Below are positions 1 through 64,000 of a stretch of 64,000 bases of DNA, in pieces. The notes under the pieces were generated by a model. That model worked only from the letters and a program-made list of their open reading frames with translations. It was not told the DNA's origin and did no database searches. Positions within the stretch are counted from its first letter, which is position 1. Every line of letters starts with the position of its first letter. The translations under genes and the position numbers were made by a program. Source of the DNA: Emiliania huxleyi CCMP1516 (lineage: Eukaryota); contig NW_005201791.1 of NCBI RefSeq assembly GCF_000372725.1, positions 117,788 to 181,787 on the forward strand, read 5' to 3'.

Positions 1-1193
1 AGCTTTCGAGAGCAAGCCAGGCGCCCCGCAGAAGCGGATTGCGTGCTGGCCCCGTCACTCGGAACACCGGCTACACGGGTGCGTGAGTGCCGCCTCTGTG
101 CGCCCACGTGGTACTTCCGCAGCCTTGCCAGGTGAGAGGCAAGGGGGTACAAGAAGTGGGCGGGGGGCGGGGGGGTCGAAGGCGATCTACGAGGCGATGG
201 GAGGGAGGAGGAGCAGGGCGAGAAGAGAGGAGGAGGGAGGAGGGAGGAGGGAGGAGGGAGGAGGGAGGAGGGAGGAGGGAGGAGGGAGGAGGGAGGAGGG
301 AGGAGGGAGGAGGGAGGAGGGAGGAGGGAGGAGGGAGGAGGGAGGAGTTCGGCTGGTGCGCGGTGTCAGAGCCGCCGGCCGCAGTGCGCAGCGCACCGCG
401 TCCGCGAAGTGTCTCGAAAGTGTCTAGGAAGTGTCCAGGAAGTGGCGCACCGCATCAGCGAAGTCGGCGTTCTCAGAGAGGAAGCCATACCCGGGGTGGA
501 TCGCCTGGGCGGGGCGGCGGGGCGGCGGGGGGCGGCAGTGGTGACAGCGTGGCGGCGGCGGCGGTGACGGCGGCGGCGGTGGAGTGTGTGGCGGTGGCGG
601 AAGGGCTGCTTGTTCGAGGCCTCGGGAGGCGACGGGGGCGGGGCAGGGCAGTACGCGGGCGGGGAAAGGGCGGTGCGGCGGGGCAGGGTTGGCAGGCAGT
701 CGAGAGGGGAATGGTGGCCGCTGCGGTGTCGGGAGGCAAGGGCAAGGGCAGGGCGCTGCGACAGCCTCGAGAAATGGATGGCGCCTTGTTTGTCGGCAGA
801 TGTGGCGCGGGCGACGACCGGCCACGCCCGTGGGCGAGCCGGCCGCCGCGCCGCGTCGCTCATCGTGCTACGCGGTTCTAGGTCGTGGCATCATCGGCTG
901 CGCGGCGGATCTGCTCTGGGCGGAGCAAGGGCGGCGGCGCGCGGGCCGGCGGGACGCGGCGGCACCTCGGCGCCCGAGTCGGCGGCGACCTGAAGCACGC
1001 GCTCGCCGCGCAGGTACGAGTCGGACGACGCCGCACTGCCGATGCAGTACGCCGCGTCCGCCATCCGCACGTGCATGGCTCGCGCATCCGCCTCTGAGTA
1101 GACGGCCACAGTCTCGACGCCGAGCCGCCTGGCGGTCTGGATGACGCGGCAGGCGATCTCACCGCGGTTGGCCACGAGAATGCGGCGAAACAT
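1..1193 (-). CDS. Biotin carboxylase subunit (methylcrotonoyl-/propionyl-CoA carboxylase alpha-like), 5' exons only; 3' part not resolved
   Basis: Exon 1193-966 reads [36 protein letters not shown]...SYL. Exon 504-451 reads [18 protein letters not shown]. Both are canonical biotin carboxylase N-terminal motifs, with GT/AG boundaries. Confidence 0.88.
228..346. repeat. Purine-rich 7-mer tandem repeat (GGAGGAG/GGGAGGA)n
   Basis: Directly visible. Confidence 0.9.
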
Positions 1194-2389
1194 GGACTAG
1201 CAAATAAGGCAGCGGGCGCGGTTCTCGGAGAGCGGCGGAGCGGAACGTGACTGCGCGGCAAGGCCGGCGCAAGATTTCTTTTGAGAGAGAGTTCTTTTTT
1301 GTTGAATTCTTTTGAGAGCGCCTTCGTTGTTAATAGTAAAAACCCGAGGGTTTGCGAGCGAGCGGTCCTTCGTTCCAGTCGCACACACGCACACGCCACG
1401 CCGCACCGCGCGCCCGCCCACTGCCCCGCCCAGGCGGGAAAGAGATGAGGAGATGGGACAGCGAAGGAGGAGCCACGAACACGATACACGAACACGTATG
1501 AAGAGATGGGTGGGACAGCAAAGGAGGAGCACAAACACGTATGGGAGGGTTCAGTTGTGCGCCACGCTGCCCGGCGTCTCTCACTTTCCTAGGGGGTAGA
1601 CAGCGCCGCAAAATCCACCACTGTGGGATTCGAGAGTTTGTTTTGGGATTTCGCGCAATCGCTTGACTCTGAAAAGCTCGCCTATCCCTGCGGTGAGCGC
1701 TGTGGTCGCCGCAGACTGGCTCCGACTTGATGGGCGCATGGAGACGTGATGCCTCCATGCGCCCGTCGAGTCAAAATCGACATGCGAGGCGATCTTTGGC
1801 CCGCCAGAGGGATAGGCGGCGTTTTGGGCGACAACAGCGCTGCGACCGCGAAGTGGCGGTGGACATGCTCCCATGTTGCCGACGCGGCGCCGGAGTGGCC
1901 GGCGCTGCTCGCCGCGACCACGACGGCTACTCCGATGCTCCGGGCCGACCCGTCCCACCCGACGGTGGCACTCTTCCACGTCTCGCTCACGCTGGGAAAA
2001 ATTCTGAAACGGCGTGCAGCAGAGTCACCGACGAGTCGGTCCGCGTGCCTCCTCGTGTCCCGTACCGTTCTCGCACATCCATAAACTCACTTTGGCCCCA
2101 CTGAAGCAAGCCCTCAATCCTGAATCCTCAGATTTTAGATTAGGACGCTGTCCACCCCCTAACTTTCCGGGACAGCCCCGCCCTTTCGAGGCAGGAAAGT
2201 GACGGCTACCCCGTACGCCCTGTTTGCTTCTACCCCGACGCCGACCGCCCATCCCCCCCTCTTCGTTCCCCCCTCGAATTCTCCGGACCCCGACAGGCCG
2301 CCCGACGTTGGGCCTCTGCCCCGCACGCCCCCGCCCCTTCTGCCCCTCGCTCACACCCCGGCCCGACACGCACATACAAGACAAACCCG

Positions 2390-3204
2390 GCGTGCGAGGC
2401 TGTGGCCGCTTCCAGCCGACACTGCGACGACACGCTGGCCAGCGAAGGCCTCGATCTTCTTTGGCAGCAGCTGGTTGAAATTGTGGCCGTGGCCCAACCG
2501 GCCACCGGCTCCATCGCCCCAGCTCCAGACGGCTCCGTCGGCGGTGATTGCCATGCTGTGCGCATCTCCAGCCGCCGCGGTGATAACGCGCTGGCCAGCA
2601 AAGGCCTCGATCTTCTTCGGTAGCACCTGGTGTTGCTGGTCGCCGTGGCCCAAGCCTCGACTACCCCAGTTCCAGACAGCTCCGTCAGCGGTGAGGGCGA
2701 GGGTCTGGCAGTCTCCCACCGTCACGCTCACAGCGCGCTCGCCGCCCAGCGTCGACGCAAGGCGCGTCGGCGTGTTGAGCCGCGTCACGCCCTCGCCGTG
2801 GCCAAGGAGGCCTGGGATGTGCTCCGCACAGCCGCACGACGAGAGCCGCCCCTCGACGTCGATGAAAACGCTGTGTAATGTGCCTGCCGCAGCCCTCGCC
2901 GGCGGGTTGGACTCGCACAGCAGCGCAGCGAGACACAGCCAACGCACGGCACAGCTCTCCCACTCTGGCAGCGCCGGCAGCTCGAAGCCGCGCTCTTGCG
3001 CCCACAAGCGAATGGCCTCCACCGCAAGCGAGCCGTGAAAGAGCAGCGAGACGGCCGCGACGCGAGCGATGTCGGCGGGGCTCTCGCAGCGAGAGAAGGC
3101 GCGCACGAGGAGCTCCGTGGGGAGGTCGAGGAGGCGGGCGGGCGGCGGCGTGTCTGGCGAGGGAGCGGCGGTGGAGACGGGTGCGAGGCGGCGCGGGCAG
3201 ACAT
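2390..3204 (-). CDS. F-box plus RCC1-repeat protein; start and end uncertain, possibly truncated
   Basis: ORF 2351-3286 has an F-box (RLLDLPTELLVRAFSRC...IARVAAVS) followed by RCC1 repeats (AAAGTLHSVFID; AAAGDAHSMAITADGAVWSWGDGAGGRLGHG; VSAGSGHSLA). The nearest ATG (3204) is in another frame. Confidence 0.8.
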
Positions 3205-3308
3205 GGAGAAGAATTCTTAAGATACAAGCCTCTCTCACAGCACACTGGCACGACAAGGGCGCAGACTGGCGCGGACTGGCACACACACAGGCTCACCACC
3301 GGAGCCGC

Positions 3309-3840
3309 CTAAGCGACTCCGTTAAGAACGGCAATGCACTCCGCACCATGCACAATGCCGCTCTCCCCGCACGCTAGCTCGTTCACCGTCTGCCACGCCA
3401 CGGCGGTGTGGAGGACGACAGACAAGCGCTGCATCTGCAGCCCGTGCCAGTTCTTGGTGGTCCATGTGACCTCGTCCAGGTGCTGAGCGTGCGAAAGTTT
3501 ATTGCTCAGCTGGTTCGCCGCCTCCCTCAGGGTGCTGCGAACCTCCTTTCCAAAGCCTCCGAAAGCCTCAAAATCAAACAAACGTAGATCGCAATCCTGC
3601 TGCCGCGCAAAGGGGTAATCGCCAGGCTGCTCCGTGAGCTTTCTCTTGGGGGCATCCTCCTCCTCCCCCTCCTCCCCCTCCTCCTCGGCCTCCTCCTCCT
3701 CCCCCGCCACCGCCGCTGCCGTCGCTTCCGACGGAGACCACTTGCCGCGCCCTTTGACCAACTTGAGCAGCCCGGTCTCCGTGTTGCCAAAGCGCACGTA
3801 GGCCCCCTTCCAGCCGAGCTCTCCGTCGCCGGCCGTGTCC
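3309..3840 (-). mobile_element. Probable C-terminal restriction-like endonuclease remnant of a CRE/R2-type non-LTR retrotransposon
   Basis: GDY...LFDFEAFGGFGKEVRSTL...QRLSVVLHTAVA resembles the E-x-x-G-G...Q-R-L-S-V tail of REL-type retroelements. No RT domain is visible. Confidence 0.45.
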
Positions 3841-3869
3841 TTGCCCGTGCTCGCAAGCGAGCTCGTGAG

Positions 3870-4743
3870 CTTAGCGACGTAGAAGAGGACGTGCCCGTGG
3901 CAAAGTCGGCGCTTCGAGGGGTCCGAGCAAGAGGAGCAACAGCAGGCGAGAAAGAAACCCGCGAGCTCCCGCCGGACGCGCTCGACAAAAGCAGGGCTGG
4001 CCCGAAGGCGCGCAGCAAACTCGCGGACGCACTCCCTGCGCCCAAACGAGTCGCGGGGATCGCGGAGGGGGAAAGGGTTGCCCCAGGGAGACGAAGCGCA
4101 CTGCGCGCCCAGGTCAAACGAGTCGCGGGTGGACACAGCCCTGGCAGCCGCCGCATCGCATGACGCTCCGCCACTCGCCGCCGCCTCGCGGCCCCGCCCG
4201 CCGCAGCTCGCTCTGGTTCCCCACCCGCCGAAGGGCCTCCCGGAGGACAACCACGTCGGCGTCGTCCAGACTGACGCCAAGCACGTCGCAGAGCTCCTCC
4301 TCGAGAGTGAGAAGGGGCTGGCGAGGAAGCGGGTGGCCAGCGCGGCGGCAGACGTCGCCTCGCAGCAGGTCGCCTGGCAGCTGCTCGCCTGGCAGCTGCT
4401 CGCCTCGCAGCTGCTCGCCTCGCAGCTGCTCGCCTCGCAGCTGCTCGCCTCGCAGCTGCTCGCCTCGCAGCTGCTCGCCTCGCGGCGCGCCCGGCGGTCG
4501 AGCTGAAGCAGCAGCGCCAGGCGGGGCCTCCAGGTGCTCGCCGCCCCATCGCGGCGGCCGGCCGGCCGAGCTCTGCTGAAACGTGCCCGGGATGCCTTTT
4601 GCATCCAGGCGTCGTTCTGCGGAGCGCGGCACACCGGCCGGTGGCGCGCATGCCGAGCCAGAGTCCTCGCGACCGGTGCCAGCGGCAGCGGTCGCGCGCG
4701 GCTGGTAGCCGCGTAGGAGCCCTGGGTCGGCCACCGTGGCCAC
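3870..4743 (-). CDS. DUF4326-domain protein; frame change between the N-terminal ORF (4743-4114) and the domain
   Basis: SSPWGNPF...RRELAGFFLACCC...CHGHVL (3877-4094) matches the DUF4326 pattern (WGNPF...L.G..L.C.C....CH..VL). Confidence 0.7.
4362..4482. repeat. 15-bp tandem repeat CAGCTGCTCGCCTCG, about 8 copies
   Basis: Directly visible; translates as GEQLR or EASSC repeats. Confidence 0.9.
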
Positions 4744-5503
4744 TGCTCAAGGCAGCGGCCACCATGGCAGCGCGCTACGGCGTCTGAAAGAAGAATTCTA
4801 TTACAGAAAAAGAATTCAACAAACGGAACTCTCTCGCAGAGCACACAGGTTCGACACAGGTACCAAAAGAGGCACAGCCTGCGACGGACCTTTAGAAGGC
4901 GCCGTCGTCCTCATGGAGGTGGGCACGATCGGGGGGACAGTCGAATCCGCGAGCACCGTAGTGCTCGCCGAAAAGACCATCCCCATCATCCCAACCCCCC
5001 CGGCGACCCCCTCGCCGCTTGCCCCGCCAGCGGGCACTGCGCGACCCACCCCCGCGCCCTCGACCGCGCCCCCCGCCAGGAGCATATCGCATCAGAAAAA
5101 GAAAAAACCGGGTGTGTTCGATTTTATTAAATGCGCAACACGAAATCCGAACTGCGCTTTGTGACACCTTTGGCCAGCTGGTTTTGATCGCTGGCTCAAG
5201 TCGCATAGGTCAGGTCCGCCGCGACGCGTCAGCTGTCTGTACACAGTACAGTCTACAAACGCCAGCACCCCCCACAGGCAGAGAGCGCTCCTCGCACCTC
5301 GGGGGGGGGGGGGGGGGGGCACTCGCTGGAGAGGTAATGCGGCTTTTCAGAGTCAAGTGATTGCGCGAAATCCCAGACTGGTGGATTTTGGGGCGCTGTC
5401 TACCCCCTAACATCGAACATGGATACACAGAGAGTGGGAAGTTGCCCCGCGCGCGCCATATGCACCATGCATCCCTTTCGCCCCACAAGTAACCGTGGTG
5501 TGC

Positions 5504-5605
5504 TCAACCGAACGGCCAGCCGCCGCCGCCCGAGGCCTCCTCCTTGGCCCTCTTCGCGTCCTCCTCGTCGTGGTCCTAAGGCAAGGTAGGGCAGGGTGAC
5601 CTTCT

Positions 5606-5688
<83 letters not shown>

Positions 5689-5860
5689 CGCACACACGCA
5701 CACACGCCCCCCCTCCCCCCCTCCCCCCCCACACACACTCCCCCCCCACATGAGGTGGTGGGGCGAGGGCCAGGCGACCGTCGCGACTCCACGTACAAAA
5801 GACAGGCGGCCCGCGGCAATAAAGTTGCAAGGCCGGCGCGCTGCGTGCGTGCGTGCGTGC

Positions 5861-5918
<58 letters not shown>

Positions 5919-5936
5919 GCGTGCGTGCGTGCGTGC

Positions 5937-5977
<41 letters not shown>

Positions 5978-7736
5978 ATGTGCGCGCGCGCGTGTGTTCC
6001 TCGTCAATGATGACCGCCATCGCAAGGATTGCCGCCGCGTCCACACCCGCCGCCACATCGACCACGTACGTGTCCAGATCCGACACGAGCTGCGAGGGCC
6101 AGGGCGAGCGAGGGTGGCGGCGCGGCTTTCTCTTCCTGGCCAGGGCGAGCGAGGGTGGCGGCGCGGCGCCGCTCGCGCTTTCTCTTCCTAAAATTATGTT
6201 CCTCCGCGGCGGAGTGAGCGAGGTGTGTGTGCGCGCGTGATGAGAGATTTGATCGAGAGAGGCGGGACAGGGCTGTGTGTCGGGGCGAGCGAGGGTGGCG
6301 GCGCGCGAGGCTCGGGGTGATCGAGGGCCATACGCAGGTGAGATTTCCCGAGATTCCCCGAGGGCCGTTGCGAGCCGTGCTCTGCGGGGCGCGGGAGAGA
6401 GAGGGAGAGGGAGGGGGAGGGGGAGAGGGAGGGGGAGGGAGAGGGAGAGGGAGAGGGAGAGGGAGAGGGAGAGGGAGAGGGAGAGGGAGAGGGAGAGGGA
6501 GGGGGAGGGGGGGCGGGGGGGAGAGCGCGCGTGCAGGGTCTGCAAGTGCCTCCGGCCCTCTCTGGAATCTCGGAGAATCTCGGGGAATCTCAGATCTGCG
6601 TGCCTCTGGCGCCCGCCGCACCCTCGCGATCGTGTCTCCCCAGCCGGCCTTGAAGGTGTAGGTGCGGTCGAGGAAGGAGCCTGCGTGTGTACCATACCTC
6701 CAGAGTATCGAATCCAGTGTGGGCTCAGCCCGGTGGGTGGTGCGGTAGCAAAGGTGGGAGAGCTGACCAAAGCACGTGCTGAATACACCAACATCGGAGC
6801 GGGCGTACGGTCCTTGCAGTGTGTGGTGAGAGCACCGGGTGAATACGAGGGACACAGCACCAAATGCGGTGAGTGCGTTGAAGCACGGGTCCTCTCGAGC
6901 GCTTTGGGAGACAAGAAGAACACAGGCTACTCCGCTGCTAGGGGAAGGCGCCCTCGGCTTCAAAGTCGGCAAACGGGTTCGCGTCGCCCTCGTAGTAAAA
7001 CTGCGGGCGAGGGTGAGGGCGAGGGGTTGGTGGACGGGGTCGCGTCGCCCTCGTAGTAAAACTGCGGGCGAGGGTGAGGGTGAGGGGTTGGTGGACGGGT
7101 TCGCGTCGCCCTCTCGTAGTAAAACGGCGCGCCCGCGCGCCCGACGGCACCAGGTACGAGGGCAACTCGGGGCGTCAGACGCTGGCTCGGGGCGAAGCCC
7201 GCCGGGCGATCACTTGTACTTTGGCGTACTCTCGGGTACTCTCGGGTACTCTCGGGTGATCCGACCTTGTACTTTGGCGTCATCGACATCCACTCGCGCT
7301 CGACCTTTGCGACGCACTCGCCGCCGTCGGCCGAGTAGATGTCGTAGCACGTCGACGCGGCGATGGCGCGCCGCTCGACGCTGCAGAACTTGGCGCCGCT
7401 CGACGCCTCCTTGAAGGCGAGCTTGTCAAGGACCCAACCGCCGAGATTGATGTTGCCTCCGTCGATGGTGATGACCTCCTGCCCGGAGAGGTCGCGGACG
7501 CGAAAGTCTTCGCCCGAGAAGGAGAACATCTTCTCTTGCAGCTGGTAGCTTGCTGGCTGCTTCTTGACCAGCGATGGCAAAAGCGGCCTTTCGTACGGCT
7601 TCTGCTCTTTGAGCGCGTCGCCCATGATGTCGCCAAAGAGGTTGGCGGAAATCGGGCCGCTGCGCGCAAGCGGCGACGGCGGCAACCTCATCGGAGAAGA
7701 GGCCGCGGAGAGAAGGACGCGCTCGAGCAGCCTCAT
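5504..7736 (-). CDS. LURP-one-related (tubby C-terminal-like/scramblase-like) protein, multi-exon
   Basis: Exons read [19 protein letters not shown]...[76 protein letters not shown]; then [11 protein letters not shown]...WPFG-stop. Confidence 0.85.
5608..5975. repeat. Intronic (CA)n and (GT)n microsatellites in opposite orientation
   Basis: Directly visible. Confidence 0.9.
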
Positions 7737-8964
7737 GAAATGCCTGCGACCAGAAGAGCTTAAAAGAATTTTGCGTGATTCTCGCGCTAAAGTGGGCACA
7801 GGACTGGCGCGCACTGGCACTAACACAGGTACACCAAAAGAAGAATCTTATACAATCTCACAGCACACTGGCACGACAAGGGCGCGGACTGGCGAGAGAA
7901 AAAGAAATAAAAAGTGATGCTCGGAAACCTGGGGTTGGAAGGGGGTAGATCAAGGGGGCACAGGCAGTTGCACCGACCCTCTCACGTCTGTGGCAGCCCA
8001 GCTGTCTGAGTGTCTTGTGAGTTTGTGTGTCGGTGCGTCGCTCGCGCGTGTCGTCCTCTTCTGTCCCGCGTCCACCCAGTTACCGCGTTGGTGGAAGAGT
8101 GCATCTGTTCTTTTGCTCCCCGTAGTGCATCTGTTCTTTTGCTCCCAAATTGTACCCGTCGGTGGAAGAGGGTTTTTGCCTTGCGGCCAAAGCAAATTCT
8201 TTTTTCTGATTTCGTCGGACGCGACACCCTCCTCAAAGCTCGCCAAGTGTGACTGGGCCTCCCCCCCAGAGCGGAGATGGATTTCGATCTGTACGCCCTC
8301 GCTGGAGTCAAGAAGGTGGATCTGCTCGAGGACGAGAAGAAGTCGCCCCGGAGTAGCGAGACTAGCGAGTGCTCTGGCCGAGTGGTCGTGGAGCTTGTGC
8401 CGGGATCAAACAACACGGTAAGAGTCGAGCTCAAGAGCCAGCCGGCGGCGTCCGCCTGAGCATGCTTCACAATCGTGCATGTTGCCCCCCCCCGCTGTCA
8501 AATACGTCGCGCTCCGCTACACAGGAGTGCCGGGGTGCGAGTTCAACGTTAGAGGAGTCAGGGCATGTGGAATCATCGTTTGGCTGAGGTTGACGCATGT
8601 GGAAGACCGTACTTGCCGTCTTGGAGTCGGGGCTCGGTCTCCTCGAGTCTGCTAGGACGGCGCTGCGCCAGGGCGCGAAGGAAGAGAGATACGTGTGTTT
8701 CATCATTTTCACAACGCACGGAAAAATATACAGAGATATGCACGCGCGCCACTCGCACTCCGTACTCACCCTTCGGTCGGATGCCCCGCGTCCCCCGCCG
8801 GTGTTGAGCAGGGTGAGAGAGAACCCGGCGGAGAGGCAGCGAGACGCGGAGTCCGGAGTAGACGCGGCGTCGCGGGGGGAGAGTGTGCCGAGAGAAGGCC
8901 CCTGAGTGGCTGAGAGAAATGCGCTATATGCAGCGAGCTCGCCCCACCAATGCAAAGCGCTCCG

Positions 8965-10662
8965 CTACGCGCCGTGCGGCGCGCAGAGCAGGCCAAACGC
9001 CCACGAGGTGTGCGCGCTGCCCGCCGAGCGAGCGACGAGCAGCGCGAGCGCCAGCAGCAGGATGACGCCGAGTGCAAAGACGAGCAGCGACGGGTGGCGC
9101 AGCCGCCGCACGAGGACGTACGAAGCGCGCCGGCCCAAGTATGCGGAGGCGAAGCCGAGGCAGAGGGCCCAAGCGGCGTAGCCGGGCTGAGGCGCGAGCA
9201 CCCCTTGGAGGAGGTAGTGCACGAGGTCGGAGGAGGAGGTGAAGAGGATCATGAAGGCGGACGTGCTGCTGGCGACCTGCGGCAGCATGCCGAGCGCCAG
9301 TAGCAGCGGCGCCATCAGCTCCCCTCCGCCCAACCCGATGAGGCCCGCGACCATCCCCACCAGCAGTGCGAGACCCGCCGCACAGACCGCCGCCGCGCCG
9401 CCCCACTCCAGGTCACCCTCCAGTCGAGGCTGAGCGCCGCGAGAACGCGCCGCGAGCCGCGCGCCGCCGGCCGTGGCGGCGGCGACGGCGGCGAGCAGAC
9501 CCAGCTTCCAGCCGAGGTAGGGTGCGGAGCACCGGTCGGTGGCGCCGCTGAGCTGCACGCCGAGATCGTCCAGCAGGAAGAGCGCCCAAAAGGCCGAGAG
9601 CAGGGCAACTCTGGAGCAAATCGGCGAATGCTGGCCCAGCGCCGCCGCGGCCGCATGGCCTCCGCCCTCGCCGCATCCGCGCTCGCCGCCGCCCTCGCCG
9701 CCGCCCTCGCCGCCGCCCTCGCCGCCGCCCTCGCCCCCGCCCTCGCCGCCGGCGCCAGAATCGTCGCGGCTCGGCAGTCGCGGTCTCGACGGCGGCGCGG
9801 CCGGCAGCAGCAGCGAGCGCCGCGCGTCCGCAGAGCCTTCGTCGCTGCAGCTCCGCCGGCCGCGCTGCTGCTGAACCGCGGCCGAATCGTCGCGCACCGC
9901 GCCCTCCACCGACGGCGCGGACGGCGCCGCCGACGCACGAGCGCCTGTCGGCGCCCGCTGCTGCTGCTGCTTGCCCGCGCGCTCTCGAGCAAAGTCTCGC
10001 GCCGCGTGCGCCCAAGTTTTTGCTGCGGCGAGGGCGAGCACCACGCACGAGAGGAGCACGAGCAGCGGCGCCGGGAGGACGGGCGAGAGGACAACCCCCA
10101 ACGCGTTCCCGCCGAGCATCATCGGCAGCAGCAGCAGCGGCGCGTCGAAGTCGACCACCGGCCGGCTCGGGTCGGCTGGGTGGCGGCGCGGAAGGTTGAC
10201 GATGTTCTGTGCGACGGCGTTGCCGAAGACCATGACGTGCGAGATAGGCACCGCTTCCTCGATCAGGAAGCCCATCACGATCAGCAGCAGCGGCACGTTG
10301 AGCCCGCCGCCGCCGATGCCAGACGCGCCGGCGAGTGTTCCCGCCGCAAAGAGCACCGCGCTGCCGTACCCGTCGATAGGACCGAGCGGGAGCAGCGACT
10401 TGTGCAGGCAGACGTGGCAGTCCGCAGGGTCTGCGCTCGGTGCGGCGCACGAGATGTTGCCTCCGGACGTGAGCAGCGGGTCGAGGGCGCACGTGCGGCC
10501 GGCGCTGCACCGTGGCTGCGAGGCGTTGCAGAGCAGGCTGAGCAGCGCGTCCGTGTCGCGCGGCGGGTCGACGATCGAGTGGAGAGGCAGCGAGAAGGAG
10601 CGGGGCCTTTGCAAGGGCACGAGCACGAGCGACGAAGCGGCGGCGAGCATGTGCATGTACAT
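8965..10662 (-). CDS. Sulfite exporter TauE/SafE (TSUP) family membrane protein
   Basis: 565-aa ORF with a signal peptide, GASGIGGGGLNVPLL, RHP...RPVVDFD, a second repeat AGLIGLGGGELMAPLLL...PQVASSTSAFMILFTSS, and many TM helices. Confidence 0.92.
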   Translation of the reverse strand: MYMHMLAAASSLVLVPLQRPRSFSLPLHSIVDPPRDTDALLSLLCNASQPRCSAGRTCALDPLLTSGGNISCAAPSADPADCHVCLHKSLLPLGPIDGYGSAVLFAAGTLAGASGIGGGGLNVPLLLIVMGFLIEEAVPISHVMVFGNAVAQNIVNLPRRHPADPSRPVVDFDAPLLLLPMMLGGNALGVVLSPVLPAPLLVLLSCVVLALAAAKTWAHAARDFARERAGKQQQQRAPTGARASAAPSAPSVEGAVRDDSAAVQQQRGRRSCSDEGSADARRSLLLPAAPPSRPRLPSRDDSGAGGEGGGEGGGEGGGEGGGEGGGERGCGEGGGHAAAAALGQHSPICSRVALLSAFWALFLLDDLGVQLSGATDRCSAPYLGWKLGLLAAVAAATAGGARLAARSRGAQPRLEGDLEWGGAAAVCAAGLALLVGMVAGLIGLGGGELMAPLLLALGMLPQVASSTSAFMILFTSSSDLVHYLLQGVLAPQPGYAAWALCLGFASAYLGRRASYVLVRRLRHPSLLVFALGVILLLALALLVARSAGSAHTSWAFGLLCAPHGA

Positions 10663-11997
10663 GGCGCAGAGCGGCAGCGCTGAGCCCGCCCCGCGAACAC
10701 GGTCCTCGACTTGGGGAAGCGCCCCCCCCGGCGGGTGGGTTGGGGGGCTCGACGCGGGGAAGTGCGGGTAATAAGAGGCCTCCCCGTACAGCGTACTTAC
10801 TTACTTACTTGTTTGTTGTTTGGTTGGTTGCCGAGACTTCTTTCTTCTCTCTTGGTTGGGAGTTGAAGGCCCTGCACCACTGCCTGCTGCGAAGCGAAGC
10901 GGGCCCGTTGCCCGAGCCAAATGGAGGACACCGCCGACACCGCTCTGATCTAGATATGCTCGACTCCCACGCCCGCCGTAGTGGGGTAGTGCCCGCGGAT
11001 GTGTCATATTCGGCTCCGGCGTACCGCGTACCCCCCGCCCCCCACCATGGATCGGAGATCGCTCCTCCGACGGACTGGCTGGGCGAGCTGCCGCTGGACC
11101 TGTCAGAGCTTGATCTCCGATCTCAGCGGCGTCGAGTCGTCTCCGGCGGCGACAATTTTGTACCTCCCCAGGACGCGCAGAGGCAGCTGCGACCCCGCCG
11201 AGTGGACGGTTGCGCACCGCGCTTAGGGTACCCCTAGGCTTAAAAGGGTGGGCCCTGGGGCGCCTGCGGCTTAAACGGCTTAAAACCTGCCATGGCAGGT
11301 TTTAAGAGCTGCTGGGCCGCCGATTCCTTAAACGGTCTTAAACGCTTAAACGGTGCGGGAGAGCTCCCGAGAACTGTCGATGGTCCGGGAGGCTCCCCGG
11401 TAGACGCCGGAGGCCGGGAAGCTGGCTACAGTCAGCTGGCACGCGTCCCCTATGCGAGTATGGCTCCCGCCAGTGCACCAGACTTACAAAAATAAAATAT
11501 TCTTACCTTCAAGCCCCCCTCCGAGACTAGGGACAGAACCACACCAGTATAGACCAGAGGGATTGCGCCTCGCCCCCACTTGCCCTGACTGCACAGGATA
11601 GCGTGCCCCGAAGACGGCGACACATAGCGGGGGACACTGCGCAAGGAGGGGGTGCGAAGCCAAGGTTGGGGTTCTGGGTGGTGGGACCAATGAGGGGGGG
11701 AGGGCGGGGTCCTGTGGGGGTGAAATGTTGCGCGGCGAATTCGAGCCTACCCCCTCGCCGCGCCGATCCTCACGCGGAGGGTAAAACCCTGTGGGACAAA
11801 ACCCCTCCGCGGTCGGCTGTCTTCAGAGTGGACCCCCCCCTCCCCAGCCTCCCCTGTTCGTTTTTCGCACCCCCCCCCCCGCTCCCCATCGGTGACTCGC
11901 GAAGGACACGGACACTCGGGGTGGGGGGGGAGGGGTCCCCCAGAGAGGGGGCTTTGGGGCCGCTTGTTGAGTCAATCTCCCCCCCAGAGGGGCCTCG

Positions 11998-12245
11998 TTG
12001 GGTCGATCTCTGGTCGATCTCGTGTCGATCTCGGGTCGATCTCGGGTCAATCTCGGGTCGATCTCGGGTCCATCTCGGTTCAATTCCGGGTCAATCTCGG
12101 GTCGATCTCGGGTCACGTCGTGCGGCGTAATGAGGCGAGATGAGGCGAGATGAGGCGAGATGAGGCGAGATGAGGCGAGATGAGGCGAGATGAGGCGAGG
12201 CGAGGCGAGATTAGACGAGATGGGGCGAGATTAGGCGAGATGGAG
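11998..12245. repeat. Tandem 11-mer (GGTCGATCTCG) followed by tandem 10-mer (TGAGGCGAGA)
   Basis: Directly visible. Confidence 0.85.
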
Positions 12246-13321
12246 CGGGATATCGCGAGGTGCAGCCAGCTCCTGCCTGGATGGAGTCAGGATAATGCCT
12301 GGGAAGATTCTGGTTGGTGCCTGAAGGGGGCTAGGTATGCCTGGAAGGAGCCAGGTTGATGCCTTGAGGCCTTGAGGGAGTCGGCTTGTGAGGCCTTGAG
12401 GGATCCAGATCTGGATCCCTCACGGCCTCAAGCCGACTCTCTGGTTCTTCTGGTTCCTCTCGGCGACGCCCAATGCGTGCGCCGGCGTGGGGAGTGTGCG
12501 TGCGCGCGCGTGTGTGAGATGAGGATTGTGGCAGGCTGGCTGCTGCTGATGTGGGCAAGTGTGCTCTGTGTGCGGCGCTGCGCTGGCGTGCGATGCGCGC
12601 GTGCTGTGCGCGTGTGCGTGTTGGAATCGCGCGTGCGTCTGCGTGTGCTGCGCGCGCGCCGGCGTGTAGCTCACAAAACATCACAGACAGGCGACAGGGG
12701 CGAACGTGTGAGACTAGAGCAGGCTTGCTCCGCCTCTAGCGATCTAGCCGGCCGCAAGGCCGGACAAGACCGTGTGTGGGGTCATGTGAGGTGTCTATGG
12801 ACGCTCCCTCACAGGATAGCGGCCAGCCGCTAGCCCTATCTCGCACTCATGGGTGACGGTGGTTCATTGGATGAGTGTTTGCGAGCAGAAGCGCGTGTGC
12901 TGAATCTAGATCGCACGCCGTGGCATATGACTTGGGTAGGCGTGCGACCGCAGCGCGCCCGCCGTAAGCTCGACGGGGCGCGCGTGAGTGTCAGCTAGGA
13001 GTTTGCCAGTACAAGAGCTATCCTGGTCTTTCCGAAGACGAGCCCCGCGCTACGGGTGCCAGCCGTGCCTTCGCGGGTGTCGCCCTTCGAGCCGCGTCCC
13101 GTCGGCACCGTCCCTGAGTGCGTCTCGCCTCTGCGACACACACTCGACGAGGACGGTCCCGCCGACGGGAACGTGTCGCGCGCCGGCGACGATTGCGGCG
13201 TGTGTGTGTGTGTACGAAGCGCCGCTTCGACGAAGCGAGGTTGGCAGGCGCCCCTCGCGACTCGGATGATCACTTGTCGCAGTCACAGTATTCGGACACA
13301 CAACCAGCTAAACTCTAAACC

Positions 13322-13690
13322 TCAGAGGGTGTTCGCAACGGCATGGCTCCAGCCACGGAACTCACCACCAACGGGCATCTGCTCTTGAACTTGCGCCCGG
13401 AGCCCGTTGAGAGTGAGGAGCATGATCGTTGCCGCGGCGACACGCGGCATCGCCATGCCCGATGCCAAAGAGACTCGCGAGAGGAACGAGACGGAGAGAA
13501 AGAGCACGGAGGGGACGAGGTACTGAACCACAACAGGCTGGGAGAGCCGCAACCGGCTTGGCAACCCTTTCATGTTCATGTGACACCAGAATCCAGAAAA
13601 CTGAAAAGATCTTGTTTTGGTTGTTCGCGGACTCCATTCCTGCTTGCACTCGAAGTATTCCCACTCGTGACTCGAAGCCGACCGGCGCGG
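13322..13690 (-). pseudogene. Pentameric (Cys-loop-type) ligand-gated ion channel fragment, pre-M1 to M2-M3 loop
   Basis: HEWEYFEC...QYLVPSVLFLSVSFLS...MPRVAAATIMLLTLNGLRAQVQEQMPV resembles the M1 (Y.P) and M2 (PRV...LLT) segments. No extracellular domain, M3 or M4 was found. Confidence 0.55.
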
Positions 13691-14245
13691 CCACAGAGCT
13701 GGCACGGCGACGCGGGGCCAGGAAGAGCAGCGAGAGAGCTGCACCTGCAGTGTGAGCACCAGCCACCACGGCACATGCACGAAGAGTGAGCGCGCGTGTG
13801 GCCACGACGCGCACTCGAGGCACGGAACGTGCTTGGACGTACAACGCGTCGCTGCAGCGAGTGTTCGGATTCGTTGCCGCTTAAGTGCGGAGAACACGTG
13901 TTACCACGCTCTCGACGGGATGCAAGAACGTGACCGGGAGCGGGACCGGCCGAGACGCTCGACTGACTCTCTACGGCGCATGCAGCCACAGTGTACTCCA
14001 TATACGCCACGGGAGCTGGCGGGCGCCACGCCTCGAGGGCAATACCACCGAACGGGCTGCCCGCCCGCCCCCCTTTTCTGCCCTCTCCCCTCGATGCGAA
14101 GCGCGCTGGCGCGGCCGCCCGCCCGTCGCCGCAACAGCGGCAGCCGCCGCACCGCTGCAGACGCCGCAACAGCGGTGGCGACGGCAGCAGCGGGACGTGG
14201 CGAGCAGCAGCGGCGGCGGCGGCGGCGGCAAGGGGAAACGGCGCC

Positions 14246-17200
14246 TCAGTCGCGCCGTCGATCGCGGTCCCTGCTGCGGCTGCGCTCCCTCCTGCGCTCG
14301 CGGCGGTCGCGCGAACGCGAGCGGCGGTCGCTGCGGCGGTCGTCGCGCCTTGGTTGCAATCGTGTCACGCGCTCAGTGCGACAGTGCCCTCGGCAGAAGT
14401 GTGCACCACGCGTTGTCAGGAGGTGTCTGGGAGGTGGCTAGGGGTGTCCAGGAGGTGTCCAGGAGGTGAGCAGGAGGTGTCTGGGAGGTGGCTAGGGGTG
14501 TCCAGGAGGTGTCCAGGAGGTGAGCAGGAGGTGTCTGGGAGGTGGCTAGGGGTGTCCAGGAGGTGTCCAGGAGGTGTCCAGGAGGTGAGCAGGAGGTGTC
14601 TGGGAGGTGGCTAGGGGTGTCCAGGAGGTGACCAGGAGGTGACCAGGAGGTGTCTGGGAGGTGGCTAGGGGTGTCCAGGAGGTGACCAGGAGGTGACCAG
14701 GAGGTGTCTGGGAGGTGGCTAGGGGTGTCCAGGAGGTGTCCAGGAGGTGACCAGGAGGTGTCTGGGAGGTGGCTAGGGGTGTCCATGAGGTGACCATGAG
14801 GTGAGCAGGAGGTGTCTGGGAGGTGGCTAGGGGTGTCCAGGAGGTGTCCAGGAGGTGACCAGGAGGTGTCTGGGAGGTGGCTAGGGGTGTCCAGGAGGTG
14901 ACCAGGAGGTGTCTGGAAGGTGTCTAGGAGGTGTCCAGGAGGTGACCAGGAGGTGTCTAGGTCGTCGCGCCCGCGGTAGCTGTCGCGGTCTCCGCCGCGG
15001 TCGCCGCCGCGGTCGCCCCCTCCGTCGCGCCTCTCCGTGTTCCAGACCAGCTTGCCGCCCGCCTTTGGGGAGATATGGGGAGATATGGGGAGATATGGGG
15101 AGATATGGGGAGACGGGCCTGCCGCCCGCCCTTTGCGGTCGAGAGGTGCTGCCGAGGTGCGGCCGAGCTGCTGCCGAGATGCGGCCGAGGTGCGGCCGAG
15201 GTGCAGCGGAGGTGCAGCCGAGGTGCGGCCGAAGTGCTGCCGAGGTGCGGCCGAGGAGGAGCGCGCAGTCAGGCAAGGTCGACCCGAGATCCGCCGAGAT
15301 CCGCCGAGATCCGCCGAGATCCGCCGAGATCCGCCGAGGTCGGCCCGGCGGCGCGAGCTGAGACGGAGCGCCGAGTTGCGCCGAGGTAGCGCCGAGGCAG
15401 CGGCGCCCGCCTGGCTCGCGCCGCCATACCCGCCTCCTCCTCCGCCTCCGCCGTATCCTCCCCCAACGGGGTACCCGCCCCCTGCGCCGCCGTACCCCCC
15501 CGCGTCGCCGCCGTAGCCCGGCGGAGCGGCGGCCTACGTGCTGGAGCGCGCCACCCTCGGGGGCGGGAGATGTGGGGAGATATGGGGAGATATGGGCGGC
15601 CTACGTGCTGGAGCGCGCCACCCTCGGGAGATATGGGGAGATATGGGGAGATATGGGCGGCCTACGTGCTGGAGCGCGCCACCCTCGGGAGATATGGGGA
15701 GATATGGGGAGATATGGGCGGCCTACGTGCTGGAGCGCGCCACCCTCGGGAGATATGGGGAGATATGGGGAGATATGGGGAGATATGGGGCGGGGATGCG
15801 GTCTCGCGCAGACTAGTCGGAGCACTGCGGGAAGACGAGGGGGTACGAAGAGAGTGGGTACGGCGGAGCACAGGAGACGGCTCAAAAAGTGGACGCCGCT
15901 CGCGCGCCAGGTGGGGGACGAGAATACGTCTTCGCTTCTNNNNNNNNNNNNNNNNNNNNNNNNNNNNNNNNNNNNNNNNNNNNNNNNNNNNNNNNNNNNN
16001 NNNNNNNNNNNNNNNNNNNNNNNNNNNNNNNNNNNNNNNNNNNNNNNNNNNNNNNNNNNNNNNNNNNNNNNNNNNNNNNNNNNNNNNNNNNNNNNNNNNN
16101 NNNNNNNNNNNNNNNNNNNNNNNNNNNNNNNNNNNNNNNNNNNNNNNNNNNNNNNNNNNNNNNNNNNNNNNNNNNNNNNNNNNNNNNNNNNNNNNNNNNN
16201 NNNNNNNNNNNNNNNNNNNNNNNNNNNNNNNNNNNNNNNNNNNNNNNNNNNNNNNNNNNNNNNNNNNNNNNNNNNNNNNNNNNNNNNNNNNNNNNNNNNN
16301 NNNNNNNNNNNNNNNNNNNNNNNNNNNNNNNNNNNNNNNNNNNNNNNNNNNNNNNNNNNNNNNNNNNNNNNNNNNNNNNNNNNNNNNNNNNNNNNNNNNN
16401 NNNNNNNNNNNNNNNNNNNNNNNNNNNNNNNNNNNNNNNNNNNNNNNNNNNNNNNNNNNNNNNNNNNNNNNNNNNTCTCGACGAAGGCGTAGCCGCGCGG
16501 CTTCCCTGCGGACGGGAGGGAGGGTGGGTTCGGGTACCGTGGGGTAGGGGGAGCCGGGGCAGGGCCTAGGGGGCGGCGGCGAGGGAGGCGGAGGAGGGGG
16601 GTCGGAGGAGGGCGGGGAGGGTGGTGGGGGCGACGGCGGTGGGCGGTGGCGGGGGAGAAGGCGGCGGAGGCGACGGCGGTGGGGGCGGCGGTGGAGGCGG
16701 CGAGGGCGGCGAGGCGGCGACGGCTGCGGAGGAGAGGGCGGTGGGGGCGACGGCGGTGGGGGAGAGGGCGGTGGCGGAGACGGCAGTGAAGGTGGGGGCG
16801 GAGCCGACGGTGGCGGCGACGGCGGCGGGGAGGGTGGGGGCGGCGAGGGTGGGGGCGGCGAGGGTGGAGGGGTGGCTGGTGTCTAGGGTGAGAGCAGCGG
16901 CAGCCACGACGGAGGCAGGCGCGAGGGCGGCGGCGGTTTGGGAGGCGGCGTTGGGGCGGGAGGCGGCGTCGGCGGCGTCTTCCTGTCTCGGTGTTAAAGC
17001 AGAGGCGGATGCCACGGATGGGGCCGACCTGCTCGAACTCCTTCTTCAGCTTCGCCTCGGTCGTGTCGTATCTGCGCCACGGCGGAGCGTGCCGCCTGTG
17101 TCGAGGCCGCCAGTGAGATGGTGAGCGGGTGACCAATTTGGGCGCACGCTGCGCTCCATATGTCGGACGGGCAAGTCTCGTGCACCTTCGGGCTGGCCGG

Positions 17201-17645
17201 AGCGCGAGCGCACGAGGCGGCGCGGCGGCCGGCGGGGTCCAGCGGGGATGGGTGGGTTGGGGGGGGGGGCGCGGGGGGCGGCGGGGGCGGCGCAGCTCCG
17301 CGCGCGCCTGATGCGCGCGACGAAGAGCGTCTTGTAGGGGTCGCCCTTGATTTTGCTGTCCTCGTTCGGGTCGTACGCCTCGACCTTCGCCTCGAGATCG
17401 GCCTCGCCCTTGGCCTTGCGCTTCTCGGCCTTGCGCGCGCGGCGCGCCTCCTTCGACTCTACCACAGCGGCCGGCTTTGGCGCTGGCGTCGCGGACGGCT
17501 CCTCGAACTCGGAGACGAGGTGCGCGACCGTGCCGTAGCGCGGCATCTTGCGCTTCTCAGGCGCCGGCTTGAATGGGGGCGGCGGGCGAGGCGCGAAGAG
17601 CGCGAGAATCGACGGCGGCAGCGCCTGCGCCACGGCGGAGGACAT
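14246..17645 (-). CDS. SNRNP70: U1 snRNP 70 kDa protein, multi-exon, spans the assembly gap
   Basis: MSSAVAQALPPSILALFAPRPP...YDPNEDSKIKGDPYKTLFVARI; YDTTEAKLKKEFEQVGPIRGIRL; RNP1 KPRGYAFVE; RS/RD-rich tail ending at TGA 14246. Confidence 0.93.
14415..14960. repeat. Intronic minisatellite built from AGGAGGTGTCC/GGGAGGTGGCTAGGGGTGTCC units
   Basis: Directly visible. Confidence 0.9.
15940..16475. other. Assembly gap (N run)
   Basis: Run of Ns. Confidence 1.
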
Positions 17646-18536
17646 CGCACGCGTTTTCTGAATTCTTTTGTCAAGGGGGGCGCCAAAAGAACTCCCTGCC
17701 ATTGAGAGGGCAGTAGGTGGGCGAGCTTCAGGCACGCTCATCTCGATCGTCAAGACGTTGCTACGCGCGGTCTTCCGCGGGGGGAGCTGCGTCGACGGGT
17801 GCGGGACCGCGGCGCAGCCAGTGCCGCGGCGAGGCCTCCGGCTGTTTGCGGCGGGCGGCTTGCTGCTCGCTGCATGGCGAAAAACTCGTCTCGCCACACG
17901 CCAAGGGCTTATGCTCTGGCGAGACGTGAGGCGCATGCGCCCAGGAGGGGAGGGGGCATGTGTAACGACACTGCTAGAGATGCCTTTCGGGGCCCAGAGA
18001 TAAAACTTCTGTGATGCCATGCGTGACCTAGTAGTGTCCCCAGCTATGGGCGTGTCCACGTTGGAGCCAGGTGTGGTGTGGGCGCGAGAATAGCTCCGCC
18101 GTTCATGGAGGCAACCGATGCGAGTCGACTGGTGTGTGTCGTCGTGGTTTCGTATCAAGAATTCTTTCTCCCTGCCATTGCGCGAGGCGCTCACGCATCC
18201 CTCCCTTGGGTTGTGTGTTTTCTTTCTTTCTTTCTTTACGCACCCACGCTCCTCTCCTTAAAATCCCTGTGTGGTGGCGGCGTGCCGTTCTCCCATCCCT
18301 CCCTTGGGTTGTGTGTTTTCTTTCTTTCTTTACGCACCCACGCCCCACACGGCCACGCCAGCGCACCCCCCCCTCTTGCACCCTCTGTGGGCGGCGCGTT
18401 TCGCGACCCGTACCCAATGGTCAATTGTATTAATATTGTCTATTCGTGGCCATGTGTGCAGAGCCGTCCACCGGTGCGACCCGGCCACGCCGGTCGCCCC
18501 CCGACTCGTACAGTCGTACTCGACTGTCGTACTGTA

Positions 18537-20108
18537 TCATGGCACTGGAATGCTGCGGAAGGCCGCCTCGAGCGCCTTGAACGCCTCCTGCGCGCGTGGC
18601 TCCGACGTCTTGTCGGGGTGCACGCGCAGCGCGAGCGCGAGGTACCGCTTGCGGCACGCCTCGTGGCTCGCCTCTGGCGGCATCCCGAGGCACGCACGCG
18701 GCCCAAGTGGTGCGCCGCTCAGAACCGTCGTGATGAGCGCCTCGACGGGCGCATCAGCCACGCTGCCCACCATGCCGCACTCGCCAGCCGCACCGCCGCC
18801 GCTGGCCGCGCCGCCGCCAGCCGTGTGCGCCTCGGTGGCGCGCTCTTGCTGCCGCTGCCGCTGCTGCTGCTGCCTCGCCGCGGCCTCTTGCAGCAGCTCG
18901 CGCTGACGCATCGCCGCCAGCCGCTGACGCTCGTCGAGCTCGCGCTTCGCCTGCGCCTGCGCCGCCGCCTTCCTCTCCTCGGCCGCCTCCTTCGCCGCCG
19001 CCTGCCTCTCCTTCGCCGCCTCCTTCGCCGCCTCCTTTGCAGCTTTCGCCGCCTCCAGTTTCGCGACGTCCAACCCCATTGCCTTTCCGGCGCGGGCGTA
19101 CGCCAGCGCCGCCTCCTCGGCCGTCGCAAAGCGGCCAAGGTACTTGAGGCTGCCGCCCTCCATGATTTGAGCCTTGTATGGCGTGACGCGGTTGCCCTCC
19201 TGGTATGCCACGCCGCGGAAGCCGCCGCGCCCCGCCGTCCGCACCAGCGTCAGGCCCTCGGCCTCCGCTTGCTGCACCGCCTCCGCCGCGCTCATACTCG
19301 GCTGCGGCACGCGCTCAGCCCGCGGCTCGCGCCCAGCCGCCTTTCCGGCGCGGGCGTACGCCAGCGCCGCCTCCTCGGCCGTCGCAAAGCGGCCAAAGTA
19401 CTTGATGCTGCCGCCCTCCATGATTTGAGCCGCGTATGGCTTGGCGCCGCCCTCATGGTATTTAACGCCGCGGAAGCCGCCGCGCCCCTCCGTCCGCACC
19501 AGCGTCAGGCCCTCGGCCTCCGCTTGCTTCACCGCCTCCGCCGCGCTCATACTCGGCTGCGGCACGCGCTCAGCCCGCGGCTCGCGCCCAGCCCGCGGCT
19601 CGCGCCCAGCCGCCTTTCCGGCGCGGGCGTACGCCAGCGCCGCCTCCTCGGCCGTCGCAAAGCGGCCAAGGTACTTGAGGCTGCCGCCCTCCATGATTTG
19701 AGCCGCGTATGGCTTGGCGCCGTGGCCCTCATGGTATCCAACGCCGCGGAAGCCGCCGCGCCCCTCCGTCCGCACCAGCGTCAGGCCCTCGGCCTCCGCT
19801 TGCTGCACCGCGTCCGCCGCGCTCATACTCGCGCGCCCAGCCGCCTTTCCGGCGCGGGCGTACGCCAGCGCCGCCTCCTCGGCCGTCGCAAAGCAGCCAA
19901 GATGCGTGCTGCTGCCGCCCTCCATGATTTGAGCCGCGTATGGCTTGGCGCCGTGGCCCTCATGGTATCCAACGCCGCGGAAGCCGCCGCGCCCCTCCGT
20001 CCGCACCAGCGTCAGGCCCTCGGCCTCCGCTTGCTGCAGTGCCGTCCGTTGGCGCTTTGATGCCGGCTCGTCGGGCGTCGGGGAATTTGGGCGTGGCTCC
20101 ATGTACAT
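18537..20108 (-). CDS. Protein with four tandem AP2/ERF-like domains, a coiled coil and a C-terminal J (DnaJ) domain; intronless
   Basis: Four repeats of AEAEGLTLVRT.GRGGFRGV.Y...PY.AQI..GG....LG.FATAEEAALAYARA, then CRKRYLALALRVHPDK...AQEAFKAL. Confidence 0.88.
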   Translation of the reverse strand: MYMEPRPNSPTPDEPASKRQRTALQQAEAEGLTLVRTEGRGGFRGVGYHEGHGAKPYAAQIMEGGSSTHLGCFATAEEAALAYARAGKAAGRASMSAADAVQQAEAEGLTLVRTEGRGGFRGVGYHEGHGAKPYAAQIMEGGSLKYLGRFATAEEAALAYARAGKAAGREPRAGREPRAERVPQPSMSAAEAVKQAEAEGLTLVRTEGRGGFRGVKYHEGGAKPYAAQIMEGGSIKYFGRFATAEEAALAYARAGKAAGREPRAERVPQPSMSAAEAVQQAEAEGLTLVRTAGRGGFRGVAYQEGNRVTPYKAQIMEGGSLKYLGRFATAEEAALAYARAGKAMGLDVAKLEAAKAAKEAAKEAAKERQAAAKEAAEERKAAAQAQAKRELDERQRLAAMRQRELLQEAAARQQQQRQRQQERATEAHTAGGGAASGGGAAGECGMVGSVADAPVEALITTVLSGAPLGPRACLGMPPEASHEACRKRYLALALRVHPDKTSEPRAQEAFKALEAAFRSIPVP

Positions 20109-20565
20109 TGTCCGCGTCCACAGCAGATGTGTGCGATTTCGAGCCGCGGTTGTGCGCTTTCGAGTCCCTTATACTCGACAAACTCGAGTAAAATGAACTC
20201 GCGGGTGTTTACTTTAAGGCCCTTGCCCTGCGAACGCGCACCCCCGGGGCTAGGGCTCTCTAGCCCGTAACCCGATACCGATCATCCGGCCCGCTGGATG
20301 CGCTTCTCAGCTCACCGGCCCTGGATGTGAGGTTGCCGACTGCACTCCAAGTGCTCCAAGTGCGGGCACGGGACGCGGCACAAACGGGGCACAAACGCCA
20401 GGCTACAAAGACGGGGAGGCACGTAGTGACGCAGGGGAGTCTAGGCGACGGCGGCGTCCTCCGACGCCGCGGCGAGCCTGAGCTCGGTCGCAATCTCTTC
20501 CGCCGCCGCGAGCTGCAGCGCGACTGACATGCGCTGGGCCTGCAGCGACAGCCACGACCGCGTCA

Positions 20566-21228
<663 letters not shown>

Positions 21229-21984
21229 CTATCGTGACGGGGACACACCCTGCACTGTCCGCTGTGTCGCCGTCTTTGTCCGGAGTGAAAAGTCCAACGC
21301 GGACGCTCGTCGGTGACGGTGTCCTCCAACCTGCGCCGCGCTCGGCGAACCTCGACAGCGCCTTCGGTGGCATGCAGCTCTTTGCGCCTGAAGCTTGGGG
21401 AGAGCAGCTCCTCTGCTGCTCACACGCTCTGCACAGATGGCACAGCCTACTGTGCGGCTGCCACAGCTGTGACAGCGATGGGATCGCCCTCACTGGCCCT
21501 CAGTCACTTGTCGTGCTGCGGCTTGTGTGAGCGACACTGGCTCGGCGACTGCCGGCACACTGTGAGACACCATGGGTGTGAGGTAAAACCGCGCTACCAG
21601 CGCTTGGTCACATCGGCCCCGAGGTCAGATCCTTCTACTCTGTTAGTGACAACACTTGTCTACTGGCCGTACGTTTAAAAGTGGCATGGGTGGTTTGTGG
21701 TTACAACGGCTCTAGTGGGCATTGTACGGCATACAGTGTACAGCAGGGAGCTGGTATTAGTTCTGTTTCGCAACCCCGTCACCACACACACATCCCGCGC
21801 TCACACGCCGTCACGCTTTGCGCGCGCCGCCCAGCGCTCGCGCAGCCTGCTGTCTAATAACGGCACGGCGCGCTCCCAGAGAGCGCCGTCGTGCTCGACT
21901 GCCCGTGAAAAGGCGTCGATGCCTGTTCACAGCAAGTGCCTGTGTAAAAGCACACGCTTGGCACGATTCTGAGTACGACCGCTG

Positions 21985-24900
21985 ACGACCCTTGCGGGCA
22001 TAGGGTACGAGGCGCAGCAGCGCGAGCCCGGGCGTCACCGACGGCTCGAGCGAGTCGGGGAAGACGTTGCCGTGGAGGTGCTCGTCGCTGCAGAAGATGA
22101 CCTGCGGAGAGTCAGAGGTGTGACGACAGGGAGGGCCGGCAGAGTGGCAGTGCGTGACGCGAGGCCGTGTGTGTGTTGTGCTTGTTTGCCGTGTGTGCCA
22201 GCGGCCTTCCAAGAGCAGGATGCTCTACACGTCTTCAGCATCCTGGCAAGACACGCACCACGCACACATGATGCGGGCAGGCGGTCTGCACGCGCACGCA
22301 GCGCCCGCCGTCGCCGCGCTCGAATACGATCAGGTCGGAGTGGGGCATCGGCCGCGCCTCCTGCCCCTGCGGCAGCTCGACGCCCTCCTCTAGGTGAAGG
22401 GCGTAGATGAGCGGGCAACCGTGCAGCCGGTGCGCGTCGTCGAAGTCGAGGTGAAGCGCGCACAGCTGCAGCCTAATGGGAAGCGCGTGGCGCGCTCTCG
22501 GGGTAGCCGTTCACGCATATAGTGGCCGGCGGCTCGCCCCCGCCGCGGGTTGAAGCGCCCGCCAGCCATTCGGCGGAGGCGGCCGCCGAGACGGAGCGCG
22601 AGCTGGTGCGCCGCCAACGAGTCCGAGGCATCGTCGCCGTCGCCGCCCTCGAGGCCGCGCCGCTGCTCCTCGTGCGACGGGTACCTACTCGGGACCCGCG
22701 AGGCGTGAGGAAGACGTCGCTCACACGTCCCGCTCCCGCTGTGACGCGGGCGAGGGACGCATGAATAGGTCCTTCACGACGGGGTGGAAGCGAGCCGCGG
22801 ACGCCATCTCGCGCGTCGTCTCGGGGAAGACCTTGCCGATGTGCTCGGCTACGCGGCCCATCAGCGGCGCCGCGCCTTGCACCTGTGGCGTGCGACGGTC
22901 GCGGACGGGAATGCGGATGGGTCGCGTCGCTCACGGGTGCAGAGGGCGGGGTGGGAGTTTCACAACTGCAGCTATGGCTCGGCCACCCAACATTGGGGGG
23001 GGAGACTGGAGGAGCCAAAGGGGGCAAGAGGCGCGGTGCCGACTGTTCGGGGAGAGATGGGGAGAGATGGGGAGATATGGGACGGTGTGCGAACCGCGTC
23101 CCGAACGCCAGGCCTGAAGGTGTCGAGGCGCGTGTACGGGACGACGACCGACGCGCCCTCCGTGCCGTCGGCACGCGTGCGTCGGAGCCTGCGGGTCACG
23201 TTGACCGAGCTCTGCATGCACCTGCGCCACCGCGGGCCGGGTGTCTTAGGCGTGAGAGCCAAGAGGTGAGCTACAGCTACGGGAAGGCGCACCCGTTGCC
23301 AGCCACGACATACCCCCCGCCCGTCTTCTGGTCGGGCTGGAAGGAGCCCTTCTCGAGCGCATCGGCCACCCCCAGCACCGCCTGGTCGGCAGCAGCCTTG
23401 ACCGCGCCATCATGGGCAGGAAGAAAACAGATCTTGCACATGAGCGCACCGCCAGCGGCAAAGACCTTCCACGCCGCCTCCTCGCCGGCGGCGGGAGGCG
23501 AGATGAACGGCGCCTCGAGGTCCTCCTCCACGTTCTCTTCGGTGAGCACGCGCGCAGCCTTGCACCCATCCGAGCTCACCGCGCGCGGGTCGGGGTGCGC
23601 GTTCAGCGCGGAGCTCTCAATCGGCTGATCCGTCGCCTCGTCGTACACGGTGCCCGCGACGCGGTTGCCATAGCCGTCGACGATGGTGCCCCTCTGCACC
23701 GCGCGGACAAAGTCGAGCCTGGGCGCCTGCTGCGCCAGCCGCAGGGTGCGGACGCCGTCGGCATCTTGCGACCACGCCGGCGGGTCTCGAGGCGGCTTGG
23801 GCGGCCGCTGGTCCAGCGGGACGCGCCGGCCGTAGTCCTCGAGGGCAAGCTCCGGCTCCTCAGCTCTCGACGCCTCGAGTGCCTGCGCCAGCTGCTCGCG
23901 GAACGACGGCATGCGCTTCAGCTGGCAAGCGTCGCAAAGCCATTTGCCAGAGGGCACAGAGGCGAGCGGCGGGCTGCAGCAGAAGGTGTGCTGCGCCACG
24001 CTGCACTTGAGGCCGTCGCAGAGCAGCAGCGACTCGTCGCCGTCGTCGCGGCCGCACGTGCAGCAGACCGGCTCGTGTCGCCAGGCTGGACGTGCGGATG
24101 ACGCGTCGGCGTCGGTAAAAGCGGCGCTCCCAGCCGCGCCGTCAGCGGCGGCGTCGATCGGGACGGCAGAGGAGGAGGAGGAGGCGCCAGCAGAAGCGCC
24201 GTCGGCGGCGGCGTCAGCCTGCACGGCAGACGAGGCGCCGGCTCCAGCCGAGGCTTCCGTCTGCATGTCTGCTGCCTCCGTTGCCTCCGTTGCCGCCTCA
24301 CCTGTCTCTCCCACCGCCTCCCACACCTTGCCGCCGAAGTCGAGAAGATTCCTGCCCGCCTGTAGCCATGCCAGCTCCGCGCCCGCCGCTGCCTCGGCCG
24401 CGGGTGCCTCGACGCCGCCGCCATGCGGCTGCCAGCCGGCGCCGCGCTCGTGCACGCTGACGCCCTTGGTGGCGACGGCGCTCGCTAGCTGCTCGCCGCG
24501 CCGGAAGGCGAGCCGCTGAGACAGCGGGATGAGGTCGTACTCAGAGTCGGAACTGGACTCGCCCGAGAGTCGGTGCTCGGGGGGCGGGACGCCCGAGAGT
24601 CGGTGCCGCTCCTCCTCGGAGGAGCCGTCGGTCGGGGTTGAACAGGGCTCGGGCGGCCTCCTCTTCGGTGCGGGCAGCGACGGCGCGGCATCGCGGCCGC
24701 GCTTCCCCGGCTCCGGACACAAATGAAGGCCAGGGTGGTTATTTGCCAAGATACATCCGAACGTGTTGCAGAGGTGCAGCTCAGCCGTCAGACTGCAAGC
24801 CTTAGCAGGGCTCAACAATTCGAGTGTCGAGCCGGCAGTGCGTGATCGGAGCGCTGCAGTCGCTGCGAGCGACTCGGTGACGCCGAGGGTCGTGTCGGCG
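21985..24900 (-). CDS. PHD-finger protein with a putative C-terminal 2OG-Fe(II) dioxygenase domain (TET/JBP-like), multi-exon; ends approximate
   Basis: PHD: CCTCGRDDGDESLLLCDGLKCSVAQHTFCCSPPLASVPSGKWLCDAC. Downstream exons read LHLDFDD (HxD at 22445-22453) and VIFCSDEHLHGNVF...LLRLVPYARK. Confidence 0.6.
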
Positions 24901-25186
24901 TTGCGTACACAGGTCTCGTTGACGTGCTCGTCGGTGCCAGGAGTCGTCTCGGCGCGTGAGCGGGATTCGTTCGCAGCGAGCGGCTCCTCGACGCCGCGAT
25001 TTGGCAGGAGCCCAGCGTGCATCGATCGTTGCGAGGCCCTCCCCAGACCCCCCATCAGGTGCTCTGTGTAGCGCCTCAGGGTGTTCTCTCGAGGTTCTCG
25101 AGGTGGATATCCTTTGGCCGCGTTGGGTAGCGAGGATTGGTGTGCCTCAGGGTGAAGGGGGGGCATGCCGGGTCAAGCTGAGACTA

Positions 25187-25984
25187 ATGGTCGAGGCACC
25201 AGGGGTCGTTCTTCGCCCACAGCAGCAACTGGCAGAGCAGGCGCAACGACGCCCGCCCGACTGGGTGGCATACACAGACGGGTCGGAAGACCTAGGGAAA
25301 GCAGGGTGGGCCTATACAGTACTCATCGGGGGCGACGCAATCGGCGATAGGGGCGCGTCGCTGGCGAGCGAGGGCTACGGGCCAGTTGTCACTTCGGCGG
25401 CGCACCCAGCTTACCTCGGCGCGCGAAGGCATACCAACAACACGGCGGAACTAACCGCCCTAGCCGAGCTCCTCCGGGCTCTCCTGTCCTCGTCACCGCA
25501 ACGAGCGGGCTCACGCGGAGTAGTGCGGACCGACAGCGAGTACGCGGCGGCGTGCATGATGGGGAGGGTGACCCCCAAAACGAACAGACAGCTAGCGGAG
25601 CGCCTTCGTTCCCTCTGGCGACGCCTTCGCGCCAAACACACCGTGACGTGGAGGCATGTGGCGGGTCACAGCGGCAACAAATGGAACGACTACGTCGACG
25701 AGCTAGCTGCTCGCGGCAGGCAAGGTGACAGAGGCTCAAACGCTGCCGAGTGGGCGGACAACACCATCCCGACGGACACTCCCGACGAGGGGAGCGACAC
25801 GGAAGGACCCGCCCCCGCCCCTCGGGGCGGGGGCCCCCGCCCCCCCGGGGGGCCCTTTGGGGCCCCTCCAGGGGGCGACCCCTCCGGGGAGGCCGGCCCT
25901 CCCCGTGCCGGTTCTCCCCAAGCAACCAACCCCGCCGGCAGCGCGAGCTGCCGGCCAGGGGTGGCGGGCGGGCGGGCGTTTTGA
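25187..25984 (+). mobile_element. RNase HI-like domain, probably a retroelement relic
   Basis: YTDGS, TNNTAELTAL, VRTDSEYA and WRHVAGHSGNKWNDYVDELA supply the D-E-D-D catalytic set. The ORF is intronless and followed by an A-rich tract. No RT is nearby. Confidence 0.8.
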
Positions 25985-26657
25985 AAAACAGAAAACAGAA
26001 AACAAGAGGGGGCCCGGGGGCCCGAGACCCCACTGGGAGTAGAAGATACGCCCAAGGGGGCCCAAGGAGGCGGCGCGGGGAAGCAGCATCAGGTGAGAGC
26101 ACCAGGAAGGATGGCGCTTAGGGTCGGCTTTGAACAAGGGTTTCCAGGTTTTAGATCAGTATTGGTGTCGGCACACATCCCCACATTGAGGTCAGCGGCG
26201 CGCAGTGCCTCTCTCGCAGGCTGATTTTGGCTGTTTTCGAGCTTGTTTTTGTTTTCAGTCTAGGGGGCCCGACCCCCTCAGAGGCGGCGGGCGGGCGCCC
26301 ACAGATCCAGAGATCAAAAACGCTCGGCCTCGCTGTCTGGTGCTAATGGTTACGGTAATCGGTAAGGTAAGGTAAGGTAAACTTCTCCACACACACGAGG
26401 TGGTGGGGCAAGGGGGGGCAACCCTCGCGTCTCCACGTCTAACGACAGGAGCCCCACGGCATTTTCCATTTAAAGTGCAAGGCCCGGTAATCGGTAAACG
26501 GTATGTGTACGGCTCTAAGAGGCGGTGCGGGCGCCGGCCGGTGACGCCGGGCGCGTACACACGAACACGTAATAAGCTCCCCAGACCTCAAGAAAGGAAT
26601 CAGACCACAGACCTCACACCAAAATAAGAAATGATTTAGCGAGAGCAAGTCCAGTGC

Positions 26658-28234
26658 TCATCGCGACGGCGCCGGTGCGAGAGCCATCGGGACCAGCAGT
26701 AGCGCCGCGAGGGCGAAAGCGCAGTTGAGGAGGAAGGGGAGGGTGGGGACGCCGGAGGCGGTGCCCGTGACGTAGAGCTGCCCATACACGAGCGGGCCGA
26801 GCACCTTGAGCCACGCCACCAGGTTGGCGCGGTCGCCCGAGAGCTGGCCCTGCGGGATCCCAAGCCGCGACCCCTCGGAGGTGATCATCGTCGAGGCGCC
26901 AAGCGTGCGCGCAGGCCCGAGCAGGCCGGCGGCGGCGCCGACCATCGCGACGCGCGGCACGCCCGTCGAGAAGCCCGCCCAGAAGAGGAGGGTCGAGCCC
27001 GTGCAGAGGAGTGTGAAGAGCTGCAGGCCGAGCCGCTTGATGAGCGTGGCGCTGAGCGTGTTTGCGATGACGCCCTGGATCGCGACGCCCGTGAACAGCC
27101 GCGACACCTGCGTGTTGGTCAGCTTCCAGTGGCTCAGGCAGAAGACCTGCAGCGTGTCCCCCATGAAGAGCGGCGCGAGGCTCAGTGCCATCAGCGCCGA
27201 CAGCAGCCTGGTGCAGGAACATAAAGGGCTGAGGGTGGGAATACGAGTCTCTCACGCCAACGCTGTGAAGGACCATCGCAGGCGCGTCCATGCCGACGAA
27301 CACGCGTCTTCTCGAGCGCTGGACAGGGGTTCGGTGCTTCGCATCTACGCTGTTGTGGCCTCATCAGGCGGCTCATTCCGAGGAGACGTGTGAAGGCGAA
27401 CGGGTTGAAGCTGCGCAGCTGGAACGGGACGCGGTCGGCCAGAGGGAGAGACTCGCGGATGCCGTTCGCGCCGAGGAGCAGTCCGCACAGGCCCACGGCG
27501 GCGGAGGCTGCGTAGCGGTACCGCAAGCCGCTCGGCAGGAGGCCCGACAGCGCGACGCCGAGGCCAAAGCTGCCGTTGACGAGCGCAAAGAGGATGCCCG
27601 ACGCCGCGGCTAGCTTGGCAGGCTCCGAGCGGAAGTTGTCGGCGAGGAGGGCACCGGCGGCGAGGAAGAAGATGCCGATGACGAGCGAGGCGACAAACTT
27701 GGAGAGCGCCACCAGCGCGACCGTCGGGTAGACCGCGGTGGCCAGGTTGGTGAGGCACGCCACGAGCATCGTGCCGACGACGACAGGCTTCCGACCGAGG
27801 CTGTCCGTCAGGCCTCCGAAGAATGGCGACAGCGCAATCTCGGCGGCAGCGCTGGTCGCGGACAGCAGGGTCAGCAGCCGCATGCCTCGTTCGCTACCAA
27901 GCGTATTCATCATGAAGAGCGCTGGCTCAAGAGTAACGAGCGAGATGCCCACGATGAAGACGAAAGCGGTCAACTGGAGTGGCAGCGCAGGCGATGATTT
28001 CGCCGGTGCTGCAGGACTCTCGGCCACGCTGCGGATGCTCGCGGCTCCGCCGCGGAGCCGCGCGGACGGCAGGAGAGGTTGGCGTCTAGCACACGCGCTG
28101 GCTAAGACGCACGTGCTGACCCTCGCTGCTGATGCAGGTGCTGCTGGTGTACGGACCTGTTGCAAGGCTGCCGTGGACGCAGGCGGGCTGGCGAAGAGTA
28201 GTGTGGTGAACACTAGAGCTCGGCTGGGCACCAT
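26658..28234 (-). CDS. Major facilitator superfamily transporter (TetA/DHA1-like), two exons
   Basis: Motif A GGLTDSLGRKPV; ESLP...FNPF; QGQLSG...KVLGPLVYG...PF; N-terminal signal/transit-like peptide. Confidence 0.85.
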
Positions 28235-28576
28235 CTCTCAGCTCGAGGTCTACGCTTCTGAACCGTGGCGGTGCCATTACCCAGAACACGGAAAAGAATT
28301 TACAAATTTGTGTTTACTTTAAGGCCCTTGCCCTGCGAACGCGCACCCGTGTCCCTCGCGGCCGCGCGTCAGGTGTTTCAAGAAAAAGGACACGCGGAGA
28401 ATCCTGGCGCTCGTCCCATCCCCCCTTGGGTTGTCCGTTTTCTTTCTTTCTTTCTTTCGACACAGTCAGTTGCATTCGCCTTGCATATTAGATTAATTTG
28501 CATCGTCCCCTACCTTCACGGTACCCAACCCCAAGTGTGTAGAAGGGGGCGCTCAATCGTGGTTCACCCCTCTACT

Positions 28577-29820
28577 ATGCGGCCCCTCCACCCGCGCAAC
28601 CTGGAGAGCGACATTACCTTCATGCAGAACGGCGGCGGACATACGATGGACACGATGCGTGAGCACGTGGAAAGAAGGCTGTCGTGCTCGGCCAAGGTGC
28701 TCGCGCTATTGAGCTCAAATTCCGACGCGCCGGACGCGAGACTGCCGGACCCGCTCGTTTTCGTGACGGGGGAGCGATCTCTGCCCACGAGCGTCTTCCT
28801 GCCTCACGCGTTGGAGGGCTCGGCCGACAACATCTCCGCCGCGGACCTGTGCGCCTGGGCGCGGGTGTGCTCGGCCTGGGCCGGGTGGGTGCGCCGCCTG
28901 CTCGCCGACCCCTCGTCGCTTCGCTGGCTGTGGGCCCGGCTGGTTGAGTCCCACATCCAAGAGGCCGGCATCGCGTGCCTTCGCCACCCTGAGCTCTCGA
29001 CTCGGTCTACCCTCCGCGTGCTGCTCTCGGAGCAGCGAGAGAGGGACGAAGGCACGACCGCCGCGATGGATGCCCTCGCTGGAGAGGATGTCGAGATGGC
29101 CGACCCGTCGAAGGTCTGGCCGTCCGAAGTCGCAGGAGGCGTGGCCGACCTGTTCGCCTTCTTCGCAAACTTTTCCGACGCGCCCGACATCGAGTACGAG
29201 GAGCACGCGCGGCCCCACGGCATGCTGTCGGACCTCGCTTTCCGGCCGTACCTCGGTGCGCAAGGCGAGTACGCTGCCCCGGAGGCGGCTTGGGAGACGA
29301 GAGACATGGTGGTTGGCCTGTGCGACATCGTCCGCGAGTACTCGGAGTGGGTGCGCGAGTCGCAAGACGTCAGCCAGAACCTCATCCTCAGCACGATCTT
29401 GCTGCCGCAGCTGCACAGCATCATGCGCAGCCTGATGACGTTTCTCGAGATTGACGACACGTCCCAGCAGGATGGGCATCCTAGATCTCTCACCGTGCGC
29501 GCTTCCTCCCTCCACAGCACATGCACCGCGCGGGGCATATGCAGTTTGTCCACTGCACCCTCTTCTCGCCATCGCAGGACGAGGCGCATCTCCGCGCAGC
29601 AATCACCGACGACAAGGCGGCGAAGCTCGCCGCCGCGCTGCGCGGCTTTGCCTGCTTCTTCCCGTCGCGCGCAGACGTGGAGCGCACGGCCCGCGGCCGA
29701 GCGATCCACGCCGGACGCTTCGAGGAGGTGCTCGTGTCGGACCCTGCGGGCGGCTTCCGCTTCCGCATGCAGGAGCCGGGCGCCTTCCTCCCGAGCTTTC
29801 TGCGTCGCCTGCCGCAATGA
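28577..29820 (+). CDS. Hypothetical protein with an F-box-like segment, two exons
   Basis: Long ORF with coding-like composition containing ISAADLCAWARVCSAW. An intron at 29471-29577 joins it to DEAHLRAAI...RRLPQ-stop. Confidence 0.55.
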
Positions 29821-30388
29821 GACACACCCGGAGGAGGATGAGTGAGCCGATGTCGAGGCCCGGGACGGGTGGCCGGGGCTGGAGTCGTCGACGGCTCGCG
29901 CTGTGCTGTTCGAGCGGCGAGCCGGCCACGCACTGCATCGGCCAGGGTCGGGGGAGGGGCGGGGGATGGCGCACGCATGCGCGCAGTCAGTCAGCTAGTC
30001 AGTCAGAGACACGCCTCCGCCACCGGCTGACGCCAAAGGCATCGGCGCGCCACAGCCATCGGGAGACCAACGGCATCGGCCGCCTCTGTGTCCGCAGACT
30101 GACTCCTGCTTACACAATCGAATGCGGTATGGTGGACGCAAGACGGGCGGTGGCGGTCATGTTAAGTAAAAAAGAAAAATGCGGCGCCTTCTCTCTGAAG
30201 CCTGCCCCCGCCCGTGCACGCCCAAAACAACACAATGAAAGCCTGGCGAGTGGAGAACACGCCTCACTTTTTCACAGGGGGGATCCGTCTGGAATGCTTT
30301 TCGCTGCGCATGCTCGAGCCCCCGGCGAGGGCTTGTGCTGTGAACGTAGCAGGCGTGGTCTCTACCCGCCAGGTTCAAAGCGTCATCG

Positions 30389-31774
30389 ATGGCTTCCCTT
30401 CGCCTCTCCCTTCTCCTCTCCCTTCTCCCCGCGACCGCGGCGGCCACGCGGGGCGAGCCCGGGTTCGTCGGGGGGCACGCCTCCGGCTCGGACGTGGCCA
30501 AACTCGCCGCGACCGGCCTGAGCGGCAGCGTCGTCGGCGGCGGTGGCAGCGGCGGCAACCAGGCCTCGGCGGCGGCGCTCTCGACGACCGTCCTGGAGAG
30601 GCGGGACGGGCTCCCGTGCGCGACAAACGGCGCGGCGACCGTCCTGAGCGGCAGCGTCAGCATCGGCTTCTTCGCGAGCGCCTTCTCGTGGCTCGCGGCG
30701 GGTCCGCCGAAGGTCGCCGCCGTAGCCGCCGCCGTCATCGGCACGGTGATGTGGCGCCGCGACTCAAAGGCCCGCCGCCTCGGCTGGTCCAGCCTGCTCG
30801 GCATTCTTCTCTGCTTGGCCACCGTCTCTGGCGGCTTGGTCACCGCCGCTAGCGGCGCCGCGCTTGTCGCATCCTCAGCCGCGCTGCCAGACGTCGCATC
30901 CGCGCTGCCAGACGTTGCTGCTCTCCCCGCCGAGCCACCGAGCACGCCACCCGCCGCCCCGCCTGCCGCCGCCTCGCCGGCGGCTCCTTTGCCGGCGGCT
31001 CCTCTGCCGGCGGCTCCTCTGCCGGCGGAGGAGTGCTATCCGGGCATCCCCGGTGGGCTGGTTTGCCCGCCCGGGCACTTCCTCGGCTTTGGCAACAAAG
31101 GCGGGTGCCGGACCACGACGTGCGAGACTGGCCAGTACACCGCCCTCCGGGGCATCACCACATTTAACGCGTGCGCGGAAAGGTGCCTCCGTGATGCCAG
31201 CTGCAAGGCGTTCGAGTGGTTCCCTCGACCCCGCGGGCTGCTCCCTTCCAGGGCACCGTGCGAGATCCACCGCGATGTCCCCGTGCAAACAGCGGCCGAC
31301 TGCGGGGAGACTGGCCTCAACCTCGACCACTGTTGCTGCGTCAAGGCGCCCCCCTCGCCCTCGCCGCCGCCGCCGGCTCCGCCCTCGCCGCCGCCGCCCC
31401 CGCCGCTGTCGTCCTCGCCGCCGCCCACGCCGCCGCCTCCGGCACCGCCGCCGCCTGCCCCTCCGCCACCCACGCTGCCGCCGCCGTCGCTGTCGCCCTC
31501 GCCACCGCCATCCGGCTCGCCGTCGCCGCCGCCGCCCACTCCGCCGCCTCCGTCCGCCTTGCCTGCGCCGCCGCCGTCCGCCTCGCCCTCTCCGCCGCCG
31601 CCGTCCGCCTCGCCGTCGCCGCCGCCGCCTCTGCCGCCGCCTCCCTCCGCCCTGCCTGCGCCGCCGCCGTCCGCCTTGCCCTCTCCGCCGCCGCCGTCCG
31701 CCTCGCCGTCGCCGCCGCCGCCTCTGCCGCCGCCTAGGGGAACAACGAGACACAAATGGGACAAGCGCCACTAA
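30389..31774 (+). CDS. Secreted or membrane proline-rich protein with a PAN/apple-like Cys domain
   Basis: Signal peptide MASLRLSLLLSLLPATAAA, hydrophobic segments, TFNACAERCLRDASCKAFEW...CEIH, and an extensin-like SPSPPPP tail. Confidence 0.65.
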   Translation: MASLRLSLLLSLLPATAAATRGEPGFVGGHASGSDVAKLAATGLSGSVVGGGGSGGNQASAAALSTTVLERRDGLPCATNGAATVLSGSVSIGFFASAFSWLAAGPPKVAAVAAAVIGTVMWRRDSKARRLGWSSLLGILLCLATVSGGLVTAASGAALVASSAALPDVASALPDVAALPAEPPSTPPAAPPAAASPAAPLPAAPLPAAPLPAEECYPGIPGGLVCPPGHFLGFGNKGGCRTTTCETGQYTALRGITTFNACAERCLRDASCKAFEWFPRPRGLLPSRAPCEIHRDVPVQTAADCGETGLNLDHCCCVKAPPSPSPPPPAPPSPPPPPPLSSSPPPTPPPPAPPPPAPPPPTLPPPSLSPSPPPSGSPSPPPPTPPPPSALPAPPPSASPSPPPPSASPSPPPPLPPPPSALPAPPPSALPSPPPPSASPSPPPPLPPPRGTTRHKWDKRH

Positions 31775-32058
31775 CTAACTACCTGCCTGCAGCAGAAGCA
31801 CATCGAGGAAGGAGCAGCTCATCAGCTCATGCCAGACTCGCTGATTGAGATGACTATCACGGCGCTCTTTGGGTCAGACCTGTGCGTTACGTCACACCAA
31901 TTCTCGCTACCCAACGCGGCCAAAGGATATCCACCTCGAGAACCTCGAGAACCTTGCCGATCCACCCGCAAATGAACGATCCACCCGCCATGAGGTGCAA
32001 TGAACGACCGAACGCCGGTTCCGCCAGCATTGGCTAGAGCACGCGGCTGGGGCTGGCG

Positions 32059-32865
32059 ATGAGGAGGCGGCTACATCGCATCACCCTACTTGTATGCCTT
32101 CTAGAGCAGCAGATGGGGGAAACGGCACCCTCGCCGGCACCCTCACCCTCGCCGTCGTCGCGCTGTGCGGCGTGGTGCGAGAGGCATACCGCCCCGAACA
32201 AGTGCACATGGGCAAAGTGCGACGGCTGTTCATTCTGCGTGGACCCTCCCCCGCCTCCCTCACCCTCGCCGTCGTCGCGCTGTGCAGCGTGGTGCGAGAG
32301 GCATACCGCCCCGAACAAGTGCACATGGGCAAAGTGCGACGGCTGTTTATTCTGCGTGGACCCTCCCCCGCCACCCTCACCCTCGCCGTCGTCGCGCTGT
32401 GCGGCGTGGTGCGAGAGGCAAACTGCCCCAAACAAGTGCACATGGGCAAAGTGCGACGGCTGTTTATTCTGCGTGGAGGACCCTCCGACTCCGCCGCCTC
32501 CCCCGTCCTCACCTGCTGCCTGTGCCGCGACAACCATGTCTGGCGACAGCGACATTCGGCTGCAGGGTCCAGACTTTGCCACCTCGGCTGCAGCCACCCC
32601 ACGCCCCAATATAATCGATATGCTTCTCGACGACGCGGCGCCATCTGTGCATGTGCACGCTCTTGGGGCCGCTGATGCCGACACGCCTCGCATGGATCAG
32701 CTTGTGGCCTCTGGTGTCAAGCTATCATCCTATTACGTCCCTCAGCCTCTTCCTATCTCTCTTCGCAGTCTCTCGCCGATTCTCGCTGCAACCTTCATGC
32801 CACCTCGCGGTCGTCCCACTCTCGTCGTTCTTTCCCTTGTCACTTCCTCCTCTGATGGGAGGTGA
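32059..32865 (+). pseudogene. Three Cys-rich repeats followed by a truncated arylsulfatase N-terminus
   Basis: Three copies of CAAWCERHTAPNKCTWAKCDGC.FC, then RPNIIDMLLDD...TPRMDQLVASGVKLSSYYVPQP. The expected CxPxR and the rest of the sulfatase are absent. Confidence 0.6.
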
Positions 32866-33142
32866 GTTTGGCCGGCGTCGCGCACGTCTCTTTCTTTTTT
32901 GCGAGGGAGTTGCTCTGTAAGATTCTTTTTTGTGAGGCACCAAGCGGACACTCTTCATTGGCTCCGGCTTGACGATGGCGCCAGCGCTTCTGCTAGCCAG
33001 CCTCTCCTTCTCACCGTCGTCGCGCCCGCTCGCGACGCACACACGCGCAGCACCTGCGCAGGCAGCGCTCTTCGGCCCAGGTGAGCGAACGCAAAGCAAG
33101 CTCGCCGGACAATAGATAGCACGCGTCGCTCTCTTCTGCTTA

Positions 33143-34970
<1,828 letters not shown>

Positions 34971-35864
34971 CGAGATCTAGCCGAGATCGAGCCGAGATTC
35001 AGCCGAGATTCAGCCGAGATCGAGCCGAGATCGAGCCGAGAGATCGAGCCGCGAGAGCAGTTGTCTCGTGTGAGGGGTAGTGCAGGGAGGCGTCAAGGTA
35101 TTGCGGCTGCTGCGCGTGCGGTGGCTGCTGTGCAAGAGATACGAAAAGAGGCATGACACGGTTGCCATACGGCTTTAGGCGCTCTCGCTGCGCCCGAGAC
35201 GGCGGCGCCCGCCCAGGCGCGCGACGGGTTCGACACGCTCTTCGACGGAGCAGGCGAGATACGCCGAGGCACATGCACATGCACATGCACATGCACATGC
35301 ACAGGCACGTGCACATGCACATGCACATGCACATGTCCATGCACGTGCACATGCAGAGCTGGGGTTGGAGAACTGAGTTCGGCCGGGACGTCCTACAGGC
35401 GCGTGGAAATCTGGCAAGTCGGTGCCGGAGACGCGCCTCTGAGCAAAGGCTCCAAGCGGAGGGGGCTGACTTTAGCCGCCCGACACCGTGCCGCCGGCGG
35501 GGGCGGAGGGTCGATGCATCTCCTCCAAGCCAGCCTCGCGGAGACGAGGAAGTAGGGAGAGGGGCGGCGGGGAGTCGGGTGGGCCATGGGGGTGCGGGGT
35601 ATCAGGAAGCGCACACACGGACTGCGAGCTCTCTCTGACCACGACGGAGGGCGTTCTGCTCTTGCTCTATAGGCGTATCTCTTGTACTCGCAGTTGCATT
35701 TATGTCTAGGGCGTGTGTGTGTAGAATGTACACACTGGCGCAAGGGCCGTCAGTGCCCACGCGAGAGGCGCTAATGCCTGTTTTTGCGCCTTGTCCGGAC
35801 TGGCTGCGTGGGCGGTGGTTCACGGTTGGCGTGCACCCGGTCTGAGCGATGCTCGAGTCGCTGC

Positions 35865-37286
35865 TCACAGCATCGCCCTCCTGCCCATGGCACTCTTGTA
35901 ATTGTTGTCCTCGTTCGGCAATGGAGTGTCGTCACACGCGCGGCACAGGCCAGCAATCATCTGCATGTCAAAGGGTGGCGGCGGCACGGACCACACGCGC
36001 ACGTGCTTGCGTGCGAGCGGGTCGCGCTCGATGAGGCCGATGAGGGCGTTTGCAAAATCGGCCAACTCGAAGGCGAGCGACACCTCCGATGTGTCCACCG
36101 GCGCGCCCGCGGTCGCCGTGTTCGCGCCCGCCACGTCGTCGCGCCGCAGGCTCGCCAGGAGGGAGCGTGAAATCACTGGAAGGCGGCTCAGTCGCTGCTG
36201 CGCACAGTTCATCGCAGCGGAAATATGGCGCTCCACGGCATTGAAGGCCTGCTCATTGAAGGCCGGGTCCTCTTCCTCCATCGCCTTCTCGTCCTTCTCG
36301 TCGAGCTCCTTCTGGTGGCACCGGCGCTGATAGAGCGCGTTAACCGCCGTGGGGATGTCGAACATGCCATCCGTGATGCCATCCGTGAGCGGCAAAAAGG
36401 TGACGGGCATCGGGCGGAAGCTCTGGTCGCCGATAATCGTGCCGCTCGGGCTGGCGAGCTTGCGGATCGCGTCGCGCAGATACGCGTCGGGCAGATCGCG
36501 CGGGATGAGGATGTTGAGCGCGCATGAGCCGCGAAGCGCCTCATTCTTGCCGTCCAGCATGATTGGCAATGGTGTGGCAGCTGCGCTGCCTGGCAAGCGC
36601 TTCCTGCCGCCGTCGATGGCGCGCACGATGGGCAGCACAAAGTTGAAGAAGTAGCCCATCGCGATGCCCGTGCCCGCCAGGCTGAGCGCGCGACGGTACT
36701 TACGCACGAGCGCCGCGACGTCCGCCTCCGGGTCGTCCTCGAGCATGAGGAGATTGTTGACAAAGTGCACGGTGCCGACGATAAATGCGAGCTCGAACAG
36801 CTCGCCACGCGTAACCGGCTCCGTGTCGGAGCGGAAGAGCAAGGCAAGCACGAGCAACACGAGCGCGATAGCGGCGCGCGTCACGTCCTTGGCGCGCCGG
36901 GTGCCGAGCCCAAGCAGCGCGGCCCACGTGGCGAGCACAAAGGGCAGCAGCGCGGCATCGAAGAGCATGAGACCGATGCTGCCCGCGAGTGCGTGGAAAG
37001 TCTCCTTATCTGCCTCTGCACCGGCGTGGGGCGCCATGCCCGCAAGCAGCCGGCCGTGCAAAGTCGCGCTGTCGGTCGCAATGTCCGTCACATTCGCTTC
37101 CTGCATGGCAGTGTAGATGGCGTGTGCCGCACCGCTCGCCGCAAGCGTCGCAAACAGTGCAAAGTCGGCGATGCGCCTGGCGTCCCATCCGCCGACCGGT
37201 CGGGGCGCCTCCTTCAACGGTGCTTTGAGCTCGTAGCACGCCCCGGGCGGCACGTCGTCGGCGTGTAAAGGTTGGGTGACCAGCAT
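35865..37286 (-). CDS. Transmembrane STING-family cyclic-dinucleotide receptor with a bacterial-type STING domain; 473 aa, intronless
   Basis: Three to four N-terminal hydrophobic helices, then AGTGIAMGYFFNFVLPIV, LNILIPRDL, SFRPMPV, MFDIPTAVNAL and FELADFANALIGLIERDPLARKHVRV. These are the ordered motifs of prokaryotic STING domains (A.GYF.NF..P; L.I.IP..L; R; D.PT; EL..F...L..LI). Confidence 0.82.
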   Translation of the reverse strand: MLVTQPLHADDVPPGACYELKAPLKEAPRPVGGWDARRIADFALFATLAASGAAHAIYTAMQEANVTDIATDSATLHGRLLAGMAPHAGAEADKETFHALAGSIGLMLFDAALLPFVLATWAALLGLGTRRAKDVTRAAIALVLLVLALLFRSDTEPVTRGELFELAFIVGTVHFVNNLLMLEDDPEADVAALVRKYRRALSLAGTGIAMGYFFNFVLPIVRAIDGGRKRLPGSAAATPLPIMLDGKNEALRGSCALNILIPRDLPDAYLRDAIRKLASPSGTIIGDQSFRPMPVTFLPLTDGITDGMFDIPTAVNALYQRRCHQKELDEKDEKAMEEEDPAFNEQAFNAVERHISAAMNCAQQRLSRLPVISRSLLASLRRDDVAGANTATAGAPVDTSEVSLAFELADFANALIGLIERDPLARKHVRVWSVPPPPFDMQMIAGLCRACDDTPLPNEDNNYKSAMGRRAML

Positions 37287-37906
37287 CGGGGAAATGCACA
37301 AGTTTTTATTCGGGATCCGATTTTTTGGACCAAGACGCCGTTCATGGAGACACGCCGTTGTTTTTTATGCTAAAGGTCCCTGCGCTCGGCACCGTCAACT
37401 CGGTGCGGCTCCCGTCAGATTCCACCTTTTAGAGCAGAAAGGCCAGTAGGTGCCTCCCTGTTTGTAGACATGCGTTTGTGCCCCGTTTGTGCCACGTCCC
37501 GTGCCCCCGAGTTCATTTTAGAAACTAGGCAAAGGGGAAAAAAAGCAGGGCGCTCGGAAAACTCGCGCCGCCGCGGCGTGTCTCCATCCGAGCCGCGCTC
37601 CTTGAGCTACTTGAGCACACTTTGCACTTTACAGAGGCGCGCTACGCCCCGAGGCAACGCCGCACCACCTAGCACGCCGCGCGGCCATCCGTAGCGCCTC
37701 GCGGAGCGCCTCGCTGCCGCGAGGACTCGGAACTGAAACGTGTGCAGACCGGTTGCGTCGCTTCGCCAGCGCCGAGCACCAAACCTCTCTGGGCTCGGCC
37801 CAGGCTCGCATGTGATCCCAGTGACTCCCGCATCGGTTTCTAGTCTGAGCTCACCGCCCACACGAGCTCGCCGTCTTCTCACTCCTCATGCCTGCAGCAG
37901 ACTCAC

Positions 37907-38883
37907 ATGTCGTCCATCATCGAGAAAATCAAGAGCTACGACCTTCCGCCCGAGCTTCGCGAGGCGATCAACAAGCGAAACGACCTGCTCCTTGCAAAGT
38001 GCGCGCGTTCGATTGCGTGTCGCGGCCCCGCCAGCCGCATTCACTCCTCAGCTCGCGCGCGCGCAGGCTCTCCTCCGCCGCGGACCAGCTCAAGGCCGTC
38101 GGTGGCAACCGCCGCAAGCTGACACTGGAGTACCAGGAATTGGAGCGCTCCAACGAGGGCGAGCTGGCATCGCTGCCGTGGAAGTCCGTCGAGGAGGCGC
38201 GCACCGCCGGAAAGCCCTTTGAGATGACGCTGCACGACCCTCTCACGCTGCTCAAGGGGAAGACGTTCCTCGGCGGTCTGCTTGAGCTGCTCGGCGACAA
38301 GGGATCGAGCGATCTGCGCGTCGTTTGGGCCTCGGCCGACCTCGACAACTTCAAGACGGTCAACGACCGCTGGTCGCACGCGCACGGCGATTTCGCCATC
38401 ATCGTCGCGTGCCGCGCTATTCAGCGCGCAGTTGACGAGTGGAACCGCAAGAACGGAGCGCTCGGCCACGCAGTGGCGATGCGCTTCGGTGGCGACGAGA
38501 TCGTGTTGGCCATCGTGCTCAAAGGCGACCAGGCGCAGGCGTGCGATTCGCTGCTCGATGACGTCCACTCGGCGACGTGCCGCAGCCTGCAGCAGCGCTT
38601 CGACTTTGCCGCACTCGACCCCAAGCCCATCGACCGAAACGGCAAGCCGATCGAAGCCAAGGGCCCTGCCATCTCGATCGGCGTCTCGTCTGCGCTGCCC
38701 TGCGGCGCTGGGTCGTCGACGCTGTACACGAAGGGCTTCAAGCGCGCCGACGACCTGCTCAACGAGTTCAAGGACAAGTGGAAGAGTGGCGGCACGCGCC
38801 TCGGTGCCAAGCCGACTGAGGGGCTAGAGATCCTAGTGGCAAACCCCGGAAAGTGGGTCAAAAATGACCACCCTCACGTGTAG
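37907..38883 (+). CDS. GGDEF-domain diguanylate cyclase; exons 37907-37998 and 38067-38883, 302 aa
   Basis: HDPLT, ADLDNFKTVNDRWSHAHGD, RFGGDEI (GGDEI at 38488-38502), ISIGVS, RADDLLNEFK. A 68-nt GT-AG intron joins MSSIIEKIK...LLAK to LSSAADQL in frame. Confidence 0.9.
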
Positions 38884-39863
38884 GCGCGTATCTTAGCTAA
38901 GGCTCGCGCCCTGACGTGTAAGTGCTCATGTGCACCGAGCCCATATACGCACCTGCATGTGTGGACGCGAGTATTAACTAAGATGAGCGCCCACGCATGA
39001 GGATGCGCGTCTGCGTCCAGGTAGCCCAGATACCGTCTTCGTGTCTGGGCGCTTATCTTGAGTAAGGCTCGCGCCTACACGTGTAGCTGCGTATCTTGAG
39101 ATGAGCGCCCACGCTTGTGGCGCCTATCTTAGCTAGTACTCGCGGTGTCGGCGTGGGTGCGTGGCGGTCAGCATACGCTCCCACACATGCAGACGCGAAT
39201 ATTAGTCAATATAATGAGCGCTCACACGTGGAGGCGCGTATGTTGACATACGCACCTGCGCATATGGCGCTCAAAAGTGAATAGTTTTGGGTGATACGCG
39301 CTCAAGTCGCCTGTGTCATCTGTCCCTGGCTTGCTGGGCGCTGCTTTATGGCGGATCTCCTTGATGCCGCGGAGGATGATGCCGGCGCCGAGGTGCCCGC
39401 GGCGGCCGGGTAGCGAAGCGTTCAGACCACATGGCGGTCAGCAACATCGAGTGGAAAGACGTGGCGACGGTCGTCGAGCCAGCCGCCAAGTGTCTCAACC
39501 CCGGCCTGCGCGAGAGGAGGACTTGACGGAGGAGGCCGCACCTTCTTTGTCGTCCGCAAGCGCCCCGAGGGGGCCGCCGTGAAGTATTGGCGCTCATCTC
39601 AAGATACGCAGCTACACGTGTAGGCGCGAGCCTTACTCAAGATAAGCGCCCAGACACGAAGACGGTATCTGGGCTACCTGCCTGGACGCAGACGCGCATC
39701 CTCATGCGTGGGCGCTCATCTTAGTTAATACTCGCGTCCACACATGCAGGTGCGTATATGGGCTCGGTGCACATGAGCACTTACACGTCAGGGCGCGAGC
39801 CTCAGCTAAGATACGCACCTACACGTGTGGGTCGTCATTTTTGACCCACTTTCCGGGTTTGCC
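38838..39863. mobile_element. Non-autonomous Mutator-like (MULE/foldback) DNA transposon, 1026 bp
   Basis: Near-perfect terminal inverted repeats of about 270 bp (38838-39109 and 39589-39863, GGCAAA...TTTGCC), flanked by an exact 9-bp duplication GATCCTAGT (38829-38837 and 39864-39872). Confidence 0.92.
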
Positions 39864-39928
39864 GATCCTAGTCCGCGATCGCGCCGGCGCCGACAGGACA
39901 CCTCTGAACGTCGCAGCTGCAACCGAGG

Positions 39929-42900
39929 ATGGAGACGGAGGAGGAGGAGGAGGAGCAGCAGCATGGGCAGCGGCGGCGGCGGTGGCGGCAGCAGCAGCGG
40001 CAGCACCAGCAGCCTCCAGCTAGTCTCGTCAGCAGCGAGTACGACAGCGACACCACCGTCGCCCTGCTGCAGCCCGCCGCTGTCTGGCCGCCTCCGCAGC
40101 CAGCGTCGCAGCTAATGGCGATGGCGATGCAGGAGGAGGAGGAGGAGCAGGAGGAGGAGGAGGAGGAGGAGGGGTCCGAGGCCGCCATGCCTGCCGCGGC
40201 GGAGGGGTCCGAGGCGCCTCCCGGGACGCCTCCGCCGGACGAGGAGGAGGAGTGGGAGGCGGCGGCGGCGGCGGCGGCGGCGGAGGAGAGGGAGGAGAGG
40301 GAGGAGAGGGAGGAGAGGGAGGAGGCGGCGGCGGCGGTGCCGGACGAGGAGGGCGAGGCGCGGGCGGCAGCGGAGTCCGAGGGCTTGCAGCTGCACCTGT
40401 CCAACAGCAACCAGACCGGCTACACCGGCGTCTCAAAGATTCCCTCTGGCCGCTTCCGAGTGAAGTGCATGGTGGACGGCAGGCAGAACTACTTGGGAAC
40501 CTTCGACACGGCGGTGGAGGCGGCGGTGGCGTACGCGCGGCACGCTGCGCAGCAGCAGCAGCCGCAGCAGCAGCCGCTGCAGCAGTTTCCGGGCGCGCCG
40601 CTCGCCGCTGCCGACGCCGTCGAGGGGGCTGCGGTGGCGGTCTACTTCTCGGACGTGTCTCGCTGGTGCCGCGGCTCGAGCGTGTCCAAGACTGCGACGG
40701 GGAGGAGCTGCTCTTGCCGACCCTCTCCCCTCCCTCCCCTTGTAGGTACCGCGGCGAGGTGGCGTCCGTCAACAACGACGGCACCGTTGGCGTGGGGCGT
40801 ACGTGCTGTGAAGAGACGCCGTGTTCACACCTGCAGCTGTGAGCAGGCACCTTTGGCGTGGCGTACGAGGACGGCGACGAGGAGGAGGCGGTGCCGCTGG
40901 CGGAGCTGTTTCATCCGGCGGCTGAGGCGGGGGGACCCTCCCAGTCGGACGAGCAGAGGCTGACGGCGGCCCGAGAGAGGTGCGTGTGACATTCGTTCTC
41001 GAGATCGCACGAGATATGAGCGAGAGGTGTGTGAGAGGCAAGGTAGCTCATCGGTGGCGAAGTGGATGTATGGTCCACTGAGACACCTCCTCCTTGTGGA
41101 GAGCGAGGTGAGTGTGAGAGCGGAGAGCGATGGGTTGAAGGCCATCTCGGCGATGCAGCACTCACTATCTCCTACGCGCCGCCAACCTGGTCAACGACCG
41201 TGTGTGTGATCATCACCTCTAGGCCCACCCACTCCGACGAGCAGCGCGGAGCCTGCGCCCTTGACGACGAGCTCGCGCCCGAGCGGGCCGTCTGTACCCT
41301 ACCGCCAGAGTCTCGAATCCAGTGTGGGTTCGGTCCCGTGGGTGGTGCGGTAGAGTTCGCGCCCGAGAGCGGCGTCGGCTGCAGCCGCGCGCGTCCGGAG
41401 GCGAGGGAGACCGCCGCCGAGGACAGCGAGGAGGAGAAGGAGGAGAAGGGGGAGGGTGGCGAGGAGGAGGGGGGCGAGGCGCCGGTGGCGGCGGAGACGG
41501 GGGGCGTGCAGCTGCACCTCTCTAGCAGCAACGCCACCGGCTACAAGGGCGTGTACGAGCACCGCTCCTCTGGCCGCTTCTGGGCGCAGCGCAGGGTGGG
41601 CGGAAAGCTGGTCTACTTGGGCTCCTTCGACTCGGCGGTGGAGGCGGCGGTGGCGTACGCGCGGGCGGCCGGCGAGGCGGGGGGCGGCGAGGCGGCGGCC
41701 GAGTGTGCCACCTTCCTGCGGGAGCGCTGGCACAACGGCCCGCCTGCGGCGTGCCTGTCCGGGACACGTCCAGCCCACGTCCGAGACATGTCGCATAGGC
41801 GCGGCGCTGCTCGGCCGGTGCACATGCACATGTCCGGGACACGTCCGAGCCATGTCCGAGACATGTCGCATAGGCGCGGCGGCCGGCTGCTGCTTCCTGG
41901 CCACTCGGGCGCGTCGAGCTCGGGCGGCGCTGTGGCCGCACCAGACAAGGCCTCGCAGCCCGCGCAGGTGACTGGCGGGATGAGCTACGATAACACCCGA
42001 ACCCTAACCGGAACCCGAACCCTAACCCTAACCCTAACCCTAACCCTAACCCTAGGTGACTGGTGGGATGAGCTACGATAACACCCGAACCCTAACCGGA
42101 ACCCGAACCCTAACCCTAACCCTAACCCTAACCCTAGGTGACTGGGTGGATGAGCTACGATAAGACGCTCGACGGCCACGACGCCGAGCAGCAGCGGCAA
42201 GACACGCTGCTGCGCGCCACTCTGTGTTTGCCTCCTCGTTTTACTTACGCGCGTCGACTTCTTGCTTAGGCACAACACGCTGCTGCTCACCCACGCGCTG
42301 CTGCCCGCGTGCCGCCGGCAGCTGCCCGGCTTTGCGCGGATGGAGGAGGCGCTGGCCGAGTGGCTTCAGGCCAGGTACGGCACCGTGGTCGAGCTCTTCT
42401 ACGCGCACGGCTTGCGACAGTCGAGGGCGACGATGCAGTCGACGGGCTTCTCGGTCCACCAGGTGTCCGTGCCACCTCCATCTCTCCCCATATCTCTTCA
42501 TCTCTCCCCATATCTCGGTCCACCAGGTGTCCGTGCCACCTCCGACGCGCCCTCCCTGCCAAGCCCGCCGCTGCGCCCCGCGCGAGAGAGGGCTGCCTCC
42601 GCCCTCCTCGTTCGACCGCCCCCCCCCCCCCCCCCTCCGCCAGGATACCGAGGACTTTTCGTTCATCGAGTACACCGTCGTGGTCAAGCTCACGCCCGAC
42701 GGGCTGGGCGAGGCGCCCTCCTCGATGCGCGTCGTCGGCGCGGACCGGCCGTTTTACTACTCGCCGGCCGCCGGTCTGCCCCTCTCTCCTCCCTCCCTCC
42801 CTCCCTCCCTCCCCTCCCTGTCTCCTCTCACCCCACCGCCGCCTCCACCACCCTTCAGGCGCGAGCGGCTGCTTCCGCGCCGACCTGTACCACGCGTCGG

Positions 42901-43067
42901 TCGAGCCAGAGTCGGAAGACGAGCACCTGAAGATCGCCTTCTTCTTTCGGCGTTCGACGCGTGGCGAGAGACGCGCAAAGCGCGCGCTCACTGAGAGCGA
43001 CGAGGCCGTCGCGGAGCTCGAGCTCGCCCAGCGACGGAAGCTGGCCGCGCCGCAGCTCCTCGGTTGA
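39929..43067 (+). CDS. AP2-Tudor-AP2 protein with a putative C-terminal 2OG-Fe(II) oxygenase domain, multi-exon; start uncertain
   Basis: AP2: TGYTGVSK...YLGTFDTAVEAAVAYAR. Tudor-like: VAVYFSDVSRW|YRGEVASVNNDGT|FGVAYEDGDEE. Second AP2: TGYKGVYEH...LGSFDSAVEAAVAYAR. C-terminal: GFSVHQ|DTED...YTVVVKLT...LYHAS...HLKIAFFF. Confidence 0.7.
42000..42137. repeat. Two interstitial telomere-like (CCCTAA)n tracts at duplicated intron acceptors
   Basis: Directly visible; each tract ends in CCCTAG|GTGACTGG. Confidence 0.85.
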
Positions 43068-43364
43068 GAAGCCGTCACCTTTCTTTTTCTGTCCATGGAG
43101 GGCGCAGGTATCAGGTGTAGAGACCTGTGTGTACGTCTGCGTGTGGCTGTATGATATTTCATAGGAACCCCTCGGCTGCTTGGGCTTGATGGCTGCGCTT
43201 CGAGGAGTGCGAGTGTGTACAGAGTGGCAGGAGCGAGCCGACGAGCTCATGTGTTCGCTCGACCTCGAGGGAGGTTGGGTTTTTATTTGTGGAGAGAAAA
43301 CTACCTTAGCTCCAAGTGCTCCAAGCTTAGATACCGTGTTATCAACCAGAACGACCACGGTCCA

Positions 43365-45851
43365 TCACGCCGCCACCGGCAGCCGAACTTCAAACGGCGT
43401 GGCGCGCGACGCGGCGAGCGACGAGAAGGCGTGCTCCCACACGCGTTGGTAGCGCCGCGCCGCGTCCGAGCCATCGGGCAGCAACTCCCCGGGATTGTGC
43501 AGCAAATCGACGATTGCGACGCGAGAGTCCACGACCACCGACGCCCACGCGTGGTGGGCGTGGGCGCCATTCACGCACCTGCCGAGGGAGAGGCCACAGC
43601 CGAGGCCGCAGCTGTCGGCGAGCGCCTTGAAGAGGACGGCACGCGCGCGCGCCCCGCCGCGTGTCAGCGAGCCGAGGGGGAGAACGCGCGAGGCGGCAGC
43701 CTTGCAGAGAGAGGCCGCCTGCGCCGCGCCGTCGAAGGACTCGTACTCCTCGTACGGGACGCTGCCGCCCATCCGGTCGCTCACCAGCACGGCGAGGCCT
43801 CGCACGGTGTCGGCGGCCGAGGCGGCCCGCACTAGGAGCGCCCTAGCCTTGAGCGACTCGAGCGCCGCGTCGGCGCCAGACACGTGGAAGATCGCCGCCG
43901 CCTCGCCCTCGGGCTGCATCGACCGGAGCGCCGCCGCGCCAACCAACGGCACGTCCTTTGGCACGGCGAGGAACTCCTCGCCGAGGGGCACGCCCACGGG
44001 GAGGTGCGAGTTGAGCCACAGCCTGGCCGAGGGCAGCGCAGTGCACACCGCCTGGAGCGCCATGGAGGCAGCGGCAGAGTGTTCGCCCTCAGCCTTGAGC
44101 GCGACCAAGTGCTGCACGGCGCCAAGAGAGACGCAAACCTCGGCCGACGCGGCGTCGCGCCCGTGGCAAGCTGCGGCGATGGCGGCCAGTGCGGCACGAC
44201 GCAGCGGAGCTGACGGGCTCCCGAGCAGCTTGACGACTCCCGTGAGCGGAGGAGGCGCGTTGTCGACGGCGCCGTTATTGTTGCCCCCGCCCTCGCCGCT
44301 GCCCTCGTCCGCGCCGCCGCTATCACTGACGACGCCCTCGCCATCGCCGGAAGCCGCACTCGACCCCAGAGGCGAGCGCAAGAGTCTGCGCACCTCCTCG
44401 TGCGCGGCAAGGGCGGCGAGGGCGTGGAGCGCCGCCTCGACGCGACACTCCTCTGGCTCCGCCTCGCTCGCCGCCTCCGTCTGGCTCGCCGCCTCAGCCT
44501 CGAGCCTTCTCGCGGGCCGGAGCCACTCGGCCAGCGCGACGATGGCTGGCTTCACGACTTCCATGGCTGCGTCACGCCCCTCCTGGCTGCAAGCCACGAG
44601 ACCGAGCGCATCCGCCGCCTTGGCGCGAAGCGGCGGCAGAGTGTCTGCCTCGCACACGAGGGATGCCAACATTTTCAGGCCGGCCGTGCCGTCAGACAAG
44701 AGAGGCTCCAGAGCTGGTGTGGGCAGCAGTGCGACAATTGCCGAGCAAGCAGCTTGCCGCACCGCCTCCCAGTCCGCAGACTCGAACCGTGCTGCAACAG
44801 GCCCAAGGGCTTCAGGGGGCTCAGCAGCGAGGAGCTGGAGGAGCGGGAGGGCAGCTGCTGGCCCGAGCGAATGCGCAATCTGTGGGGATCGCGCGAGGTT
44901 CTCGATGGCAAGGGCTACGTTGGACAGCAACTGTGCGGACGTGTGTGTCGGCTCTTTGAGACACTGGACCAACAGTGGAACCGCGTCCAGACGTTGCAAA
45001 GCCATGCGACCGTCTTCGAAGTTTGCGACAGCGGCCACCAAAGATGCCGCGTTCGCCATCAGGTCAGTGAAATCGGGCGGTGCATCGTCAGAATCTGGGA
45101 GCTGCAGGATGGTAATCACATTGGCGACCATTTTGTGCTCGAGCAACTTGGAGCGCAAGATAGCGTCGGGCAGCGCAGTGGCAAGCGCGAGGTGCGCCTT
45201 TGCTCTGGCTGTAATGGCGTCCGCGCCCTCATCCCCGCCAGGCGCCGCAGCAAGGCGGATCAGACCATCCAGGTCCGCCGTTCGAAGCTGTATGCGTGCC
45301 AGTGCAGAGTTGAGGCATGCCGCGAGCGCCGTTGCGGCTTGAGCTTGCAATGCGGCTGGTGCTTGCTGAGTCAACAACCCGAGCAGTTTTGGCACAGCGC
45401 CTCTGCGAACGCACGCACGGCCCTCCGGTTGCGACGCGATACGGGCTATTGCCGCGCACGCGTGCTGGGCGGCGGCTGCCCGCTGGGACGGATCGGCTGC
45501 GTTTTGCCATTTGCCATCGCGGGGAACGCTGAGCAGATGAATGAGGGACGCCGCCAGCTCTGAGGAGGAGAAGGCGTGAGGCCCATCACGCAGGCACTCG
45601 GCCAGCCGAGAAGTTGCTTCGACCGCGTCCACAAAGGACTGGTCACACTCCTCGGAGGAGAGGCAGCGCGCTGTGGCCGCCACGATGGTGGGCATGTTGC
45701 CGACGATCAGGTCCATTGCATCCTGCCCTGCTCCATCCTCAGCTGCCTGGCGGAGTGCGTCGAGGCCAGCTGCAAGGTCCGCGGCGGAAACCTCGCCGCC
45801 GGACTGAAACAGCTCCAGCGCTGCTTCCGGGGTCGCGGGGCTTGGCGGCAT
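43365..45851 (-). CDS. Armadillo-repeat protein with a C-terminal EDR1-like domain (ARMC3-like); intronless
   Basis: Multiple ARM-like helical repeats, then LVSDRMGG...RVLPLGSL..G..RARAVLFKALAD...HAW...IVDLLHNPGELLP...A.RYQR. Confidence 0.8.
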   Translation of the reverse strand: MPPSPATPEAALELFQSGGEVSAADLAAGLDALRQAAEDGAGQDAMDLIVGNMPTIVAATARCLSSEECDQSFVDAVEATSRLAECLRDGPHAFSSSELAASLIHLLSVPRDGKWQNAADPSQRAAAAQHACAAIARIASQPEGRACVRRGAVPKLLGLLTQQAPAALQAQAATALAACLNSALARIQLRTADLDGLIRLAAAPGGDEGADAITARAKAHLALATALPDAILRSKLLEHKMVANVITILQLPDSDDAPPDFTDLMANAASLVAAVANFEDGRMALQRLDAVPLLVQCLKEPTHTSAQLLSNVALAIENLARSPQIAHSLGPAAALPLLQLLAAEPPEALGPVAARFESADWEAVRQAACSAIVALLPTPALEPLLSDGTAGLKMLASLVCEADTLPPLRAKAADALGLVACSQEGRDAAMEVVKPAIVALAEWLRPARRLEAEAASQTEAASEAEPEECRVEAALHALAALAAHEEVRRLLRSPLGSSAASGDGEGVVSDSGGADEGSGEGGGNNNGAVDNAPPPLTGVVKLLGSPSAPLRRAALAAIAAACHGRDAASAEVCVSLGAVQHLVALKAEGEHSAAASMALQAVCTALPSARLWLNSHLPVGVPLGEEFLAVPKDVPLVGAAALRSMQPEGEAAAIFHVSGADAALESLKARALLVRAASAADTVRGLAVLVSDRMGGSVPYEEYESFDGAAQAASLCKAAASRVLPLGSLTRGGARARAVLFKALADSCGLGCGLSLGRCVNGAHAHHAWASVVVDSRVAIVDLLHNPGELLPDGSDAARRYQRVWEHAFSSLAASRATPFEVRLPVAA

Positions 45852-47018
45852 GGATGCGAAACGGCTGTATACTGTGGCTGGTGGGACGCACGCACGGCTG
45901 GAACTTGCGCCCCCTCTCCTACTGCTCCTGACACCACAACGGGCGAGCGGGTCGGATGCTCGCTCGGCTGCCCGTCGGCCCACCCGCGCTGTCCGTGCCA
46001 GAGGAGCTCTCGGATCTGACCACTCTGACCGAGAGCCTCGTGCGCGCCTCTGCCGCTTGGCGGTCCAGCGGGCAAGGCGGTGCGGCAGCAGACATGTGTA
46101 GGCTGCTTGAGGCCGCAGCGTCGGCGCTGCAGGCGCAGGTGGCAGAGGCAAAGGTGCAGCGAGGGCTGGCGGTGGCATCGCAGACGCTCGCAGCGACCCC
46201 GCACCCCGCGCCTGCCGCCCCTACCGCCCCGCCTAGGTGGGAAAGAGACGAGGAGATGGAACAGCCCGAGGGAAGGAGCACAAACACGTAGACCATGCTA
46301 ACGTCTCACGATCTCACTCGCGATCGAGTAACACCATGTGCACTAAAGCACGACTCCGTTAGCTAACATTCGACAAGGGCCCCACTCTTTCCTTCGCATA
46401 GCGGCCACTCTTCGGATCGCTGGTCGAGCGACCCGGGGGATGCCCCGCGCGCCTGACCCAGGCGCGGAAACGAATCTGCGAGGCGTGGCCGCTCATGCGG
46501 CCCGATGGGGAGGAGGGGAAGACGTAGGGCGTGCTTGCGCGCCTTTCCGAGGCCCCTCCAACCCACCCGCGCTAGTTCTCGGGTTTGACGCATGGGGTCA
46601 CTCCCGCGAAACCCGTGAACTAGCCGGGGCAGTCGGAGAAGGGGCAACTCCGTGCACTGACGGTCGGCCGTCAGAAATCCCGCCTCCGTGGCTCGGGTTA
46701 CACCAATCCTCGCTACCCAACGCGGCCAAAGGATATCCACCTCGAGAACCTCGAGGAGTCCTTTTGGAAAAATTTTGTTGCCATCCCAAACTGTCACTCC
46801 CCTTTCTCCCGGCCGGGGTGGGGCGCGCGCGGGGGCGGCGGGTGTGAGGGATGTCTGTGAGCCCGAGAGCGATATGCCATGTCCGCCTTGCGTGTTTTCA
46901 TAACATCGAAGGCTAAGCTCAAAAATTTTTCGCGGCCGCGCTGAATGGACAATTGACCCAACGTTGACGCGTTGGCACACAGCGCCGACCCTCGGCAGCA
47001 ACTGCTAGCAGAGAAGAC

Positions 47019-50000
47019 ATGCCGCCCGTAGCCCTGCGCGACTACCAGTCCGCAGCTGTGGAGGAAGCCGCCCAGCGGAACCTGCTCGTCGTCCTGCCGA
47101 CGAACGCTGGCAAGACGATCATCTCGGCCAAGGTGATTGAGAACGTCCTCTACGCCGAGAACGAGCGGGGCAGCGGCAAGAAGATTGTCTTCCTCGCGCC
47201 GGGGCGGGCGCTGGCCGTGCAGCAGGCGCGCGTGCTCGAGGAGCAGATCGGGCCGCTGCAGGAGGAGCCGACGAGCGTGGGCGGCGCTGCGTGGCGGCTC
47301 GGCCTGGTTGTCGGCATGGGTGGTCTCGGCCTGCGGGAGGCGGTCCGCTCGCGCCAGGCGCCAGCAACGCCGCCGCGGCGCGACGGGACCACCTCTCCGC
47401 GGCTTCATCTCGGCTGTGCCGCGGCTCTAGGCGCCTGCGACACGCTGCGGCGGTGTGAGGGAAGCAGCACTCTGTTCACGGGTGAAGGCGACGCGCGACA
47501 GGTGCTTGTGATGACGCCGCAGCTCTTCGAGAAGGCGCTCATCCACGCGATGCTGCGGATGGAGGGCGTCGCCCTGCTGGCCACCTCCTGTCGCGCTGCT
47601 GTGAGTGTGAAACCGCCTTCACGGCTCGCGCTGTGAACAGGTCCTCGACGAGGCACACCACATGCGAGGGAACGACCGGTACGCCACCATCATGAAGTAC
47701 TTCTACCTGCCGTGCGGCGAGCGGCCTCGCGTCCTTGCCCTCACCGCCTCGCCGGTCGAGAAGGCGCGAGAGGACGAGCCGGACTGCCGATCAAATTAAC
47801 GACCCCTGAGTTCATGGAGTCCAGTCAACGAGTTAATTGCTCTGACGAGCCCAGTGTAACAAACTAGTCAACTACTGTGACGAGCCGAGTAGAGCACACC
47901 TTCCCTGCGACCACTTCTTTCGTCGGCGCAACAGGACGAGCCGACGCCGCGAGCGACGGACCATGAACAACAAACAACACAGCCCCGCACCCCACTCGCA
48001 GGCGCACATGGTCGAGCCGGACGCTGCCACGTTCCGTACAGAGCTCGCGGAGCTAGAGGGGCGACTCGACTGCGCGGCGTGGTCACGGAGAGTTCCACCC
48101 ACGGTCGCCCCCCCACGCGCTGCCGCGGCGACTCACGAGCAGTTCGCTACGCACACACACTCTTGCCAGCTAGGTCGTCCCGCACGCGCTGCCGCAGCTG
48201 CTGCCCTTCGGCCGCGCTGCAGCGCCGAGCGAGCTGGTCGACGGCGTGAGGCGGGTGCTGGTGTGTGAAAGTAGAGATGGGGCGGGAGGCACGCACGCGC
48301 AGCACACACACTCAGGGGCGAGGGACGGCAGCACAACTCCACTCCGCGGGGCCAGCACGCGCGCGTGGCAAGCCGGCCGGCTGGCACCGACACCCTCCCG
48401 GACCTCCCCATATCTCCCCATATCTCCCCATATCTCCCCATATCACCACGCCGCGGGGCCAGCACGCACGCACGCCCCAAGCTCCTTGGTCGAGCCTTCG
48501 CCAGTTCTCCCACTCAGTGGCGTCACTCAGTGGCGTGCGGCTTGGGCCAACCGAAGGTCGCTCTCCGACCTCGCTCGCCGAGCCTTCAACCCGGCGCAAG
48601 ACGGCCGGAAGAACGCGACCGACACCCCGCCCGGATTTGCAAGCAGGCGCGGGTATGGGACGACGGCACGACGGCGGAGGCGGAGGAAGACATGGCGCCG
48701 CGCCGCAGGGATCGCCGCTCCGTGGAGGTGCGGGACGGCGCGTCTTCACACCAGACGCTGGCTGTGTGCAGGGGCTGCGCGGCGAGGGGGTCACAGGGGC
48801 TGCGCGGGTCACGCCGCAGACGGAGGCGGCGGCGCTGCGGTCTCTTTGCCGTCTCTTTAGGGTGCTCGCCACGGGCTGATCTGCCTTCTAGGCCGCGCTC
48901 GAGGGGAAGGAGGTGGAGGCGCTGCGGGCCGCGTGGGGGCAGTGCGTGGACAAGATCGACTCTATCTGTGGCGGGGGAGAGCTGGGAGGATGGGCGCCCT
49001 AGAAGCGGAGTACGCGCTCTTGTACCAGCGCTCGAGAGGACACGGACTCCGCGGCATCCGTTCGTATTCAACTGTATTCACTGTCCTCTTCTCCGTTGTA
49101 TTCACGCGGTGCTCTGAGGACGCTGCACAAGACCGTCTCCCCGCCCTGAGGTTGGCGTACACTCCGCGTAGGATGGGCGTACTACCACGCCGCGCAGATG
49201 CTCGTGCGAGACTTGGGCAAAGGGACGCGCGCGCTGTCGCCGTGCGAGGAGGGCTGGCCTAGAAGCAGGATGAGGGGGGGTCTCTGTGGAGTCCAGCCGG
49301 CACTCTTGCAGAGGGCACGTGCTCCGCTGCCTCCCGCTCACTCCCCTGGTGTTCGTACTCTCCAGTGGCCGCGTTGTACTCTTCGAGACCTCGAGACCTC
49401 GAGAGAGAGAGAGAGAGAGGCGGCCGCACGCCTCCCCGACCAAAGTCGAGAGTTGACTGTCATCTTTGGCGGGCGACCTGTATTCGTAGCCCCTCGTACT
49501 CACGCGGTGCTCTGAAGCCGCTGCACAGCGCCAGAGTCGATCCGCGTCGGTTGTGGTGTTGACGTGTATCACAGTCCGGCGGGTGTATTCACACGAAGTG
49601 TATTCACACGAAGTGTATTCACACCGCAGGAGAGGGACGAGGCGTGGCCCGCCCGACGCGCAGCCGTCGGCGGCTCCATGGCGCACGCCGAACTCCTGTC
49701 CAAGTGGCGGCGGGAGCTAAAGGAGCGGCTGTCGCGGCTGCGCTGCCCGCCACCGACTGAGCCGGCGAGCGCCTCGCCAAAGCTGCTGGCGCTGGTGCAG
49801 CACTTGCGCGAGACGCGGCCCGCAAAGTGCATCGTCTTCATCACGCGCCGCGCCGCCTGCCGGCTGCTCCACGGATTCCTGTGCGTGGGCCGTCGAAGCT
49901 GAACACGGACTCTTGTATTCCAACTAGCGCTCGAGAGGACACGCATTCCGCTGTACTCGGCCGTACTCGGCTGTGTTCATATCCCTCGTACTCAATCAGT

Positions 50001-53000
50001 GCTCTGAAGACTCTCCACACCGTATTCCCGCCCCGAGGTTGGCGTACTCCGCGCGTAGGAGCGCGGCGCTCGACGTGGGCTGCTGGGAGGTGTGCTGGGC
50101 GTGCCGCGAGGGCCCCGTCGCGATCTCGCGGGGGCGAGGGTCGGAGGGGTATTCGGAGAGGCAGTTTGACGCCGCGCTCGACGCGTTCCGTGGCGAGGCG
50201 GGGCCGGGGCGTCACAAGGCGCTTGTTATAGATAGGTAGAGGGCTCTCGTCTGCACGCATCCCCTCACGGCTAATGACTGCTCCTCCGTAGTCACTCACT
50301 ACGTCAGCACGCCTGCCCTCGGCTAAATGACTGTTCCTCCGTAGTCACTCACCAAATGATGACGACACACCACTATTGCTGACGACACAGCTCGTCTCCA
50401 CCTCACCTCATGTCCTCCTCGTTGATCGTCGCTCACCATATCGCTGCGGCACGAGGTGCTCGTGTGCACGTCTGTGCTCGAGGAGGGGATCGATGTGCCC
50501 TCGTGCGACGCTGTGATCGATTTCGACGGCGCGAGATCCAGCCGAGATCCAGCCGAGATCCAGCCGAGATCCAGCCGAGATCCAGCCGAGATCCAGCCGA
50601 GATCCAGCCGAGATCCAGCCGAGATCCAGCCGAGATCCAGCCGAGACATAGCGTTATCGGTGCGACCACTTGGGGGCGACACCTGTCCAAGAAGGGACGC
50701 CCACGACACGTCCAAGACACGTCCAGGCGCGACCACCTCGCAGCGGCGCCAGCAGCGGATGGGCCGTGCGCGCGCGCAGAACGCGCGGTTCGTCGAGATG
50801 ATCGACTGCAGCGACGAGGGGGAGAGGGCCAAGGCGGAGGCGCGGATCGCGCGCTTGCAGGGGTGGCAGGAGCTCACCGTCAAGGAGCTCGGCGGGGGCG
50901 CGCGGCGGCTTCCCCCGGCGCCGCAGAGTGCGGAGGCCGCCGCTTCGGAGCTGATGAAGAGGGCCATTTGCGCAACCGCGCCCGACGGCCGGCCTTGCGG
51001 TGTGCTGCCGATGGCGAGGAGCAGGGAGCTGCTCGCCGACGTGTACTGCGACTCGCGCTTGGTCCTCGAGGGCGGCGACCCCTAGAAGCGGAAGATGGAC
51101 TCGACTTGTATTCCAACTGGCGCTCGAGAGGGGCATGTAGACTCTACTTGGCTGGTATTCCGCTGTATCCATTGTACTGTATCTGTACCCGCTCGTGCTC
51201 ACGCGGTGCTCGTGACTAGTCCGCAATGCCGTGTTCCCGCCCTGAGAATGGTGGTGGATTCGTCATGTAGGCGGCGACCCCGAGGTCGAGCTCGATTTCA
51301 CCGCCGACGGCAGCCACTTCACCGCTAAGGAGGGCGGGCAGTTCCTCGTTCTGCCGCGGGACGGGACCGGCCCCTTCCGCTGCCAGCTGACTCTGCCGGG
51401 TGTGCTGCTCTGCCGCCCGCCGGGCGAAGGGAGGCTGCCGAAAACGCTTGATTGGACGGACGAGTTCGCCACCAAGGGGGGTGCCAAGGAGCGCGCGGCG
51501 ATGGAGGGCGTCAGGTACTTGCTCAAGATTGGCGTGCTGGACGCGCATTTCGAGATCGTCGGCCGAGCCGCAGCCCTCAGCCAGCTGAGGGAGAGGGCGA
51601 GCGGGCGGCAAGGCAGCACGCGGGCAAACCGGCGCCAGCTGGCCAGTTCGTAGTCGATCGCTATTGCATGACTATTTCCACTGATTTATAGGCGAACCGT
51701 CGCCAGCTCGCCAAGAAGGAGCCTGTCGTGCGCGACTTGCCGGCCTGCTTGTTGCGCCAGGAGCCGGCGGACGCGGAGGCGGAGGGGGAGGCGGAGCGGG
51801 AGGGGCTTTCGGCGGCTCCGTTGGGCGGTGGCGGCGATGGGACGCTGCAGGTCTGGTCACACCCGCTGTTCCTCGACACCGAGCCGACAGGCCTCGCGCT
51901 ACTGCTGCCCGGACCTGTGCCCGAGGCGGCGCGTTCCTTCGCCGTCGGGGCTCAAGGACAGCGCGTCGCGTGCCGGCTGGGCGGACCGCACGCGATGCGT
52001 CTCACGCGTGGCGCGCTTGCGGACGTGGCGCATTGGCTCGTCGGATCGCTTGAGCTTATCCAGGGGGGCTGCGCCGGCGAGCCGTTGCACGCGTCGATCG
52101 GTGCGATGCAGCAGTTGCTGGCTTGGGATCACGTTTCGGGTTCCTTCCGGCCCGACCCACGGCGCATTCTCGACGGCCGGGAGGGGCAACTGCCTGAGCT
52201 GCGCGGTTTCAAGTTCACCAACCGTTGGGTCAAGGATCCTTCCAGCGAGCCGGCTGTATTTGCCGCTCTGGTCCAGGAGATGCTCCTGTTCTACAAGGCG
52301 CCTCTGCCCGTCGTCGTCACTCTCGACCTCGACCAGACTCTGTGGTTTGGTGAGTGCGCCGAGTGGCCGCCGGGCACGTACGAGTCGGGTTCGGCCGCGA
52401 CGGGCGCCTTCCCTCTCCGAATGGTCTCGACGGAGAAGGACGAGACGGGGCGCTACCCTCACCTCGAGCTGCATCGCGACGTGCCTCTGATCTTTGGTGC
52501 GCTGCGCCTTCTCCGCGCCTCTGGCGCCGTCCGCATCGCCATCGCGTCCGCCTCGCCAGCGCGCGGGAGCGCCTTGGCGCTGTTGGAGAAGTTCGGTTTG
52601 ATCGACGGCGAGATGTGGTTGGAGATCGGCGACGGTGACGGCGGCGACGGCAGTGGCGGAGCGACAGCCGAGCCGACGGCACACGGCAAGGTCGGGCATC
52701 TGAGGCGACTGGCGAAGCGGATGGGTGTGCCCGAGGAGGAGGTCCGGGAGCGTTTCGTGCTCTTTGACGACTCCGAGCGGAACGTCGACTCGGTGCGCGA
52801 GGAGGAGCCGGACGGCCTCCACTGCAACGCGCTCGTCCTCGACCCCGCGACGGGGCTGACGGCGGAGGCGGTGGCGCGCGGCCTAGAGCACCATTGCAAA
52901 GAGCTGCAGCGCGAGCGGGAAGACGGCTTCGACGGCAGGCTCACCGAGGCGGAGCGACTAGCGCCCGACCGCGAGCAGCAGCGGAAAATGCGGCAGGACC

Positions 53001-56000
53001 GCCTCGGCAGGAGGGGCGAGAGGCAGGCCGAGGTGGATGGGGGCCGCGCTTCCGACAAGCTGCGCGCCTTGCGCGTGGACCCTGGCTGGTGGGTTGCGGC
53101 GCCGCTCGACGGCGAGGAGGTCAACTGGCGGCTGGTCGAGCTGGCGACCCGCCTATTCAAAACGTGCGAGTGGCCCGGCTGCGGCTCGGACCATCCTCTC
53201 GCTCCGGCCGACGACGACGAGGATGCGGAGTGGGCGTACTGCGCTCTGGCAACTTACGATGCGGAGACGCGCGTGCACTACCAGGTCCTCTCCGAGGTCT
53301 CCTTTTGCCCAGCCGACGGCACGGTGCAAGGCACCGTCCGCACGCGCCAGGCCAAGGTGGCCGAGTCGCCAGCACCCCAGTTCTTAGCGTCCACATTGTG
53401 CATCTACGGGCCCACAGCGCATGCGTTCGTCTCGCTCGGTAGCTTGGCGTCCGTTATGCGTGCCGCTTCTTGAGGACTCGCGCGCGGTACTTACCTCTAG
53501 GTTGCCGAGTCGTCGCGCCGCGCCAACCGCTACGTGTCTCGCGACGGCACCTACGCGACGCGGGAGAGCGGCAGCTAGTGGTCCATGCTTTGTGGTGAAG
53601 GGTTGGGCTACTGCTTCTCAGGCACCTACGCGACGCGGGAGACGGCGAGGGCGACAGGATTCGCGCCCGCCAATGTGCGGCTCCTCCCGCTCCTCTCCTC
53701 GCACCACCGGCCCCTCCGCCTGCTGAAGCGGCTCGTCCACCGCCTTGAGCACCTCGCCCTTGTCGCCGAGCTCGACGGTCTCCGCAGCCTCCCCGCCGCC
53801 GGCCTCGCCGCCGGCCACGGCGAGCCGACACCTCTCTCGTTGCCCGCACGCTGTGGGCGGCGTCTCTTCACACCTCCTGCTGTGAACAGGCCCCTCAGCA
53901 ACGCGCACCTACCCTGCAAGCTGTGGGCAGAGCGCCTTCACGCGCGCACCTGTGAGCAGGCGGCGTCGCCTTCGGCATGCTCGCGGCGGCGCTCACCTCG
54001 CCCGCCGCCAACGCCGAGGCCGCCCTCGCACCAGGGCTTGCCGCTGCTGCTGCCGCTGACGCCGCCGCTGCCGCGCCCGCACCCGGCCGCATGCTGCTCG
54101 ATGCGCGCGGCTGCTGCGACTACGAGGTGGCCGAGTGGGTCGGCGACGCGGTGCTCCGTTTCCTCTCCGTGGCGCACGTGCTGTTTGAGGAGCCGACGGC
54201 GCGCGACACACGCAGCTCCCGCCCGCCGCCCTGTGAACGGCGTCTCTTCACACCTCCGGCCGTGGGCAGGCGCGCGACAAGCAGCTCTCCCTCGCGGCGG
54301 AGCAGATCCTGAGGAACCAGTCGCTGTACGAGAGGGCAAAGGAGAGCCGGCCGAGAGCACTCGCTGCTGTGTGCGTGGGGATGGCCCGCCCTCAGCGAAC
54401 GGCACCACCGGACAGGAGATCCGCCTTCCCGAGCTCGCGCTGTGCCGGCCCTTCGAGGTCTCCGCGACGCTGCCCGAGATGCGCAAGGCAGCGTGCTCGC
54501 TCAAGGACCAGGCCAGCCTCACTGGTCAGTGGGCTCCTCAACTACGAAATGTGGCAACATTCATCCACAATCATGCAACATTGACCTCCATGCCTTGGAG
54601 ATTGTCCGGGGCCCTGAGGCCCAGACAGACAGACAGACTGGGGCCCAGACACACAGACAGCCTGATCAGCCGATGAACTCGTCCGTTCGTTGACTGGTGC
54701 TCGCTCAGGCCAACCTCGTCGAGTCGCTGCTCGGTGGGCTCGCCGAGACGGCGCGGCAGCAGGCGCTGAAGGACGGGCAGGCCGACCCTCTCCGCCGCGC
54801 CCTCGAGGCGGCCTCGCGCCTCTTCAGGGCGGCCGTAGTTCAGTGCGCAGCGAATGAGTGAGGGGCGTCCCTTCCGCAGGCGGCCTCGCACTTCTTCACG
54901 GCGGCGGTGCTGCCGCCGCGGCCGCCGGCTGCTCCTCCGCCTCCTCCGTGGGCGGAGCAGCTGCGGAGGCCCGGCGAGAGGAGGACGCCTCAATGCATTC
55001 ACCAGCCACTCACCTGATGAGTTCATCAATGCCGCGGCCAGGCTCAACGAGAAGATGCCGCCGCCGCAAAGGAGGGGGCGCCAGCCGCCGCCGGACAAGC
55101 AGCTGCAGCAGCAGCTTCAGGAGCAGGCGGCGGCGCTAGTATTGCAATAGTAGCATAGTAAGCGCCTCTTCACGAGGAGCGATTTCATGCCGATAGCCAG
55201 GCTACTAGGCGGGATGAAGCGATGGGCCCAAGGGACTTGCGTGCTGCCCCCCCCCCCCCCCCCCACAAACAAACACGCACACACACACACACACACCGCT
55301 CACCCACGCGCACCGGGCCTTGCACCTTTCATGCCGCGGGGCTCTTGTCTTTTGTACGTGGAGTCGCGACCCTTGCCCCACCACCTTGTGTGTGTGTGGA
55401 GAGAGAGTCACCTTACCTTCCCTTCGAGTGGGGCTATAGGCGGCGGCGCTGTGCTGTGGCCTGGGAAGCGAGCTCGACCTCCACACGGCGTGCCCGGCCC
55501 TGCTGCTCGAAGCCTGCCGCTGGAACGAGCGCGACACCTTCCAGCGACTCGAGTTCGAGGGCGACGCCTTCCTCCAGGAGATCGCCCGAGCTCGCCCGAG
55601 ATCGCCCGAGATCGCCCGAGATCCCCCGAGATTGGCCGAGCTCGCCCGAGGCGCCCCCACCGCGCGCGTCTCTTCACACCCCTTGCTGTGAACAGGCGGC
55701 GGTCTCGCTCGAGCTGGTGGCGCGGTACGAGGGCGACGAGGGCGAGCCGTGCGCGTGAACGGCGCCTCTTCACAGCCTTGAGGGGTGAACAGGTACCCCG
55801 AGTGCGACGAGGGCGAGCTGACCCACCTCCGCTCCTGCCTGGTCAAGAACCTGCACCTCTCCCGCCTGCTGACCCGCCGGTTCGGCGCCGCGCTGGCGCG
55901 CGAGTTTGTGCGCGACGCAAGCGAGGCGCACCGGAGGGCCATCGAGAGCTTCGTCGCCGGCGTGGACACGACCAGCGGCCTGTCCATGCTGGAGGCGCCC

Positions 56001-57524
56001 TTGCTCACGCCTCGGGGGCCAACGGCGAGAGTGCGGCGCCTCTTCACGGCGCCAGCTGTGAACAGGTGCTCACGCTCACGCGGGAGGCCGCCGCCGCAGA
56101 CGCAGCGCCGCCGCCGGCGAGCGCGCCGCGCCACGACAGGAGGGGGCACGACTACCGCAAGCCGCTTGGCGACCAGTACGAGGCGATTGTGGGCTTGGTT
56201 CTGACCGCGCTGCATGGCGACGTCGACCGGACGTGGGCCGTTTTCCGGAGAGACTTCTTCCCGCCCGAGGCGGAGGCGGCGGAGGCGGCCGACGCGGCGG
56301 AGGCGAGAGCGGAGGTGCGGCGGGAGGTGAGGCGGCAGCAGCAGCAGCAGAGGGAGCAAGCCGCAAAGGCAGAGGTGTGCCTGCAGCGGCTTGCCGTCCT
56401 CGCCGCGGCGCCTGCCCCGGCGACGGAAGTGGCAGCGGCGCCGGCAGCGAGGACGGCTGCAGCTTCTGCCGATGCTGACGGCGACGGGTCAGCTGCGGCT
56501 GCGGCCGCCACGCCAGCGGCCGCCACGCCAGCCGCCACGCCAGCCGCCACGCCAGCCACGGTGTTTACCACGCGGTCTGCTGACGAGGAGGCCAGCGAGG
56601 TGTCTTGCATGGAGGCCGAGGCAGCAGCGGCGCCGCAGCAGCGGGCGGCGCACGGCGGCAAGAGGCCGCTGGAGGGGGAGGCGCACGGCGGCAAGAGGCC
56701 GCTGGAGGGGGAGGCGCACGGCGGCAAGAGGCCGCTGGAGGGGGAGGCGCACGGCGGCAAGAGGCCGCTGGAGGGGGAGGCGCACGGCGGCAAGAGGCCG
56801 CTGGAGGGGGAGGCGCACGGCGGCAAGAGGCCGCTGGAGGCGGAGGCGGAGCAGCCGCGGCTCTGCAAGCGGTGCAAGCGCGACGTGGCCGCCTGCACCT
56901 GCCCCACGCAGACGCAGGTTGCACCGCTGCCGGCACCGCCACCTTGGCCGCTACTTCCGTCGGCGCCGTCGTCGTCGGCGTCCGCCTCCGCGGCGGACCC
57001 ACAGGCGACCTCGGCGCTGGCGCTGTCGGCTCTGGCGCCTGCGAGCCGCGGCGGCGGCCAGCTAGACGCCCTCGCGCAGATGTTCCCTCAGTGCGACCGT
57101 GACGTCCTCGCCTCGCTGCTCGCCACCTGCGGCGGGGGGGTCGACAAGGCACGCTCCCCGGATCGCCATCCCTCTCCCCCTACCCTGGATGCGGACCCAG
57201 ATTCTCCCCATCTCTCCCCATCTCTCACCATCTCTCCGCATCTCTCCCCATCTCTCCCCACCTCTCCCCATCCATCTCCCCACATCTCCCCACATCTCCC
57301 CATCTCTCCCCACATCTCCCCACATCTCCCCACGTCTCCCCACGTGAGACGTCTCCCCGCGCGACCCAAAAGCTGCTCTCGAGGCTCTCGAGGTGTGCGG
57401 GGAGAGCTCGCACCGGAACGTTGAAGAAGCGCGTGTAGGCGGCCCAGCAGCTTCTCGAGATGTCGGCCCATGTCTCCTCAGCGCTGCCGCCCAAGGCTTC
57501 CCCGGCGCCGTCGCCGGCACCGGA

Positions 57525-57571
<47 letters not shown>

Positions 57572-57870
57572 TGGCGCTGGCGCACGGGGCGGCCTCGAAC
57601 CCGGTCGGCGCGTTGGAGAGTCTGCTCCGGCAGGATGGCCTAGTACCATACCTCTCGAGTCTCAAACCCAGTGTGGGTTCAGCGCCGTGGGTGGTGCGGT
57701 AGGGGGGCATCGAGCCGTCGCGGTTCTTGCGCGCCGAGGAGTCGCTCGCGTCTCCCTTCTGGTGCGTGGTGCGCGTGGACGGCACGGGCGAGGCGTTGGG
57801 GCGGAGCGGCGGCCATAGCAAGAAGAAGGAGGCGAAGAAGGCGGCGTACCACGACGCGCTCTCGAGCACG
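47019..57870 (+). CDS. DCL: Dicer-like protein: DExH helicase, dimerisation (DUF283-like) domain, HAD phosphatase insert, two RNase III domains, CUE and dsRBD; many introns
   Basis: Helicase: LRDYQ, LPTNAGKT, VMTPQ, VLDEAHH, LALTASP, CIVFITRR, CTSVLEEGIDVPSCD, QRMGRARA. Dimerisation-like: AKERAAMEGVRYLLKIGVLDAHF. RIIIa: YEVAEWVGDAVL (54121) and KDQANLVES. RIIIb: FQRLEFEGDAFL (55539), DEGELTHLRS, KPLGDQYEAIVG. Confidence 0.9.
56648..56838 (+). repeat. In-frame 33-bp tandem repeat, 6 copies, encoding AHGGKRPLEGE
   Basis: Directly visible in the Dicer C-terminal exon. Confidence 0.9.
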
Positions 57871-60800
57871 CGGCTGCGCGAGCTGCTGCAGGAGCGACGC
57901 GCCGCGGTGCAGACCTCCCTCTCCACCGCAGGAGCGGCGGGCGGCGCAGTCGAGCATCGACATCCCGCCGACTCTTTCGCCGGTGGCGCCGCCGGCGGCA
58001 CCACCGCGCTCGCCGCCGCCGGCACCACCGCGCTCGCCGCCGAGGTCCGCAGGGCGGCTCTGCTTGCGGACGTGGAGGGGCTGCGCCAGTTTGCGCTGCG
58101 GCTGCCCGTGTGCGACGGCGGGCGGGCGCTTGGCGTGGAGCTGGGGCAGGGGGGGGTGGAGGCTGCGCTGCGCGGCGAGGGGATCTTCGAGGAGCTCGGC
58201 GAGGGGGAGGGCGGCATGCAGCGCAAGGTGGCCGCCGTCGCAGGCACGGCTCGGCTCGGCCTCCGCTCCCTCTCCCTCCTCGCGCGCAAGGCGGCGGAGC
58301 TCTCGCGCCGCGTACGCCCCTTCCCCCCGCGCCACTCTGCGGGCCGGCTCTTCCTCGGCGCGCTCGAGGCGCTCGCCGACGCGTCGCGCCCGCCGCCGCC
58401 CGCGCCAGCGCTGTGTGTTGGCGACTGCGTGCGGCTCGTCTGCCTGACGAGCGCGCACGGGGCCCCTCTCAACGGCAGCGTCGGAGAGGCGGTCGTGATC
58501 GCGCGAGATTGCCCGAGATCAGCCGAGAGGGCCCCGAGGGTGTAGGCAGAGTCGGGGAGGTGGTCGAGGCGGCTCGAGACCCCGCCTCGCTGCGAGCGGG
58601 GCTGCGCAAGCTCAACTGGGGTGCGCTCAAGGCGGAGGCGGAGGCGGACGGGCTGGCCGAAGCGTCGGTGGACGACGCCGGCAACTCTAGAAGCGGAAGA
58701 CGGACTCTTGTATTCCACCCAGCGCTCGAGAGGACACGCACTCCGCTGTACTCGGCCGCATTCAACTGTATTCGCGCTCTTCGCATCCCTCGTGTTCACG
58801 CGGTGCTCTTCCCCCCCCCGCCGCTCCCCACCACTCCCCTCCCCCTCCTCGCCCACGCCCCTCCTCTCACCGCCGAGTACACTGCATGGTCCTCCCGCCC
58901 CGAGGCTGGTCTGTTCAGGTAAACGCACAACCCCGGGCCCCGAAATCGCACAGTGATGACAGTGACATGCAACACGGGGTCCCAGGGAAGGCGAGCAAAA
59001 ACCTTATCGCGCGCTGTTCAGCACGCAGGCCGCCGACCCAAAGGACGAGCTGATTCGCTTGCTTGTGGCGAGGCGGTCGAGGGTGGGCGTGCGGCTGGCG
59101 ACGGGGGCGCGCAAGGCCGTCCCGCGCTGCAACCTGCAGCTGCTCTGCCTCGGGCACTGCCACCTGGGAGGCATGAGCGAGCCCGCGAGGCTGCTCGCCG
59201 TCTGGCTGCAGATGGCCGGCGGCGACCCGTGCGCGCTGACGCGCTGGCAGTCCAACGGCGTGTTCGACCCGGCGCTGTTTCGGCGCGAGCGCGCGGCGGG
59301 CGAGGGAGGGGAGGGAGAAGGGGCGCCGCCGCCCTCCCTGTCGTCGGTGCACGCTGCTGATGCCGCCGGTGCTAGCTTTGGCTCCCACGTCTGGCTGTGA
59401 ACGGCGTCTCTTCACACCTCTAGCCGTGAACAGGTGGGTGGTGCCGGTGGCGACCGGCAGCTGTGAACAGCGTCTCTTCACACCTCTAGCCGTGAACAGG
59501 TGCGGGCTGGTTCACGCTGTGCATGCTCGAGGCGCACGGCTACGTAGCTCAAGACTTGGTCGCGGCTACGCGCCTCCCCGCGTAGCGGTTCAAGACTTGG
59601 ACCGCTACGCGCCTCCCCGCGTAGCGGTTCAAGACTTGACACGGCCACTGCTGCCCCTCTGACGATTGCACACTTGTCTGTGAGGCCTTTCCCGGAGAAC
59701 GCTCCCACCACCGCCTCGTGTGCAATGCCCCGTGTGTGTGCTCCGCGAGTGCGTGTGCCCCGTCGTCCGTGCTAGGGACGTGTGTGTACCGCTGACTGAC
59801 TGGCAGGTCACGGCCACGCATGTGCGCCCAATCAGGCGCACGGCTACGAGCTCCCCCTCGGCCTGCTCGCCACATACGCCAGGCTGCGCAGGGAGGTCGG
59901 GCCGGAGGGGCGCGGGCTCGACAGCTACGCGGAGCGGCTCGATCTGCTGCGGTCCGCGAGATTGCCCGAGATTGCCCGAGATTGCCCGAGATTGCCCGAG
60001 ATGGCCCGAGATGGCCCGAGATTGCCCGAGGTTGCCCGAGATGGCCCGAGATTGCCCGAGATTGCCCGAGATGGCCCGAGATTGCCCGAGGTTGCCCGAG
60101 ATTGCCCGAGATTGCCCGAGATTGCCCGAGGTCTGCCGCGGCCCACGGGTGCGCCAGGCAGGTGCTGCCTCGACACGCTCCACCATGCATCCACAGCCGC
60201 CGTTGAGAATCGTCTAGGTCCGCCGTGCGCGGAGGTGCCCGCCCTCGAGCTGTGAACAGCGTCTCTTCACGCCTCTAGCCGTGAACAGGTCCGCCGTGCG
60301 CGAGGTGCCCGCCCTCGAGCTGTGAACAGCGTCTCTTCACGCCTCTAGCCGTGAACAGGTCCGCCGTGCGCGAGGTGCCCGCCCTCGAGCTGTGAACAGC
60401 GTCTCTTCACGCCTCTAGCCGTGAACAGGTCCGCCGTGCGCGAGGTGCCCGCCCTCGAGCTGTGAACAGCGTCTCTTCACGCCTCTAGCCGTGAACAGGT
60501 CCGCCGTGCGCGAGGTGCCCGCCCTCGAGCTGTGAACAGCGTCTCTTCACGCCTCTAGCCGTGAACAGGTCCGCCGTGCGCGAGGTGCCCGCCCTCGAGC
60601 TGTGAACAGCGTCTCTTCACGCCTCTAGCCGTGAACAGGTCCGCCGTGCGCGAGGTGCCCGCCCTCGAGCTGTGAACAGCGTCTCTTCACGCCTCTAGCC
60701 GTGAACAGGTCCGCCGTGCGCGAGGTGCCCGCCCTCGAGCTGTGCGGCGCGCACGACGACCGCGTGCGGCGGCGTGTCGACCTGCACGACTCGCCCCCGC

Positions 60801-62316
60801 CGTCGGCGCACCTCGCTGCCGGTGGCGACGGCGACGCAGCCTCCCGCCCCACGGCCCACGCGCGCGCGTTTCTTTTTTACCGCCGGATGTCTGGTTTCTC
60901 TAGCCGACAGCCCGTACAGCCCGGGTGCTGACGACGACGACGACGAGTGCGCTGACGGCGACACCGAGCCGGCCGGCGGCTGGGGCGGCGCCGAGGGCGG
61001 TGGCGAGGCTGGGGGCTTGGGAGCGGCGGAGGAGGAGGCTGCCTCCGCCGCCACCTTCGAGGCGATGCTGCTCCCGTGGGCGGCGGAGGAGGCTCCACGT
61101 GTCGTGGCGCTGCCGCGGCGGATCGACTACCTCAACGTGATAAGCGAGGCGCTCGGAGGGGGCGGCGCGCTCGGCGTGCACGCGCGCTGCGAGGGGCAGG
61201 CGGACCTCGGTGTGGCCTCGCGCCCAACGGCGTCTGTTCACACCTCCGAGCCCTGCCACTGCTGTGAACAGGTGACGCGCCAGCCCATCCTCTACTTTCT
61301 CGTCGGGCCGCGCCTCGCCGGCCGGCGCAACGAGCTCGCCTCGCGCGTCGCTGGCCTCGAGGTGTGCGGCGACGCGCTGCTCGCCGACGCTAGGGTGGTG
61401 CGCGCCGAGGCCGCGCGCCGCGGCGCCGGAGGCGGCGTCGGAGGTGGCGTTGGAGGCAGGGCGCAGCTGTCCCTCCGCTGCGGCGGCGCGGCGCTCTACG
61501 AGTCCTTCCTCGCCCAGCATGGGGCGGGGCTGCTCGGCTTTGTCGTCGGCTGCACGGGCGCGCCGCTGCTCGGGCAGTGGGCCTTGCCTCGCTTCGAGGC
61601 GTGGCCGAGCGAGCGGCCGCCGCAGACTGTGCTGCAGGAGTACCTCGAGCGGCGCGGCTGCTGGTGCAGAGTGCTCTCCGAGCGCGCGTAGTAGTCAACT
61701 ATGAGTCACTAAGAGCGAATCACTAATCAGGTGCAAAGTGCTCTCCGAGCCCGCGTCCCTGCCCGCCGAGCCGGGCCAGCCCCCTCCCGACTTCTTCGTC
61801 GGCCGGTTGGCGACCGACGCGACGCAGGCGGGCCTGGACAACCTCGGGCCATCTCGGGCCACCTCGGGCCACCTCGGGCCATCTCGGGCCATCTCGGGCC
61901 ACCTCGGGCCACTTCGGGCCACCTCGGGCCACCTCGGGCCACTTCGGGCAGCCTCGGGCCACCTCGGGTCACCTCGGGCCAGCTCGGGCCACCTCGGGCC
62001 ACCTCGGGCCACCTGGCCACCTCGGGCCACCTCGGGCCACCTCGGGCCATCTCGGGCCATCTCGGGCCACCTCGGGCAGCCTCGGACCATCATCTCGCGT
62101 GCGCGTCGCAGGCGGGCGTGTTTGTCGGCACGGCGCTGCCGCAGGGCGCGTGGGCGGGGGAGGGCGGCGTGGTTGAGCTGCGGGGCCCTCCGTGCCGCAG
62201 CAAGCGCGAGGCGGAGAGGAGCGTCGCGTACGCGCTGCTGCAGGCCGCGCTGCCGCAAGCGGCAGATTCGCCACCGCCGCCGCTGCTCGTCGAGTCGGTG
62301 ACGCTTCTCACCGCTG

Positions 62317-62361
<45 letters not shown>

Positions 62362-64000
62362 TAGGCGGCGGCGGCGTAGGCGGCGGCGGTGGCGTAGGCG
62401 GCGGCGTGGCGCTCGAGGCGGGAGGCAGCGTCGAGGTGTCCTACACGCTGCAGCTCGAGCCGGACGGCAGCGGCGGCGTCGGCGCGACCCTGGAGGTGCA
62501 GCGGCGGCTCTGCGTCCTGCTTGGCGGCGGACTCCTCCACCCAGAGGTGGAGGGGCTTCTCGCGGATCTGGGGGCGGCGTGGGCAGCGCGCGCCGCCCCC
62601 GCCGGCCCGGAGTCTGCCGCTGGCAGCGGCGAGGCGGCCCTGCATGTCGAGGCGGCTTTGCGTGTGGTCTACCGCGGGAAGCGGCGGCGGTGCAGGCTGT
62701 GGCTGCAGCTGCACTCGGCGACAGCGGCGGAGGAGTTTGAGTGCGTCGCGGCGCGCGACGGCGGGCCATCGCTGGGCGCCCTGCGGATAAACTACGTGTG
62801 CGAGCTGCTGCGCCAGCTGAGCCCGGCCAGCTTGTGCGACGTGGGCTGCGGCGAGGGGCGGGCCGGCACTGCAGCCCTCGTGGGTGGCGTCTCTTCACAG
62901 CTCGAGCCGTGAACAGGCGAGGGGCGGCTGATATGCAGCTTGCTGCGCGGAGGCGGCGCGCCGTCGCTGCGGCGGGTCGTCGCCAACGACGTCAGCGCGC
63001 GCGCGCTGCGTCGCTGCGGCGAGAAGGCGCGCCCCGAGGTGGCCGCGCCGTGCAGGCAGCGCCTCTTCACGCTTCCGGCTGTGAGCAGGTGCGCGCGGCG
63101 CTGGCGGCGCGCGCAGGCGGCGGCGCGCCGTCGGCGGAGCTGGAGTTCGAGTTGCTCTGCTCCCCAGTCTCTGAGCTGCGGCTGGCAGCAGGCTGCGATG
63201 TCCTGACGCTGGTCGAGGTCGTGGAGCACCTCGACCCTCCCGAGCTGCAGCGGCTGGGCGCAGTTCTGCTCGGCCGGTGCCTAATCACTCATTCATGGTG
63301 AGTCCTCAGCAAGTAGCCATAAAATAGGCGCGGCGCTGCTCGGCCGGTGCACATGCACATGTCCGGGACACGTCCGAGCCATGTCCGAGACATGTCGCAT
63401 AGGCGCGGCGCTGCTCGGCCGGTGCGCGCCGCGCGCCCTCATCGTCACCACGCCAAACAAGGAGCACTCGCACCGCCCACCCACCCGCACACGCGCACCG
63501 GGCCTTGCACTTTCAATCCACGCGCGCCGGGCCTTGCACTTTGAATGCCGTGTGCGGCTCCTGTCGCTCACGGGGAGTCGCGAGGGTCGGTTCGGCCCTT
63601 GCCCCACCACCCTCGTTGTGTGTGTGGAGGAGCGTACCTCACACCTTACCTTAGGAGCACAACCTCATATCTCCCCATATCTCCTCATCTCGGTGGGGGA
63701 GATACCTTAGGAGTACAACCTCAACCTGATGGTCACATGCTCGGAGGAGGCGCGCGGAGGCGCCGTTTGCCGCTCTCTCCCCCTATCTCCCCCTATCTCC
63801 CCCTATCTCCCCCTATCTCCCCCTATCTCCCCCTATCTCCGCCTATCTCCCCATACCTCCCCATATCTCCCCATATCTCCCCATACCTCCCCATACCTCC
63901 CCATACCTCCCCATACCTCCCCATATCTCCCCATATCTCCCTATATCTCCCCATGGAGGCGCCGCGTGCCGCGGCCGCGGCGGCGCAGGGCTGACGCTGG
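57595..64000 (+). CDS. HEN1: HEN1-type small-RNA 2'-O-methyltransferase with plant-like domain order; apparently continuous with the Dicer and running off the window
   Basis: dsRBD (GHSKKKEAKKAA); NELASRVAGLEVCGDALLA (plant HEN1 LCD-like); second dsRBD (PPQTVLQEY...SKREAERSVAYALL); FKBP-like VEVSYTL...LHPEVE; methyltransferase motifs PSLGALRINYV, DVGCGEG, EVVEHL and IVTTPNKE|YN. Confidence 0.85.
60219..60744 (+). repeat. 70-bp tandem repeat, about 7.5 copies; each unit is an exon start plus an intron 3' end with AG
   Basis: GCCCTCGAGC recurs at 60241, 60311, 60381, 60451, 60521, 60591, 60661 and 60731. Confidence 0.95.

What the first reader, a model, noticed from the sequence alone, without database searches (positions are those of the whole stretch)
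35865..38883. Divergent TM-STING and GGDEF diguanylate cyclase gene pair in a eukaryote: candidate c-di-GMP synthase-sensor immune module
Seen: two genes sit head-to-head, 620 bp apart (37287-37906). One encodes 3-4 TM helices plus a bacterial-type STING domain (GIAMGYFFNFVLP, LNILIPRDL, FDIPT, ELADF). The other encodes a GGDEF protein with its catalytic motifs (DPLT, DLDNFKTVND, RFGGDEI) and a spliceosomal intron, which argues against bacterial contamination. Established: GGDEF domains make c-di-GMP; characterised bacterial STING proteins sense c-di-GMP, but there it is made by a CBASS CD-NTase; animal STING is fed by cGAS; GGDEF enzymes are rare in eukaryotes (Dictyostelium DgcA is the standard example). 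Inference: this is a CBASS-like or cGAS-STING-like two-gene cassette in which a GGDEF enzyme replaces the CD-NTase, possibly for antiviral or cell-death signalling in an alga. I know of no description of this pairing.
Basis: partly seen in the sequence, partly recalled or inferred. Interest (0 to 1): 0.96.

Follow-up and report, generated by a model that had tools for sequence, protein, structure and literature searches.

The report
Algal STING paired with diguanylate cyclase
In the bloom-forming alga Emiliania huxleyi, each of its two known bacteria-like STING sensor genes lies beside a gene for a different bacterial-type GGDEF enzyme, so the alga likely makes its own c-di-GMP signal to switch STING on, which would explain how such sensors work in organisms that lack cGAS.

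Summary
The window is Emiliania huxleyi CCMP1516. The minus-strand gene is a real bacteria-like STING (Pfam above cut-off; Foldseek's top hits are STINGs) that keeps most guanine-reading residues. The plus-strand gene is an intron-bearing GGDEF protein with most catalytic residues and the Asp that marks c-di-GMP synthases. New: the pairing recurs. A STING paralogue (82% identical) sits head-to-head, 198 bp apart, with a deeply diverged ankyrin-GGDEF gene on a metagenome contig; the reference genome joins the same two in one gene model. All 3 E. huxleyi STING models in a published survey lie beside or fused to a GGDEF, and that survey found no CD-NTase in this species. Related choanoflagellate STINGs bind c-di-GMP selectively. 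Against: seen only in this lineage; the window's GGDEF allele has lost its armadillo tail at a transposon-flanked break; other alleles look broken; STING dN/dS is 0.6; motifs are partly non-canonical; no activity, co-expression or immune role is shown. Best reading (0.5): an endogenous c-di-GMP synthase-sensor defence cassette. A linked pair of any function: about 0.75. One key paper (Burroughs and Aravind 2020) could not be read.

The parts
35865..37286 (-). Bacteria-like TM-STING gene, single exon, 473 aa
36750..37016 (-). Helical membrane region (aa 91-179: model helices 91-125, 131-152, 160-179; a fourth long helix at aa 36-82 lies upstream)
   Evidence: hydropathy; model
35922..36674 (-). 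STING ligand-binding domain (aa 205-455) with Y212, N215, F216, R291, D310, T313 and a helical insertion of about 70 aa
37287..37906 (.). 620-bp divergent intergenic region (possible shared promoter, untested); not homologous to the 198-bp spacer of the second pair
37472..37524 (.). Short high-copy repeat inside the spacer; public contigs break here
   Evidence: depth and loose ends; similar stretch at window 20364-20428
37907..37998 (+). GGDEF gene exon 1
37999..38066 (+). 68-nt GT-AG intron
   Evidence: spliced product equals NCBI model P0028; homologue P0032 aligns across the junction
38067..38883 (+). GGDEF gene exon 2; GGDEF domain about 38230-38784; native sequence ends at about 38823
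38838..39863 (.). Foldback non-autonomous transposon: about 276-bp terminal inverted repeats at 97%, 9-bp target-site duplication at 38829-38837 and 39864-39872 (Mutator-like by recalled TSD length); supplies the GGDEF stop codon
   Evidence: high depth and a second insertion end at 38838

Best explanation
A bacteria-like STING gene and a GGDEF gene sit head-to-head and likely form a two-gene signalling cassette, in which the GGDEF protein is predicted to make 3'3'-c-di-GMP from GTP, the membrane-anchored STING is predicted to bind it, and the output is likely a defensive membrane or cell-death response. Shown: gene structures, folds, residues, and recurrence of the pairing with two unrelated GGDEF families. 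Inferred: the repeat domains of the intact cyclases (armadillo here, ankyrin in the second pair) gate the enzyme on a cue; both lack the RxxD feedback site, so output would be switch-like; the ankyrin enzyme's N-terminal MGACGS would anchor it at a membrane (recalled acylation motif); STING has no TIR domain, so it would act through its transmembrane helices (analogy to bacterial TM-STING and the human STING channel, recalled). The window's own cyclase allele keeps the catalytic domain but has lost its armadillo tail, so it may be deregulated or dead.
For: STING identity: Pfam above cut-off; a profile of 6 homologues retrieves only bacterial STING chains from the PDB, 4 of 4 hits; model pLDDT 78; all listed Foldseek hits are STINGs, best E 7.6e-7. 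Pocket: R291, D310, T313, N215, F216 align with the c-di-GMP contacts named in PMC8748872 and are kept in 39-45 of 48 aligned relatives. Cyclase: DPLT turn, D122, K127, N130, D131, H135, D139, RxGGDE and AD-x4-K kept; Asp, not Ser, in xxGD marks c-di-GMP rather than cGAMP synthesis (PMC13725321). Recurrence: on L001 a STING paralogue (82%) is 198 bp head-to-head from an ankyrin-GGDEF gene that shares only 33% over 57 aa with the window's GGDEF and lies on a separate long branch. The CCMP1516 model EMIHUDRAFT_194791 joins that STING to that GGDEF on a different, 3.0-Mb scaffold. 3 of 3 E. huxleyi STING models in PMC10732462 supplement 2 are numbered next to, or fused with, a GGDEF model (two are alleles). 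The same survey scores this species 0 for cGLR, OAS and eSMODS. Choanoflagellate bacteria-like STINGs bind c-di-GMP selectively, Kd 0.59 and 1.75 uM (10.1101/2025.09.04.674280). A metatranscriptome run holds contigs over both genes.
Against: Pairing seen only in the E. huxleyi lineage; neighbours of the more distant STING relatives could not be fetched. 0 of 33 bacterial STING loci carry a GGDEF gene in the fetched flanks, up to 6 kb each side, so there is no bacterial precedent in that sample. The window's GGDEF is truncated. The other haplotype's STING model changes frame in the lid and lacks the DIPT motif; a 1-nt insertion at the same place appears in one contig each of two other runs. The reference genome's second GGDEF is joined downstream of STING without its N-terminal part, which suggests a rearrangement or misassembly. 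STING paralogue dN/dS is 0.60 (p 0.0065 against 1), and 1.05 in the membrane region: weak constraint. The cyclase is non-canonical (GGDEI, no Asn-Arg after DPLT, SHxxGD). The STING lid is R-P-M, not R-x-(Y/F). Related GGDEF proteins are fused to EF-hands or to receptor-like membrane domains, so c-di-GMP may serve ordinary signalling. Nothing here shows synthesis, binding, co-expression or immunity; RNA-run contigs may be DNA.
Confidence: 0.5

Rival explanations
1. A real synthase-sensor pair, but for ordinary physiology (life-cycle, calcium or stress signalling), as c-di-GMP serves development in Dictyostelium.
For: Relatives of both cyclases carry EF-hands (P0032) or an ANF-receptor plus membrane region (P0154, P0128), which points to a wider c-di-GMP network in these algae. 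No immune data exist here.
Against: Characterised STINGs act in defence (PMC8748872, PMC10732462 passages). Frequent broken alleles and weak constraint fit a costly, dispensable defence locus better than core signalling.
Confidence: 0.16
2. STING senses c-di-GMP from outside bacteria, as proposed in print for blSTINGs; the neighbouring GGDEF proteins are inactive binders, tuners or amplifiers, not the primary source.
For: Published hypothesis. The GGDEF motifs deviate from the canon and the window's allele is truncated.
Against: Metal- and guanine-binding residues are kept in both families across distant relatives; dead GGDEF domains usually lose them (established knowledge).
Confidence: 0.14
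3. Chance or hitch-hiking: bacteria-derived genes gathered in variable genomic regions, now decaying, with no functional link.
For: Broken alleles at both loci, a transposon at the break, dN/dS 0.6. Only one lineage examined. The number of GGDEF genes in the genome could not be counted (no genome held).
Against: With at least 38,452 gene models and an assumed 10-100 GGDEF genes, the chance that the second STING has a GGDEF as immediate neighbour is 0.05-0.5%. Both pairs are head-to-head under 700 bp and share no flanking DNA.
Confidence: 0.12
4. Guard or decoy logic as in Panoptes: the cyclase runs constitutively, its product holds STING quiet, and viral depletion of the nucleotide releases it.
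For: No RxxD feedback site in either cyclase. Precedent with a GGDEF-related enzyme (PMC12657218 passages).
Against: Known STINGs are activated, not repressed, by ligand. A haplotype with intact STING and damaged cyclase exists in a living strain, although the second allele could complement.
Confidence: 0.08

Closest known systems
Bacteria-like STINGs (blSTING) of microeukaryotes (Culbertson and Levin 2023, PMC10732462; c-di-GMP-binding SdSTING and DgSTING, 10.1101/2025.09.04.674280)
   Same: prok_STING domain behind four N-terminal helices; species without CD-NTase; E. huxleyi models are in that paper's supplement.
   Different: Described as stand-alone sensors of foreign nucleotides. No linked synthase is described; 'GGDEF' occurs 0 times in either main text, though one supplement row lists a GGDEF hit on the fused model.
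Choanoflagellate cGLR-STING gene pairs (10.1101/2025.09.04.674280)
   Same: Eukaryotic synthase and STING genes under 200 bp to a few hundred bp apart (178 bp in Monosiga).
   Different: There the synthase is a cGAS-like nucleotidyltransferase making 2'3'-cGAMP and STING is animal-like; here the enzyme is of the unrelated GGDEF palm fold and STING is bacteria-like.
CBASS with CdnE and TIR-STING or TM-STING (Cap12; PDB 7EBL, 8HWI, 7UN8)
   Same: c-di-GMP as predicted signal, STING fold, most class I pocket residues, two-gene layout.
   Different: No CD-NTase; divergent eukaryotic genes with an intron, not an operon; lid R-P-M instead of R-x-(Y/F); four helices instead of TIR or two helices.
Dictyostelium DgcA (Chen and Schaap 2012; seen only as a citation; details recalled)
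   Same: Eukaryotic GGDEF protein.
   Different: Developmental signal with no STING link known to me; the enzymes here carry armadillo or ankyrin repeats.
Panoptes OptS-OptE (PMC12657218)
   Same: Palm-fold cyclase next to a membrane effector.
   Different: OptS is an mCpol lacking the GGDEF motif and making 2'3'-c-di-AMP; its effector is not STING.

Membership tests
blSTING | Eukaryotic protein with a PF20300 prok_STING domain | tested here: met
   40.2 bits against cut-off 27.1; species
blSTING | Four N-terminal helices before the STING domain | tested here: met
   model helices 36-82, 91-125, 131-152, 160-179; only two strongly hydrophobic
blSTING | Groups with other microeukaryote blSTINGs, between bacterial and animal STING | tested here: inconclusive
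   quick tree of 45 of 48 rows, no animal rows, long-branch warnings; nearest named relatives are from Didymoeca, Hondaea, Pinguiococcus
Class I (c-di-GMP-specific) bacterial STING | Lid Arg, Asp at guanine N2, Thr and Asn at the backbone, stacking Phe/Leu | tested here: met
   R291, D310, T313, N215, F216 by profile alignment to 7EBL and 8HWI
Class I (c-di-GMP-specific) bacterial STING | R-x-(Y/F) lid motif | tested here: not met
   R291-P-M293; M or L in 33 of 48 aligned relatives
Class I (c-di-GMP-specific) bacterial STING | Selective c-di-GMP binding | not testable with these tools
   needs a binding assay
GGDEF diguanylate cyclase | GGDEF domain above curated cut-offs | tested here: met
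   PF00990 40.5/23.8; TIGR00254 51.7/37.4
GGDEF diguanylate cyclase | Full canonical signature (DxLT turn, metal Asp, Lys, Asn, xxGD Asp, GG[D/E]EF) | tested here: inconclusive
   acidic, Lys and Asn residues kept; GGDEI, SHxxGD and missing Asn-Arg deviate; fits the ambiguous class II of PMC13725321
GGDEF diguanylate cyclase | Makes c-di-GMP from GTP | not testable with these tools
   needs an enzyme assay
Hypr GGDEF (cGAMP synthase) | Ser in place of Asp in xxGD | tested here: not met
   Asp in both families
CBASS | CD-NTase gene beside the effector | tested here: not met
   neighbours are the GGDEF gene and unrelated genes; survey scores no CD-NTase in this species
CBASS | Antiviral abortive response | not testable with these tools
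   no infection data
Panoptes / mCpol | Minimal CRISPR polymerase nearly lacking the GGDEF motif | tested here: not met
   GGDE motif present and GGDEF models matched

The most novel reading that the evidence does not exclude
Coccolithophores run a third kind of STING pathway: a eukaryotic immune cassette whose alarm is c-di-GMP made by the host's own GGDEF enzymes, assembled or kept twice with unrelated cyclases whose armadillo or ankyrin repeats act as interchangeable sensors, and used against giant viruses or algicidal bacteria.
Probability: 0.4. Interest if true: 0.93.

Novelty: new variant of a known kind. Interest (0 to 1): 0.8.

Why it matters
Culbertson and Levin name as an open question whether and how blSTINGs operate without CD-NTases; current papers assume they sense foreign bacterial nucleotides. 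This locus offers a specific endogenous source and makes the question testable with two purified proteins. It would be the first STING pathway fed by a GGDEF enzyme, in a domain of life from which a 2025 paper says GGDEF domains are 'strictly excluded'. It also names candidate immune genes, with natural broken alleles, in the alga whose blooms are ended by viruses.

Tried and rejected
Bacterial contamination: rejected (intron, GC3 0.82-0.85 like the host, repeat-rich algal flanks, a second haplotype with the same downstream gene). A true STING-GGDEF fusion protein: considered unlikely; 8 of the 15 members of that cluster are 475-aa stand-alone STINGs and L001 has the genes on opposite strands; my six-frame search for the model's linker gave only a weak 6 of 16 match just past the STING stop. 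The 28.5-kb scaffold copy as independent evidence: rejected, it is most likely the other allele (same downstream gene in P0130). Viral origin: 3 scans of viral contigs found no relative. Single-sequence structure model unusable (pLDDT 39). Single-sequence PDB search found no STING. ESM Atlas: no hit for STING, generic GGDEF clusters at 0.90 for the cyclase. Structural second look (VIA-align) never ran, machine busy. The careful GGDEF tree did not finish; the quick tree has long-branch warnings, and whether the two cyclase families share one eukaryotic origin is neither shown nor rejected. No contig bridges the spacer in 4 runs laid; in two runs contigs reach the central repeat region from both sides, consistent with but not proof of the same arrangement. 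No RNA contig shown spans the intron. Rfam: only sub-threshold hits on a simple repeat. Sigma-70 scan empty and not applicable. Complex prediction not run: no direct binding is claimed. Earlier scan notes: none on this pairing.
Full report
1. Observation. The two genes are as described. The STING ORF runs 37286-35865 on the minus strand (473 aa, one exon). The GGDEF gene starts at 37907, has a 68-nt GT-AG intron (37999-38066) and ends at 38883 (302 aa). The start codons are 620 bp apart. The spliced protein equals EMIHUDRAFT_223522 of Emiliania huxleyi CCMP1516, on a 493-kb scaffold. GC3 is 0.82 and 0.85, like the other genes of the window. No whole genome was held for searching.

2. The STING protein. 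Pfam prok_STING scores 40.2 bits, above its cut-off. A profile of 6 homologues finds 4 PDB sequences at E up to 10, all bacterial STINGs. A model built on 48 sequences has pLDDT 78 and pTM 0.70, with four N-terminal helices, the STING alpha/beta core and a helical insertion. Every Foldseek hit listed is a STING, human or bacterial; TM-scores over the whole query are low (0.22-0.28; up to 0.75 by target length). PMC8748872 (passages read) names the c-di-GMP contacts: lid Arg, an Asp for guanine N2, Thr, Asn and a stacking Phe or Leu. These align with R291, D310, T313, N215 and F216 and are kept in 43, 43, 39, 43 and 45 of 48 aligned sequences. The aromatic residue of the class I R-x-(Y/F) lid is Met here, as in half of the relatives. 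The search of cluster representatives gave 61 relatives. Of the 41 scanned with Pfam none is fused to a GGDEF. Of 10 looked up, named ones come from a loricate choanoflagellate, a thraustochytrid and a pinguiophyte. This is a blSTING as defined in PMC10732462 (passages and two supplements read).

3. The GGDEF protein. It passes PF00990 and TIGR00254. It keeps the DPLT turn, D122, K127, N130, D131, H135, D139, RFGGDE and the late AD-x4-K. It deviates in GGDEI, SHxxGD and the missing Asn-Arg after DPLT, and has no RxxD inhibitory site. The xxGD Asp argues for c-di-GMP, not cGAMP (PMC13725321 passages). The allele in the window is truncated. Homologues at 91-93% identity continue after 38823 into armadillo repeats, and a metatranscriptome contig runs on there with the intact sequence. 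In the window 14 unrelated bases follow, then a 1,026-bp foldback element with a 9-bp target-site duplication, which supplies the stop codon. The element is at much higher depth than the genes. The missing armadillo part is not elsewhere in the window.

4. Recurrence, the main new result. That GGDEF is not a copy of the window's: 33% over 57 aa, E 2e-4, and the two families sit on separate long branches, each with its own relatives (quick tree, 36 rows, long-branch warning). DNA similarity between the loci is confined to the STING coding sequence, 89.6%. An independent assembly links the same two genes: CCMP1516 model EMIHUDRAFT_194791, on a 3.0-Mb scaffold, is this STING followed by the C-terminal part of this GGDEF. 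The orientation differs from L001; an inversion with one end inside the cyclase gene, or a misassembly, would explain it (inference). Two ENA proteins of these clusters share a longest-contig length of 4,231, a weak hint of a third case. Supplement 2 of PMC10732462 lists three E. huxleyi STING models: P008131, next in number to GGDEF model P008132; P035710, next to GGDEF model P035711 (the window's gene; I infer P035710 is the window's STING from the number and identical domain coordinates); and the fused P038452. The first is most likely the other allele of the window's locus, since its GGDEF model runs into the same downstream gene. So there are two independent pairings. With at least 38,452 models and an assumed 10-100 GGDEF genes, a chance GGDEF neighbour for the second STING has probability 0.05-0.5%; I could not count the genes, and local clustering would raise this. 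STING dS is only 0.146 while the cyclases diverged long ago. Either a recent STING copy was placed beside a second cyclase, or two old cassettes were kept and their STINGs homogenised. Both imply selection for linkage (inference).

5. Controls and results against. None of 33 bacterial STING loci (343,745 bases) holds a GGDEF by a profile built from 27 GGDEF domains; the profile's hits on the window and L001 are circular. No viral relatives in 3 scans. The other haplotype's STING model shifts frame in the lid, and one contig in each of two other runs has a 1-nt insertion there. dN/dS between the STING paralogues is 0.60 overall (p 0.0065) and 0.49-1.05 by region. So broken alleles are common and constraint is modest, which fits either a costly defence locus or decay. 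In the one run on record as RNA that I laid (4 of 18 listed runs were laid), contigs cover both genes, but contigs cannot show transcription, level or splicing. One ankyrin-GGDEF sequence carries a transcriptome-project name. Relatives of the cyclases are fused to EF-hands or receptor-like membrane regions, and an ankyrin-GGDEF is named from Phaeocystis antarctica, a species for which the survey's STING sheet shows no row.

6. Mechanism. Most likely (0.5): a cue sensed through the repeat domain switches on the cyclase, c-di-GMP binds the STING dimer, and the membrane helices deliver a defensive or lethal output. Gene structure, fold, residues and recurrence are shown. Synthesis, binding, gating and output are inferred. 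Support from print: two choanoflagellate bacteria-like STINGs bind 3'3'-c-di-GMP and not 2'3'-cGAMP (10.1101/2025.09.04.674280, abstract, passages and section 8 read); I did not have their sequences to compare. The survey scores E. huxleyi 0 for all three CD-NTase classes. Rivals: non-immune signalling pair (0.16), outside-nucleotide sensor with accessory GGDEF (0.14), chance or decay (0.12), guard or decoy (0.08). A functional cyclase-STING pair of any output is thus about 0.75.

7. Novelty. It works like CBASS and like the choanoflagellate cGLR-STING pairs, but fails membership of CBASS: the enzyme is of a different superfamily. Paper searches for Emiliania+STING+GGDEF, GGDEF+eukaryote+haptophyte+Dictyostelium, STING domain+GGDEF+haptophyte and a six-term version returned 0 papers; listings showed no title or abstract on the pairing. 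PMC12657218 (passages) states GGDEF domains are strictly excluded from eukaryotes; PMC13375341 (passages) says cyclic dinucleotide signalling was only occasionally introduced there. PMC8204762 and PMC10333796 (passages) add nothing on it. Caveat: Burroughs and Aravind 2020 reported a haptophyte STING (cited) and could not be read; it may have noted the fused model. Morehouse 2020 was also not held. bioRxiv supplements were closed, so the STING list of the 2025 preprint was not seen. The Mutator label, the acylation motif, TM-STING toxicity, the human STING channel and the DgcA details are recalled, not from calls.

8. Verdict. Observation confirmed; interpretation partly supported and strengthened by an independent second pairing. 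New variant of a known kind. Interest 0.8.

Noticed in passing
L002:5238-6669, L003:4945-6591, L004:5149-6651: Short bacterial TM-STING genes (Spirosoma, Neolewinella, Lewinellaceae) lie directly downstream of a zinc-dependent deaminase gene (PF00383), with no obvious CD-NTase in the nearby ORF list: a possible deaminase-STING system.
   Followed up: partly
proteins P0154, P0128, P0127, P0032: Eukaryote-like GGDEF proteins fused to an ANF-receptor domain plus several membrane helices, or to EF-hands plus armadillo repeats, suggest receptor- and calcium-controlled diguanylate cyclases in marine algae.
   Followed up: partly
L001:3-1649 minus; P0140, P0141: The ankyrin-GGDEF occurs as a single unit (468 aa) or an in-frame tandem double (938-946 aa), which would supply both halves of the catalytic dimer in one chain.
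   Followed up: partly
P0126, P0149: An ankyrin-GGDEF named from Phaeocystis antarctica is 89% identical to the E. huxleyi-type enzyme over the GGDEF region, high for these genera: transfer, strong constraint or contamination.
   Followed up: no
window 46968-47633 plus: Start of a DEAD/ResIII helicase, possibly Dicer- or RIG-I-like (recalled resemblance), 8 kb from the pair.
   Followed up: partly
window 38838-39863: High-copy foldback transposon with 276-bp inverted repeats and a 9-bp target-site duplication.
   Followed up: yes
window 43368-46220 minus: Armadillo-repeat protein with an EDR1/ARMC3 peptidase-like domain.
   Followed up: partly
P0114, P0107: A STAND NTPase fused to a prok_STING domain, and a protein with two TM-STING units in tandem.
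   Followed up: no
P0012: A member of the paralogue's cluster ends with the window gene's C-terminus, a hint of recombination or gene conversion between the STING copies.
   Followed up: no

Follow-up and report, generated by a model that had tools for sequence, protein, structure and literature searches.

A 64,000-nucleotide stretch of the Emiliania huxleyi CCMP1516 genome (hereafter the window) very probably holds one spliced gene that runs from a Dicer into a plant-type HEN1, with an MDP-1-type phosphatase embedded in its Dicer half. The gene likely encodes one protein of ~3370 aa that would both dice dsRNA and methylate the 3' ends of the products. A fused Dicer-HEN1 polypeptide had been proposed in a preliminary description of this DNA, and the proposal is supported by a stop-free model, spliced contigs from the dsRBD to the first half of the La motif, six single-chain homologs and a published automatic model that starts in RNase IIIa and extends as far as the C-terminus of HEN1 (PMC4839659). 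In the literature searched, mostly non-subscription papers, no description of a Dicer-HEN1 or a Dicer-MDP-1 fusion was found.

Gene model and spliced contigs

The model built in the window comprises 41 exons at 47019-64000 (+), with 9787 nt, 3262 aa and no stops, and its domains are ordered as helicase, DUF283, two RNase III domains, CUE-like motif, dsRBD, La motif, LCD-C, dsRBD2-like domain, FKBP-like domain and HEN1 methyltransferase. The features are as follows.

47019..50800, +, DExD/H helicase of Dicer, exons 1-11, with Walker A, DEAH and motif VI
51271..51623, +, DUF283 / Dicer dimerisation domain, exon 12 (Pfam Dicer_dimer E 6.7e-4, under the cut-off)
51692..53356, +, exon 13, an open frame of 555 aa between DUF283 and RNase IIIa that holds the phosphatase
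52304..52900, +, MDP-1-type HAD phosphatase, motifs I-IV intact (DLDQT, ASAS, K, FDD)
54090..54968, +, RNase IIIa, exons 16-20
55440..56260, +, RNase IIIb, exons 22-25, with all four acids (E, D, D, E)
56632..56848, +, coding tandem repeat of 33 bases, 6.6 copies, in the linker, where contigs break
57060..57465, +, CUE-like motif (weak in Pfam) split by intron 57149-57438, joint in 3/4 runs
57597..57880, +, dsRBD that follows RNase IIIb and is interrupted by intron 57634-57702
58040..59150, +, helical segment (HSAGRLF motif) and small beta-rich insert, from the dsRBD to the La motif
59500..60775, +, La motif of HEN1, exons 30-32
60216..60744, +, tandem array of 70 bases, 7.5 copies, covering an intron 3' end and an exon start
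61050..62260, +, C-terminal part of the LCD and dsRBD2-like domain of HEN1, exons 33-36
62410..62730, +, FKBP-like (PPIase-like) domain as in plant-type HEN1, found by tblastn
62760..64000, +, HEN1 methyltransferase (DVGCG, EVVEHL, TTPNKEYN), truncated at the window end, ahead of the DHRFEW motif

The introns of the gene are of ordinary size (61-757 nt) with uniform splice signals (26 GC-AG, 8 GT-AG and 6 GA-AG). Both introns by which the preliminary description had carried the frame beyond RNase IIIb are present and keep it open, namely 57149-57438 (GC-AG, 290 nt) and 57634-57702 (GA-AG, 69 nt), and the same-strand exons that it had traced through LCD-like, dsRBD2, FKBP-like and HEN1 motifs belong to the model, which is stop-free up to 64000. 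Its observation that a terminal stop is missing holds for the sole reason that the gene extends past the window end at 64000, before the last HEN1 motif. The lack of an AT-rich gap also holds (lowest 100-base GC 0.56 at 57.0-61.3 kb vs 0.48 before the gene), but the test is weak because introns within the Dicer part drop to GC 0.47, and AT-richness was rejected as a gene-boundary criterion.

The contigs came from 4 runs of 4 studies, out of 14 runs that the tool guessed to be RNA, and the contigs do skip introns. Aligned to the window no further than 60335, spliced contigs from all four studies chain RNase IIIb into the La-motif exon of HEN1. For five early introns, joints were present in 4/4 runs, and exons 14-24 total 1293 nt, which is the exact gap in two contigs. 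The joint at intron 57149-57438 is reported as 57149>57442 in three of the four runs, the intervening letters being unread; it is in frame only with two such letters, while 0, 1 or 3 would bring a stop before HEN1. The contig piece of the fourth run stops at 57146, which is as far left as the canonical junction could be cut. The X14 contig first aligns at 57701, preceded by 84 further letters. Among the junctions of the 58.5-60.9 kb region, which had been held the least certain, those up to 59836 are now fixed: 58474|58546 by consecutive pieces of one contig (2/4 runs), 58676|59029 by spliced contigs in three runs, and both 59368|59500 and 59531|59836 in all four. The junction 60830|60904 is still the least certain of the model.

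RNA supports the reading frame up to the La-motif exon, and from 59951|60709 onward the junctions are based on splice signals, homology and a length check. The second half of the La motif lies past intron 59952-60708, the first two joints of the motif being present in 4/4 runs, and the acceptor taken as true in the model is the last copy of the 70-base array. A 2512-nt contig that reaches from the dsRBD exon across the beta-rich insert has 1184 letters left over, and a 2220-nt contig has 1288. Once the two small exons that align are subtracted, the leftovers (1035 and 1139) fit, as a check of length only, the predicted HEN1 exons to 62239 and 62343, the latter falling within a GGC run, at which contig assembly would be expected to stop. 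Of the transcript across both parts that the preliminary description had asked for, joints from RNase IIIb to the La-motif exon were recovered; no single contig in the 4 runs covers RNase IIIb through the methyltransferase, the contigs breaking at two coding repeats. Contig depth is similar on the two sides of the CCG break (139/128, 63/67 and 22/31).

Domains of the Dicer and HEN1 halves

The first half has the parts of a Dicer. The helicase matches Pfam DEAD (E 5.8e-9) and Helicase_C (E 2.6e-7), with Walker A, DExH and motif VI at aa 25, 139 and 471. The DUF283 is aligned in the PDB family profile, and its Dicer_dimer match is above the cut-off in homolog P0002. Catalytic acids are present in both RNase III domains. 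Those of RNase IIIa read E, D, N, E, with D..E for N..E in the 9 homologs reaching this domain; RNase IIIb gives a Pfam Ribonuclease_3 match of E 0.006 on one exon piece and E 1e-17 in whole homologs, and two Ribonuclease_3 stretches occur in homologs P0001, P0021 and P0022. A low-complexity linker of 350 aa follows RNase IIIb. The dsRBD said to be built by intron 57634-57702 is supported (Pfam dsrm E 0.1, homolog alignment E 1e-8); its Pfam matches are weak and it is conserved across homologs, and this gene has no second dsRBD in the stretch from RNase IIIb to the La motif. The CUE motif claimed across intron 57149-57438 is less secure: the intron is in frame, but the matches to CUE (E 0.03) and DMA (E 0.001) are under the Pfam cut-off and limited to the first exon half, and the motif was not found in Pfam scans of the homologs. 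The best PDB matches of the family profile are Arabidopsis DCL1 (7eld), DCL3 (7vg2) and DCL4 (9kby), and the order of helicase, DUF283, tandem RNase III and dsRBD is shared with these and with animal Dicer. Unlike them, the protein has an HAD phosphatase inserted before RNase IIIa and runs ~1200 aa further into HEN1, and PAZ was not detected. Dicing, which in Dicers yields duplexes of 21-25 nt, is a putative activity here, read from intact motifs.

In other Dicers, platform and PAZ occupy the segment between DUF283 and RNase IIIa. Motifs that we take to be platform-like flank the phosphatase on both sides in exon 13. No PAZ match was obtained with Pfam, Foldseek, VIA, the PDB profile or Atlas, the last giving only two leads for this region (0.79-0.80), to RNase III-bearing eukaryotic clusters. 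Since the folded model is poor there (pLDDT <50), the missing match is not evidence of absence.

The second half appears to repeat the domain order of Arabidopsis HEN1 (3htx), which consists of dsRBD1, La-motif domain, dsRBD2, FKBP-like domain and methyltransferase (PMC4357707). Arabidopsis HEN1 is the best PDB match by sequence (E 7.5e-22) and by fold (Foldseek E 1.9e-28; VIA Z 25.5 over 531 aligned residues, with an rmsd of 25 A because the domains are placed differently), and the structure model of homolog P0028 aligns to its residues 122-933. The segment 58040..59150, which is extra relative to Arabidopsis HEN1, was identified by tblastn to P0001, shows helices and then strands in the P0028 model and has its joints in contigs. 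A La profile made from three relatives that Pfam marks as La, below its own cut-off, matches model aa 2526-2593 (E 1.8e-11). The LCD-C/dsRBD2 region was found by tblastn to P0001 (E 1.6e-26), and Hen1_Lam_C is weak in 6 homologs (E 0.001-0.009). The dsRBD2-like domain has no Pfam match; in the P0028 model it folds as helix, three strands and helix inside the range aligned to 3htx. For the FKBP-like domain, residues 1892-2254 of P0001 align to 3htx 603-906 (E 7.5e-22). A profile of 10 green/plant HEN1 dsRBD1 sequences gave no match to the fused dsRBD at E <0.05.

The methyltransferase matches TIGR04074 on one exon (E 0.0015) and has SAM-binding and EVxEH motifs, its DHxFE lying beyond the window end; DHxFE is present in 6/6 fused homologs and in JGI model 454426. 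From these motifs, 2'-O-methylation is predicted. The enzyme differs from Arabidopsis HEN1 in a cysteine-rich insert of the methyltransferase, and from the usual plant-type gene form in not being a stand-alone polypeptide, fused as it is behind RNase III. Nor is it a bacterial Hen1, a class marked by TIGR04074 scores >340 bits and a Pnkp-activating N-domain: its scores are 97-108 bits, with the best stretches in the methyltransferase. Arabidopsis HEN1 binds DCL1 in trans (PMC4357707), so the fusion fits known biochemistry.

Relatives and the question of one chain

The proposed search for proteins with both RNase III and HEN1 domains was productive. In six proteins besides the window gene, 38-70% mutually identical, RNase IIIb shares a polypeptide with the HEN1 methyltransferase, and both sets of motifs occur in a single chain in 6/8 search matches (query included). 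None of the six records (0/6) includes the helicase, so that continuity from helicase to methyltransferase is seen in the window gene only. Because P0021 starts with what reads as intron sequence at the C. parva intron position, its 2406 codons are probably one genomic frame without interruption; in the homologs, a single exon appears to hold the link from RNase IIIb to HEN1. In the plants and green algae covered, Dicer and HEN1 are separate proteins. Among the best 150 of 3353 profile matches, none beyond the known proteins matched the RNase III region by blastp, and Pfam found no RNase III in 31 long or eukaryote-like ones that were scanned.

In a quick tree, with row P0158 left out for want of the anchor motif, the fused HEN1s and the window gene form one clade (SH-aLRT 95), and all of it (12/12) shares an insert with 4-6 cysteines that occurs in 0/13 other haptophyte-like, 0/12 scorable green and 0/4 bacterial sequences. 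The Dicer tree, with three rows short, has strong support on 1/9 inner branches. The fusion is not universal among relatives. Chrysochromulina parva P0016 and loci L001-L006 terminate beyond the helical segment, and the 1.1-9.9 kb of DNA that follow them hold no HEN1 match; these six C. parva-like loci are among 7 from a metagenome scan, and the seventh (L007) ends at the dsRBD. The protein records P0002 and P0003 extend no further than the dsRBD region, and in the P0026 cluster 15/15 listed members share one terminal residue, within LCD-C; P0002, P0003, P0026 and P0028 may be genuinely unfused or merely cut at introns. The C. parva copy probably lost HEN1 secondarily, the fusion having probably arisen once in the ancestor of these algae and later been cut back in some lineages, and haptophyte-like HEN1s of another group may be separate, unfused proteins. 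Fused and cut-back relatives provide a natural comparison.

Part of this gene has been published under another name. The JGI model 454426, shown as 'HEN1' in PMC4839659 (S15 Fig), corresponds to the 3' part of the window gene: it has 1187 aa, starts inside RNase IIIa and ends after DHRFEW, and differs from our model in skipping many exons and in having neither helicase nor phosphatase. In the available portions of that text, its RNase III part goes unmentioned and 110711 is named as the probable Dicer. The same 2016 small-RNA study reported no complete Dicer in E. huxleyi, as the annotation had split the gene, and the 5' half may be listed among the helicase-only 'DCL' models of its supplement. 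The window gene answers this stated puzzle in a globally important bloom alga.

Two adjacent genes, a Dicer and a HEN1, that merely appear joined would account for the absence of a full-length contig and for the termination of Dicer at this point in some relatives. This is very improbable, as spliced in-frame joints lead from the dsRBD into the La motif, and both contig breaks lie inside open exons, where a Dicer message would have to end without a stop. Moreover, six homologs are single-chain, and the fused-clade homologs reaching upstream need no methionine-led HEN1 start. Less remote, but still unlikely, is a fused gene from which alternative splicing, early polyadenylation or proteolysis in the linker yields mostly separate Dicer and HEN1 units. 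Its candidate splice sites are 57148 and the duplicated acceptors at 59433/59499 and 60216-60744, and the unread letters of the 57149>57442 joint, the long low-complexity linker and the repeated loss of the HEN1 half would all suit it; the level contig depth across the link and the apparent single exon of that link in homologs speak against it.

The embedded phosphatase and a possible mechanism

The phosphatase in the middle of Dicer had been overlooked in the preliminary description. Exon 13, which holds it, lies within one contig piece in 3/4 runs and from 51814 in the fourth. The domain matches Pfam Acid_PPase (E 2.4e-12; 47.5 bits vs a cut-off of 27), its top Foldseek match is 1u7o (E 9.5e-8), and VIA against the MDP-1 fold gives Z 16.5 with rmsd 3.0 over 160/162 aligned residues, the next HAD reaching Z 10.9. 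It thus has both the fold and motifs I-IV (DxD, S/T, K, DD) of MDP-1 (HAD IIIC; 1u7o, 2wm8; PF12689), all four motifs being kept in 6/6 sequences covering the domain, unfused copies included. MDP-1 is a free 164-aa enzyme, in contrast to this domain inside Dicer, and two homologs score 37 and 47 bits against TIGR01685, less than its cut-off of 53.75. The phosphatase inside Dicer is a second architecture for which no description was found in the literature searched, and it points to a putative end-processing or regulatory step.

Its substrate could be of two kinds. Bacterial Pnkp phosphatase works beside Hen1 on RNA ends, and mammalian MDP-1 is described as acting on protein or a small metabolite. 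Our preferred reading, held tentatively, is that the domain trims phosphates off RNA ends and so permits dicing or methylation. About an even chance is given to action on a protein (a partner or Dicer itself) or a small metabolite, or to a role as structural stand-in. The closest solved relative, MDP-1, is titled a hypothetical phosphotyrosine phosphatase and stands far ahead of the RNA end-healing enzymes Pnkp1 (4xru, E 0.02) and T4 PNK (E 0.28), which favors these alternatives to RNA ends; retention of the four motifs mid-Dicer, also in unfused copies, and the precedent of a Dicer-linked RNA phosphatase of another fold, C. elegans PIR-1 (bioRxiv 10.1101/2020.08.03.235143), argue against them. 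PIR-1, which acts beside Dicer on RNA ends, and the bacterial Pnkp/Hen1 and Pnkp1/Rnl/Hen1 repair systems (4xru), with a phosphatase next to Hen1, resemble the window gene by analogy; they are separate proteins with other phosphatase families or distant HAD likeness, and the ligase of Pnkp1/Rnl/Hen1 is absent here.

Dicer and HEN1 act consecutively, and the hand-over of the duplex between them has been studied via weak protein contacts. A natural fusion offers a single-chain system for this hand-over and for testing the coupling of methylation to dicing. The single reading frame, stop-free in the model and backed by RNA to the La-motif exon, would continue beyond it into the methyltransferase. 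With trimming of RNA ends as the preferred phosphatase step, the RNase III pair would cut dsRNA, and the lone dsRBD after RNase IIIb, which stands at the site of both Dicer's last and HEN1's first dsRBD and so probably serves both, would pass the duplex to the tethered HEN1. HEN1 would then, as it does in Arabidopsis, size the duplex between its La domain and its methyltransferase and would 2'-O-methylate the 3' ends, so that cutting and end-protection of silencing RNAs likely reside on a single protein. More speculative, and rather doubtful as a whole, is a haptophyte heal-dice-seal enzyme, in which the HAD phosphatase cleans RNA ends and may replace PAZ as the end anchor, and the shared dsRBD channels the product of the RNase III pair to HEN1 for methylation before release. 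If so, siRNAs would be unmethylated in C. parva and other lineages that cut off the HEN1 half, or a separate paralog would be used there.

Gene model and RNA support for the link

The preliminary description had proposed that a Dicer gene of Emiliania huxleyi reads on into HEN1, and this proposal is supported by a stop-free model, an RNA chain running into the La motif and six relatives that hold both parts in single chains, and is extended by a phosphatase domain inside the Dicer. The features concerned are as follows.

47019-64000, + strand: candidate Dicer-HEN1 fusion gene
52304-52900, + strand: phosphatase domain within the Dicer half
54709-54730, + strand: second motif of RNase IIIa
63711-64000, + strand: cysteine-rich insert in the HEN1 methyltransferase

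Splice signals, RNA joints and homology were combined into an exon model of 46001-64000, which comprises 41 exons (9787 nt, 3262 aa) with no stop between 47019 and 64000. All 40 introns have an AG acceptor, with GC (26), GT (8) or GA (6) donors, and measure 61-757 nt; the 757-nt intron, enlarged by tandem repeats, is the sole outlier in the link region. Both introns proposed earlier, 57149-57438 and 57634-57702, belong to this model, and the observation of a continuous Dicer-to-HEN1 frame is confirmed. The reported lack of a terminal stop also holds in the model and is uninformative, because the gene runs out of the window within the methyltransferase.

Several peculiarities of the sequence were seen besides. 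A 70-base unit in 7.5 tandem copies (60216-60744) consists of an intron 3' end and the start of the next exon; similar duplications lie at 53860-53959, 59400-59499 and 63260-63402, and the duplicated intron ends supply series of additional splice acceptors. In many introns the first 4-21 letters match the start of the following exon, and a joint with a GA/GG donor (49246>49628) was found in four of four runs. At about 15900-16450 there is an assembly gap, with a GC of 0 across several hundred bases.

Fourteen sequencing runs from five studies, their type guessed to be RNA, contain 41-47% of the words found in 55-64 kb. Contigs of four runs, one from each of four studies, were aligned over 46900-60335, and in all four they skip introns. 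The Dicer from the helicase end to 56676 is covered by two long contigs of 4327 and 4905 nt, in which the 1293 letters between the pieces at 53354 and 56064 are the exact sum of model exons 14-24. Two sites interrupt the contigs, a 33-base coding repeat (56632-56848) and a CCG run (57502-57571); each lies within an open exon, and depth before and after the CCG run is similar (139/128, 63/67, 22/31). At the first link intron, the joint in three runs is 57149>57442 with the letters between unread, the frame being kept only with two letters, and the contig piece of the fourth run stops at the canonical cut. Past the CCG run, contigs of runs X14 (2512 nt) and X5 (2220 nt) connect 57701/58013-58473, 58545-58676 and 59029-59367, and the joints 59367>59499 and 59529>59834 are present in all four runs. 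The letters left over after 59951 (1035 and 1139) match the predicted exons up to 62239 and 62343, as a length check rather than an alignment. No single contig of the four runs spans the whole link within 46900-60335.

Exons 30-31 form the first half of the La motif, so the RNA chain extends into a HEN1 domain. Two separate genes in place of a fusion are highly improbable. A fused gene expressed mainly as separate pieces is somewhat less improbable, and still unlikely. Most likely, a single polypeptide would dice dsRNA and then 2'-O-methylate the product, along a frame that is largely established and with predicted activities; the lone dsRBD probably serves both halves, with the duplex handed over between them. 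The five domains of HEN1 and its binding to DCL1 have been described (PMC4357707).

For E. huxleyi, four incomplete DCL models and a 1187-aa "HEN1" (model 454426) have been published (PMC4839659). The sequence of 454426 (S15 Fig) corresponds to the window exons beginning with those of RNase IIIa and continuing to the end, which shows that an automatic predictor likewise joined both parts; it adds about 107 residues beyond the window, including a DHRFEW motif, which brings the whole protein to about 3370 aa. The accessible portion of that text has no remark on the RNase III part, and literature searches, in the portions available, returned no published description of a Dicer-HEN1 or Dicer-HAD fusion. 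Every domain comes from a known family, and the novelty lies in these two unreported joins.

The Dicer half and its phosphatase

Pfam, run on 24 exon pieces, matched DEAD and Helicase_C and, weakly, Dicer_dimer, RNase III, CUE/DMA and dsrm; the CUE motif and dsRBD named in the preliminary description are among these weak matches. RNase IIIb has all four catalytic acids, and the second motif of RNase IIIa reads N..E, with D..E in nine homologs. A PAZ domain was detected by none of Pfam, Foldseek, VIA, PDB profile or Atlas, the exon 13 model being of low confidence (mean pLDDT 53).

A strong match overlooked earlier, Pfam Acid_PPase of the MDP-1 family (E 2.4e-12), lies between DUF283 and RNase IIIa. 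Across most of this domain the exon 13 model reaches a pLDDT of 65-85, and its best fold match is MDP-1 (Foldseek E 9.5e-8; VIA Z 16.5, 160/162 residues). Judging by the motifs of other Dicers, the phosphatase presumably interrupts the platform domain. All four HAD motifs are present, motif I is retained in the five of five homologs covering the region, and the predicted domain is probably active. Its substrate is about as likely as not to lie elsewhere than in RNA, in a protein or metabolite; RNA ends are a slightly less favoured candidate, for which an RNA phosphatase in the Dicer pathway, described in the available part of the PIR-1 preprint (bioRxiv 10.1101/2020.08.03.235143), is a precedent.

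Fused and shorter relatives

A search with exon 13 returned five longer proteins, including P0001 (2312 aa, 39% identical), which holds the phosphatase, two RNase III domains, La/LCD and the HEN1 methyltransferase in a single chain, and with which the downstream exons of the window are collinear. The C-terminal part of P0001 retrieved eight proteins of 1271-4046 aa, among them P0026, which ends in LCD-C, and P0027, a stand-alone Volvox HEN1. RNase IIIb and methyltransferase motifs occur together in P0001 and P0021-P0025, the records of P0023 and P0025 beginning within RNase IIIb; eight more cluster members are likewise fused, being near-identical and not independent. No further RNase III fusions appeared among the 150 best of 3353 profile matches. 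The term haptophyte-like is used for the relatives on the grounds of an identity of about 60-64% that both P0001 and P0021 show to the Chrysochromulina parva Dicer model P0016. In P0023, residues ~320-570, which separate RNase IIIb from the dsRBD, form an additional domain of some 250 aa that has no Pfam match.

Sequence and fold comparison both assign the HEN1 half to the five-domain type found in plants. A quick tree of 56 rows places the window in one clade (SH-aLRT 95) with all six fused HEN1s and six fragments. A cysteine-rich insert inside the methyltransferase (window 63711-64000; P0001 2157-2214), 50-63 residues long with 4-6 cysteines (CxxC), is present in 12 of the 12 clade members having the region and absent from 29 others scored; it is possibly a zinc-binding module. 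A second haptophyte-like HEN1 group (P0035, P0037, P0038, P0150-P0152, P0154, P0155, P0159, P0160) begins at a beta-rich insert or the La motif, lacks dsRBD1 and the cysteine insert, and may represent a stand-alone paralog or exon fragments.

Early-ending relatives occupy three places in the Dicer-half tree, each beside fused sequences: P0002 groups with the window (99/99), P0003 with P0024 (87/83), and the C. parva sequences, whose branches are short, fall among P0001/P0021/P0022 (82/76). The records of P0002 and P0003 terminate past the dsRBD region, the C. parva Dicer shortly past the helical segment, and each of the 15 P0026 cluster members listed at the same residue in LCD-C. No HEN1 match was found within up to 9.9 kb downstream of the C. 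parva-type Dicer at six loci. Given that P0026 retains the La domain, secondary truncation would be the simpler reading of these relatives, with modest support.

In one metagenome locus (L004:14401-18782), two long same-strand frames of 671 and 760 codons, with no HEN1 match, follow the stop of a C. parva-type Dicer. Among other HEN1-like proteins, P0199, P0205 and P0228 carry dsRBDs with C-terminal FKBP and TPR, and P0208 has nine Sel1 repeats ahead of the methyltransferase.

Follow-up and report, generated by a model that had tools for sequence, protein, structure and literature searches.

The Emiliania huxleyi CCMP1516 locus analysed here is a full-architecture Dicer. An MDP-1-like HAD phosphatase domain lies, with near certainty, inside the Dicer protein, preceded by the dimerisation domain and followed by RNase IIIa, as the earlier note had proposed. 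Our overall reading, in which the platform-inserted HAD domain of a haptophyte Dicer strips an RNA terminal phosphate and a HEN1 methyltransferase is likely fused at the C-terminus, has a chance close to even, leaning slightly against. The whole 64,000-nucleotide stretch of DNA analysed is called the window, and its features are collected in Table 1.

Table 1. Features of the Dicer locus in the window (positions are those of the window)
Feature	Position	Strand	Evidence
Helicase exons of Dicer (DEAD/HELICc), start codon 47019	47019-51071	+	Pfam DEAD, ResIII, Helicase_C
Dicer dimerisation domain (DUF283) exon	51271-51623	+	Pfam Dicer_dimer E 8e-4; RNA-contig joints
Long exon, running from the platform N-half through the HAD insert, basic helix and platform C-strand into the beginning of the PAZ-like barrel	51692-53356	+	RNA contigs
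Platform N-terminal half: beta hairpins and helix	51842-52063	+	Model aa 51-124; P0002 superposition; alignment
MDP-1-like HAD phosphatase domain	52304-52900	+	Pfam PF12689, fold match, motif tallies
HAD motif I, VVTLDLDQTLW	52313-52345	+	
HAD motif II, IAIASAS	52535-52555	+	
HAD motif III, GKVGHL	52685-52702	+	
HAD motif IV, VLFDDSERN	52757-52783	+	
HAD catalytic residues D212, D214, S286, K333, D359/D360	52325-27, 52331-33, 52547-49, 52688-90, 52766-71	+	
Long helix after HAD; its conserved basic pair (R-K) may contact RNA	52970-53068	+	Model helix aa 427-459
C-terminal strand of the platform, short PAZ-like region (all-beta), connector helix	53087-53790	+	P0002 model 597-755 within cassette superposition
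Exons of the platform-C/PAZ-like/connector stretch	53087-53356, 53501-53546, 53622 onward	+	
Intron, partly retained	53357-53500	+	Unspliced RNA contigs; P0077 end
RNase IIIa exons, with motifs E-x-x-E-W-x-G-D (54124-54147) and A-N-x-x-E (54709-54723)	53960-54807	+	RNA-contig joints, open spliced frame, homologue motifs
RNase IIIb exons	55440-56260	+	Pfam Ribonuclease_3 E 0.003; joints; tblastn with homologues
CUE-like domain, interrupted by intron 57149-57438, followed by dsRBD	57059-57870	+	Pfam CUE E 0.033, DMA E 0.0016, dsrm E 0.12; collinear with P0015/P0042
Conserved linker domains from dsRBD to methyltransferase, common to fused homologues	57900-62800	+	tblastn collinearity with P0015, P0042, P0043
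HEN1-type 2′-O-methyltransferase: SAM motif, EVVEH metal motif, TTPNKEYN	62800-63749	+	P0042 vs 3htx; JGI model 454426

The HAD domain is part of the spliced Dicer message

In the RNA data, which we examined up to position 56,640, the HAD segment is present in spliced contigs of all four RNA runs, and its exon is spliced to the DUF283 exon and onward to RNase IIIa. The segment is thus not spliced out of the mRNA, one of three outcomes that the earlier note had named as fatal to its proposal; the other two, absence from orthologues and lack of a HAD match, do not apply either. The joints 51070>51270 and 51622>51691 are likewise spliced in every run. Specifically, contig X1 comprises 51482-51622 and 51691-53335, contig X6 spans 51491-53358, the 46-nt exon at 53501-53546 matches a 47-letter gap in X2 record 6, and the RNase IIIb joints 55723>55792 and 55992>56064 occur in RNA contigs. 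Splicing is in this way shown all the way from the helicase to RNase IIIb. The spliced frame 50727-54990 is open over 1,074 aa. Furthermore, a single transcript-derived MMETSP protein, P0077, begins at the start Met, continues through helicase and DUF283 into the HAD domain, and maps to the window exon by exon from 47019, so that an SF2 helicase and DUF283 occur in one protein both in P0077 and in the window exons.

The locus had been split by gene callers, the intron 53357-53500 is partly retained, and several homologues stop before HEN1, all of which would suit neighbouring genes or an assembly artefact, with the HAD domain in a separate gene or an intron and HEN1 in a gene of its own. An intronic or separate-gene HAD domain is ruled out by the spliced RNA contigs, the open frame and P0077, and the wider explanation is barely credible, given that single spliced contigs together with P0077 link the HAD domain to DUF283, helicase and connector, that the HAD domain is in frame with a Dicer domain in half of the 20 homologue matches, and that three single-ORF fused clusters and model 454426 join HEN1.

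Retention of the intron 53357-53500 is seen in unspliced contigs at a depth of 16-26; it stops the frame at 53473, with loss of RNase IIIa and everything after it, and P0077 terminates as this intron-retained form. The bounds given in the earlier note, ORF 51728-53473, need correction, the true exon being 51692-53356 and the tail to 53473 a sometimes-retained intron. The intron-retained helicase-DUF283-HAD form could serve as a non-cutting regulator.

Among strain substitutions that were classified, all six in the HAD domain (aa 205-407) are synonymous, compared with five non-synonymous changes among nine in the flanks. A triple substitution at 52522-24 within the HAD domain changes G278 to N.

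The inserted domain is MDP-1-like

HAD phosphatases are defined by motif I DxD, motif II S/T, motif III K and motif IV DD, in that order (as set out in PMC3607736), and the four motifs occur in order within one open frame, 51692-53473. The Acid_PPase profile PF12689, against which the earlier note had proposed a check, matches ORF aa 205-403 over profile positions 2-168 of 169 with an E-value of 2.4e-12 and 47.5 bits, above the cut-off of 27. The domain scores 16 bits against the TIGR01685 MDP-1 equivalog profile, below its cut-off of 53.75, and is therefore called MDP-1-like rather than an MDP-1 equivalog.

The AlphaFold model of the HAD-exon region has a mean pLDDT of 79, and its six best Foldseek matches are all MDP-1 (E 1.4e-8 to 4.4e-8). 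In VIA, the model aligns with mouse MDP-1 at Z 17.2 and an rmsd of 2.1 Å over 161 of 162 residues, the next row being at Z 10.8; the comparison of model aa 201-406 with HAD chains, with this best Z of 17.2, places the domain in the Rossmannoid HAD core fold. Profile searches of the PDB find MDP-1 at E 3.6e-19 and 2.2e-15, while a single-sequence search finds it weakly (E 0.02-0.04). In common with MDP-1 (PF12689; PDB 1u7o, 2wm8), the domain has the fold over its whole length, the DxD/S/K/DD motifs and no large cap; it differs in being embedded in a Dicer, in its longer loops, in falling below TIGR01685, and in having Ala where mouse MDP-1 (ASRT) has Arg after the motif II Ser. The HAD fold matches also include 4xru_D, a chain of Pnkp1-Rnl-Hen1 (E 3.5e-3), and T4 PNK 1ltq (E 2.8e-3). 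That the closest solved and sequence relatives are MDP-1, not polynucleotide phosphatases, and that PNK-type folds rank far below MDP-1 (E ~3e-3), counts against an RNA end as substrate.

Catalytic residues are conserved among embedded domains

As the earlier note had asked for, conservation was examined in homologous Dicers, which carry the HAD domain with intact catalytic motifs. A Dicer domain shares the ORF in 10 of 20 HAD homologue matches, and one of the 20 is named Prymnesium. DxD is present in 21/21 Dicer-type rows covering motif I, the motif III K in 19/21 and the motif IV DD in 16/21, the misses being truncated ORFs. Among 16 full-length rows, the nucleophile, acid-base Asp, Lys and metal-binding Asp-Asp belong to the 17 of 208 columns that are invariant, and divergent homologues keeping the insert are 33-56% identical. 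From its motifs and their conservation, the HAD domain is predicted with high confidence to be a catalytically active Mg2+-dependent phosphatase.

A word-seeded search for longer proteins with aa 150-420 gave no match among 7,994 candidates, which reflects a sensitivity limit, because an HMMER library search recovered such proteins. A metagenome scan with P0013 yielded one locus of 2,302 bases (L001), which ends before the HAD domain.

Embedded and stand-alone haptophyte HAD domains separate with 100/100 support, and the sister group of the embedded domains consists of stand-alone haptophyte MDP-1-like proteins. We infer a single event, in which a stand-alone haptophyte MDP-1 gene was copied into a platform loop.

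This sister group, and MDP-1 as the top structural and sequence match across the whole domain, would also fit a HAD domain that retains an MDP-1-like activity on a protein or small molecule (phosphotyrosine, glycated protein or sugar phosphate) and serves to control Dicer or a partner protein, with no contact to RNA; MDP-1 is tied to glycation repair, through protein-fructosamine-6-phosphate, in the account of PMC6694639. We consider this rather unlikely. The TIGR01685 shortfall and the Ala in place of the mouse Arg argue against it, as does the position of the domain within an RNA-end-binding cassette, adjoining a conserved basic helix; moreover, the housekeeping role is already filled by the stand-alone paralogues, which have been retained.

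The HAD domain is inserted into the platform

In the model of the homologue P0002, residues 164-801, which flank the HAD domain (347-541), superpose on the platform-PAZ-connector cassettes of DCL4, DCL3, mouse and human Dicers with Z 11.2-13.8 and rmsd 4.0-5.1. Specifically, the matches are to DCL4 (9kby 772-1117; Z 13.8, rmsd 4.3, 253 aa), mouse Dicer (7zpi 750-1077; Z 13.0) and human Dicer (21cn 751-1074; Z 11.2, rmsd 4.0, 224 aa). The first fold search with the window model listed HAD chains only, one domain having filled the list. This cassette contains the 5′ and 3′ end pockets, as described in PMC7827160. Because the flanks of the homologue superpose on it, the HAD domain is an insertion at the RNA-end-binding head; replacement of platform-PAZ by the HAD domain, the arrangement hinted at in the earlier note, is ruled out by the same superposition, since the two halves of the cassette flank the domain.

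The order of helicase, DUF283, platform-PAZ-connector, RNase IIIa/IIIb and dsRBD is that of canonical Dicers and plant DCLs (human Dicer, DCL1/3/4). The E. huxleyi protein differs in four respects: about 200 aa of HAD domain plus linker in the platform, a short, all-beta PAZ-like part below Pfam detection, a likely C-terminal HEN1, and, in this copy, Asn where RNase IIIa should have its third acidic residue. The other RNase IIIa residues (E, D, E) are present, and the third site is Asp in all 11 homologues displaying the motif; RNase IIIb has its complete set of catalytic acidic residues (E-x-x-GD, D-x-x-E). Pfam finds no PAZ or platform match in the window or the homologues. The stretch at the PAZ position is short and all-beta in the P0002 model, and the superposition spans this position while giving end points only. 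After the HAD domain, the long helix has K/R at two adjacent columns in 15 of 15 homologues.

With so short a PAZ equivalent and no Pfam PAZ or platform match, a substitute end-anchor could be needed, and the HAD domain might bind without hydrolysis, as a phosphate-recognising stand-in where PAZ or the 5′ pocket has degenerated, or be a structural passenger. The nucleophile, whose loss would be expected in a pure binder, is invariant, and we regard this explanation as very unlikely.

HEN1 is probably the C-terminus of the same protein

HAD, two RNase III domains and HEN1 occur in a single ORF in three homologue clusters (P0015, P0041 and P0042; also in the member P0046), and the window is collinear with P0015 from 52,529 to 63,470 (tblastn). 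A 29-intron window gene model encodes 2,780 aa without a stop; its aa 1589-2780 match P0042 (E 1e-115), whose best PDB match is Arabidopsis HEN1 (3htx, E 3.2e-21), and it contains the SAM-binding, E-x-x-E-H metal and TTPN-x-E motifs. The last HEN1 exon or exons fall outside the window. The same HEN1 sequence is found in JGI model 454426, aligned to Arabidopsis HEN1 in S15 Fig of PMC4839659. This published E. huxleyi 'HEN1' model begins in RNase IIIa of the window gene and thereby joins RNase IIIa to HEN1.

The junctions from RNase IIIb to HEN1 rest on homology and gene models. Their introns resemble the RNA-supported ones, a resemblance that is not independent because it partly guided their choice. 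The spliced-alignment programme, which always yields some open path and made false introns in inserts, served as a guide only. The full-length HAD-Dicers P0005, P0007, P0019 and P0003 run as far as the dsRBD and carry no HEN1, and no homologue ORF contains helicase and HEN1 together. On the fused homologues, the window model and model 454426, we conclude that the downstream HEN1 is probably the C-terminus of the same polypeptide of ~3,400 aa and not a separate partner. It shares with plant HEN1 (3htx) the methyltransferase motifs and upstream dsRBD-like parts; plant HEN1 stands alone.

Proposed function of the HAD domain

HEN1 2′-O-methylation requires a free 2′,3′-OH. Dicer's own cuts leave 5′-P and 3′-OH ends, so only the original substrate ends could need healing. 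We propose that the capless HAD active site would face the RNA end and remove a terminal phosphate, most likely a 3′-phosphate, from a dsRNA end docking at the Dicer head; the dephosphorylated end would dock, RNase IIIa and IIIb would then cut, and the fused dsRBDs would pass the duplex to HEN1 for 2′-O-methylation. An RNA terminal phosphate as the HAD substrate is modestly favoured; its location at the 3′ end, as part of that estimate, is possible rather than probable. That one assembly-line protein of ~3,400 aa runs haptophyte small-RNA biogenesis, in which the helicase loads, the HAD domain heals, the RNase IIIs dice and HEN1 methylates, is a tentative suggestion that we hold somewhat doubtful.

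A phosphatase followed by a methyltransferase on the 3′ end has a precedent in Pnkp1-Rnl-Hen1, in which, as PMC4411300 describes, a T4-Pnkp-like phosphatase passes the 3′ end to the Hen1 methyltransferase. The remark in the earlier note on a different phosphatase family in bacteria thus holds for Pnkp-Hen1 but not for Pnkp1-Rnl-Hen1. The latter consists of three proteins with kinase and ligase, repairs ribotoxin-cut RNA and has no RNase III, and the Dicer HAD domain is MDP-1-like, not PNK-like. Pfam scans of window pieces and fused homologues found no kinase or ligase domain, so only the phosphatase-to-methyltransferase logic is common with Pnkp/Pnkp1-Hen1.

C. elegans, too, has an RNA phosphatase in physical association with Dicer: PIR-1, a Dicer-bound RNA polyphosphatase of the DCR-1/ERI complex, is described as required for Dicer-dependent 26G RNAs (bioRxiv 2020.08.03.235143). 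By analogy, the HAD domain could convert the 5′-triphosphate ends of RdRP-made or viral dsRNA toward 5′-monophosphate at the 5′ pocket of the platform, enabling Argonaute loading; the insertion lies in the platform, the home of that pocket, and an RdRP is reported from E. huxleyi (PMC4839659). PIR-1, however, is a separate polypeptide without a HEN1 link; it acts on 5′-triphosphate and belongs with the DUSP11-family cysteine phosphatases, not with the HAD enzymes. MDP-1-type enzymes are known for monoesters, and such an enzyme would have to halt at the monophosphate, which makes this alternative improbable.

In the literature searched, we found no phosphatase-containing or HEN1-fused Dicer. 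The locus offers Dicer biology a natural, probably single-chain Dicer-HEN1, shows an end-binding platform accommodating a predicted catalytic insertion that divergent homologues have retained, and gives HAD enzymology a concrete setting for trying an MDP-1-type domain on RNA ends. If the assembly-line reading is true, it would set two precedents, a Dicer with two additional catalytic domains and an MDP-1-type enzyme acting on nucleic acid, and these algae might be able to dice viral or stress RNA that is broken and ends in a phosphate. A full-architecture Dicer also makes RNAi testable via one gene in a bloom-forming, virus-controlled alga. The E. huxleyi small-RNA study PMC4839659 presents four partial Dicer models, of which none is a classic one, and takes the window gene's C-terminal half for a stand-alone HEN1; its preferred Dicer, PID 110711, differs in sequence from the window gene as given in S8/S9.

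A capless MDP-1-like HAD domain lies within the Dicer gene

The four HAD motifs (I, DxD; II, S/T; III, K; IV, DD; PMC3607736, in part), which the earlier note had read in order and in one frame, do occur in that order at 52313–52345, 52535–52555, 52685–52702 and 52757–52783, within the open frame 51692–53473. The suggested kinship with magnesium-dependent phosphatase 1 (MDP-1) likewise holds: Pfam Acid_PPase (PF12689) matches residues 205–403 of this frame (E = 2.4e-12, 47.5 bits versus a cut-off of 27). The NCBIfam MDP-1 equivalog gives 16 bits, below its cut-off of 53.75. An AlphaFold model, built on a 22-row alignment, has a mean pLDDT of 79.4, and its six best Foldseek matches are MDP-1 structures. 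In a comparison with 48,161 representative chains, the model superposes best on mouse MDP-1, with a Z score of 17.2 and an RMSD of 2.1 Å over 161 of 162 residues, the runner-up chain reaching 10.8. As modelled, the domain is a complete, capless, MDP-1-like HAD.

The HAD exon is part of the Dicer mRNA

The HAD segment is part of the Dicer mRNA, and the splicing-out considered in the earlier note is not what the RNA contigs display. Contigs from four of 13 runs (two RNA on record, two presumed RNA) were compared with 50,700–56,640. Single contigs (record 2 of contig set X1, record 17 of X6) splice the DUF283 exon to the entire HAD exon, another (record 6 of X2) links the HAD exon via a 46-nt exon to 53,757, and additional splice joints continue through RNase IIIa and IIIb. 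Ten splice joints have GC, GT or GA donors and AG acceptors, and the spliced frame 50,727–54,990 is open (1,074 aa). P0077, a transcriptome-derived protein (MMETSP; 1,325 aa), aligns to successive exons starting with the ATG at 47,019 and contains DEAD, Helicase_C and Acid_PPase domains, with a weak Dicer_dimer match.

P0077 keeps the intron 53357–53500 and terminates there, and unspliced contigs cover this intron in three runs (depth 16–26, versus 26–126 for the exon). Such an intron-retaining transcript would encode a protein of helicase, DUF283, platform and HAD that lacks RNase III; it may be pre-mRNA or represent a regulatory isoform.

Inside residues 205–407, all six classified between-run substitutions are synonymous; in the flanks, five of nine are non-synonymous. 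A triple substitution at 52522–24, outside the classified six, produces G278N, the same residue as in the homologue P0061, and four between-run indels measure 3, 6, 9 and 12 bases.

The HAD domain is inserted into the platform-PAZ-connector cassette

In a model of the homologue P0002 (819 aa, pLDDT 75.8), an MDP-1 match occupies residues 347–541 (Z = 19.4), while residues 164–801 superpose on DCL4 772–1117 (Z = 13.8, RMSD 4.3, 253 aa), DCL3 632–1077 (Z = 13.3), mouse Dicer 750–1077 (Z = 13.0) and human Dicer 751–1074 (Z = 11.2, RMSD 4.0, 224 aa), ranges that constitute the platform-PAZ-connector cassette. By this model, the HAD is an insertion into the cassette. Replacement of platform-PAZ by the HAD is ruled out, since the flanks superpose on the cassette of all four Dicers; the earlier note, which had the HAD where platform-PAZ normally sits, was right about the region, but the HAD lies inside the cassette. 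The cassette anchors the substrate end through two pockets, one for the 5′ phosphate and one for the 3′ overhang (PMC7827160, in part). The PAZ-equivalent part of the P0002 model is short and all-beta, and a Pfam scan of it gave no match. From the general structure of PAZ, we infer that its canonical 3′ pocket is probably remodelled here. The helix following the HAD has two adjacent basic columns in 15/15 homologues.

The HAD insert is conserved among homologous Dicers

When the HAD region was searched against 1.84 billion representatives, 20 matches were returned, 19 of which match Acid_PPase, 17 above the cut-off. For ten of the 20, the matching ORF also encodes a helicase, Dicer_dimer or RNase III domain, so the insert does recur in other Dicers, the point on which the earlier note had let its reading depend. 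P0005, P0007 and P0019 each span DEAD box to RNase III with the HAD in between, most of the remainder are fragments sharing the same flanks, P0020 is a stand-alone HAD, and P0021 is unrelated; one Dicer-type match comes from the haptophyte Prymnesium polylepis. These sequences indicate that the insert is conserved among homologous Dicers, although its presence in all haptophyte Dicers cannot follow from a search seeded with the HAD. Across the 21 Dicer-type rows covering motif I (P0015 and P0016, which begin downstream of it, were excluded), DxD is present in 21, Ser in 18, Lys in 19 and Asp-Asp in 16, the Lys and Asp-Asp misses being early-ending ORFs.

A profile search also yields stand-alone HAD relatives, one from Scyphosphaera apsteinii, and in a 26-row tree without outgroup, one branch (100/100) separates 19 embedded from 7 stand-alone domains. 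This separation is consistent with a duplicated haptophyte MDP-1-like gene having been inserted once.

HEN1 is probably fused to the Dicer

Sequence comparison indicates that HEN1 is probably in the same polypeptide. In three homologue clusters (P0015, P0041 and P0042), a single ORF carries HAD, both RNase III domains and HEN1. The best PDB match of the fused homologue P0042 is Arabidopsis HEN1 (E = 3.2e-21), and the window is collinear with P0015, also fused, over 52,529–63,470. A hand-set 29-intron model, in which introns beyond 56,066 are predicted, is stop-free over 50,729–63,749 (2,780 aa), and its C-terminal part matches P0042 with E = 1e-115; adding 497 aa upstream and about 125 past the window, the full protein would be ~3,400 aa. 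In P0003, P0005, P0007 and P0019 the sequence runs no further than the dsRBD, where it meets either an intron or a genuine stop; this counts against universal fusion, and none of the ORFs examined has helicase and HEN1 together. Three cluster pairs (P0060/P0043, P0008/P0044, P0032/P0045) each combine an N-terminal piece bearing the HAD with an RNase III-HEN1 piece, on contigs equal in size (44,455 and 56,085; 14,759 and 15,078; 12,054), hinting at three further fused genes, intron-split.

The 'HEN1' of PMC4839659 is JGI Emihu1 model 454426 (S15 Fig). As presented there, it starts at the window gene's RNase IIIa signature, continues with RNase IIIb, dsRBD and methyltransferase, and omits the first RNase IIIb signature exon (55440–55577), which may be why it escaped recognition as a Dicer. 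Its agreement with the window gene is independent evidence for the fusion and also assigns the window to E. huxleyi. The same paper reports four incomplete DCL models, and the term 'phosphatase' is absent from its section 20 and supplements 8, 9 and 15; 'phosphatase', 'HEN1' and 'haptophyte' are likewise absent from the Dicer domain review PMC7827160. Neither a Dicer with a phosphatase domain nor a Dicer-HEN1 fusion was found in searches of the open full-text literature. The architecture is real and conserved, and apparently so far undescribed.

The HAD domain may process RNA ends

From the intact catalytic residues, we predict that the HAD is an aspartyl-phosphate phosphatase; alternatively, it may solely bind, without hydrolysis. 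Capless HAD phosphatases tend towards macromolecular substrates, and the absence of a large cap suggests such a substrate here. Because the HAD sits in the end-binding cassette and likely alongside HEN1, its position and partnership point to RNA ends, although it may instead retain an MDP-1-like protein or sugar-phosphate activity (PMC6694639, in part). Within the RNA-end reading, we favour a role in which the HAD takes a 3′ (or 2′) phosphate off the end of the substrate itself, whereupon the dephosphorylated end would dock and the product would be open to methylation. The phosphatase of T4 Pnkp is itself a HAD, consistent with the fold matches of the domain. Removal of a 3′ phosphate is favoured because a T4 Pnkp-type 3′-phosphatase acts before Hen1 in Pnkp1-Rnl-Hen1 (PMC4411300, in part); by analogy with PIR-1, the HAD may instead act on a 5′-triphosphate (bioRxiv 2020.08.03.235143, in part).

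Other features of the locus

At 54712–54714, RNase IIIa has Asn, versus Asp in 11/11 homologues showing the motif, a change that may make E. huxleyi Dicer less efficient at cutting one strand. Further features are tabulated; Pfam scans of homologues contained neither the 33-bp repeat nor the CUE-like domain.

Additional features at and near the Dicer gene
Feature	Position	Strand	Location
Coding 33-bp repeat, 6.6 copies	56632–56848	+	Between RNase IIIb and dsRBD
CUE-like ubiquitin-binding domain, intron-split	57059–57460	+	Between RNase IIIb and dsRBD
951-codon open frame, apparently helical-repeat rich	43365–46220	−	Divergent, ~0.8 kb from Dicer start

Most introns in 47000–64000 have GC or GA donors and begin with bases that nearly repeat the start of the following exon; in 23 of 29, at least 6 of 10 positions match (background 6.5%), a test partly circular for predicted introns. 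Introns near 49,000, 49,900, 51,080 and 58,690 have related internal sequence in common, suggesting an intron-generating element. At 60216–60744, a 70-bp unit is repeated 7.5 times, each copy comprising an intron end and the next exon's first bases, with the last copy alone running on into coding sequence; the repeat is either a real tandem duplication or an assembly error.
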